Below, one piece after another: positions 1 through 38,244 of a stretch of 38,244 nucleotides of DNA. The notes beneath the pieces are model-generated. The model was not told the DNA's origin. It saw nothing but the letters and a program-made list of their open reading frames with translations, and searched no databases. This DNA comes from a virus (taxonomy: Duplodnaviria; Caudoviricetes): the IMG/VR virus record IMGVR_UViG_3300012943_000046, positions 1 to 38,244 of that record. One strand, 5' to 3'. The position numbers were made by a program, and so were the translations under genes. The first letter of the stretch is position 1. Each line of letters begins with the position of its first letter.

Positions 1-267
1 GAAAACGCGCGGCGGGGGAATGCGAGCGGGCCGCGGGCCGTATTCATCCACAGCCTTCTGCTCGGACGCATTCCACCGGCGAGGCCCATTCCAGTAGCTG
101 TCGCTGGTGCGGCGCCGCGGCGCGCCCGGTCCCCAATTCGCTCCAGCGGCGAAGCGGATGTTTCTGGCCTCGGCGTAGCAGTGCGCGCAGCCAGGAGAAA
201 CCTTCGTGCAGCCTTCCCACGGATTGAAAGTGTGGGTGGTCCATTCGATGTGAGATTGCTCGCCCAT
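1..267 (-). CDS. Phage Gp37/Gp68 (DUF5131) family protein, N-terminal part; runs off left edge
   Basis: Not in ORF track (no stop in window). Manual translation from ATG 267: [33 protein letters not shown]...PRVF, the family signature; GGAGG RBS upstream. Confidence 0.9.
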
Positions 268-766
268 GTTTATGGCCTCCACTCCACCAGCTGCCCGCGG
301 GATGGCGTGTTAGTTTTCAGCCAGGCTATCTGTTCTCCGATTCCGAGGCCCTTACAGGGGAGAACAGTGGTAACTTCAAGCGCCAGGAGAGTAGCCGCGA
401 GAGGCGACACGTAAGCTTCGCCGGCGATGATGGCAACGCATCGCAGGTAGCGCTGCCACTCGAAGATTTGAAGGGCGACCCCTGCAGCCCATTCGCGGCG
501 CTCCCACTTAGAGCAGCCGCCGAGAGTCTTATTGTAAGGCTGAATGATGGTCGACGCTTGGAGCACGCCGAATTGCGCAGATAGGATAGCCCAGGGCAGG
601 CCGGTCGATATGGCAAAATTCCGCTTCGCTGCGAAATAGCGGGAAGTGTACACTTCCTCTGCGCGACTCGGGACAGCTCTTTTCTCGGAGCCGCAACCGA
701 TAAGGATCGCCTCACATTCGGAGGGGAGCACCGCGTTCATGGCATCCACTCCACCAGCTGCCCGCG
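268..766 (+). repeat. 32-bp imperfect direct repeat (268-299 and 735-766) flanking the DUF6884 gene
   Basis: GTTTATGGCCTCCACTCCACCAGCTGCCCGCG vs GTTCATGGCATCCACTCCACCAGCTGCCCGCG, 30/32 identical. Confidence 0.9.
270..740 (-). CDS. DUF6884-family (YaaA-like) protein
   Basis: LIGCGSEK...[10 protein letters not shown]...WAILSAQFG...YNKTL...[11 protein letters not shown]; start moved to ATG 740, which overlaps the upstream TGA. Confidence 0.7.
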
Positions 767-1123
767 AAATTCCCGGTCATTGGCTGGCACCTGCGCCAGG
801 AAGAACTCGAAAAAGGAATCCGTGCTGCTGAAGCCGTCGAGCACGGCCAGGGCGCGGATCTGGTCATGGCGTTCCGCATATCCGCCGGGAGGATAAAAGC
901 GGGAGCCCGCGCCAATCACCACGCGGCGATTGGTGAAGATCGAGAGCGGCACCGCCGCGGTGCACAACGTGTTCGGCCGGAGCCGGCGGCAGCGTTTCGA
1001 CATCATGCCGGTGAAGAAGCTCAGGTCATCGCCGACCTTGAAGCGTTCGCCGGCGCGGATGGAGTGCGGCTTCGTGCCGTCGACAACCTTGTCGATGAAG
1101 ACTGTGAAGTTCAGCGAGGGCAT
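737..1123 (-). CDS. ASCH/PUA-like domain protein
   Basis: MPSLNF...VVDGTKPHSIR...FKVGDDL...LAVLDGF...FFEFF, matching the ASCH GxKxxxxR motif. Confidence 0.65.
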   Translation of the reverse strand: MPSLNFTVFIDKVVDGTKPHSIRAGERFKVGDDLSFFTGMMSKRCRRLRPNTLCTAAVPLSIFTNRRVVIGAGSRFYPPGGYAERHDQIRALAVLDGFSSTDSFFEFFLAQVPANDREFRGQLVEWMP

Positions 1124-1133
1124 GGCGGTCGTC

Positions 1134-1376
1134 CTAGTTGTCGGTCCTGACATCGATCATCAGGGCTTTGGGTTCGCCGCGCTGCGCCCGGTAGTGGGCC
1201 AGCAGTTCGCGCAGCGCTGCCATGTAGGCGGTTTGATGCTTTAGCACCCGGCGGATGAGCGCGCGCATCTTCGGATCCTTTTCGTTGGCAAGGGTCCGCT
1301 GCCAGATAGCGATCGCCTGCGCGAGGTCGCGGAAGTGACTATCGTAGGCGGCGGATGTTGGAGCGACGAGAGTCAT
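1134..1376 (-). CDS. hypothetical early protein
   Basis: Helical 80-aa ORF tiling the early operon. Confidence 0.55.
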   Translation of the reverse strand: MTLVAPTSAAYDSHFRDLAQAIAIWQRTLANEKDPKMRALIRRVLKHQTAYMAALRELLAHYRAQRGEPKALMIDVRTDN

Positions 1377-1386
1377 AGCGATGGCG

Positions 1387-1761
1387 CTACTTCTTCTTCA
1401 TCGTAACCGTCAGCTCCGTGGCGGTTTTCGATGTCGTGAGGGAGAACCGCGTGCCGGGAAACTGAACGCTGCCTGCGCTGTTGCTGACTACGCAGCAGTA
1501 GATGCCAGCGGGAGAGGTGGAGCGAAGCGTCAGCGTCGGCTGGACACCCTCCGGTGCGGGGATCTTCACCTTGAGCGGCTGGGTCGCGGTGCCTCGATAC
1601 CACTGATACGTGAAGGGCGCGGTGCCATTCACGGAAGCCGAGGCGTCAAGATCGAGCGCCATGACATCGGGGTTGTACGTGGGCGGCGTGATGACGGTCG
1701 CGGCCGGCATTGTCAGGAGGACGCTGAGGAAAAGCAGCGCGGCGAATCGTTGAGAATTCAT
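1387..1761 (-). CDS. secreted single immunoglobulin-like domain protein
   Basis: Start at ATG 1761 (ATGA overlap); signal peptide MNSQRFAALLFLSVLLTMPAA; Ig motifs GTAPFTYQWY...TLTL...AGIYCCVVSNSAGSV. Confidence 0.8.
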   Translation of the reverse strand: MNSQRFAALLFLSVLLTMPAATVITPPTYNPDVMALDLDASASVNGTAPFTYQWYRGTATQPLKVKIPAPEGVQPTLTLRSTSPAGIYCCVVSNSAGSVQFPGTRFSLTTSKTATELTVTMKKK

Positions 1762-2156
1762 GGTGCCACCGCCTTCACCGCGTCGGTGCTCTCTTGTGGC
1801 GCCACGACAACGACGACCTTGTCCTTTCCCACCATGGCAATCAGCTCGGCAACGGGGTCCTGCGACTCCCACACTCCGGCCGGCAGCGGTGAAAGCTCGA
1901 AGAACTCGCCGTGCTTCTCGATCAGATCGGCGAGCCACTGCTTGAACGTCTCAGGGCTGCATCCCGACATTTCAACCGTGGCCAGCCATGGACACTGCGA
2001 CCGAACCCACGGCTGACAGACGTGGAATGCGCGAACAAGCTGGTGCGTGAACATGCTTTCGCCTGTCAGGAAGTTCGCGATTTCATAGACACCTTCCATT
2101 TGGCAGCAGAGCTTGCCGGTGCCCATACTGAGGATCTGTCCGATGGAGAATTTCAC
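1758..2156 (-). CDS. conserved phage hypothetical protein
   Basis: GTG 2156 overlaps the Gam stop; FSIGQILSMGTGKL...GVYEIANFLTGESMFTHQL. Confidence 0.65.
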   Translation of the reverse strand: MKFSIGQILSMGTGKLCCQMEGVYEIANFLTGESMFTHQLVRAFHVCQPWVRSQCPWLATVEMSGCSPETFKQWLADLIEKHGEFFELSPLPAGVWESQDPVAELIAMVGKDKVVVVVAPQESTDAVKAVAP

Positions 2157-2719
2157 GACGCCACCGCCTTTTTCGCCGTCTTCGCGGCGGCCTTCTCGGA
2201 TTTCTCGGCGGCCTTCACGGCCTTGCCCAGGCTGATGCCGGCGGCGGCCACCTTGTAGTTGTGTTCGGTGATGCGCTTCACGCCGAGCTTGCCCAGCTCC
2301 TCGTCGGCGAGGGTTTCCAGTACTTCGACGCGCAGATCCTCGCTCACGCGGATGAAGTCGGCGGCGCGGCCGGCCGCCTTGATCAGGGTCTTCGTGATTT
2401 CCGGATCCGCGATCGAGAGGCTGATCGAGGTGGTGCGCTTGACCTCGCCCACCGGGGTGCCGACCGACTTTTTGTCGGCGAACCATTGCGGGTTCCGCTC
2501 GGCGATGACCTGGATGGCGGCCTCGCACTCTCCGATCGCCTGCTGGATCTCCTTATAGGCGGGCATGTGCCCGCGCACGGAGTCCAGGTGTTGGGCGTCG
2601 AGGGTTTGCTGCAGCTTGTCGAGCTGGTTGGTCGCGGAGGTGAGTTTGTCGAGGAGCGCGACCAGGTCTGCGAAATCGGTGGGCTTGGCGGCGGGTGAAG
2701 GAGCGATGGGGGTGATCAT
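2153..2719 (-). CDS. gam: Mu Gam-like host-nuclease inhibitor (DNA end-binding)
   Basis: N-terminal coiled coil, ERNPQWFADKKSVGTPVGEV, FIRVSEDL...LGKLGVKR; lies downstream of MuB. Confidence 0.75.
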   Translation of the reverse strand: MITPIAPSPAAKPTDFADLVALLDKLTSATNQLDKLQQTLDAQHLDSVRGHMPAYKEIQQAIGECEAAIQVIAERNPQWFADKKSVGTPVGEVKRTTSISLSIADPEITKTLIKAAGRAADFIRVSEDLRVEVLETLADEELGKLGVKRITEHNYKVAAAGISLGKAVKAAEKSEKAAAKTAKKAVAS

Positions 2720-2732
2720 GATGGGTGGAGGG

Positions 2733-2939
2733 TTAAAGTTTCGTGGCGGGCGTCCTGGCGGGAGTGCGAGCAGGCGCGTTCTCCAGGCGTTCCGGTTCCA
2801 GGCACGGCCGGCGCTGGCCGCGCCAGATGAGGATCCGCTCCACGACGTAGCTGAGGCCGCAGGCGACGAGATACGCGACGAGGAGGCAGGCGAGCACCTG
2901 GAAGGCGTGCGCCCAGCGGATGTAGGGGTCAGTGGACAC
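2733..2939 (-). CDS. small single-TM protein
   Basis: Hydrophobic AFQVLACLLVAYLVACGLSYVV. Confidence 0.55.
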   Translation of the reverse strand: MSTDPYIRWAHAFQVLACLLVAYLVACGLSYVVERILIWRGQRRPCLEPERLENAPARTPARTPATKL

Positions 2940-3153
2940 GGCGGACCTTTCGCGCCGCGGGTTTCACGGCGGGCTTGTGATTGGTGAGGTCGACCGGTTC
3001 ACCCTCTAGGCTCCACTGGTTGTGAGGTACCCAGTAGCTGAATGAACTGTCGCAGGCCCGGCATTCGAGCGTGAGTTCGATTGCATCGCGCCCGACCAGG
3101 TAAATGCGGAGATCGCGCCCCTCGATCGGCCCGCGGCATTCTGAGCAGATCAT
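2929..3153 (-). CDS. small zinc-ribbon protein
   Basis: Start at ATG 3153 (ATGA overlap); CSEC...CRAC. Confidence 0.6.
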   Translation of the reverse strand: MICSECRGPIEGRDLRIYLVGRDAIELTLECRACDSSFSYWVPHNQWSLEGEPVDLTNHKPAVKPAARKVRRVH

Positions 3154-3419
3154 GACGCGCCTCCCTTGGATTTGCGCCCGGCATCCACAAGCGACTGCGC
3201 TTCGCGGAAGAGTTCCGATAGCGGCGCATCCAAGGGCTCCGCCAGTTTGATGAGGGTGTTGAGCCGCGCGTCGGCTTTGCCGTTCTCGACCCTCGAGATG
3301 ACGCTGCGGCGCACGCCGCTGACCCTCTCCAGGTCCCGAATGGACCATGCGCGCTCTTTGCGCCACTGGCGCACGACGCCGCCGATTGCCTTGGCGAGCT
3401 GGGATGGAGTGGTGCTCAT
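3150..3419 (-). CDS. XRE-family HTH transcriptional regulator
   Basis: VRQWRKERAWSIRDLERVSGVRRSVISRVENG...TLIKLAEPL. Confidence 0.9.
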   Translation of the reverse strand: MSTTPSQLAKAIGGVVRQWRKERAWSIRDLERVSGVRRSVISRVENGKADARLNTLIKLAEPLDAPLSELFREAQSLVDAGRKSKGGAS

Positions 3420-3706
3420 GACGCACCTCCCTGTGCTTCCGCAGCGATGAACCAGGCCCGCTGGCGCTCGGTCATATGGTCCAGAGGCCGCCCATCGAGG
3501 GCGTCTTCTAGTTCCTGGTCGGAGCCCTCATAGACAAAGATAAAGAGGGCTGTGAGCTGAGCATCGAGCCACCAGCCGAGTTCCATCAGCCACCGCGTAT
3601 CGGAGTCGCACCCCGGACCGGTGATCCAGTCGGAGTTGAGATTCAGCAGGCCGGCGACCCTATCTATCGCCCAAGAACGGAAGCGCTCTAAAAGTGAGTT
3701 CTTCAC
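3416..3706 (-). CDS. hypothetical early protein
   Basis: Translationally coupled ORF ending GGAS with RBS for the next gene. Confidence 0.6.
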   Translation of the reverse strand: MKNSLLERFRSWAIDRVAGLLNLNSDWITGPGCDSDTRWLMELGWWLDAQLTALFIFVYEGSDQELEDALDGRPLDHMTERQRAWFIAAEAQGGAS

Positions 3707-3709
3707 GGC

Positions 3710-4777
3710 TCAGTCCTCCTGCTTCGGGGTGTTCTCCAGCCCCTTGAGGTACGAGTGCGCCTTGCTCACGTGCTCCCAGGTCATTTCCTCGCCGGAGTTG
3801 GTCGCCAAGCGGCTGGCGGCCGTGAGGGTCGTGAGCCACACGCCGAGGCCGTGCTTGATGATCGTCTCCTTCTGCGTCAGGTACGCGGAACCGGTCGCCT
3901 GGGGGAGCTTGTAGTACGCGGCGAAGGCGTTCAGGTCGGCGCGACTCGGCCGATCCGGCAGCTGGCGCCGGAAGAGCACGCGACGGTGCATCTGCCGCAG
4001 GAACGGCTCCATCCGGACGTTGGCCATCTGGTCGCGGAAGATGTTCGTGCCGCAGAGCAGGACGCCGCACTGCGCCTCGTCGTAGATGGAGCGGATGAAG
4101 TCGAGCGTCTTGCTGGTCTGCTTGCCGCCCACGGCCGCGCGCGAGGTCTCGTCCACGATCAGGAGCATGTCGTCGCGGAAGTGGCGGCGGATCATCGCGG
4201 GCAGTTCCCCGCTGCGCTGGTTGGGGCTGATCTTGCACTTCCCCGCCAGCTCGGTCGTGAAGCCGGTGAGCGTGCCGCCGACCGGCATCTCGACGTAGAT
4301 GGTGCGGCCGTGGTTGTACTCGTCCATTTCCGCGTAGTGCTTCAGGCACTTGGTTTTCCCGACCTGCGACTCGCCATAAACGAAGCCCATCTTCTGGTAG
4401 GTGCGGAGCGCGTTGCAGCTCTCCTCGAGAATGTCGAACAAGCCGGTCCGGATGAAGGGCGCCTTGTTGATCGAGGCGCGATTATTGAGGAGCGCGCGAA
4501 ATTTCCCAATGGCGCTGGTGACCTCCTCCAGGTTGCCCTCATAGATCCCGCGGAAGACCTTCGACAGCGTCCCGCCGTTGTAGCCGATCTTCTGGCCGAC
4601 GGCGTCCAGGCCGGCGTTGCTGTCCCAATAGTAGGAGTGCAGCCAGACGATGGCGCTGCGCTGATCAGGAGGCAGGCCGGCGGTGGCGTCGGCGACCTTC
4701 GTGCCGTTGATGCGGTTTTGCTGACGCTCGGACTGGCCGGGCGTGTTCGCGGATTCTTCGTTGTTCGATGTGCTCAT
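3710..4777 (-). CDS. MuB-like transposition AAA+ ATPase
   Basis: N-terminal HTH, Walker A GESQVGKT, Walker B LLIVDE, GVLLCGT; adjacent to transposase. Confidence 0.9.
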   Translation of the reverse strand: MSTSNNEESANTPGQSERQQNRINGTKVADATAGLPPDQRSAIVWLHSYYWDSNAGLDAVGQKIGYNGGTLSKVFRGIYEGNLEEVTSAIGKFRALLNNRASINKAPFIRTGLFDILEESCNALRTYQKMGFVYGESQVGKTKCLKHYAEMDEYNHGRTIYVEMPVGGTLTGFTTELAGKCKISPNQRSGELPAMIRRHFRDDMLLIVDETSRAAVGGKQTSKTLDFIRSIYDEAQCGVLLCGTNIFRDQMANVRMEPFLRQMHRRVLFRRQLPDRPSRADLNAFAAYYKLPQATGSAYLTQKETIIKHGLGVWLTTLTAASRLATNSGEEMTWEHVSKAHSYLKGLENTPKQED

Positions 4778-4821
4778 GGGTATTTGGTTTTTCGGTCTTG
4801 GGTGGCAGGGGTGGGTACGAA

Positions 4822-7122
4822 TTACATGAAATCCTTCATCGAGATGTCGCCGGGGTCGGCGGGTGGCAGGGGCGCTGCAGGCGCGTTGCTGAGAGCCTGC
4901 AACTCCTCGGCTGTCAGGGCCTCGCCCTGGCGTTTCACCTCGGCGTGGCGTGCCTGGACGGCCTGCTGCTGGGCGACCTCGGCGGCGATGCCGTGGGCGA
5001 GCTCGCCTTGGTAGGCCTTGAACGCATCGCGCGCGGGCGCCTGGAGACGGCGGGAGAGGGCCGGCTGCACCGGCTTGGCGCCGGCGCCGGCCGTGGCCTG
5101 CATGGGTTTCGTCGCGGGGCCTGCAGGCGAAGCGGTAGGATCCGCGATCCCGTGGGCCTGCAGGAGCGCGGTGTTGTGTTCCCGATCGGCGAGCAGCTGC
5201 GCGTCCTCCGCGCTGGCGAGTGCGCGCACGGGTTTGACCACGCAGGAGCGCACGAGGCGGGCAATCTCACCGGCTTCCTCTCCGATCGCCGCATAGTCGC
5301 GGATGTCGACCGGTCCGCGGCGGCGCACGCTGCCGACGTAGCGGCCTTCGAGGTCGGTGACGTGGAGGGTGCCGGGGCGGGACGGCTCGAAGAAGCCGAG
5401 CAGCTCGGAACCTTCGGGCAACTTCATCACCGGGGAGTCGGCGTCGGAGTAGGTGTAGCCGACGCGCGCGTGCGTGAAGGTGAGCTTGAGCCCGCTCAGC
5501 GTCACGCGCATCGGCGTGAGGAGCATGCACGCGAGGACGTAGTCGGCGACCTTCACGCGGCGCACGTCCTTAATCAGGCGATCCCAGCGCTCGAGCGGGC
5601 ATTCGCGATACGGCACCGGCTCGCACTTCAAGACTTCTTCGGGCGGCAAAAGACCGAGCGACCGCTCGTCGACCAAGGCGCTGCCGTCGGGCAGGCGGTA
5701 CTGGAAGCGCTCCTCGAAGCCGATCATCGTGTGATCCGTCCGGCGCTCGATGCGCTCGAAGATCGCGTTGAGGCCATCCAGCGCCTGGTCGATCGTCAGG
5801 AACGGCACGCGCAGATCGGTGGCCACGTCGGTGGGCAGGCCGTCCAGGGAGAAGAGCTTTTCCGCGTAGGCGACCTTGGCTTCATGGTCGGCAGGCTTCT
5901 TCTCCCACGTGCTGCCCTTCTGCCCGGCCATCGCGCCGGCGCGGTTCCAGAGCAGATTGAACAGCGACTCGATCCAGCCCTTTTCCCAGGGCTTGCCGCC
6001 GCCTTGCACGAAGCCGTTGCGCAGCGTCTTCTCGCTGATCAATCCGGTGCGGGCCACCTGCACACCGAGCAGCAGCTCGAGGGCGCGCTCGAAGGAGTCG
6101 GTGATGGCGGCGCCGCCGCGTTCGCAAAGGATCGTCGTGCCATAGTCGGCCGGCCGCCCGTGCGTGGAGAAGACGACGTGCAGCAGGCTCTGCACGTCAT
6201 GCCGGCAGATCGAGACACGGGTTTTCTTTTCCTCGGTGGTCTCGCCCTCGCCTTCGACCAGATCGGCGTGAGCGGCCGTCTGCTGGTCAGCCAGGGCGCG
6301 CTCGCGACGGGAGAGCTTGAAGCGCGGGATCAAGGCCACCGCCAGCTTGCGGCGCGTGGCGACATCGATGGCGAGCAGGCCGGCGCAGCGGCAGATCTCC
6401 CAGCGCTTGCGCACGGGGTTGAAGGCGCGGATGAGGAAATCGAGTTCGAAGTCATCGATCGTGATCAGCTCCTGCGGCCGCAGCTGTGACGTGTCGCGGA
6501 TCACGTGCGGGATGTACCGCTTCATGGCGGCAAAGCCCTGGCGCGCTAGCTTCTGCTGGGCGCGGATCGGCTGCTTTGTGTAGAGGTTGCTCTGGCTCCA
6601 TCCCTGGGGATATACGCCGGGGAAACGCTCCGGCATGTCGCGCTCCGGGTGGCGCACGGCGTACCAGGCGCGCCAGGTGCCGTAGCCGTCGACCTCCTTG
6701 CCGTCGGCCCAATCATCGCGCAGCGATTGCAGGGCAGCGCGGGCGCCGCGCTTGTTGGCGAGGATGCGGCGCCGCACTTCCTGGACAAACTCGTCGGGCA
6801 GCTTCGCCGGGCCCTTGTAGATTTTCGCCAGGGCGGTCCAGCCGCGGGCCTTGAAGGCGTAGAACAGGCGGACGAGGTTGGAGCCGGAGTGACCATTGAG
6901 CGCGGCGATCCGGTTCGCGGCCTTCACTATTCCTTCGGGCACGGTCGCCATCTCGCCGAACCAGAGCAGGAGCTGGCTCACGCGCATGCGCTGCTCGAAG
7001 GTAAGCCGGCTCCAGCGCTCATGATCATCGAAGGGGACGGCCGCCGCCACGTGAGGCGGCATGAGCATCATGGACGTGGAGTCGTCGGCCGAGAGCGTAG
7101 CGATAGCGTTTTCCGTGGTCAT
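4822..7122 (-). CDS. MuA-like DDE transposase
   Basis: ITIDDFELDF...LLAIDVATR...ILCERGGAA...GKPWEKGWIESLFN; upstream of MuB-like gene. Confidence 0.88.
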   Translation of the reverse strand: MTTENAIATLSADDSTSMMLMPPHVAAAVPFDDHERWSRLTFEQRMRVSQLLLWFGEMATVPEGIVKAANRIAALNGHSGSNLVRLFYAFKARGWTALAKIYKGPAKLPDEFVQEVRRRILANKRGARAALQSLRDDWADGKEVDGYGTWRAWYAVRHPERDMPERFPGVYPQGWSQSNLYTKQPIRAQQKLARQGFAAMKRYIPHVIRDTSQLRPQELITIDDFELDFLIRAFNPVRKRWEICRCAGLLAIDVATRRKLAVALIPRFKLSRRERALADQQTAAHADLVEGEGETTEEKKTRVSICRHDVQSLLHVVFSTHGRPADYGTTILCERGGAAITDSFERALELLLGVQVARTGLISEKTLRNGFVQGGGKPWEKGWIESLFNLLWNRAGAMAGQKGSTWEKKPADHEAKVAYAEKLFSLDGLPTDVATDLRVPFLTIDQALDGLNAIFERIERRTDHTMIGFEERFQYRLPDGSALVDERSLGLLPPEEVLKCEPVPYRECPLERWDRLIKDVRRVKVADYVLACMLLTPMRVTLSGLKLTFTHARVGYTYSDADSPVMKLPEGSELLGFFEPSRPGTLHVTDLEGRYVGSVRRRGPVDIRDYAAIGEEAGEIARLVRSCVVKPVRALASAEDAQLLADREHNTALLQAHGIADPTASPAGPATKPMQATAGAGAKPVQPALSRRLQAPARDAFKAYQGELAHGIAAEVAQQQAVQARHAEVKRQGEALTAEELQALSNAPAAPLPPADPGDISMKDFM

Positions 7123-7134
7123 GGGCGGTGGCGG

Positions 7135-7806
7135 TTACTGGACGCGCAGGGCGGCCATCATTTTGCGGAGTTCGGAAAGGAAACTGGCGGTCTCCATCTC
7201 GACGGTCTTGAGGTGCTTCGCCGGGAAGGTCTTCACCTTCTCCGGATCGAGGTAGGTCTGGCGCAGGTTCAGGAGCCACTCCGCGGCGGTCGCGGCATCG
7301 TTGTCATCGCCAACGGCACCACTCGCTGCGCCGCTGCTGCCACGACCGCTGCCGTCCTTGATCCCGTGCTCCTGCAGCAGCTCGTTCAGGGAGTGGTCGC
7401 CGACGAAATCCACCGCCTTGCGAAAAAGCTTCTTCGCCGGACCGTCGCCTACCTCCGACAGGCTGAAGGACTCCCCTGGCAACGCCAGCAGATCGGGCTT
7501 GGTGACTCCGGCTTGCTCGAGGAAGACCAATCCCAGGCGCATGTAGTAGTTCACCTGAGACTTCTTTTTCTCGAGACTGGCCTTCTGCCATTTTCCCCAT
7601 TCCCCATGTCTGAGGCTGGCCTTGATGCGATGGAGCGTAAGGCCGACCACGATCGCGTGGAGGGCGGCGTCCCGCTCCATGCGGGCCACGGCTTGGAGCT
7701 GATCTTCGACCAAGCGCTGGAGCTTTGGCAAAAATTCCACCGCGGTGGAAAATTGGGGATCGCTCACGAGCGTGAGCGCGTTGGTAGCTTTGAAATTTCC
7801 TTTCAT
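7135..7806 (-). CDS. DUF3102-like protein
   Basis: VGLTLHRIKASLRHGEWGKW...VNYYMRL, typical upstream of Mu-like transposases. Confidence 0.7.
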   Translation of the reverse strand: MKGNFKATNALTLVSDPQFSTAVEFLPKLQRLVEDQLQAVARMERDAALHAIVVGLTLHRIKASLRHGEWGKWQKASLEKKKSQVNYYMRLGLVFLEQAGVTKPDLLALPGESFSLSEVGDGPAKKLFRKAVDFVGDHSLNELLQEHGIKDGSGRGSSGAASGAVGDDNDAATAAEWLLNLRQTYLDPEKVKTFPAKHLKTVEMETASFLSELRKMMAALRVQ

Positions 7807-8051
7807 GAAATGGGATCCGGCTGCGCCGACGACGGGACCAAAGACCCTGCCAAGGGTTCTTCCGTGGTTTGTGGCGCAGCCGAAAGGGTGAGGTCCGCGA
7901 GCTGGCGGCGGTACGCCAGGAGGCGGCCGCCGGCCGGGCGGAGGTGCGGGGCGGTGCCGTCGAGACTGCTCTCGATCGCGGCGTCGCGCTCGCGCGTGCG
8001 CTGCTCTTCGTTGCGGATCAGTCCGCGGAGTTGTGCGGCGCGGGTGCTCAT
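7803..8051 (-). CDS. hypothetical early protein
   Basis: ATGA overlaps with neighbours on both sides. Confidence 0.55.
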   Translation of the reverse strand: MSTRAAQLRGLIRNEEQRTRERDAAIESSLDGTAPHLRPAGGRLLAYRRQLADLTLSAAPQTTEEPLAGSLVPSSAQPDPIS

Positions 8052-8515
8052 GGGTTGGCGCTGATATAAGCGGCGATCCGCTGCTCGATGTAGTCCGGCA
8101 CGGACACGCCGGCTCGTTTGTATTCTTCGACGTTCGCGAGGTCGGCCGCGTGGAGCTGGGCCCGCCGAAACGGGATCCGCTGCGCGCGGAGCCCGTCCAC
8201 GCGGCTGTTGTTCAGCGTGAGGTGATCGCCCTCGAGCACCGCGGCGAAGTCGTCGAAGCGGTCGGTCCCGATCACGCAGCGGTGCGCCTCTTCCTTCGAG
8301 AGCCGCACGAAGGCGAGCAGCCGTCCGTCGCGGTCATACACGATCACGGCGATGATCCTCGCGAGCCGGATGGCGGTGCGGAGGGTGTCCAGATCGGTGA
8401 TCTCGCGCGGGAGAGTCGTGCTGGCGCGGGGCCGGCGGGCAAAGGGATTGCTCCGGATATACGTCTCAGCGATTCCCTGATTGTCGCAGGGCTGCGAAAG
8501 CGTTTCTGCGCTCAT
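8048..8515 (-). CDS. hypothetical early protein
   Basis: Translationally coupled 155-aa ORF. Confidence 0.6.
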   Translation of the reverse strand: MSAETLSQPCDNQGIAETYIRSNPFARRPRASTTLPREITDLDTLRTAIRLARIIAVIVYDRDGRLLAFVRLSKEEAHRCVIGTDRFDDFAAVLEGDHLTLNNSRVDGLRAQRIPFRRAQLHAADLANVEEYKRAGVSVPDYIEQRIAAYISANP

Positions 8516-8829
8516 GCAAGGCTCTCCTTGAGTTCGCGGATCAGCTCCTGGCGCTGCTCGCGGGTGAGCGTGCGGAAAAAGTCGGTGCGGAATTCCGAGG
8601 TCATGCGCTTCACGACGAAGGCGCGGTAGGCTTCCACCGGGATCCGGCAGTTGCGGCGGGATACGCCCTTGCTCTTACCGTCGACGGCGACGAGTTCGCC
8701 CTGCTCCACCAGGTTGAGAATGTGGTTGGCGGTGTACCGCAGCTTCGTCGCGATCTGGTCGACCGTGAGCGTCGTGAAGCCCTCGAAGTCGAGTGACGCA
8801 AATGGGAATGCCAGCTGGGTCGCGCTCAT
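8512..8829 (-). CDS. excisionase-like HTH DNA-binding protein
   Basis: Start at ATG 8829; LTVDQIATKLRYTANHILNLVEQGELVA...RIPVEAY. Confidence 0.8.
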   Translation of the reverse strand: MSATQLAFPFASLDFEGFTTLTVDQIATKLRYTANHILNLVEQGELVAVDGKSKGVSRRNCRIPVEAYRAFVVKRMTSEFRTDFFRTLTREQRQELIRELKESLA

Positions 8830-9032
8830 GATTTCTCCGGGAGGCGATAGCCGTGCTTGAGCAAGGTCTCGCTGCTGACGGTGCTGTCGGTTGGGTGGCC
8901 GGGCAGATCGGCCGTGAGATTCCAGAGATCGAAGTCGGGCACCATGCCATAGCCCTGCTGCGTCCCAATGAAACGCGCCGGTGCGACGGGACGATCGGCG
9001 AGAGCGCAAGGAGCTGCGGGGGCGGCCGTCAT
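8826..9032 (-). CDS. hypothetical early protein
   Basis: Coupled ORF, FIGTQ...DLWNLTADLPGHP...STVS. Confidence 0.6.
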   Translation of the reverse strand: MTAAPAAPCALADRPVAPARFIGTQQGYGMVPDFDLWNLTADLPGHPTDSTVSSETLLKHGYRLPEKS

Positions 9033-9259
9033 TTGCCGTTCTCCGGTTTCGGCGGTTCCCGATCGATCAGGCCACGGAGCAGCAGCTGCTGGCGGCGCTG
9101 CTCGCGCAGGTGGAACAATGACCGCGATGCCGCCTCTCCCGCCTCGCCCCTGAAGTGGATCTCGGCGGCAACGAGGATGCTCTCGCGCTCCTTTTCCGTG
9201 GTGGAGGGAGCGTCGATGTGGCGGACTGCCACAGCGAGGGCGCGCTCAAGATCAGACAC
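9029..9259 (-). CDS. hypothetical early protein
   Basis: Coupled ORF directly after the Ner-like gene. Confidence 0.55.
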   Translation of the reverse strand: MSDLERALAVAVRHIDAPSTTEKERESILVAAEIHFRGEAGEAASRSLFHLREQRRQQLLLRGLIDREPPKPENGK

Positions 9260-9449
9260 CGAGCACCTCCCGGACGCGCTTGAGCACGCTCGCGTGCATC
9301 CCGTGGTTTACCGCGCGCGAAACGCTCTCCCGCGGACGTCCTGCTTTCTTCGCCAAGGACTTCATCGAGAGGCCGAGGGCGAGGCGTTTCTGATGTAGCA
9401 GAATCCGGTCTTGATATGCGGTGCGCATCTGTGGTTGAACTAACTTCAC
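9252..9449 (-). CDS. Ner/Cro-like HTH regulator (start 9449 GTG or 9428 ATG)
   Basis: LGLSMKSLAKKAGRPRESVSRAVN; first early gene, divergent from the repressor. Confidence 0.75.
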   Translation of the reverse strand: MKLVQPQMRTAYQDRILLHQKRLALGLSMKSLAKKAGRPRESVSRAVNHGMHASVLKRVREVLGV

Positions 9450-9491
9450 AGATGTGAACCGCAGTTCACTTCGTCAACTATCAAAGTGAAC
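9445..9491. promoter_or_regulatory. lysis/lysogeny switch region with TTCAC/GTGAA operator half-sites
   Basis: TTCACA-GA-TGTGAA (9445-9458), GTGAAC-N4-GTTCAC (9454-9469), GTTCACTT...AAGTGAAC (9464-9491); TTGACG on - strand at 9472-9477. Confidence 0.7.
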
Positions 9492-9505
9492 ATAGGGCCA
9501 AAAAA

Positions 9506-9970
9506 GTGACCACGACTCCGACCTGGGCGGAACGCCTCCGCACGCTGCGCTTCCGTCTGAAGCTCGATCAGGAGGAGATGGGCAAGGAGCTGGGCCTAAG
9601 CCGCGAATGGGTGTCCAAGCTCGAAACGGGCAAAGAGGAGCCGAGCGAGCGCGTGCAGTTGAAGATGGAGAAAATCGCCAACGCTCGCGGGATTCACATA
9701 GGCGAACCTACATTCACATCCCGCCTAAAATCAGGTGATAAACCGGATCCAACGATCCAAGAGGCTCCGGCTAGGTTCGGGGGAGTGGTGGCCTCCAGAA
9801 TCCCTGCGGAGCACCGCCGTCCTTCTACGCGCGCAGAGTGTGAGGCCTACTTTGCTGAGCTGTTGGATCGCGCGGCTGCAAGTAACAACCCCAACGCCTT
9901 CCCATCCATTCATCATCGGCTCCTGCAAGAGTTCGATTTGGACGAGTGGGATCAGAAAAAACCAAAATGA
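9506..9970 (+). CDS. prophage repressor, XRE-type HTH
   Basis: RLRTLRFRLKLDQEEMGKELGLSREWVSKLETG; divergent from the Ner-like gene; no S24 peptidase domain seen. Confidence 0.85.
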   Translation: MTTTPTWAERLRTLRFRLKLDQEEMGKELGLSREWVSKLETGKEEPSERVQLKMEKIANARGIHIGEPTFTSRLKSGDKPDPTIQEAPARFGGVVASRIPAEHRRPSTRAECEAYFAELLDRAAASNNPNAFPSIHHRLLQEFDLDEWDQKKPK

Positions 9971-10335
9971 AACCAGATCCCGCGCCCTCGAAAATCTATA
10001 AGGCCCCAGGCTACGTCATGGTCTTCTCGCTCCTCGGACTGCTCGGCGTCATCTTAGGCCTCATCGTTATTTTCGTTTCCGTCTCCCAGGAGGAATCGCC
10101 CTGGCTTGGTGCCTGCCTTCTGGTCGGAGGTTTCTTCAATTTCCTCTACGGCCAGATCGCCGACGCCGTGGCTCGCACCAACTGGCGCACCGAGCTGCTG
10201 GCGCATGAGCTGGCGCCGGTGATTGCGCACGTGCGCACCCAGGCCGCCGTGCGCGAGAAGGAGGACGCGGCTCGGCAGCGTGCTCAGGATGAGGAGATTA
10301 GCAGGGTGCTTTCGGCCCGCCCTGGCACGGTTTAG
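9967..10335 (+). CDS. two-TM membrane protein co-transcribed with the repressor (possible superinfection exclusion)
   Basis: ATG 9967 overlaps the repressor stop; two hydrophobic helices. Confidence 0.65.
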   Translation: MKPDPAPSKIYKAPGYVMVFSLLGLLGVILGLIVIFVSVSQEESPWLGACLLVGGFFNFLYGQIADAVARTNWRTELLAHELAPVIAHVRTQAAVREKEDAARQRAQDEEISRVLSARPGTV

Positions 10336-10378
10336 CGGAATAGCTCCTTCCCATTGTAACCCCCGGCCGGGCGCAATC

Positions 10379-10387
10379 TGGTACAAT
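10379..10387 (+). promoter_or_regulatory. extended -10 promoter TGnTACAAT, probably giving a leaderless mRNA
   Basis: TGGTACAAT ends 7 nt before ATG 10394; no SD sequence. Confidence 0.55.
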
Positions 10388-10393
10388 ATCCCC

Positions 10394-11296
10394 ATGCGCT
10401 TCCTGATCGCCAGCCTCCTCCTCCCGCTCTCGCTGCTCGCTGCCGAGCCGGCGCCGCGCGCGCCCAGGAAGCCGGTCGAGATCGAGGACATCACGCTCAG
10501 CGACGGCCGCAAATTGTCCGAGGTGGCAGTAGTGAGCCACACCGCGCACACCATCACGCTCCGCCACGACGGGACCGTGGAGAAAATTTCCAAGGATCTG
10601 CTGCCCGATTTCATTCTTCGGCGCTGGCCGGTGGATCCTGTTCTCGCCGCCCAGGAGGAAAAGGCGATCGCCCAGGCTGAGGCCAAAGCGGCGCGCGAGG
10701 CCGCGGCGAAGATCAAGCGCGCTGAATTCCGGCGCAAGGTCGCGGCGGACGAAGCTGCGTGGCAGGCCAAGCTCGCCGAACAGCGCCGCCGTGATAATCC
10801 TCAGAGCGTTGTGGCGAAAGCCGACCCCGCCGAAATCGCGCGCCTGCAGAGCGAGGCTCGCGCGCAGGAACTCGCTCGCAGCCGCGACGGCGTGCAGCTG
10901 CGCGGCTTCGGCTACTGGCCGGCCCGCAACGCGGTGACCCTCACAGTCGCCAACGTCGCCGACAACTACCGCAGCCTGGACTGGCGGCAGCTGCGCGCGA
11001 TCGCCACCGATGGCCGCGTGCTCGAGCCGCTCGATGTGATCTTCGAGGTAAGCGAGTCCGCCAGCTACGACGTGGCGCATGGCAAGGCGCGCTCATTCAC
11101 GGTCGTATTTCCTGCCGCTTCGATCGCCGCCCTGTCCTGGAGCGATCGCGCCGACCTCGGCTGGATCGATTACCAGGGAAAGTCGGTGACGACGGATGTC
11201 GCGATCGCGGCGACCAGAGAGCGGAACATCGCCGCGCGCCGCGCCAACAAATCCGGCAATCTGCAGGCGGTCACGGGGCAGGTCGTGCAGAAATAG
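10394..11296 (+). CDS. secreted accessory (moron) protein
   Basis: Signal peptide MRFLIASLLLPLSLLAA, ITLSDGRKL...ITLRHDG...LLP domain, coiled coil, C-terminal beta domain. Confidence 0.75.
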   Translation: MRFLIASLLLPLSLLAAEPAPRAPRKPVEIEDITLSDGRKLSEVAVVSHTAHTITLRHDGTVEKISKDLLPDFILRRWPVDPVLAAQEEKAIAQAEAKAAREAAAKIKRAEFRRKVAADEAAWQAKLAEQRRRDNPQSVVAKADPAEIARLQSEARAQELARSRDGVQLRGFGYWPARNAVTLTVANVADNYRSLDWRQLRAIATDGRVLEPLDVIFEVSESASYDVAHGKARSFTVVFPAASIAALSWSDRADLGWIDYQGKSVTTDVAIAATRERNIAARRANKSGNLQAVTGQVVQK

Positions 11297-11368
11297 TGTA
11301 ATGGAGCGCACGGATCTCATGGGGCGGTAGGCCGCCGCGGTGCGTTCCGGTAAGGTCGGCGGCAACAA

Positions 11369-11815
11369 ATGCCGCTCGCCCTGCAGCACTCAAGAACGAA
11401 CGTCACCAAGACCATCGCGATTTACTTCGCGGGGTCGATTGCGCCGTGCCGGGAAGGTGACCGCGTGGCGCTGCACATCAGCACGCCCGAAGGCGAAGTC
11501 CTGGTGCAGATTTCCGAGCGCGCCTTCCACGAAGGGTGCCGCGGTCCGGCCGACTCGAATCTCGTGCCGTGGCGCGATCTCGATCAGCGTCGGCGTGAGT
11601 ACGAATCGACGCCGGCGTTGGTCGCGGTCGCGCCGCGGCGCACGGGCGGCCGCAAGCTCGCTCCGGAAAGGCTGAAGGCGTACCAGGAGATCAGGGCGAT
11701 CGCCGAAGCCCCGCACGACCACGGCGCAATCTCGGCGGCCTGCGCCGCGCGCGGCGTCACGCACGCCAACTACGCCAGCTGGCGGAGAACCCAAGCCATG
11801 AGGACCGCACCATGA
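11369..11815 (+). CDS. hypothetical protein with C-terminal HTH-like motif (candidate late regulator)
   Basis: ISAACAARGVTHANYASWRR; first gene of the rightward coupled block. Confidence 0.5.
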   Translation: MPLALQHSRTNVTKTIAIYFAGSIAPCREGDRVALHISTPEGEVLVQISERAFHEGCRGPADSNLVPWRDLDQRRREYESTPALVAVAPRRTGGRKLAPERLKAYQEIRAIAEAPHDHGAISAACAARGVTHANYASWRRTQAMRTAP

Positions 11816-12447
11816 GGCAGGTCTTCATTTTGGTGAATGGCATCCTGACCCTCCCCGGCGACAGCCAAGGCTGGACGGATCGCGGCGTCACTTGGATCAA
11901 CTCCCGCACCGAGGCGAAGGCGGAAAAATTTGAATACGCCTGCGGCGCCATCTCGCGCCGTCTGCGTCAGCAGCAGCGCGTCCGCGCGATCAGCCGCATG
12001 TGCGACTTCTACCGGCGCGCCGGTTATGAGATCTCGCTCGTCGGCCACAGCAACGGCTGCGACCTCATTGCGCGGGTCATCGCGCTCAACGGCCACCACT
12101 ACCGGAGCGTCCATCTCTTCGCGGCCGCCACCGACTGGCCGGCGTTTGCCCTGGCGCTAAGCCATGGCCGGATCGGTCAGCTCAATCTCTACGTGTCCGC
12201 CGGCGATCGCGCGCTGCGCTTCGCACGCTGGTCCCGGAGATTCCTCGGCTGGGCCGGGCTCGGCTACGGCTCCCTCGGCCTCGGCTATTGGAGCGGATTT
12301 TGCGCGACGCCCGCCACGCCTGGTCTGCGCGTCGTGCGGCGCGACACCTTCGGCCACTCCACCTGGTTCGAGCGCGGCTTTCATTTCGAGACCACGATGC
12401 GCCTCATCTTCGAGTCGGAATATCACCTCCAGATCCACCACCCATGA
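11812..12447 (+). CDS. alpha/beta-hydrolase fold protein
   Basis: LVNGI, nucleophile elbow LVGHSNG, HLFAAA, GDRAL, GHSTWF (Ser-Asp-His triad). Confidence 0.8.
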   Translation: MRQVFILVNGILTLPGDSQGWTDRGVTWINSRTEAKAEKFEYACGAISRRLRQQQRVRAISRMCDFYRRAGYEISLVGHSNGCDLIARVIALNGHHYRSVHLFAAATDWPAFALALSHGRIGQLNLYVSAGDRALRFARWSRRFLGWAGLGYGSLGLGYWSGFCATPATPGLRVVRRDTFGHSTWFERGFHFETTMRLIFESEYHLQIHHP

Positions 12448-12863
12448 AAATGAAATCCCTCCTCCTCGGCCTCCTGGCCGCCGTTGCCTCGCTCGCGTTC
12501 ACCGCCTGCGGCAGCCACGATCTCGATCCTGCCGGCGCCTACCAGGGCGACACGTTTCTTTATCAGGCCGATCTCACCATCACGACGAGCTACAGCCTGC
12601 TCAATGGATTCGTGAGTTGGGAATACCAGAACCGCGCTCTCCTGGCCGGCACTCCGCAGGTGACGAAGGCCGCCGACAATATCCGCGCCCAGGCAAAGCA
12701 GTGGTTCGCCTCCGCGCATGCGCTGCGCGCCGCCTACGCCGTCAATCCCACGCCGGAGAACAAGGCCAACCTGACGAAGATCCTCGGCATCATCCAGGCC
12801 GTGCTGCTGGAGGCATCGACGTACATGGCCGCACCTCCGCCCGCTCCCGCTCCCGCCCAGTAA
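12444..12863 (+). CDS. lipoprotein
   Basis: Start at ATG 12444; MKMKSLLLGLLAAVASLAFTA-C lipobox; Pro-rich tail. Confidence 0.8.
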   Translation: MKMKSLLLGLLAAVASLAFTACGSHDLDPAGAYQGDTFLYQADLTITTSYSLLNGFVSWEYQNRALLAGTPQVTKAADNIRAQAKQWFASAHALRAAYAVNPTPENKANLTKILGIIQAVLLEASTYMAAPPPAPAPAQ

Positions 12864-12896
12864 CCCAGAACCCAGATCCCAGAACCCAAACCCAAT
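12864..12896 (+). repeat. imperfect heptamer tandem repeat CCCAGA(A/T)
   Basis: CCCAGAA CCCAGAT CCCAGAA CCCAAA CCCAAT. Confidence 0.7.
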
Positions 12897-12903
12897 CTCC
12901 ACC

Positions 12904-13104
12904 ATGGATCCGCTCACAGCCATCGCCGCGCTCAACGCCAGCATCACCCTCACGCAGACGCTCCTTCCGGTCATCGCCCAGATGAAGAACGACGGCCAGA
13001 TCACCGCCGAGCAACAGGCGGAGCTGCTCGCCAAATACAATTCCCTCCGCGCCCAGGCCGACGGCCAGTTCTCCGGTCCGCAGTGGCAGGTCTCCGGGAA
13101 GTAA
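12904..13104 (+). CDS. small amphipathic protein
   Basis: MDPLTAIAALNASITLTQTLLPVIAQM...GQITAEQQAEL. Confidence 0.7.
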   Translation: MDPLTAIAALNASITLTQTLLPVIAQMKNDGQITAEQQAELLAKYNSLRAQADGQFSGPQWQVSGK

Positions 13105-13128
13105 ACGCCCCCCTCAGCACACCCGACC

Positions 13129-13509
13129 ATGCTTCTCCTCGCCCAGGCGGCTCCCGATTCTATCAAGTCGTGGCTGGAAGCCTTTTTCTGGCTGATTGCC
13201 GGCTTGGGCGGCGTGCTCGGTTGCCTCGTCGCGCTGAAGAACCTGCGCGCCAAAGATCCCACGACACCGCAGCCCCTCGTCGTGCAGGAGCATGCCGTCG
13301 TCGTCACGCAGGCGCAGCTCGATCAGGTCCACGGCCGCATCAAGCGCGAGCGGATGGAGATGGATGAGAAGATCGCGGAGCTGAAGGCAGAGGACAAAAT
13401 TCTCCGCGAGAAACTCGATAACGAGATCGAGAACCTGCAGGACCGCGTCGATGCGGTCCCTGGCCGCGTCATCGAAATGCTCCGCATCACCAAGGGACTG
13501 ATCTCATGA
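13129..13509 (+). CDS. single-TM plus coiled-coil protein (Mu-like late gene; holin-like candidate)
   Basis: FFWLIAGLGGVLGCLVAL followed by a coiled coil; usual position before the small terminase. Confidence 0.65.
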   Translation: MLLLAQAAPDSIKSWLEAFFWLIAGLGGVLGCLVALKNLRAKDPTTPQPLVVQEHAVVVTQAQLDQVHGRIKRERMEMDEKIAELKAEDKILREKLDNEIENLQDRVDAVPGRVIEMLRITKGLIS

Positions 13510-13754
13510 GCAAGCTGCATATCGACATCCTGCTCCGCCTGCGCAACGCCGGCCGCTTCGGCCAGACCATTGAGGATCTGCTCACGGAGCTGCGCCTGGG
13601 CAACCACCGCGACGTGACCGAGCCGCAGGCCGAGACCGCGCTGCGCGCGCTCGCCGATCGCAGCCTCGTGGATCCGTTCACTTCGGTGCTGCAGCAGAAG
13701 CGCTGGAAGATTCTCGCCCTGGGCGAGTCTGCACTGCGGGAGGCAGGGCTGTGA
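13506..13754 (+). CDS. Mu gp26-like winged-helix protein
   Basis: ILLRL...AETALRALADRSLV...WKILALG; synteny. Confidence 0.6.
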   Translation: MSKLHIDILLRLRNAGRFGQTIEDLLTELRLGNHRDVTEPQAETALRALADRSLVDPFTSVLQQKRWKILALGESALREAGL

Positions 13755-14224
13755 ACTTTGTGCCCTACAATTTCCTCGGCGCTCAGCCGGTCGGGCTCCT
13801 CGGCCTCCTGCTGCTGGTGATTTTCGAGCCCGGCATCGTCTCATCGGGCCTTAAATTTTCCGCCGGCAAGGGCGGAGCCTCGGGTCTGTCCGCGCACTTT
13901 GCCGGCGCGGCCGGTGCAGCCCTGGATTCAGGGAACAAGAAGCCTGAGGGAAATTCCGGTGTGCTCATGCGCTCCGGTTTTGGGGTAACGAAAACGAAAG
14001 CCGGCGCGCGTGTGGGTATGCGCGCCGGCACTCCATTCCGCCCCAGCGATGGTGCGAGAGGTGACCTCCCCGGTGCCGGCTTGACTGGCCCGTTGTGCCG
14101 GCGCCGGGGAAACCCCGCCACGAACTTCCCCCTAAATGGATTGAACCGGCGGCCCGTAGTGCCGGCAACGTGTGCAGCGATGGCCGTGAGCGCTGCACAG
14201 CACCAGGAGCGTCGCAGTGCATGA
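13751..14224 (+). other. hairpin-dense segment overlapped by a low-complexity 157-aa ORF
   Basis: Five inverted repeats between 13861 and 14199; ORF joined to both neighbours by GTGA/ATGA overlaps. Confidence 0.5.
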
Positions 14225-14745
14225 AGGAAAAAAAGCAACGCGGCGACGCCGTGCTGAAGACGATGGGCGATGGGCTGCAGGAGCAGTTCTATCAGCAGTT
14301 GCGCGCCACGTCGCAAAAGAAGGCGCTCGCCTGGCTCTTGGAGGTGCACGGCATCCAGTCGTCGCCCTCTGCTGCTACCTTATTCTGGGAATGGTATCCG
14401 CGCCAGTGGGTGCTGCGCCGTGCCGTGCGCACGTCGGACAATCTGGAATCTACGCTCAAGAAGATGCCGGAGCTGAAGGTCACGGCCGATCAAGCGCGGT
14501 CGGTGGCGCAGGTGAGCTTCGAGATCCAGGCCGCGGAGGATCGGGATCCGGTGCTCTTCGCCTCGCTCCGCAAGGGCGAGCTGGAAAAGGAACGCCTTCG
14601 CCTGGAGCGCGAGAAGTTCGAGCACGCGAAGAAGGAGGACTGGGAGAAGGGCCTCGACGCGCTGTACGACGCCGTGAAGGACTGCCCGCCGGCGTTGGAT
14701 CACTTCGAGGCGATGAAGTCGGCGCTCAAGGAGGCGCGAGGCTGA
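14221..14745 (+). CDS. terminase small subunit (Mu gp27/DUF3486-like)
   Basis: Start at ATG 14221; RGDAVLK...ALAWL...GIQSSPSA HTH and C-terminal coiled coil; precedes the large subunit. Confidence 0.7.
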   Translation: MKEKKQRGDAVLKTMGDGLQEQFYQQLRATSQKKALAWLLEVHGIQSSPSAATLFWEWYPRQWVLRRAVRTSDNLESTLKKMPELKVTADQARSVAQVSFEIQAAEDRDPVLFASLRKGELEKERLRLEREKFEHAKKEDWEKGLDALYDAVKDCPPALDHFEAMKSALKEARG

Positions 14746-16805
14746 TGGTCGCTCCTGGCAAACGCTCCGCCGTCGATCGGTTCGACGAGAAGATCCACGC
14801 CGACAAGCGCACGGTGAAGGGTCCCGACGTGAAAACGTTCCAGGAGTTCCTGGAGAAGTGCGCCCGCGTTCCGGTGGCCAAGGGCGAATATGGCCCGTAC
14901 ACCTTCACCGGTCGCGAGGCGCTGATCGAGGTGGTGAAAACGATCGACCTGATCATCGGCAGCGAGACGGGCAAGCCGCTCAAGGATGCGAAGCTCTCGC
15001 TCGCCGGCGGCGCCCAGTTCGGCAAGTCGATCCTCGAACTCAATTTTGCGGCGTGGTACACCGGCGTGCGCTTTGGCCGCTGGGGGTTTTATCTGCCCGA
15101 CGGCGACCTGGTCGAGGGCATGATCGATACGAAGTTCCGGCCGGACATCCTCGACCAGCAGGAATGGTTCGCGGACATGACGAAAGTCGGCCGGGCGGTG
15201 AACAAGTCCGGTAAGTCGGTCAACCGCAAGGGCGCCTTCCAGGTGACCGACGGCGTGCGCAACGGCCAGGGCATGATCATCGGCCTGAACAAGAAGGTGC
15301 CGACCTCCTTCACCTTCGACGTTACGACTCTCGATGAGGTCGACGACATCGACCCGAGGAAAAAGAAGTTCGTCCGCGGCCGCATGACGTCCAGCGACCA
15401 GCGGTTCATGATGGAGGTTGGCACCCAGCGCGTCGCCGGCCGCGGCATGAACAAGTCCTGGAAGGATGGCAGCCAGGGCGTACTGATCAACGGGTGCAGC
15501 TGCGGCACCTCGCTGAATCTTGAGGAGACTTTCCCGCACTGCATCCGGGTCGCGATGGACGGCACGCCGAGGCGCAGTGATCCAATCCTGCAGCGGACGG
15601 CGGATTTCCGCCGGGACCTGAACGGTGAAGTCCTGGCGGTGCACTCCCCGGAACATCACTACTACACCGCCTGCCCGAAATGCGGCGAGCAGCTCGGTCG
15701 CGGAGTCGGCGAGGTGGAGTGGAACCACCGCCGGCCGGAGCAGGTAGCCCTGCGCAACTGGTCATTCCGCATTTCCCAGCTGAGCATCGCCGCGATCGAC
15801 CTCTCGCAGATCGTCGCGCATTGGGGTCGGGCAGTCGCCGATCCCGAGGACATGGTTTCCTTCCTCTGCGACGTTCTCGGCCTGCCCGAGAGTACCGACC
15901 AGAAAATTTCGCCGGCGATCCTCGATCGGGCCCGCGGGGTTGAGGTGTACGACCTGGGGATGCAGGCGACGGGCGCCCGCAGCTTTGGCGGCGTCGATAC
16001 CGGCCGCCGCTGCTTCTTCTTCGCCCGCGACGTTCAGTCTGCCGAAGCAAAACGGCTTCGGCACCTGGAGCAGATCGCCGTCGGCAACCTGGTCAGCCGC
16101 ACCGTGGATTTGTATTCCCTCTATGGGTTGGAGTGCCTCTGCATCGACATCGCGCCCGAGACTGATGCCGCGCGCACGATCGCGCTCAAGCTGAACGGTC
16201 TCGAGAGCGTCGAGAAATGGCCCGTCGTTCCGGAAGGTGAGGGCCATATCAGCTTCCCCGGTGGTCTCCGCTGGAATGGTAACCGCAAGCGCTGGGAGGG
16301 CTGCCACTGCTTCGTGGTCGAGTTCACCAAGCGGAACATCGGTGCGGGGATCAGCCATGGCTTCGACCAATTCGAGAAAGGCGGACACCAGATGTTCGTT
16401 CCCAAGATCAGCTGCAACCGGTTCGAGTCCATCGACCGGGCGGTCCGGGAATTTCTGACCCCCGGCGAGAACGTTTCGGAGGTCATTCAGGTCGCCGGCG
16501 GCAAGAACCGTATCCGGATGCAGCCGGCCATGCGGTTGCCCCGCCAGGGGGCCGGTTCCCCGAAGGTTTTGGAGACCCTCGACAATCACCTCCTGGTCGG
16601 CTCCGAGCGCGCCGAGGCCGCCAACGGGGAGCCGGGCGACTACGTCGACAAGGTCGAGAACCACTTCCTCCTGGCCGACGCCTACAGCGCCTTGGCCGAG
16701 ATCGAGGGCGGCGGGAACAAGGCAGCCCCGGTCCAGACCGCCCGCATCGGCCGCTCCGACGAGTCCGGCCGGGACCGTCGCACCGCCAAATTTGCCGGAA
16801 TCTGA
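14745..16805 (+). CDS. terminase large subunit, lambda GpA-like
   Basis: Start at ATG 14745; GGAQFGKS, LDEVD, CSCG...CPKCGE, FRISQL, GGVDTG, ENHFLLAD. Confidence 0.85.
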   Translation: MVAPGKRSAVDRFDEKIHADKRTVKGPDVKTFQEFLEKCARVPVAKGEYGPYTFTGREALIEVVKTIDLIIGSETGKPLKDAKLSLAGGAQFGKSILELNFAAWYTGVRFGRWGFYLPDGDLVEGMIDTKFRPDILDQQEWFADMTKVGRAVNKSGKSVNRKGAFQVTDGVRNGQGMIIGLNKKVPTSFTFDVTTLDEVDDIDPRKKKFVRGRMTSSDQRFMMEVGTQRVAGRGMNKSWKDGSQGVLINGCSCGTSLNLEETFPHCIRVAMDGTPRRSDPILQRTADFRRDLNGEVLAVHSPEHHYYTACPKCGEQLGRGVGEVEWNHRRPEQVALRNWSFRISQLSIAAIDLSQIVAHWGRAVADPEDMVSFLCDVLGLPESTDQKISPAILDRARGVEVYDLGMQATGARSFGGVDTGRRCFFFARDVQSAEAKRLRHLEQIAVGNLVSRTVDLYSLYGLECLCIDIAPETDAARTIALKLNGLESVEKWPVVPEGEGHISFPGGLRWNGNRKRWEGCHCFVVEFTKRNIGAGISHGFDQFEKGGHQMFVPKISCNRFESIDRAVREFLTPGENVSEVIQVAGGKNRIRMQPAMRLPRQGAGSPKVLETLDNHLLVGSERAEAANGEPGDYVDKVENHFLLADAYSALAEIEGGGNKAAPVQTARIGRSDESGRDRRTAKFAGI

Positions 16806-16882
16806 CCCCATGCCCACCACCCATTTCTTTTGCATTAGCGCGTTTCTGGCCCCCTTGATTCGCGGGGCAGGCCCGGAATCGC

Positions 16883-16922
16883 TCCTGAGAGGTTTGCAAC
16901 GGCGTTGCAACGGGGTCCTGAG
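16883..16922. promoter_or_regulatory. phased repeat/palindrome in the terminase-portal intergenic region
   Basis: TTGCAACG-G-CGTTGCAA (16894-16910); TTGCAACGG twice at 11-bp spacing; TCCTGAG twice at 33-bp spacing. Confidence 0.5.
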
Positions 16923-16985
16923 GCGCCCGAAACCATCGTTTTCGACCTTCGGCGGCGCCCCCGCCGGGGAAGGGAGGGTGCGCTG

Positions 16986-18545
16986 ATGGCCAAAAAGCCC
17001 GCCAAGACCCAGCCGGCCTTCGCTGCCGGCCGCGCCCGGCAGTCCATCGCCAGCCGGTTCAACCCCATCCGGGGCCTGACCCCGGCGCGCCTGGTCTCCT
17101 TCATGGACGCCTGGGACCATGGGTTCCTCCGCAACGCCGCCGAGTCCTACTCCCAGATCGCGGAACGCGACGACCAGGTGGTCACCTGCTCCACCAAGCG
17201 CGTTCGCGGACCCGCCCGCCTCAACTACGAGATCCTGCAGGTCGACGACTCGCCCGAAGCCGAGCGCGATGCCGGGATCCTGACCGCCTTCTACAATAAC
17301 ATAGAGGTCACCCACACCCTCGATGCCGACGAGCGCGGCGGTGTGCGGCTCCTGGTGAAGCAGATGCTCAGCTGCATCGGCATGCGGTACGCCGTCCATG
17401 AGATCGTCTGGCGACCGTCCCCGTCCGGTCTCTCGGCCGAGTTTCGTTTCGTGCCGCTGGCATTCTTCGAGCGGACCGCCGGCAAGCTGCGCTTCCTGAT
17501 GAGCGACCTCGCGGTCGAGGGCGTGCCGCTGGAGCCGGGCGGCTGGATGGTGACCGTCGGCGACGGCCTCATGAAGGCCACGGCGATCGCCTACATGTTC
17601 AAGACGATGCCCCTGAAGTCCTGGGTGAGCTTCTGCGAGAAGTACGGCGTGCCCGGTCTCCATGGCACCACCTCGGCCGCGAAGGACACGCCGGAGTGGC
17701 AGGCGATGGCCGACGCCCTCGCGCACTTCGGCGAGGATCTGGCGCTCCTTACCAACGAGGGCGCGAAGATCACGCCGATCACCGTGGCGCAGTCAGGCAG
17801 TCAGCCGCACCAGCCGCTCGTCGAGCGCATGGACCGCGCCATCTCCCGCATCTGGCTCGGCGGGGACCTGGCCACCATGTCCGCCGGCCAGCAGGCCGTC
17901 GGCTCCGAGGCGCAGACCGGAGATCTCGACAACCTCGAGGAGGACGACGCCAACCACGTCACTGAGACGCTCAACTACTACGTCGACGCGGAAGTCATCC
18001 GCCTGCGCACGGGCTCCCTCGAGCCCAAGGCCTACTTCCGCCTGATCCCGAAGCCGCGCCTTGCCGTCGATCGCGACGTGAAGCGGATCGAGGCCGCCCA
18101 GAAGTTCGGCGTGCCGATCTCGCGGAAGTACGTGCGCCAGGTGCTTGCGCTCCCGGAGCCGCTCGAGGGCGAGGAATTGCTGCGCGAACTGGCTCCGGCG
18201 CCGGCCTTCCCCGGTGGCCAGCCGTTTCCAGGCATGAATCCCGCCCTGGCTAACGAACTGGCCACCTCCGCTCGCCAGGAAATCTTCCGCGCGCAGGCGC
18301 TGCGCGACATCGCCCTCGCCAAGTCCGAGGCACTGCGGCCGCTGCGCGACCGCTTGGTCGAGATCCTGGGCATGGATGACGAGCAGATGGATGTCGCGCT
18401 CCTCAAGCTCCAAAACGACGCGCCCCAGATCCTGCGCGATCGCGGAGCGACGAGCGCCGAGATCGACGCCTGGACGAAGGTCTTCGCGACCGGCGTCGCC
18501 TCCGGAGCGATCGAGGCCGCGCAGCGTCCCACTTCCGCACGATGA
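16986..18545 (+). CDS. portal protein (Mu gp29/DUF935 family)
   Basis: GGGAGGG RBS, ATG 16986; GLTPARL, AVHEIVW, WVSFCEKYGVP, ISRIWLGGDLAT. Confidence 0.9.
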   Translation: MAKKPAKTQPAFAAGRARQSIASRFNPIRGLTPARLVSFMDAWDHGFLRNAAESYSQIAERDDQVVTCSTKRVRGPARLNYEILQVDDSPEAERDAGILTAFYNNIEVTHTLDADERGGVRLLVKQMLSCIGMRYAVHEIVWRPSPSGLSAEFRFVPLAFFERTAGKLRFLMSDLAVEGVPLEPGGWMVTVGDGLMKATAIAYMFKTMPLKSWVSFCEKYGVPGLHGTTSAAKDTPEWQAMADALAHFGEDLALLTNEGAKITPITVAQSGSQPHQPLVERMDRAISRIWLGGDLATMSAGQQAVGSEAQTGDLDNLEEDDANHVTETLNYYVDAEVIRLRTGSLEPKAYFRLIPKPRLAVDRDVKRIEAAQKFGVPISRKYVRQVLALPEPLEGEELLRELAPAPAFPGGQPFPGMNPALANELATSARQEIFRAQALRDIALAKSEALRPLRDRLVEILGMDDEQMDVALLKLQNDAPQILRDRGATSAEIDAWTKVFATGVASGAIEAAQRPTSAR

Positions 18546-19783
18546 AAACTCTGATCTACATGGAGCCCCCCACGCTCAATCTCCAGCAGCTCGTCGCGCT
18601 GGGCAACGAGGCTGCGCCCACCGGCGAGCCGCTGATCGGCCTCGGCAATGCCGTCGCCATCGATGACCACGGCTGGGCTATCATTCCCTACGGCGAGCAC
18701 ATGCACGAGCAGGGCCTGCAGCGCTTCGGCCGCGAGCAGGCCGAGGAGATCGAGGGCTACTTCCGCAACACCTGGAACACGATCAAACGCGCGATCGTGG
18801 GGCTCCCGATCTACAAGGGCCATCCCGACCTGGTTGATCAGCGCCAGAAATCGCTCGCCAACGCGAAGGACGAGGCGACGCGCGCACGCATCCGCGCTTC
18901 GATCGAGGAACTGAAGCGCCGCTATCCCGACCGCGCCAACTACGGTTCGATCGCGGATCTTGAGGTGCGCGACGATGGCCTCGCGGTGAAGCCCGTCCTG
19001 ACCGGCGACGGCGCCACCCTCGTGAACGAAAAGGGCCTGAGGTACTTCTCGCCGCACTGGCTCGCGCGCCAAGGCCCGAAGGAGAACGGCCGGGATGTCT
19101 TCACGCCTGCGTTCCTCCTCAGCATCGGCCTCACGGATAATCCCAACATCCACGGCACGAGCCTCGTCAATTCCCGTTCCGGTTCTCCGGACCAATCCAA
19201 CCCGCAACTCGATACCACCATGCCCAAATGGCTCCTTGAACTCCTGGGCTTCGCCAACGAAGCCGAAGCCACCCAGGAGAACGTCACCACGAAGGTGAAG
19301 AACCTTCTCGCCCGCCCGGAACAAACCGCACTGGCCAACGAACAAACGCGCGTCGGCACGCTCACCACCGAGCGTGACACCGCGAAGACCAAACAGACCG
19401 AAGCCGAAATGGCCCTGGCCAACGAGCGCAGCGCGCACGGGCTCACCCGCAAGGCCTACATCGGCACCCTGGTCGACAACGCCATCCGCGACGGCCGCAT
19501 CACCGAGGCGCAGAAGCCCGTCTGGGCCGGCCGCCTCGAGCGCGACTTCACCGCCGAGTCCACCGCACTGGCTAACGAGTCGGTGAAGGTGAAGATCACG
19601 CCGATGACCGGCAACATGGGCGGCCGCCAGGCCAGCTCCGATGCCGCGCAGCAGTTCGAGGCGCTGGTCAACGAGGCCCTCCCGAAACATGGCAACAATC
19701 GCGACCGCGCCTGGGCGACCGTGAAGACGAGCAAGCCCGGCAAGGCGCTCTGGGAGCAGATGCAAGCCGGCGAGGCCAAGTAG
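18542..19783 (+). CDS. Mu gpI-like head maturation protease with C-terminal scaffold (probable internal start at ATG 19220)
   Basis: PIYKGHPD, YFSPHW, LLSIGLTDNPNI; then MPKWLLELLG coiled coil and LVDNAIRDGRIT. Confidence 0.88.
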   Translation: MKTLIYMEPPTLNLQQLVALGNEAAPTGEPLIGLGNAVAIDDHGWAIIPYGEHMHEQGLQRFGREQAEEIEGYFRNTWNTIKRAIVGLPIYKGHPDLVDQRQKSLANAKDEATRARIRASIEELKRRYPDRANYGSIADLEVRDDGLAVKPVLTGDGATLVNEKGLRYFSPHWLARQGPKENGRDVFTPAFLLSIGLTDNPNIHGTSLVNSRSGSPDQSNPQLDTTMPKWLLELLGFANEAEATQENVTTKVKNLLARPEQTALANEQTRVGTLTTERDTAKTKQTEAEMALANERSAHGLTRKAYIGTLVDNAIRDGRITEAQKPVWAGRLERDFTAESTALANESVKVKITPMTGNMGGRQASSDAAQQFEALVNEALPKHGNNRDRAWATVKTSKPGKALWEQMQAGEAK

Positions 19784-19843
19784 GCCGCGCCCTTCGCTCC
19801 AACCGAAATCTCCATCCCGCAACTCATCCTCAACCAACTCCCG

Positions 19844-20350
19844 ATGAATACCATCATGACCCTCCTCGCTATCCTCGCGGTGATCGCGCTGCTCTGCAGC
19901 TGGATCGCCTCGCGCCCTCGCGGCGCGCAATTCGTCCCTCTCGCCAACGTCGGCGAGGGCACCTATGCCGACGGGCTCGACCCGTTCACCGCTGACAATG
20001 CCTTCGCCGAGACCTACTCCCTCGGCAAGCTCGGGGCTGCCGTCGGCGGCATCGATGTCTGCGGCGTCAACGATACGCCCTTCGGCGTCGTCCAGGAAGC
20101 CGCGGCCGCCGGCGATGGCACCACCGTCGAGCAGCTCGGCAAGGGTCGAACGAAGCTCATGCGCGTCGCTGCCGGCGGCGTGACGTTCAAGGACCGACTT
20201 GTGCCGGCGGCCGCCGGCCGCGTTGCCCCGCTCTCCGAGGTGCCTGGCACCTACTGGGTCGTCGGCGTCGCGCTCGGCACCCAGGCGACGACCGGCGACT
20301 TGGTCCACGTCGCCGACTGCCAGCCCCATCAGGTGACCGTCGAATCCTAA
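19844..20350 (+). CDS. capsid decoration/cement protein (DUF2190-like) with N-terminal hydrophobic anchor
   Basis: PFGVVQEAAAAGD...LVPAAAGRV...VVGVAL...GDLVHV; lies between protease and capsid genes. Confidence 0.75.
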   Translation: MNTIMTLLAILAVIALLCSWIASRPRGAQFVPLANVGEGTYADGLDPFTADNAFAETYSLGKLGAAVGGIDVCGVNDTPFGVVQEAAAAGDGTTVEQLGKGRTKLMRVAAGGVTFKDRLVPAAAGRVAPLSEVPGTYWVVGVALGTQATTGDLVHVADCQPHQVTVES

Positions 20351-20396
20351 ACCGACGCGCATCTCCAACCACGATTCCAACTCAACCCAAACTCAC

Positions 20397-21392
20397 ATGA
20401 AGCAGATTAATTTTCCGCTCGTCTCGCTCGGCAACGAGGGCCCGCCCATCCTCACGGATTATGCGCGGCTCGTGCCCGGCGCCATCGCGCTCGCCAACGA
20501 GTCGCGTCTCACCACCGCCACCTACTCCGAAGGCCTCACGGGTTATCTCGTCGGCTGGCAGGACAAGGAAGACCTGCAGGGCCAGGTCGCCTACATCGCG
20601 CCGCCGGTACCGTCCGCCCGCCGCTACGAATTCAAGAAGGCGAAGAACGCCGAAGCGTTCCTCTCTGATACGGATGACGAGCGCGTGATCGGCAGCTCCT
20701 TCAAGCGCGTTGAATACAGCGGCGAAACCGTCCTGGGCAAAACGAAGAACCGCGGCCTCACCACGCGTCTCGATCGCGACCAGATGAGCGGCCTGATGTC
20801 CGAGGAGCGCGCCGTGCTCCTCCTGCGCCAGCGCATCTACCGCAACAAGCTCCGTCGTGCCGTCACCGCGGTGCTCGGTCTCGCCCACAACACTCCCGTG
20901 ACGTGGGGCTCGGAATCCCAACCCGACGAGGATATGCGCGCCGCGGTTGCCGCGGGGCAGCTCGCCTCCGGCTTGTTCCCGAACCGCGGGCTCATCGGCC
21001 TCACGGCCTGGAACCTGCGCGCGTCGGCCCACTCGGGCGGCGACAAGGCCGGCAACTTCGCCGGCATCGGCAAGAGCGCCAGCGAGGTCGGCCAGCTGAT
21101 CGGCCTGCAGGACATGCGCACGCTCGCGTCGCTCTACCAGCAGAGCGGCACGGCCAAGGCCCGCATCCTCGAATCCCTCGCGGTGTTCTTCTACGCGCAG
21201 GATCTCGTCGGTGAAAACGATCCCACGCACGTGAAGCAGTTCGTGTCCCCCGTTGACGGCGGCGGCGACATGCGCGTTCACCGCGAGGAAGTCGGTCCCA
21301 AGTTCATCGACATCACCGTGGAGCACTACGACGACATCGTCGGCACCTCCGACGTGGGCGCCGAGAAGCTCACCATCACCGCCGGCTCGTAA
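20397..21392 (+). CDS. major capsid protein
   Basis: 331 aa, position after decoration gene, followed by a terminator; IAPPVP...YEFK, TWG...PDED, PNRGLIG. Confidence 0.85.
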   Translation: MKQINFPLVSLGNEGPPILTDYARLVPGAIALANESRLTTATYSEGLTGYLVGWQDKEDLQGQVAYIAPPVPSARRYEFKKAKNAEAFLSDTDDERVIGSSFKRVEYSGETVLGKTKNRGLTTRLDRDQMSGLMSEERAVLLLRQRIYRNKLRRAVTAVLGLAHNTPVTWGSESQPDEDMRAAVAAGQLASGLFPNRGLIGLTAWNLRASAHSGGDKAGNFAGIGKSASEVGQLIGLQDMRTLASLYQQSGTAKARILESLAVFFYAQDLVGENDPTHVKQFVSPVDGGGDMRVHREEVGPKFIDITVEHYDDIVGTSDVGAEKLTITAGS

Positions 21393-21414
21393 TCGCCCGG
21401 TGCTTTCTGGATTC

Positions 21415-21447
21415 GCCCCCGCCGCCCGATCGGGCGGGGGCTTTTTT
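21415..21447 (+). terminator. rho-independent terminator after the capsid gene
   Basis: GCCCCCGCC / GGCGGGGGC stem followed by TTTTTT. Confidence 0.85.
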
Positions 21448-21467
21448 AGAAACCATCCCGCCATCCC

Positions 21468-21854
21468 ATGAAGACCACTATCACCCGCGCCGACATCGAC
21501 GCCCTGCTCGCCAAGAGCGAAATCGATGTCTGCACCAAGTTCGACAAGGTCACCGTCGTCACGGTGAAGCTGCCCAACGGCTTCGTCCTGGTGGAAGCCA
21601 GCGGCGCCGTGGACAAGGCAAACTACAACGAGGAAATGGGCCGGAAGGTCTGCCTCGATCGCGTTGCGCAGAAGCTGTGGCCTTTCGAAGGCTATCAGCT
21701 CTCTACGAAGATCGCGGCCAACCTGCCGGACATCGCCGAGCAGCTGCTCCAGCTCTGCTGCGAGATCGATAAGATTCCGGGATCTACGGAACAAACTGCC
21801 GCCTCCATCCGCGCCTGCGAACTGCGCAACCAGGTCGCCGCGCGCTGCGTCTAA
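21468..21854 (+). CDS. phage Gp49/66 family protein
   Basis: TVVTVKLPNGFVLVEASGAVDKANYNEEMGRKVC...KLWPFEGY. Confidence 0.85.
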   Translation: MKTTITRADIDALLAKSEIDVCTKFDKVTVVTVKLPNGFVLVEASGAVDKANYNEEMGRKVCLDRVAQKLWPFEGYQLSTKIAANLPDIAEQLLQLCCEIDKIPGSTEQTAASIRACELRNQVAARCV

Positions 21855-21857
21855 CCC

Positions 21858-22313
21858 ATGGCCTGGATCACCCTCACCGAAGCCGATGTCCTCCGGAAGC
21901 TCGCCGCCCCGGAACTCGATGCCGCACGCACGGCCGCGATCGCTGACGGCCAGGCCGATCCGTTGCCTGGCGTGATCAGCGAGATCACCCTCGAAGTCCG
22001 CTCCCGTGTCGCGGCGTGCGATCGGAATATCCTGGGCGAAGGCGTCACGATTCCCGACGAGTGCAGTGCGGCCGCGCTGGCGCGGATCCGCTTCGAACTC
22101 GCGACCCGCCTGCCCGGTGGCGGCGGCCTTCTCGATGAAGACCGGCGCAAGGCCAACGACAACGCGCTGTCCTTCCTCCGCGATGTCGCGGCCTGCGATG
22201 TGGCGATCGTGCCACCCGAAACCGCCGCGCCTGAACAGGCCGGCTCGGGCAACGCGCAGGTGATCTCCGGCACGTGCCGCAAGTTCACCCGCCAGGGAAT
22301 GAGCGGGCTCTGA
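21858..22313 (+). CDS. head-tail adaptor (Mu gp36/DUF1320-like)
   Basis: MAWITLTEADV...IPDE...RRKANDNALSFLRDVA. Confidence 0.8.
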   Translation: MAWITLTEADVLRKLAAPELDAARTAAIADGQADPLPGVISEITLEVRSRVAACDRNILGEGVTIPDECSAAALARIRFELATRLPGGGGLLDEDRRKANDNALSFLRDVAACDVAIVPPETAAPEQAGSGNAQVISGTCRKFTRQGMSGL

Positions 22314-22315
22314 TC

Positions 22316-23170
22316 ATGTCCTGGTACGCACTCCAACTCGGCTACCCTCACAAGGCTCGCATGAAAGCGATGGCCGAAGGCGTCGCGGCGCTCGGCGGCC
22401 GTGTCGAGGTCGTGTCGGAAACGGCATCGGCGGATGACCTCATGCGGCTCCTGTCGTCGGCCCGCCCGCGCTTCGCCTTCACCTGCGGCATGCATCGCGA
22501 GGCAGCGCGGCCGCGTGGGATCCTCGCGGGTTTCGATGTTCCTCTCCTGGTGCTCGACTGTGGGTGGTTCAACCGCGCCGAGGGCGGCGACGATGAAGAG
22601 GGCTACAACCAACTCGGCCTCGGGCAGCTCAACTGGCTTCCGCCGCGGTGCCATCGCTCGCCGCGCCGCTGGCTCGCCCATGGGCTGACGATTGCCCCGC
22701 GGCAGGCCCGCCCCGGCAACAAACGTCTCCTGGTTCTCGGCCAGGTCCCCAACGACTCCCAGCACCACCTGAGCGTCAACGGGCTCGCCTCCTGGCTGAC
22801 CGAACGCGCTGCGGAATGTTACGCGCAAGGTTGGACGATCCTCTACCGGCCGCATCCTCGGCATGTCCTGACCACGCTGCGGATTCCGCACACGGTGATG
22901 GATCCGGCAGAGCCACTGGCCAACCAGCTCGCCGGTGTCGCGGCCGCGCTGACTTTCAACTCGACCGCCGGGCTCGAGGCGCTGCGCGCGGGCGTGCCCG
23001 TGGGTTGCGATTCCTCCGCACACTATCACCGGGTCGCGGGGATCACCGATCCGGACGAGCTGCTCGCGCACTGCGAACTCCTGGCCGCCGCCCAGTGGAC
23101 CTGCGCCGAACTCCGCACGGGCGCGCCGCTGCGCTTCATGGCGCAGTTCTCCAAGAGGATCCTGCCATGA
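22316..23170 (+). CDS. KpsC/KpsS-like (Capsule_synth) GT-B glycosyltransferase
   Basis: Start at ATG 22316; LLVLGQVPNDSQ, ILYRPHP, TFNSTAGLEALRAGVPV, QWTCAELRTG. Confidence 0.82.
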   Translation: MSWYALQLGYPHKARMKAMAEGVAALGGRVEVVSETASADDLMRLLSSARPRFAFTCGMHREAARPRGILAGFDVPLLVLDCGWFNRAEGGDDEEGYNQLGLGQLNWLPPRCHRSPRRWLAHGLTIAPRQARPGNKRLLVLGQVPNDSQHHLSVNGLASWLTERAAECYAQGWTILYRPHPRHVLTTLRIPHTVMDPAEPLANQLAGVAAALTFNSTAGLEALRAGVPVGCDSSAHYHRVAGITDPDELLAHCELLAAAQWTCAELRTGAPLRFMAQFSKRILP

Positions 23171-23934
23171 ACGGTCCGGCACAGATCCAAATCCTGGTCC
23201 CGTTTTGGGGCAACCATCCGGACTATCGACGCTGGCTCGATGAGTGGCTGGAACACTACCGGCAGAGCGGTTGCAACGCGCCTGTAACGATCATTTCCGA
23301 CGACGTTCTGCCGGTCGAAATTCCCGCGGTGAAATGCCAGCTCGACTGCCGCGCCTATCAGGACTTGGTCGATCCCCGCTATCCATACGACCGGAAGGCG
23401 GCGATCGTGTGCGCTGCGCTGCTGCATTTCGAGGGTCCGCTTCTGGTGCTCGATGCCGACGCCTGGCTGGTGGGCGATCCGATACCGCTGGTCGAGTCGT
23501 TCATCAATGAGCCGATTGCCATGCCCGCTGACGAGGGCGCTTTCGGCAAGCGGTATCCTGGTCCGCATGACATGATCGTGCGCCGTTGCGCGGGAGTCAT
23601 CTTCTTTGGTGCTCCGCGTCGCAATGTTCGCATTCGGCTGATCGAGCGGTACCGCGAGCGCTTCCTGGCGCTGCGCGAGTTGATCGCCACCGGAGCCATG
23701 CCCGAAGAGCGCCGGCTCCTCGAGCAGCACGCGTGGACGTTTGTTGCCGACCTGTTCGGCACGCCTGTGCTGCCGCGCGAACTCAACTGGCCCGCTTGTT
23801 TTGTGCATGCTGGGGAGAACCCCGCGGCCGTCATCCATCATCATATCGGCAAGCGTAAGTGGATCAATGCCGAGGCCGCGCCCACGCCGGGCCTGCTCAA
23901 TGACGGGCAACTCAAGTCTCTCGCTCGCGTATGA
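23167..23934 (+). CDS. GT-A fold nucleotide-diphospho-sugar glycosyltransferase
   Basis: Start at ATG 23167; LLVLDADA (DxD), CAGVIFF, LLEQHAW, LPRELNW, VIHHHIG. Confidence 0.8.
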   Translation: MNGPAQIQILVPFWGNHPDYRRWLDEWLEHYRQSGCNAPVTIISDDVLPVEIPAVKCQLDCRAYQDLVDPRYPYDRKAAIVCAALLHFEGPLLVLDADAWLVGDPIPLVESFINEPIAMPADEGAFGKRYPGPHDMIVRRCAGVIFFGAPRRNVRIRLIERYRERFLALRELIATGAMPEERRLLEQHAWTFVADLFGTPVLPRELNWPACFVHAGENPAAVIHHHIGKRKWINAEAAPTPGLLNDGQLKSLARV

Positions 23935-24242
23935 CGGCTCACATCACAGCGCATGCCCATGAGCGCGGCCGCGAACGGCTGGGCCTACATCGCTCCGCTT
24001 TGGAGCGCACCGCGGAGATTGCCCTGCGCGAAGGGTTCACCCAGGCGGATGCCACAGGCCAACTCAAGAGATACCTTGATCGCCTCTATTTCAGTCAACG
24101 CTCGGCGAACAACCTCCGGATCCATGGCGAGAATGTTTATATTTTCGCCGGCAAAACGCTCGTGACGGTCCATCCGGTACCGGCGCAACTGCGCGGGCAT
24201 TTGCGGAGCCTGCGCCAGCACCGATCTGGAGGTGCAGCATGA
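23931..24242 (+). CDS. small hypothetical protein, possible RelE/DUF4258-like RNase fold
   Basis: ITAHAHERGRERLG...VYIFAGKTLVTV. Confidence 0.55.
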   Translation: MTAHITAHAHERGRERLGLHRSALERTAEIALREGFTQADATGQLKRYLDRLYFSQRSANNLRIHGENVYIFAGKTLVTVHPVPAQLRGHLRSLRQHRSGGAA

Positions 24243-25084
24243 TCTATCGGGCTCCATTGCCGTTTACCGAGGCGCTCGAATCGAACGCCGCGCGCGTCCT
24301 GCTGCCGACCGATTTTCGCACGCGCCTCTTGAGCACGCTCGATCCGGAGCTGCGTCGCCGCGCCGTGTTCACCGCCAGTGGCACCAACGCGCAGCACGTG
24401 GGCGAGATCCAGGACGTTGCCCAGGAGATCCTTGAAGGCCGGCTCAATCGCGCCGAAGGCCGGGCCCGCTTGCGCGAGCTGGTGGACGGGCTCGGCTACC
24501 AGCCGGTGCCAGGCGAAGAGGGCAGCCTCACCGACCTGTCGAGCGAGCGCCGCATCAACCTGCAGATCGATACCAACGTGCAGCAAATGCAGGAACTCGG
24601 CCGCGCGATCCAGCAGGACCAGCCGGCAATTCGCGACGAGTTCCCGGCGTGGGAGCTGGTGCGGTTCTCTTCGCCAGAGAATCCCGAAGCCATGCGCGAC
24701 TGGGCGGCGCGCTGGGTGAAAGCCGGCGGCGAATTCTACGGCGACGGCCGCATGATCGCGCGCAAAGACTCCCAGGTGTGGGAACGTCTTGGCGACCCCG
24801 ATCTCTTCTCCGACGGGCTCGGTAACAACTACCCGCCCTACGCGTTTAACTCTGGCGTGGGGCGGCGCGCCGTCGATCGGGACGAGGCCGTGTCTCTCGG
24901 CGTGATCGGCGAGGATGACGAGGTGGCCTCGCTGCCGCCCACGGCGAATGGTGGATTGAAGCTCGCCGTTGCTCTTTCGACCGACTCCCTGGCGCAGGCC
25001 ATGGTGGAGGATCTCGCATCCAAGGGCGTGGAGGCGCGCGTCGTCGACGGCGTGCTCCGCTTCATCGGAGGCACCGCGCCATGA
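24239..25084 (+). CDS. Mu gpF-like head morphogenesis protein
   Basis: RRINLQIDTNV, FPAWEL, RDWAARW, YPPYAFNSG. Confidence 0.8.
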   Translation: MIYRAPLPFTEALESNAARVLLPTDFRTRLLSTLDPELRRRAVFTASGTNAQHVGEIQDVAQEILEGRLNRAEGRARLRELVDGLGYQPVPGEEGSLTDLSSERRINLQIDTNVQQMQELGRAIQQDQPAIRDEFPAWELVRFSSPENPEAMRDWAARWVKAGGEFYGDGRMIARKDSQVWERLGDPDLFSDGLGNNYPPYAFNSGVGRRAVDRDEAVSLGVIGEDDEVASLPPTANGGLKLAVALSTDSLAQAMVEDLASKGVEARVVDGVLRFIGGTAP

Positions 25085-25743
25085 TCGGCATCACCGTCAA
25101 CGTCAACGATGGGGCCAGCGATGCCATCGCCGAATTCGCAGCCGGCCTGCAGCCCGAGGCGCTCAACGGCGTGGTCGGCGAGACCGGCGTGCGCGTGTAC
25201 CAGGACCATCTCCGCACGCTGGAGCGCGACCGGCCGAATGCTCTCGGCGGCAGCCGCACTCACTTCTATGCGAACGCGGCGCGCGCCACCAACTGGCGCC
25301 CTGTCGAGGGCGGTGTGATGATCTCGATCAACCACCTCGGCATGGCCCAGCGGTACTACGGCGGCGTCATCAAGCCGGTCCGCAAGAAGTATCTCACAGA
25401 GCCGGCGATCGCCGAGGCCCACGGCAAGACTGCGGCCGAGTTTCCGGACCTCGTGCTGGTCTTCGGGCGCGGCGGCGAGCCCTACGCGCTGGCGCGACGG
25501 GACAACCGCGCCCTCGATCGGGGCGCTGCCTCCGGCAACGGCGGCGCGATCGGGCAGCGCAAACCCGAGATCGTCTTCTGGCTGAAAAAGTCTGTGAGCC
25601 AGAAGCCCGATCCTTCCGTGCTGCCCGCAGAAGAAACGGTGCAGGACGAAATCGGCCGCCGGGTCCTCAGCTATGCCACGCGACTGTGGCAGCGCAGCCT
25701 GGGCGGTCCGCGCGGCCGCACGATGGATGGAGGGAACAACTGA
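25081..25743 (+). CDS. Mu gpG-like virion morphogenesis/tail completion protein
   Basis: AQRYYGGVIKPVRKKYL...FWLKKSV; follows the F-like gene. Confidence 0.65.
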   Translation: MIGITVNVNDGASDAIAEFAAGLQPEALNGVVGETGVRVYQDHLRTLERDRPNALGGSRTHFYANAARATNWRPVEGGVMISINHLGMAQRYYGGVIKPVRKKYLTEPAIAEAHGKTAAEFPDLVLVFGRGGEPYALARRDNRALDRGAASGNGGAIGQRKPEIVFWLKKSVSQKPDPSVLPAEETVQDEIGRRVLSYATRLWQRSLGGPRGRTMDGGNN

Positions 25744-26423
25744 TGGATCCGCTCGAACGCGATCAGGAATTCTACCGCGCACTCTACGAGAGTGACGGCT
25801 ACCTCGCGACGGTAACGGTAATCGCCGAGACCAAGGGTGTCATCGAGGCCGACATCCTGAGAAAACTCTCCACGCTCAACAAGAAGGGCGGGAAGCTCGG
25901 CGCGATCATCGTCATCCTGCAGCCGGAACTCCAGGCCTCGGCGCCCGACGCGCGCGGCCCGGAATATTTCTCAGTGATCCGGGTGCAGGTGATCGAAGAT
26001 CGCTTGATGAACCGCACCTCGGCCGGCACGGAGATCACCTCCTGGCAGTTGGCAGAGCGCTGCCGGCAGCTGGGCCATCGCCGCAATTTCGGGTTCGGCC
26101 CCTACGCCTTCGCTGGCATGGTCCCGGCGCCGCAAGCGGTCACGACCCGCGACAGCATGGTCTTGACCTTCCGCCGCCTGGCGCGCGACGAGGAGATCCC
26201 GAAGCTTCCCGCGGTCCTTATCGATCCGGAGGAGGGCGCGTCGCCGGTCGTGGTCACACTCACGGGATTTCCCGGTGCCGCGATCTGGTATTCCCTCGAT
26301 GGCAGCTACCCCACGTTGCCCTACGAAGCGCCCCTCAATGTCACCGTGGGCTCCACGCTGCTCGTCGCGCAAACCCTCGACGGCTACGCGCCGAGCGACC
26401 TTTCCGCCGCCACGTTCACCTAA
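25743..26423 (+). CDS. putative tail terminator/neck protein with C-terminal chitobiase/FN3-associated domain
   Basis: Start at ATG 25743; C-terminus VTLT...GAAIWYSLDGSYP...YEAPL...S...ATF. Confidence 0.65.
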   Translation: MDPLERDQEFYRALYESDGYLATVTVIAETKGVIEADILRKLSTLNKKGGKLGAIIVILQPELQASAPDARGPEYFSVIRVQVIEDRLMNRTSAGTEITSWQLAERCRQLGHRRNFGFGPYAFAGMVPAPQAVTTRDSMVLTFRRLARDEEIPKLPAVLIDPEEGASPVVVTLTGFPGAAIWYSLDGSYPTLPYEAPLNVTVGSTLLVAQTLDGYAPSDLSAATFT

Positions 26424-26470
26424 ATTTTTCCAGAACCTAGTTCCGAAATCCCAGACCCGAATCACGCATC

Positions 26471-27652
26471 ATGAACCTCGCTCTCGAACCTCTCGGCCCG
26501 GCAGTCGTCAAACACCGTGGCATCAAGCTCGATTTCCGCGGCGGCCTCACCGCCACGCCGCTCTCCGAAATCTTCCCGGTGGAGTCCGACGCCTACGGCC
26601 CGCTGGACCTCCGCGCCCTGGCGAACTCGTATGTGATCACGGGGACGCCGCTCGGGGTCTATACTCTCGCACAGCTCAATGTCCTCTACCGGTTCCGCCG
26701 CAACACACCGGGTCAGCTGATCACGCCGCGCCACGATGTGGCTTCGGTGGATGCCGATGCGGACACGCTGACGCTGATTGGTAGTTCGCGGCCGCGCCTC
26801 GGTTGCCCGGTGCGCATCGCCGCGTTCCCCGCCGATACCCTGCCGGGAGGCCTCGATGCCGCGACCCTCTATTATGTCGGCCACCCGGAAGGCTCGGAGG
26901 AGGACGTGATCAGCTTCCATCCCACTGAAGCGGACGCGGAAGGCGCGACCAACAAGGTCGCCATCGCGGATGCGGGCACGGGGGACTTCGGGCTGATCGA
27001 GCAAGAGACAACGGTGATTCACACCTACCAGAATCGGAAGATCACGCTGCATAACTCCGCGATCTCCGCGCCGCCGCCTGCGGCCTTGTCGGCCGTGCAG
27101 ACCATCCTGGGCCAGATGGCCTTCATGGCCTTCATCAAGGAAGGTGCCGACTGGGAGGACGCGAATTCGCTCTATACGGTCACGAAGGAAGCCCTGGTGG
27201 ATGTCCCCCCGGCCGCGACCGACATCCCGACCAAGGACTTCAGCTGCAGCTTCGGACCGACGCCGTTCGACAGTTTCAAGAGCCGCGGGCCGGTGACGAT
27301 CTCACCCAGCTACAATCTCACGCCCATCACCACGGATGCCCGCGGCCAGGTTGGCATGATGCTCAGCGGCGTCGCCGCCACCGCGACCCTCACGCCCCAG
27401 GGCTTCAAGGAATCGCAACTGCAGGACCTGCTCAAGATGCAGGGCGCCGGCGCCGGCATCGGCAAGTCGAAGGTCCGCGGCGATCTCATCGCCCAGGCCG
27501 CCGGCGTGTACGTTGCGCTGCGCAACGGAGCGCCGCGCACGCTGCCGCAGACGTTCAGCAACGGGCCGCGCGCGGGCGAACTGGCCATTACCGGCCACGC
27601 GACGCCCGGTCAGGATCTGTTTTATCTCGGCACCGCGGCCCCGACCTCCTGA
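26471..27652 (+). CDS. major tail (tube) protein with inserted accessory domain
   Basis: Position after neck genes; insert GCPVR...TLPGGL...LYYV...ISFHPTEADA; no sheath gene nearby. Confidence 0.6.
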   Translation: MNLALEPLGPAVVKHRGIKLDFRGGLTATPLSEIFPVESDAYGPLDLRALANSYVITGTPLGVYTLAQLNVLYRFRRNTPGQLITPRHDVASVDADADTLTLIGSSRPRLGCPVRIAAFPADTLPGGLDAATLYYVGHPEGSEEDVISFHPTEADAEGATNKVAIADAGTGDFGLIEQETTVIHTYQNRKITLHNSAISAPPPAALSAVQTILGQMAFMAFIKEGADWEDANSLYTVTKEALVDVPPAATDIPTKDFSCSFGPTPFDSFKSRGPVTISPSYNLTPITTDARGQVGMMLSGVAATATLTPQGFKESQLQDLLKMQGAGAGIGKSKVRGDLIAQAAGVYVALRNGAPRTLPQTFSNGPRAGELAITGHATPGQDLFYLGTAAPTS

Positions 27653-27676
27653 GCAACCGCACCTCCGCCCTCCCTT

Positions 27677-28342
27677 GTGCGCGTCCTCTACTCAACCACG
27701 CTGCTCGCATCGCCCTCCCTGGCGCTTGGCCGGGTCGGGCCTTTCGAACTCACCGGCCCGTCGGGCGAGTGCATTGTCGATGAGTTCAGCTTCATGCGCG
27801 CGGACTTCGCGACGCTCTACGCGCGCGGCCGCAAGCCAAAGCAGTTCTCGTTCAAGGTCACCGCGCTGTTCGCCTCGGAGGCGGCACTCCTCTATTTCCT
27901 CGCCACGCATGAGGACATCCTGCCCAAGCAGGCCGACCTCACGCTCATCGATGATGACGCCGCCGTTGCCCTGGTCATGGCGGATGCCGTCGTCAACGTG
28001 CAGGTCAGCCAGGTGCGCGGCGTCGCATGCGAGGTCACCTATAACTTCCGCGGGTCACGCTTCACCAGTGAGGACGTGCCCGAGGATCTCGAAGAGGACA
28101 CAGACCGCATGAAAGTCGGAGTCGCCAACCTCGCCGAGGGCGACGAATCGAAAGCGATCGTCTTCGACAATCCTTTCGCGTCCGCCCCGCGCGGCATCGT
28201 CGTCACGCTCATCAAGCCGATCGGCGGCGACGGTTTCCGCGTCGATCTGGAGGACGACATCACCGAGGCCGGCTTCACCGTGAAGCTCGGCGCGGCCGTG
28301 CCGGCCTCCGGCTACAAGCTCTCCTGGACCGCCATCCTTTAG
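27677..28342 (+). CDS. tail protein with C-terminal H-type-lectin-like domain
   Basis: IVFDNPFASAP...VTL...ITEAGFTV...SWTAI. Confidence 0.6.
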   Translation: MRVLYSTTLLASPSLALGRVGPFELTGPSGECIVDEFSFMRADFATLYARGRKPKQFSFKVTALFASEAALLYFLATHEDILPKQADLTLIDDDAAVALVMADAVVNVQVSQVRGVACEVTYNFRGSRFTSEDVPEDLEEDTDRMKVGVANLAEGDESKAIVFDNPFASAPRGIVVTLIKPIGGDGFRVDLEDDITEAGFTVKLGAAVPASGYKLSWTAIL

Positions 28343-28344
28343 CC

Positions 28345-29838
28345 ATGAAAAAACTCCTTACTGTCCTCTGTCTTCTGTCCCCTGTCCTCTGCCAAGCCGA
28401 CATCATCGGCGACCTCAACGTGCAGAAGACCCTGCGCGTCGGCACCGCCACCGCCGGCACGATCGCGCCGGCGCAGATCACGTCTGACCAGGACGACTAT
28501 GCGCCGACCGGCTACGCGGCCGCGTTCGAACTCCTCTTGAGCACCGACGCAGCGCGCACGCTCACCGGCCTGGCCGCCGGGGCCGACAAGGAGATCAAGT
28601 TGGTCACCAACACCGGCAGCTTCGACCTCGTGCTCGCCGATGAGTCCGGCTCGAGCACGGAGGAGAATCGCTTTGACCTGGCTGACGATGTCACGGTCGG
28701 GCCGCATTCCTCCGTTCTCCTGCGTTACTACGCCGGTGCGGTTGATCGGTGGCGTGTCATCGGCGGCGCCGGCGGCGGTGGCGGTGGCAGCGTCACCGAT
28801 GCGGCCGCCGTCCACGTCGACGTGGCGGCCGAGATCTCCGGCGTCGCGAACAAGGCCACGCCCGTCGTCGGTGACTATCTGCTGATTGAAGACTCCGCCG
28901 ATTCCGACGCGAAGAAGTCGATCACGATCGGCAGCCTGGAGACCGCGCTCGAAGGGATCCTCGATCTGCCCGACCTACAGGGCGTGCTCACCGGTGCAAA
29001 GGGTGGCACCAACGCCGCCAACACCGGCCGCACGATCACGGTCGCCGGCGACTTCACGCTGAGCGGCGCGAACTCGCTGACGCTGACCACGACCGGCACG
29101 ACGAGCCTGACGCTTCCGACTAGCGGCACGCTGCTTTCGGACGCTGCGGCCGTTACTGTTCCCCAGGGTGGGACGGGCCGGGTGACCGGGACCACGGCTT
29201 ACGGCCTGATTGCTGCGGGTACAACGGCCACTGGCGCCCAGCAGACGCTCGCCGCCGGTACCACCGGCCAGATTCTCGTTGGTGGCGGCGCGAGTGCTTT
29301 GCCGGTTTGGACGACCGCAACCGGCACGGGCGCGCCTGTTCGCGCGGATAGCCCAACCTTCACGACGGCGGTGACGGTTAGCGGCAACCTGGATGCAGGC
29401 ACGATCCGCGCCGCGACGGCGACCGGCGTTAAGTTGATCTCGTCGGATGCGAACGGCGTCGGCTTTGCGCTGATCACCCCTAGCGGTACAGCCACTCAAT
29501 CGAACTTCATCCTCTACGCTGGCGCGGATACAGCCAACACCAATTTCCTCAACATAAAGGCAAACACAGGCGAGACGCATATCGATTCGGGCAAAGCAGG
29601 CACCGGGACTGCTCAAGCGCTCAATCTGAAAGTCTCTGGATTCACGATAGCATCGCTCACATCTAGTGGCTTGGCTGTGACCGGTGTGATTTCCACTTCC
29701 GCCCCGAGCGGAGGCACGTCCGCTAACTGGAAGCTCGGCACCGTCGACTCCGTTACTCTCACCAGCCCCAATCGCAGCGTCGAAGTGGAGGTCGGCGGGA
29801 CCACCCTCTACATCCCCGCGAAAACCACGAAGGACTGA
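28345..29838 (+). CDS. tail fibre-like protein with N-terminal signal peptide
   Basis: Gly/Thr/Ala-rich, GGT repeats (GAKGGTN, VPQGGTG), poly-Gly linker; MKKLLTVLCLLSPVLCQA-D. Confidence 0.75.
   Translation: MKKLLTVLCLLSPVLCQADIIGDLNVQKTLRVGTATAGTIAPAQITSDQDDYAPTGYAAAFELLLSTDAARTLTGLAAGADKEIKLVTNTGSFDLVLADESGSSTEENRFDLADDVTVGPHSSVLLRYYAGAVDRWRVIGGAGGGGGGSVTDAAAVHVDVAAEISGVANKATPVVGDYLLIEDSADSDAKKSITIGSLETALEGILDLPDLQGVLTGAKGGTNAANTGRTITVAGDFTLSGANSLTLTTTGTTSLTLPTSGTLLSDAAAVTVPQGGTGRVTGTTAYGLIAAGTTATGAQQTLAAGTTGQILVGGGASALPVWTTATGTGAPVRADSPTFTTAVTVSGNLDAGTIRAATATGVKLISSDANGVGFALITPSGTATQSNFILYAGADTANTNFLNIKANTGETHIDSGKAGTGTAQALNLKVSGFTIASLTSSGLAVTGVISTSAPSGGTSANWKLGTVDSVTLTSPNRSVEVEVGGTTLYIPAKTTKD
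28361..28391 (+). repeat. heptamer tandem repeat CTGTC(C/T)(T/C) x4 in the signal-peptide coding region
   Basis: CTGTCCT CTGTCTT CTGTCCC CTGTCCT CTG. Confidence 0.8.
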
Positions 29839-29841
29839 CCC

Positions 29842-30273
29842 GTGAATCTCCGCCTCTCGTTTCTCATCCTGCTCCTCGCTCCCTGCTCCTTGCTCCACGC
29901 TGACAAGGTCGCCCTCACCCGCGCGCAAGCCTCGGAACTCTACGTCGCCCTCGCCACCACCGAGGCCGGTCTCTCGCCGGCGAACACCGTCGCCGCGGCC
30001 GACAACCTCAACGCGCTGCGCCCGCACGTCGAATCCCTGGACAAGGGCAAGGTCGCCTACCAGCGCGCGCTGCGCGCCCTGGCAAAGTCCCAGCCGGCCG
30101 ACGCCGAACTGCAGGTCCAAAAGCTCACCGCTGAACTCGAAGGCACGGCCGAAGCCCAGATCAAGGTCGACCTCGCCGCGCTCAACCTGAGCGACGAGGA
30201 AATCGCGAACGCGAAGGTGAAGCCCGCCGGGCTCGCCGTGATCCGTCGCTGGCTCCTGCCGCAGAAGAAATAG
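29842..30273 (+). CDS. putative fibre/tail chaperone with signal peptide
   Basis: MNLRLSFLILLLAPCSLLHA-D; helical body; lies between fibre and tape measure. Confidence 0.6.
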   Translation: MNLRLSFLILLLAPCSLLHADKVALTRAQASELYVALATTEAGLSPANTVAAADNLNALRPHVESLDKGKVAYQRALRALAKSQPADAELQVQKLTAELEGTAEAQIKVDLAALNLSDEEIANAKVKPAGLAVIRRWLLPQKK

Positions 30274-30303
30274 GCCGGGCCCGCCGCCTTCGCCCTCCGC
30301 TCC

Positions 30304-31914
30304 ATGGCCGACCAGCTCTCCCTCGAGATCCTGATCAAGACGATCGCGGACACGCGCGGCATCGTCACGACGAAGGATCAGGTCGCGGCCCTGGCCAAGG
30401 AAATGGATGCGGCGGCCGCCGCTACCGGCCGGCTCGACACCTCCGCAGACAAGATTGCAGCGTCCCTGCAGGGCGCCGGCAAGGCGGCTGAAACCAGCAC
30501 GCAGGCGACGGACACCTTTGGGCGCGCGTTGGAGCGGATCGAGAAGCAAGGCAGCGGAGTGACGGACCAGATGAAGGAGCAGGCGAAAGAGACCCTGCGG
30601 AACATCGACGCCACGGATCGGAACGCCAAGTCGGCCGAGTCCCTCGCCAAGAGCCTCAACGGCGCCAAGCTGGGCTTTTCCGGCGTGCGCGACGTGGTCA
30701 GCGGCGGGCTCAATGGCAATCTCCTGCAGGTCGGCGAGGGATTTCTAAAGATCAGCAAGGCATCGGCGGAGGCCACGCCGAGACTCGCATCGCTTTTTGC
30801 CCAGCTCGCTCGTGGCGCCGGCGCCGGTGCGGCCGTCGCGGCTCCGCTCGCGATCGCAACCGCCGCAGTGAACCAATATGCGGACGACGTTATCGCCGCC
30901 AATCAGCGCATCCTCGACAACGCGGCATCCTCGGCCGCCCAGCGCAAGAAGCTCCTCGAGGAAGAGACCGCGGCCGTCGTCGCCGAATACGCCAAGCAGA
31001 TCAAAGCGGCGAACGACGCCGCGACTGCCGCCGAGGAGGCGCAGAAGCGGATCGATGCGTCCTACTCCCGCGCGGACAAGAAGCGCGACCCCGAGCGCAG
31101 CCTGCGCGACACCACGCTCGACATCGAGGAGAAGCGCGCCCTGGAGAAGGCCGCGACTCCCGAACAGCGCGAAAAGATCAGCCGCGACTTTGCCCGTCGG
31201 CGCGACGCCAACAAGGCGAGCGACCAGTTCGCCGATCTCAACACCTCCGACTTCGAAGGAGCGACCAAAACCCGCGCGGCCGAGGAAGCGATCCGTGCCG
31301 CCCAGCAGCGCAATGATGAGCTCCGCGCCGGCGTCTCCAGCGCCGAGATCGATTACGAAAACAAACGCTCCGCGGCCGCGAGCTTCGGCGCATCCGACAC
31401 CGGCGTCGCTGCCGAGCGCGCCCGCAAGGAGGCCTTCGACGCGAAAGCCAAGCTCGAGACCGCGCGCGGCAAAGCTGACGAGGGCTACGAGGCGAACTCC
31501 AACGTCATCCAGACGCAGCAGGCTATTATCGACCAGGCCAAGGACACCAAGGAGATCGTCGCCATCCAGCGCGAGATCCTGAAGGCGACCCTCGCCCAGA
31601 AATCGCACGAGTCCAGCGGCAAGGGCGCCACGTCCGAAGACAAGAAGGATGCCGCTGCGATCGACGCGGTCATCGCGCAAGACGTGGCCGCGCCCGCAAC
31701 CAAATCAAAGGGCTCCGGCGGCACGATCACGCGCGGCGGACAGACCTACGCGGTCAGCGATTCTGCATCCGTGGAGCGCGCGGTGAACGCGGCCGGTTCA
31801 GCGATCGCCACGACGTTGGACTCGGTCGGCAAGTTCGCGAAGACCGTCAGCGACAAGAGCGCCAAGCTCGATGAGCGCCTCGCGATCGAGCGCGAGCGCG
31901 CCGCCGGCGGCTGA
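30304..31914 (+). CDS. tape measure protein
   Basis: LEILIKTIAD N-terminus, Ala/Lys-rich helical 536 aa, central hydrophobic patch. Confidence 0.8.
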   Translation: MADQLSLEILIKTIADTRGIVTTKDQVAALAKEMDAAAAATGRLDTSADKIAASLQGAGKAAETSTQATDTFGRALERIEKQGSGVTDQMKEQAKETLRNIDATDRNAKSAESLAKSLNGAKLGFSGVRDVVSGGLNGNLLQVGEGFLKISKASAEATPRLASLFAQLARGAGAGAAVAAPLAIATAAVNQYADDVIAANQRILDNAASSAAQRKKLLEEETAAVVAEYAKQIKAANDAATAAEEAQKRIDASYSRADKKRDPERSLRDTTLDIEEKRALEKAATPEQREKISRDFARRRDANKASDQFADLNTSDFEGATKTRAAEEAIRAAQQRNDELRAGVSSAEIDYENKRSAAASFGASDTGVAAERARKEAFDAKAKLETARGKADEGYEANSNVIQTQQAIIDQAKDTKEIVAIQREILKATLAQKSHESSGKGATSEDKKDAAAIDAVIAQDVAAPATKSKGSGGTITRGGQTYAVSDSASVERAVNAAGSAIATTLDSVGKFAKTVSDKSAKLDERLAIERERAAGG

Positions 31915-31922
31915 TCCCGACC

Positions 31923-33308
31923 ATGGCCTCATCCCTCTGGAAAATCCGTTACGGTGGCGTCACGAAGACAGCCGAAGCGTGGGGCGCAGTCGGCCTGGAG
32001 CTCAGCCGCCGCAACATGGCGGCCGACCAGCTCGTCTTCCGGTGCCCGCGCCAGAATATTTTCGATGCTTGTCCCTTCGCCTACGATCAGCCGCTGGTGT
32101 TGCTCCGGGGCAGCACGACGTATTTTTCCGGGCGGGTGCAGCCTCCCACGGCGTCGGTGGATGGCGAGAGCGGCCGCGAGTCCTGGACCATCACGGTAGC
32201 CGGTCCCTGGGCAATGCTGGAGCGCATCGTCTATCAGCAGCGGCGCACGCTGAAGACCGAAGACTTCTCCGGGCTCCTCATGCGCTACACGCCGCAGGTC
32301 GTGCTCGGACAGGACGCATGGGGAAGGAAGAGCACGACCGACGCGACGATCGCCGACATCGCGGCCTATGCCCTGACCCAGATGAGCGGGATCTTCATCG
32401 TCAGCGCGCTCGCCGACGGCATCACCCCGCCGCTCACCGAAGCCGCCAACCTTACGTGCGCGGCCGCCATTCGCAGGCAGCTCGAATGGACACCGGACGC
32501 GGCCACGTGGTTCAACTACGCGACGACGCCGGCGCCAACCCTTGTCATCCAACGGCGCGCGGCGATGTCCGCGCTCGCGATCGATCTCGATGACAAGCGC
32601 CTCACGGGGCTTAGCTCACTGCGCCGGCGTGATGACCTGGTGCCGGCAGGCGTCGTCTTCACCTTCAACGGACTGGAACTCAATGCGCTCGACTCGACCT
32701 GGTACCCGCGCGCGTTCGACGACACCGCCGGCGCCGTCGCCGGCGTCGACGTGATCTTCGCCGCCTTCACCCTGGCCAACCAGGGCACCGATCAGGCCGA
32801 GGCCGTGCCTTACGGTCTCGCGGCCGCCTACTATGCGTCGCTCGCGACTGCCTTCTGGGAAGGCCAGCTGGCGCACGTCGATGAGAGCGGCGAATGCACC
32901 GGGTTCGCGCGTCCTGGCCAGCTGCTCAACCTGCTCAACGGAAACCCCGATTGGAGCGCGATGGCGGCGCAGATCAATTCGGTCACCGAGGACATCGATC
33001 GCGGCATTACCACGATCACCCTCGGCCTGCCGCCGATCCTCAGCGCATACGATTTCCGGGACCTCATGAGCAAGGCCCAGAACTCGAAGGCGGCGAGCGA
33101 CGACACGGCGAAGCGGCACAACGGCACGGAAGGCGTGCCCGCGGAGAATGGCGGGCCCGGCGGCGCGCCCGACGTTTCGCCAGGAGATCGCACGGGCAAC
33201 GGCGGCGCCGGGAGTTCGAGTCAGATCACCGGCGCGGGCAACTCTACCTTCACGGCGGAGTTCTGCGTCGATGGTCAACCCGTGAAGAAAACCGTGATCG
33301 GAGCCTAG
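31923..33308 (+). CDS. tail tip/hub-like protein
   Basis: Follows tape measure; YFSGRV, ITVAGPW, WEGQL...PGQLLNL...INSVTEDI...TTITLG. Confidence 0.65.
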   Translation: MASSLWKIRYGGVTKTAEAWGAVGLELSRRNMAADQLVFRCPRQNIFDACPFAYDQPLVLLRGSTTYFSGRVQPPTASVDGESGRESWTITVAGPWAMLERIVYQQRRTLKTEDFSGLLMRYTPQVVLGQDAWGRKSTTDATIADIAAYALTQMSGIFIVSALADGITPPLTEAANLTCAAAIRRQLEWTPDAATWFNYATTPAPTLVIQRRAAMSALAIDLDDKRLTGLSSLRRRDDLVPAGVVFTFNGLELNALDSTWYPRAFDDTAGAVAGVDVIFAAFTLANQGTDQAEAVPYGLAAAYYASLATAFWEGQLAHVDESGECTGFARPGQLLNLLNGNPDWSAMAAQINSVTEDIDRGITTITLGLPPILSAYDFRDLMSKAQNSKAASDDTAKRHNGTEGVPAENGGPGGAPDVSPGDRTGNGGAGSSSQITGAGNSTFTAEFCVDGQPVKKTVIGA

Positions 33309-33310
33309 CC

Positions 33311-35125
33311 GTGGCGATCGTGAACAAAACCGGATGCTGCGATTGCGGCCAGTTGGTCGACGCCTGCAGCTGCGGCGCGGCGAAAGGTACGACGGAATGC
33401 CGCTTCAAAAGTGGCGCGGCCGAGATCTGCGGAATCCCGGAATTCGCGGATCCGCCCGAACACTGGTTCCGCCGCCGCCAGACGACGGGGACCATGACGC
33501 TCTCTCGCTACCTCGACAGCGTATGCTCCGGGGAAATTTCGGTGAGCGCCGGACTGGAGTGCCGCAGCAAGGAGAGCACCGGCACGCTCATCGGATTTAG
33601 CGAGTTTGGCTTCGATGGGCTCGCGCCCTCTGATCCTCCGAGGAAGTACCGGCGGAAGGTGGTCGCCGGCCGGATCTATTCGTGCCAGTATGGCGGCAGC
33701 CTGTTTAGCTGCCACGGCAACAATGTGCTTTCGCAGCGCGCCGAGTATGAACTCAGCGGCGCGGCCGAATACGACAAAGATACCGCAGCCTTCAGCAACG
33801 CGATGGTCTCAAAGCTATATCGCGTAGATTCCCCAGGGGTGGATTGCGGTGCCGCCGCGGGCTTGGTCACACTGAATTCCACCGAGGGGGTTTCATCGGA
33901 CTTCCCAACGAACTCCTCGAATTGGCCCAGCAATTTCCCCGGTGGCACCGTGGCATGCACGAGCACCCAGCTCTCCGCTCCGCTCGTATGGTCGGCGGGT
34001 CTTACTGAGGCGGTGTTTGGTAATGCTGGCGATTGCGTCTCGTGTGGAGGGACCACGGCTGGCCCGACCCGCGGGATCGTCTCGACTCCGATCACCACGA
34101 CGCTGGATGAGGAGGACACCGAGCAAGATGCGATCGACCGTGCAGGCGGCGAGATGGACTGGGGCGGCGCCGGAGACTGCAGCTCGCAGTACACCTATAA
34201 GGACACGCGGGGATCCGGGGATTTTTCCTTCGGCTTCCGCCAAGTCCAATCCCGCATAGTCGTGAGCAGTGGCTTGACCAGCGGCGCCAACTACGAGGGC
34301 CGGATCATCGTCGGCAAACGCACGGCCGGATCGATGGGGTCCTTCGTCGACACCGGGACGCCAATCATGGTTTTTTTCACGGCTTCCGGCTCGGGCCACA
34401 CCTCCGACTGGCAGGATCTGCCGCAGGAAGACGGCTTCGAATATCAGGCCATCGGCGTCGAGGTGTATGGAGAGATCGCGACCCTCACGGTCGACGCCTG
34501 GGACATCGAAGAGGTGTACAATTCGGGGACGTGCGTTCAGGCGTTGGATAATAACTCAACCCGCACGGTCGACGGCGATCCTGGCGACGATTCCGTCTTT
34601 GATGATATTCCGCCCGACGTTTATGGGGGCCTCGCCGGCGTGAGCACCTCGCCGACCATCCGCACCACCACCGGGAACGATACCTGCCTCAGCGATGGCT
34701 TGGGTAGCTACGTGCAAGCGAACGGCACCGTGCAGGAACAGCTCAGCGACGAGGACACCGACCAGGACGCGGCCACGCGGGCGATGAATGGGATCACCGA
34801 CTGGATCGGCGGCGGGTGTGACCTGCCGGCCTTCATCACGGGCCGCACGCCGGGCAACAAAGTCTTTGGCTTTCGATGGCTCAATGTGCGCGGCCAGCTG
34901 CAGAATGCCCACCCTGGCGGAGGCGCCCCATCGAAGACATATCACCTCACCTGGAAGATCTATCGGCGGCAAAACGGCTCCAGCCTGGCCTATCAATATT
35001 ACGGCGACCTCGTCCAGGAGGTCACGGTCACCACCCCTGTCCATACAACGGACTGGATCGACGTGCCGAACGAAGCCGGCTGGGACACCAAGGTCGGAGC
35101 GCTCACGGTCACCCTGGTCGCATGA
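33311..35125 (+). CDS. cysteine-rich tail tip/receptor-binding protein with nested internal duplication
   Basis: GTG 33311; 604 aa, 19 Cys by hand count, N-terminal GCCDC...CSC; no signal peptide. Confidence 0.7.
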   Translation: MAIVNKTGCCDCGQLVDACSCGAAKGTTECRFKSGAAEICGIPEFADPPEHWFRRRQTTGTMTLSRYLDSVCSGEISVSAGLECRSKESTGTLIGFSEFGFDGLAPSDPPRKYRRKVVAGRIYSCQYGGSLFSCHGNNVLSQRAEYELSGAAEYDKDTAAFSNAMVSKLYRVDSPGVDCGAAAGLVTLNSTEGVSSDFPTNSSNWPSNFPGGTVACTSTQLSAPLVWSAGLTEAVFGNAGDCVSCGGTTAGPTRGIVSTPITTTLDEEDTEQDAIDRAGGEMDWGGAGDCSSQYTYKDTRGSGDFSFGFRQVQSRIVVSSGLTSGANYEGRIIVGKRTAGSMGSFVDTGTPIMVFFTASGSGHTSDWQDLPQEDGFEYQAIGVEVYGEIATLTVDAWDIEEVYNSGTCVQALDNNSTRTVDGDPGDDSVFDDIPPDVYGGLAGVSTSPTIRTTTGNDTCLSDGLGSYVQANGTVQEQLSDEDTDQDAATRAMNGITDWIGGGCDLPAFITGRTPGNKVFGFRWLNVRGQLQNAHPGGGAPSKTYHLTWKIYRRQNGSSLAYQYYGDLVQEVTVTTPVHTTDWIDVPNEAGWDTKVGALTVTLVA

Positions 35126-35544
35126 GCACAGTCTGGTTCAACGTCCGCAACCCCGCCCTGCAAAAGCAGGCGCCCGCCGCCCGCCCGACCGTGGCCCAGA
35201 TGATGAGGCAAGCCATCGCGGAAGGCATGCGGCCGGCTTTCGGCGGCGCAGAAATCTGGGCTGCCTGGCACCGCCGAGCCCTGGCATGGGAAGGCGGTGA
35301 TGACACCCCCTGGATCGCAGCCAACGTCCTCAGCCGACTCCCGTGCGGCGAATGCAGCAAGCACGCCAAGGCCTGGCTGCAAACGAACCCCCCTCAGTTC
35401 GAGGCCTACGCCTACTTCGCCTGGACCGTCCGGTTTCACAACGCCGTCAACGAGCGCCTGGGGAGGCCAGTCTGGACCCCGATCGAGGCCCGCGACCACT
35501 GGTCCTGCAAGGCCGGTTCCTTGACATTGCAGGGGCCGGTTTAG
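35122..35544 (+). CDS. Erv1/ALR-family FAD-dependent sulfhydryl oxidase
   Basis: ATG 35122 overlaps the upstream TGA; GAEIWAAWH, LPCGECSKH (CxxC), WTVRFHNAVNERLGRP. Confidence 0.88.
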   Translation: MSTVWFNVRNPALQKQAPAARPTVAQMMRQAIAEGMRPAFGGAEIWAAWHRRALAWEGGDDTPWIAANVLSRLPCGECSKHAKAWLQTNPPQFEAYAYFAWTVRFHNAVNERLGRPVWTPIEARDHWSCKAGSLTLQGPV

Positions 35545-35596
35545 ACCCTTGCAAACCCCTCCGGCCGCGCCCCCGCGCGCGCCGGCCAAAGGGCTT

Positions 35597-35645
35597 CTAT
35601 TATCAAACGTACTGGAATTATAACTAAACCCCGCCGGAAGTTACA
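35597..35645. mobile_element. putative right end (attR-like) of the prophage
   Basis: AT-rich; CTATTATCAAAC and TTATAACTAAAC 21 bp apart; terminal TTACA (5'-TGTAA on - strand). Confidence 0.6.
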
Positions 35646-35662
35646 TCGGTCCTGGTGCATCC

Positions 35663-35692
35663 ATCCGTGGCAATCCGTGAAATCCGTGGTTA
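35663..35692 (+). repeat. host short tandem repeat ATCCGTG x3
   Basis: ATCCGTGGCA ATCCGTGAA ATCCGTGGTT. Confidence 0.7.
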
Positions 35693-35994
35693 AAAAGCGA
35701 CCCAGCCGGAGTCGCGCCTACGTCTATATCCTCCGCTGCGGGGATGATTCGCTCTACACCGGCACGGCGCGCGATATCGCCGCGCGGCTCGCGTTGCACG
35801 CCGCGGGGAAGGGCGCCAAGTACACCCGCTCCCGCGGCCCGCTCACTCTGGTGTGTCAGGAAGGGCCGATGACCGTCGGCCGCGCGCTCCGGCGCGAGCA
35901 CCAGTTGAAGCAACTCACGCGGCCACAGAAAGAGGCGTTCGTGGCCGGTAAGCTGATCGTAGTTTTGCCGCGACGGCGGAAGCAGAGGAAGTAG
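35677..35994 (+). CDS. GIY-YIG nuclease family protein (YhbQ/UPF0213-like), host gene
   Basis: YVYILRCGDDSLYTG...RLALH...GKGAKYTRSRGP...ALRREHQLK. Confidence 0.92.
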   Translation: MKSVVKKRPSRSRAYVYILRCGDDSLYTGTARDIAARLALHAAGKGAKYTRSRGPLTLVCQEGPMTVGRALRREHQLKQLTRPQKEAFVAGKLIVVLPRRRKQRK

Positions 35995-36051
35995 CTGGTC
36001 GTTGTATGGGGTGGTTCGGTCCGCACCTAAATACCAACGACCAATTACCAA

Positions 36052-38244
36052 CTACTCTGCCGGCACATCGATCACCTGTTGCCCGCCGCGGAGGACATAA
36101 GTCTTTCCCTGCCAGACAAACTCCCCGCCGATCTCGGCAGGCAGCGTGATCTCCGCCTTCACGCCGGCGCCCACGCGCTGGATCTTCGCGACGATCTCGC
36201 CTTTCGGGTGCGGCACCTTGCCTTCGACGTGCTGCAGCGAACCGAGGTGGGGCTCGATTCGCACGGTGGCGAATCCGGCCGAAGCCGGTTCGATGCCGCA
36301 CACCGTCGCGAGTAATTCATACAGCGGCGAGGCGCTCCATGCGTGGCAGTCGGAACGCGCGCCGTGGAAAATCTCGGGGAACGTGGTGTAGCCTTCTGTC
36401 ACCATACGGTGCCACGGGGCGAGGCGTGTCACGTATTCGTCACCAAGCCCCGCGTGCTTCATGGCGCGCAGGAGATAGAAGCTGAAGTAGGCGCTCGCCT
36501 GCACCAGTGAAGTGTCGTCGGCCACACGTTGGATCAGGTCGCGGGCCGCGGCACCGTCGATGGCGCCGGACAGCACGGCAAAAACGTTGGTGTGCTGGCT
36601 GAAGTTTTTCTTGGCCGGCGTATCGGCGAACAACTTGCGTTCCGCGTCCCAGCACCGTGCTTTCACAGCGTTCCTGAGCCGAGCCGCGAGTTGCGCATAG
36701 TGCGCGGCTTCATCGTGCAGCTCGAACGCATCGTAGAGCTCCGCGGCATGCTGGAGCGTGTAAGCCAGTTGCAGCGTGATCGTCGCCGAACCGCCCTCGC
36801 GTCCGCCGGGGGGTACGCCACCGAGCCCGAGCCGGGGATCGACCGGCCAGAGACGGTCCTGACTCCAATCCACGAACGGCCAGTAGGGCAGGGCGCCGAG
36901 CAGACCGGTTTGCGGATCGAGATGGCGCTCGTACCACGCGAGCACATCGTGCACGCCCGGCAGGCGGGCGCGGACGAACTCGGTGTCCGGCCGGTGGCGC
37001 CAGTAGTCGTGGATCATGTCGATCCAGAACAGAGAGAAGGTCGGAATGAGCTGCGCGCTGGCCGACGGATACCGGCTTTGCGTGATGCCCTCGGGCAGGC
37101 GCGAACGGTCGTAGAGTTCGATCGCGTTCCGCACCAGACGGTCGTCCCCGGCGACGTAGAAGGAGATCAGGCTCTGGATGCGCGTGTCGCCGACGTACTG
37201 CAGTTGCTCGTAATAGGGACAATCGAAGTACGTTTCGCCCGCGCACAGGCGCGCGGTGCGCCAGCCGATTTCCCAGAGTTTCGTCAGGCGCGGATCGTCG
37301 CTGCTGAAGGAACCCTTTTCGGTGAACGGGTAGCCGGTGAATACCCCGAAGAGGTTCTGCACCGTCAGCGGCTCGGCGCCGGTCTCGATCTGCAACTCGA
37401 GGAAGCGGAACGTGCGCCAGTCGTCGGAGGCGAAGAGCCGGTCGGTCCCGCCGTCGGGCAGAAACTCGTCGCCCATGCCCACCAGCTGGCGCCCCTCGAT
37501 GTCGTTGCGATTGCCCTTCTTCATTTTCTCGTCGACCAACGCCTCGGCATAGTTGAGCCGCACGCGCGCGCCCTTGCCGCCGGAGACGGTGAGCTGCGGG
37601 TAAGCATTGGTGAGATAGCCTTGGTCGAGCAGCACGCTGGCCTTGCTGTTGGCCGGCACGGTGAACGGCGCCAGGCCGGGGGCGAAAGTGGGGCTCAACG
37701 TTACGCCTTCGGAGCGACGCACGCCCGGCGGGGGCAGGGGCTTCATCTCCATCAGCGGCGTGGTGCGCGGGCTCAGCCACTGTCCGTCCTCGGCGCCCCA
37801 GCCCTCGGGCAGACCGACCCCGGTGCGCTTGGGCGTGTGCCACGCGCGGTCGTCGAACGCGGCCGTTTCCCAGCCCCACGGATGTTGGGTGCCATCGTGC
37901 GTCTCGCCGGGTCCGAGCGCGAAGTAAGTGTGCAGCTTGGCGCGATCGTCGGTGAAGGGACGAGTGGAAGTATCCGGCCAGACTTTCCACGTGTCGCCCG
38001 TATCGACGATACGTTCCGTTGCCGTGTCTCCCTGGAGAATAAACCCGAGCCGACGGCCCATGCTGGCGAGCGGTCCGCCGTCGCCATAGCTGCGCACCCG
38101 CGCGGCGATGACGTTGGGGCCGGCCTGCAGCCAGGGCGCGAGATCGATGCTCTCGTAGCGCCACGAGGGAGCTGCGCCCCACTGGGGACCGGACGCGACG
38201 ACCTGGCCGTTCACCTTCAGCAGGTAACGGGCGTCGCCGCTGAC
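36052..38244 (-). CDS. alpha-L-rhamnosidase (GH78), host gene; 5' end beyond window
   Basis: DCPYYEQLQYVGD, FVDW, SDCHAWSASP; frame stays open to 38244 (VSGDARYLLKVNG). Confidence 0.93.
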   Translation of the reverse strand, partial: VSGDARYLLKVNGQVVASGPQWGAAPSWRYESIDLAPWLQAGPNVIAARVRSYGDGGPLASMGRRLGFILQGDTATERIVDTGDTWKVWPDTSTRPFTDDRAKLHTYFALGPGETHDGTQHPWGWETAAFDDRAWHTPKRTGVGLPEGWGAEDGQWLSPRTTPLMEMKPLPPPGVRRSEGVTLSPTFAPGLAPFTVPANSKASVLLDQGYLTNAYPQLTVSGGKGARVRLNYAEALVDEKMKKGNRNDIEGRQLVGMGDEFLPDGGTDRLFASDDWRTFRFLELQIETGAEPLTVQNLFGVFTGYPFTEKGSFSSDDPRLTKLWEIGWRTARLCAGETYFDCPYYEQLQYVGDTRIQSLISFYVAGDDRLVRNAIELYDRSRLPEGITQSRYPSASAQLIPTFSLFWIDMIHDYWRHRPDTEFVRARLPGVHDVLAWYERHLDPQTGLLGALPYWPFVDWSQDRLWPVDPRLGLGGVPPGGREGGSATITLQLAYTLQHAAELYDAFELHDEAAHYAQLAARLRNAVKARCWDAERKLFADTPAKKNFSQHTNVFAVLSGAIDGAAARDLIQRVADDTSLVQASAYFSFYLLRAMKHAGLGDEYVTRLAPWHRMVTEGYTTFPEIFHGARSDCHAWSASPLYELLATVCGIEPASAGFATVRIEPHLGSLQHVEGKVPHPKGEIVAKIQRVGAGVKAEITLPAEIGGEFVWQGKTYVLRGGQQVIDVPAE

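Follow-up and report, generated by a model that had tools for sequence, protein, structure and literature searches.

How could a tailed bacteriophage obtain disulfides in one of its own virion proteins within the reducing cytoplasm of its host? This question is raised by the last two genes of a Mu-like transposable prophage, which encode a cysteine-rich tail-end protein and a sulfhydryl oxidase of the Erv/ALR family. The answer favoured here, which we regard as likely, is that a tethered oxidase forms disulfides in a putative host-attachment protein of the phage. The whole stretch of DNA analysed, called the window below, is a virus record of 38,244 nt that contains most of the prophage, originates from soil and is 22% complete according to CheckV. 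The assignment as Mu-like is based on PHROGs matches to a DDE transposase, a MuB-like ATPase, a Gam-like protein, a repressor, a terminase, a portal, a protease and a head-tail adaptor.

The left end of the prophage lies outside the window and a right end of the TG..CA type is located at 35645. This right end (35601..35645, minus strand) was recognized by its sequence (...GTTACA) as well as by an independent contig, and two similar blocks of about 22 nt within it may be transposase sites. Here, the first 557 bases of a 734-nt contig from sequencing run X2 of a separate study are identical to 35089-35645 (0 mismatches) and the remaining 177 bases are absent from the window; among the sequencing-run matches, rows with small shares were left out, and none of those listed was an RNA run, which is silent on expression. 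Since the match stops exactly at 35645, the oxidase gene (35122-35544) lies within the phage, and a prophage boundary before 35122 is ruled out. The sequence-only reading, which had taken the oxidase for the last phage gene, is thereby confirmed. On the 3' side of the prophage end, a GIY-YIG gene and a rhamnosidase gene are found by Pfam.

The oxidase gene (35122..35544, plus strand) encodes a protein of 140 amino acids of the compact viral type, as seen with Pfam, a PDB sequence match, an AF2 model and Foldseek. The full Erv/ALR pattern that had been read from the sequence is present, namely G42-x3-W46-x3-H50, P74-C75-G-E-C78-x2-H81 and W101-x4-H106-N107-x-V109-N110-x-R112-L-G-x-P116. The same reading had proposed a profile search and a structure prediction, and both bear it out. 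The Pfam profile PF04777 (Evr1_Alr) matches with 40.3 bits (E 4.2e-10), above the cut-off of 27.6, and the best PDB sequence match is 3gwl, pB119L of ASFV (E 1.5e-7), followed by plant, human and yeast Erv proteins. The AF2 model, predicted from an alignment of 68 sequences at a pLDDT of 87, displays the Erv helical-bundle fold. Using this model, the top rows of Foldseek in the PDB and viral libraries were Erv/ALR proteins only (probability 1.00); it is similar to ALR, Erv1, Erv2 and ASFV pB119L, with an rmsd of 1.9 Å over 95 columns to 3gwl. The active-site CxxC (C75-G-E-C78; 35344..35355, plus strand), identified in the sequence and the homologue alignment, starts a helix (residues 76-88) in the model and aligns with the CxxC of 3gwl and 2hj3.

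On the sequence level, W46, H50, C78, W101, H106, N107, V109 and N110 are kept in all 68 homologues, and we take the W, H and H-N-x-V-N residues to be the flavin site of the Erv/ALR family. C75 is kept in 51 of the 68 aligned homologues. A conserved shuttle cysteine pair is absent, and 41 of the 68 possess two cysteines only. According to the available text of PMC3509050, what defines the Erv family is its fold, its active-site cysteines and the binding of the cofactor, many of its viral members being compact and devoid of a shuttle disulfide. A longer reading frame (34876-35544) was rejected as the true oxidase start because the homologues start at 35122. The gene is thus a genuine member of the Erv family inside a prophage, and its product would presumably bind FAD and oxidize thiols with O2. 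Among cultured phages no significant match to the oxidase was found (best E 0.3), and single-protein scans of viral contigs gave nothing new.

As had been noticed from the sequence, the ATG of the oxidase overlaps the TGA of the gene upstream (ATGA). This partner gene (33311..35125, plus strand, GTG start) encodes a tail-end protein of 604 amino acids with 19 cysteines (3.1%), which is likely a virion-exposed attachment protein and the substrate of the oxidase. Its 19 cysteines are the highest count in the window and rank second by percentage among the 29 genes of at least 150 amino acids; the N-terminus carries C9-C10-x-C12 and C19-x-C21. Upstream lie a tape-measure-like gene (30304..31914, plus strand; 536 amino acids, Cys-free and Ala-rich), so named from composition and position, and a hub-like tail gene (31923..33308, plus strand; 461 amino acids), whose role is suggested by its position. 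The former has no PHROG match, whereas other Erv loci have tape-measure matches in the equivalent slot; the latter has no match in Pfam or PHROGs. Of the earlier description as a 19-cysteine tail-tip protein, the cysteines including the N-terminal cluster stand, whereas the tail-tip identity is drawn from position. Pfam, PHROG and PDB matches to the partner are lacking. An AF2 model from four sequences reached a pLDDT of 37, and its Foldseek rows, none with E <= 0.001, were disregarded; in the ESM Atlas, residues 460-604 match hypothetical viral clusters only (below 0.9, TM about 0.5 or lower). Homologues of the partner share 37-54% identity, and the partner at locus L001 34%. A start of the partner at 32894 (ORF 32894-35125) was rejected because the homologues start at 33311. 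A signal peptide is absent from both proteins, as had been claimed: in a hydropathy heuristic, the best 10-residue means of the two proteins are 0.64 and 1.37, in comparison to 2.6-2.75 for proteins with an apparent signal.

A profile HMM revealed that a unit of about 290 amino acids is duplicated in the partner in a nested manner. The inner copy (residues ~72-388; 33524..34474, plus strand), which contains the conserved C72, C84, C134, C179, C242 and C290, is inserted into the outer copy: the unit HMM aligns end to end with residues 72-384, and the outer copy is matched in two halves, at residues 27-74 and 445-595. Genes with a single copy are present at L009 (274 amino acids) and L113. Throughout 16 units, C242 is conserved in 16, C72 and C134 in 15, and C179 and C290 in 12. 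A PDB profile search with the unit was empty, and a search of cultured phages gave no match. Among 401 genomes of the phylum of G007 three matched, one prophage and two RHS proteins. In both of the latter, the unit forms the N-terminal domain of a large RHS-repeat protein of Verrucomicrobiota with an apparent signal peptide. The position of C242 is a cysteine in both secreted homologues, which are poorer in cysteine (1.6-1.7%). This exported host version suggests a surface or attachment role for the unit, and the partner is presumably the host-attachment protein of the phage.

The sequence-only reading had further proposed to search for co-occurrence of Erv genes and cysteine-rich tail genes. 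Homologues of the oxidase numbered 314 of 7,991 candidates, and 1,550 Erv representatives were found at E <= 0.001, giant-virus and eukaryotic proteins included. Several Ervs carry an additional N-terminal Cys module and others glycosyltransferase domains. When bacterial and archaeal genomes were scanned with a motif that catches 109 of 251 homologues, seven stretches were obtained, all titled as Verrucomicrobiota or Planctomycetota; therefore, the host is taken to be a PVC bacterium. In a quick tree the window oxidase lies among Ervs of phages and PVC prophages and is separated from the majority of the giant-virus rows (SH-aLRT 94). This tree of about 143-145 rows and 104 columns has long branches and is poorly resolved, and it was used for grouping loci only; due to the few columns and long branches, no donor was inferred from it. 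Two loci (L006, L010) fall on the phage side of the tree with a giant-virus-like context and were counted on the giant-virus side.

The locus sample comprised 80 stretches kept of 276, 87 further stretches and seven genome loci, with genes called by our own script and loci grouped by tree and context. For the tail-linked group, 23 loci were selected by hand; a near-duplicate was omitted, two loci of giant-virus-like context were placed elsewhere, and a podovirus-like clade was tallied apart. Of the 22 tail-linked phage loci with an upstream gene, 18 have at least 3% cysteine in it (background, 9 of 198 genes); at 16 of the 22 loci, no other gene is as rich in cysteine as the upstream one (expected 2.55). 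In two of the four exceptions the cysteine-rich part is fused to the Erv (L024) or lies downstream (L012), and fusions of this kind are found at L024 (17 Cys), P0179 (37 Cys) and P0235 (21 Cys). PHROGs searches of 136 selected proteins identified head, connector or tape-measure genes in many tail-linked Erv loci; tape-measure or major-tail matches lie upstream at L007, L012, L015, L024, L081, L085, L109 and L121. L001 shows the order hub-partner-Erv and the ATGA overlap as in the window, and its downstream genes are unlike those of Mu. The co-occurrence is therefore recurrent in tail-linked loci of unrelated phages, whereas the podovirus-like clade (14 rows) has an Erv without a Cys-rich neighbor (0 of 10 counted). 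The giant-virus side displays no enrichment (8/37 vs 35/200).

A search with the partner only yielded five loci, and two of them that were absent from the query, L180 and L181, lack an Erv. Taken together, all three phage loci that were found via the partner alone and were new to the query are without one. At L180 and L181, the slot behind the partner is occupied by a protein of 144-149 amino acids with a C-terminal CxxC-x13-C-x4-CGC-x11-C motif and a similar stop-start overlap. The hub-like protein of the window is related to those of both kinds of locus, with 37% identity to L001 (E 3e-75) and 33% to L180 (E 6e-53), and thus lies upstream of both partner types alike. A scan for the six-Cys motif detected 26 stretches with 16 such genes, 14 of them distinct, most of which follow a partner homologue. 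The six-Cys protein may be DUF6171-like, a lead from the ESM Atlas, where it scores 0.89 with a cluster in which 14% of the members are DUF6171 (PF19668), while the DUF6171 profile matches one of 13 six-Cys members (E 4e-4) and not the other 12. A PDB profile search with the alignment of these proteins was empty.

Among 16 distinct phage loci, the slot next to the unit contains an Erv in five, a DUF6171-like protein in ten and neither in one, both main groups being enriched by the search route so that the sample is biased both ways. The last is L215, whose slot protein of 71 amino acids starts in a leader-like manner and lacks both domains. The 14 virus records of the DUF type that were searched, of which three are at least 90% complete and for which the controls were positive, yielded no Erv; conversely, one of 20 Erv records contains a six-Cys gene, the podovirus-like phage G437, there behind a gene with 13 cysteines. 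DUF-linked and Erv-linked partners are about equally rich in cysteine (3-23 and 6-28). The unit is thus independent of Erv, and the partner family does not need it. That Cys-rich homologues would usually lack an adjacent oxidase had been named as an observation against the oxidase reading, and it applies in part, to 11 loci of this biased sample. At least two helpers can take each other's place in the slot, the oxidase and the DUF6171-like six-Cys protein. This displacement cuts both ways: it shows that the Erv is dispensable, yet the replacement is a cysteine protein with a common leader.

This leader (residues 3-13; 35128..35160, plus strand) consists of a beta-strand followed by NPAL and is predicted to be a docking strand from motif counts, a cross-trained HMM and a complex model. 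It is a variant of the HAPHL leader found in DUF6171-like slot proteins. Within the first 45 residues, HAPHL is present in 9 of 234 Erv homologues and 3 of 13 six-Cys proteins, and in none of 1,010 other ORFs; using a profile from five six-Cys leaders, 15 Erv N-termini rank above every other ORF. The strict motif is found in 20 of 234 Ervs and 4 of 13 DUF-like proteins, many slot proteins having no recognizable leader. After the leader had been singled out, the homologous pair from L113, where the partner has a single unit, was modeled with FAD using our own alignments, the score leaving ligands aside. The complex score was 0.61 in comparison to 0.14 for the best of three controls. The mark on this scale is attained by 116 of 157 solved complexes, as opposed to 2 of 215 mismatched pairs. 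One of three runs scored 0.03, contact agreement between runs was at least 0%, and the pLDDT of the partner was at least 59. In the confident interface, Erv residues 1-19 lie on partner beta-strand 254-262, and the active site is outside the confidently placed interface residues. The model supports binding of the homologous pair, with the leader predicted to dock the Erv onto the beta-sheet of the partner, and is silent on catalysis.

The slot had been likened to the one where Mu carries gin/mom, for which Pfam and PHROGs gave no homology. It would be better compared to the position of fiber or tip assembly helpers. Such helpers are encoded after the fiber genes, as in S/U of Mu and stf/tfa of lambda, where a small gene likewise follows a variable tail-end gene in a coupled arrangement, can be exchanged between phages and has a product predicted to bind the tail-end protein. 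In contrast, no sequence similarity to them was found, and the present slot contains either a redox enzyme or a six-Cys protein. An alternative is a slot gene that acts chiefly as an assembly helper or a structural subunit, with a leader that completes a beta-sheet of the tip and an attached domain of secondary importance; the Erv may then be carried in the virion, where its action would come late or would not concern the partner. A leader that is common to unrelated C-terminal domains, an L113 interface that consists of the leader only and the short slot protein of L215 all fit this view. Nevertheless, the catalytic and flavin-site residues of the Erv are invariant in 68 homologues, the strict leader is confined to the minority counted above, and both alternative domains are centered on cysteines, so that we regard it as unlikely.

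The favored reading, that the oxidase forms disulfides in its partner, also has to be weighed against metal binding. Here, the cysteines of the partner would bind Zn or Fe, the DUF6171-like protein would be a metal-loading helper, and the Erv would oxidize a small subset of cysteines or remodel a metal site. The N-terminal CCxC and CxC clusters of the partner could equally bind metal, the six invariant cysteines of the DUF-like protein (CxxC..C..CxC..C) are typical of metal binders, and this protein is the commoner neighbor in the 16-locus sample. On the contrary, the conserved cysteines of the partner are dispersed and mostly single, far apart rather than in CxxC pairs, and metal loading would face competition from a thiol oxidase. 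The unit is furthermore present in proteins with an apparent signal peptide, where disulfides are expected, and we infer that this exported host version favors disulfides over metal. Metal binding is therefore judged improbable.

Least probable is an Erv acting on other virion or host proteins, or via a small Cys carrier as in poxviruses, with adjacency reflecting the usual place of late accessory genes: the podovirus-like clade with its Erv away from Cys-rich genes, G437 with both an Erv and a DUF6171-like gene behind a 13-Cys gene, and the extra N-terminal Cys modules or glycosyltransferase domains of several Ervs are in line with it, but the strong adjacency enrichment, the fusions and the modeled contact argue against it, as do the 0-7 cysteines of most other late window proteins (terminase 13) and the window record, 22% complete, in which no DUF-like gene of the six-Cys subfamily was found.

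The sequence-only reading had proposed that the phage brings its own oxidase for its tip protein. Membership in the Erv family, the recurrent linkage and the modeled contact of a homologous pair speak for this, whereas partner homologues are often found without an oxidase. Mechanistically, the oxidase would be synthesized beside its substrate through translational coupling, and its N-terminal leader strand would tether it to the beta-sheet of the Cys-rich tail-end protein. Electrons would then pass from the thiols of the partner to C75/C78, to FAD and finally to oxygen. In the RHS proteins of Verrucomicrobiota with their apparent signal peptide, the unit would be oxidized in the periplasm; since a signal peptide is missing from the phage copy, the latter would need a cytoplasmic oxidant. 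The disulfides of the partner would thus be formed in the host cytoplasm, where a domain normally oxidized in the periplasm would fold. Erv1 is able to work in the reducing cytoplasm of E. coli. A wider and tentative possibility, about which we are doubtful, is that tailed phages of PVC bacteria possess a modular cysteine maturation of attachment proteins, in which the leader clips on either an Erv or a DUF6171-like helper, the latter being a new flavin-free disulfide-forming or cysteine-loading factor, recognized by its non-orthologous displacement of Erv.

Among the known systems, ASFV pB119L (3GWL) and the compact NCLDV Ervs, including vaccinia E10R, are alike in the Erv fold, the single CxxC and the absence of a shuttle disulfide, and they are likewise encoded by viruses assembling in a reducing compartment. 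In contrast, the present oxidase is from a tailed bacteriophage, groups with Ervs of phages and PVC prophages in the quick tree, and has a predicted N-terminal docking leader as well as translational coupling to its likely substrate. The vaccinia relay consists of E10R-A2.5L-G4L. A thioredoxin-like relay as in this poxvirus pathway was not apparent in the window, the subset of ORFs of this incomplete record that was scanned against Pfam giving no thioredoxin-family match. Cellular Erv1, ALR and Erv2 have the fold and the W, H and HN-x-VN flavin-site residues in common with the phage oxidase, which differs in having neither a conserved shuttle pair nor a targeting signal and in its bacterial-virus context. 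The available text of PMC11654684 describes the baculovirus oxidase Ac92/P33 (BSOX), which is virus-encoded and makes disulfides of virion proteins in a reducing compartment. In P33 a pseudo-Erv domain has been added, and the protein clusters with QSOX, whereas the phage oxidase is a single-domain protein.

In the literature covered, which was mainly freely accessible text and in which PF04777 annotation tables could be missed, no report on a phage Erv or on DUF6171 was found. Bacterial homologues of Erv1/Alr are described as absent in the accessible part of PMC10598087, and viral Ervs as confined to baculo-like and nucleocytoplasmic viruses in that of PMC11654684. The parts of PMC6842933 at hand, which report disulfides in proteins of archaeal viruses, and those of PMC12750041 contain nothing bearing on phage Ervs. 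New here are the nested unit of the partner in common with RHS proteins, the exchange between Erv and DUF6171-like proteins, and their common leader.

Erv oxidases are known from eukaryotes and from the large DNA viruses that infect them. The presence of such a family in tailed phages and in PVC prophages would add bacteriophages to the viruses with disulfide formation, and the origin of the giant-virus enzyme would be reopened as a question. The replacement of Erv by a DUF6171-like protein behind the same partner, with the leader in common, gives a testable function to an uncharacterized domain that is found mostly in tailed-phage clusters of the Atlas. Furthermore, a small oxidase of the bacterial cytoplasm with a transferable docking tag could serve the production of disulfide-bonded proteins in E. 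coli. If the wider possibility of a modular system is true, tailed phages of PVC bacteria would be able to fold cytoplasmically a domain which is normally exported by the hosts on RHS proteins.

A 22-nt inverted repeat (9412-9468) lies between the divergent repressor gene (9506-9970) and the early genes, and is likely an operator. Here, the early genes point away from the late genes, which differs from Mu itself. Just beyond the phage end, a short ATCCGTG repeat (35663-35695) displays a high depth and many differing flanks in several sequencing runs, and is likely an interspersed repeat of the host.

Within the tail operon, immediately 5' of the tape-measure-like gene, the products of a fibre-like gene and a small gene (28345-29838 and 29842-30273) start with what look like Sec signal peptides, each with a hydropathy of 2.6. 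A tail operon encoding exported proteins is unusual. The comparison locus L001 contains such a pair as well (1069-4599 and 4612-5049), similar genes are present in L009, L012 and L215, and by eye the feature recurs in related PVC phages.

Two further genes of the window, flanked by head genes on one side and tail genes on the other, are glycosyltransferase-like, the first (22316-23170) through weak Capsule_synth/DUF6716 matches and the second (23167-23934) as assigned by eye only. In other phages, GT8, GT9 or GT25 domains are fused to the Erv sulfhydryl oxidase itself (L089, L091, L121 and protein P0239), and because of these fusions virion glycosylation may accompany the oxidase.

The oxidase also varies in other ways. 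A tandem pair of Erv domains is present in each of the proteins P0131, P0150, P0213 and P0245. In a podovirus-like phage clade (L022, L043, L005 and 11 related rows), Erv is longer, bears a C-P-C motif and has an additional domain at its N terminus. Its gene adjoins either a gene for about 430 aa or a giant one for about 2,500 aa, and none of the 10 loci counted in this clade has a Cys-rich gene beside Erv. The CxC-type Erv of L006 and L010, which lies in a giant-virus-like context, was placed among phage sequences in a quick tree, and this weakly supported placement would fit a possible exchange between phages and giant viruses.

The tail-end unit of the Cys-rich partner protein extends beyond phages. 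Two Verrucomicrobiota RHS-repeat proteins with apparent signal peptides (L213, 3411-9914, genome G347; L214, 1-5267, genome G323) start with a homologous, hitherto undescribed domain of about 300 aa. The DUF6171-like six-Cys helper, which elsewhere takes the slot of Erv behind partner homologues, follows an unrelated protein with WFWG repeats, RCC1-like by eye, in L191, L192 and L201. Since this unrelated protein still starts with a P-C-x-C-C motif, the N-terminal Cys cluster may be an anchor common to different tip proteins.
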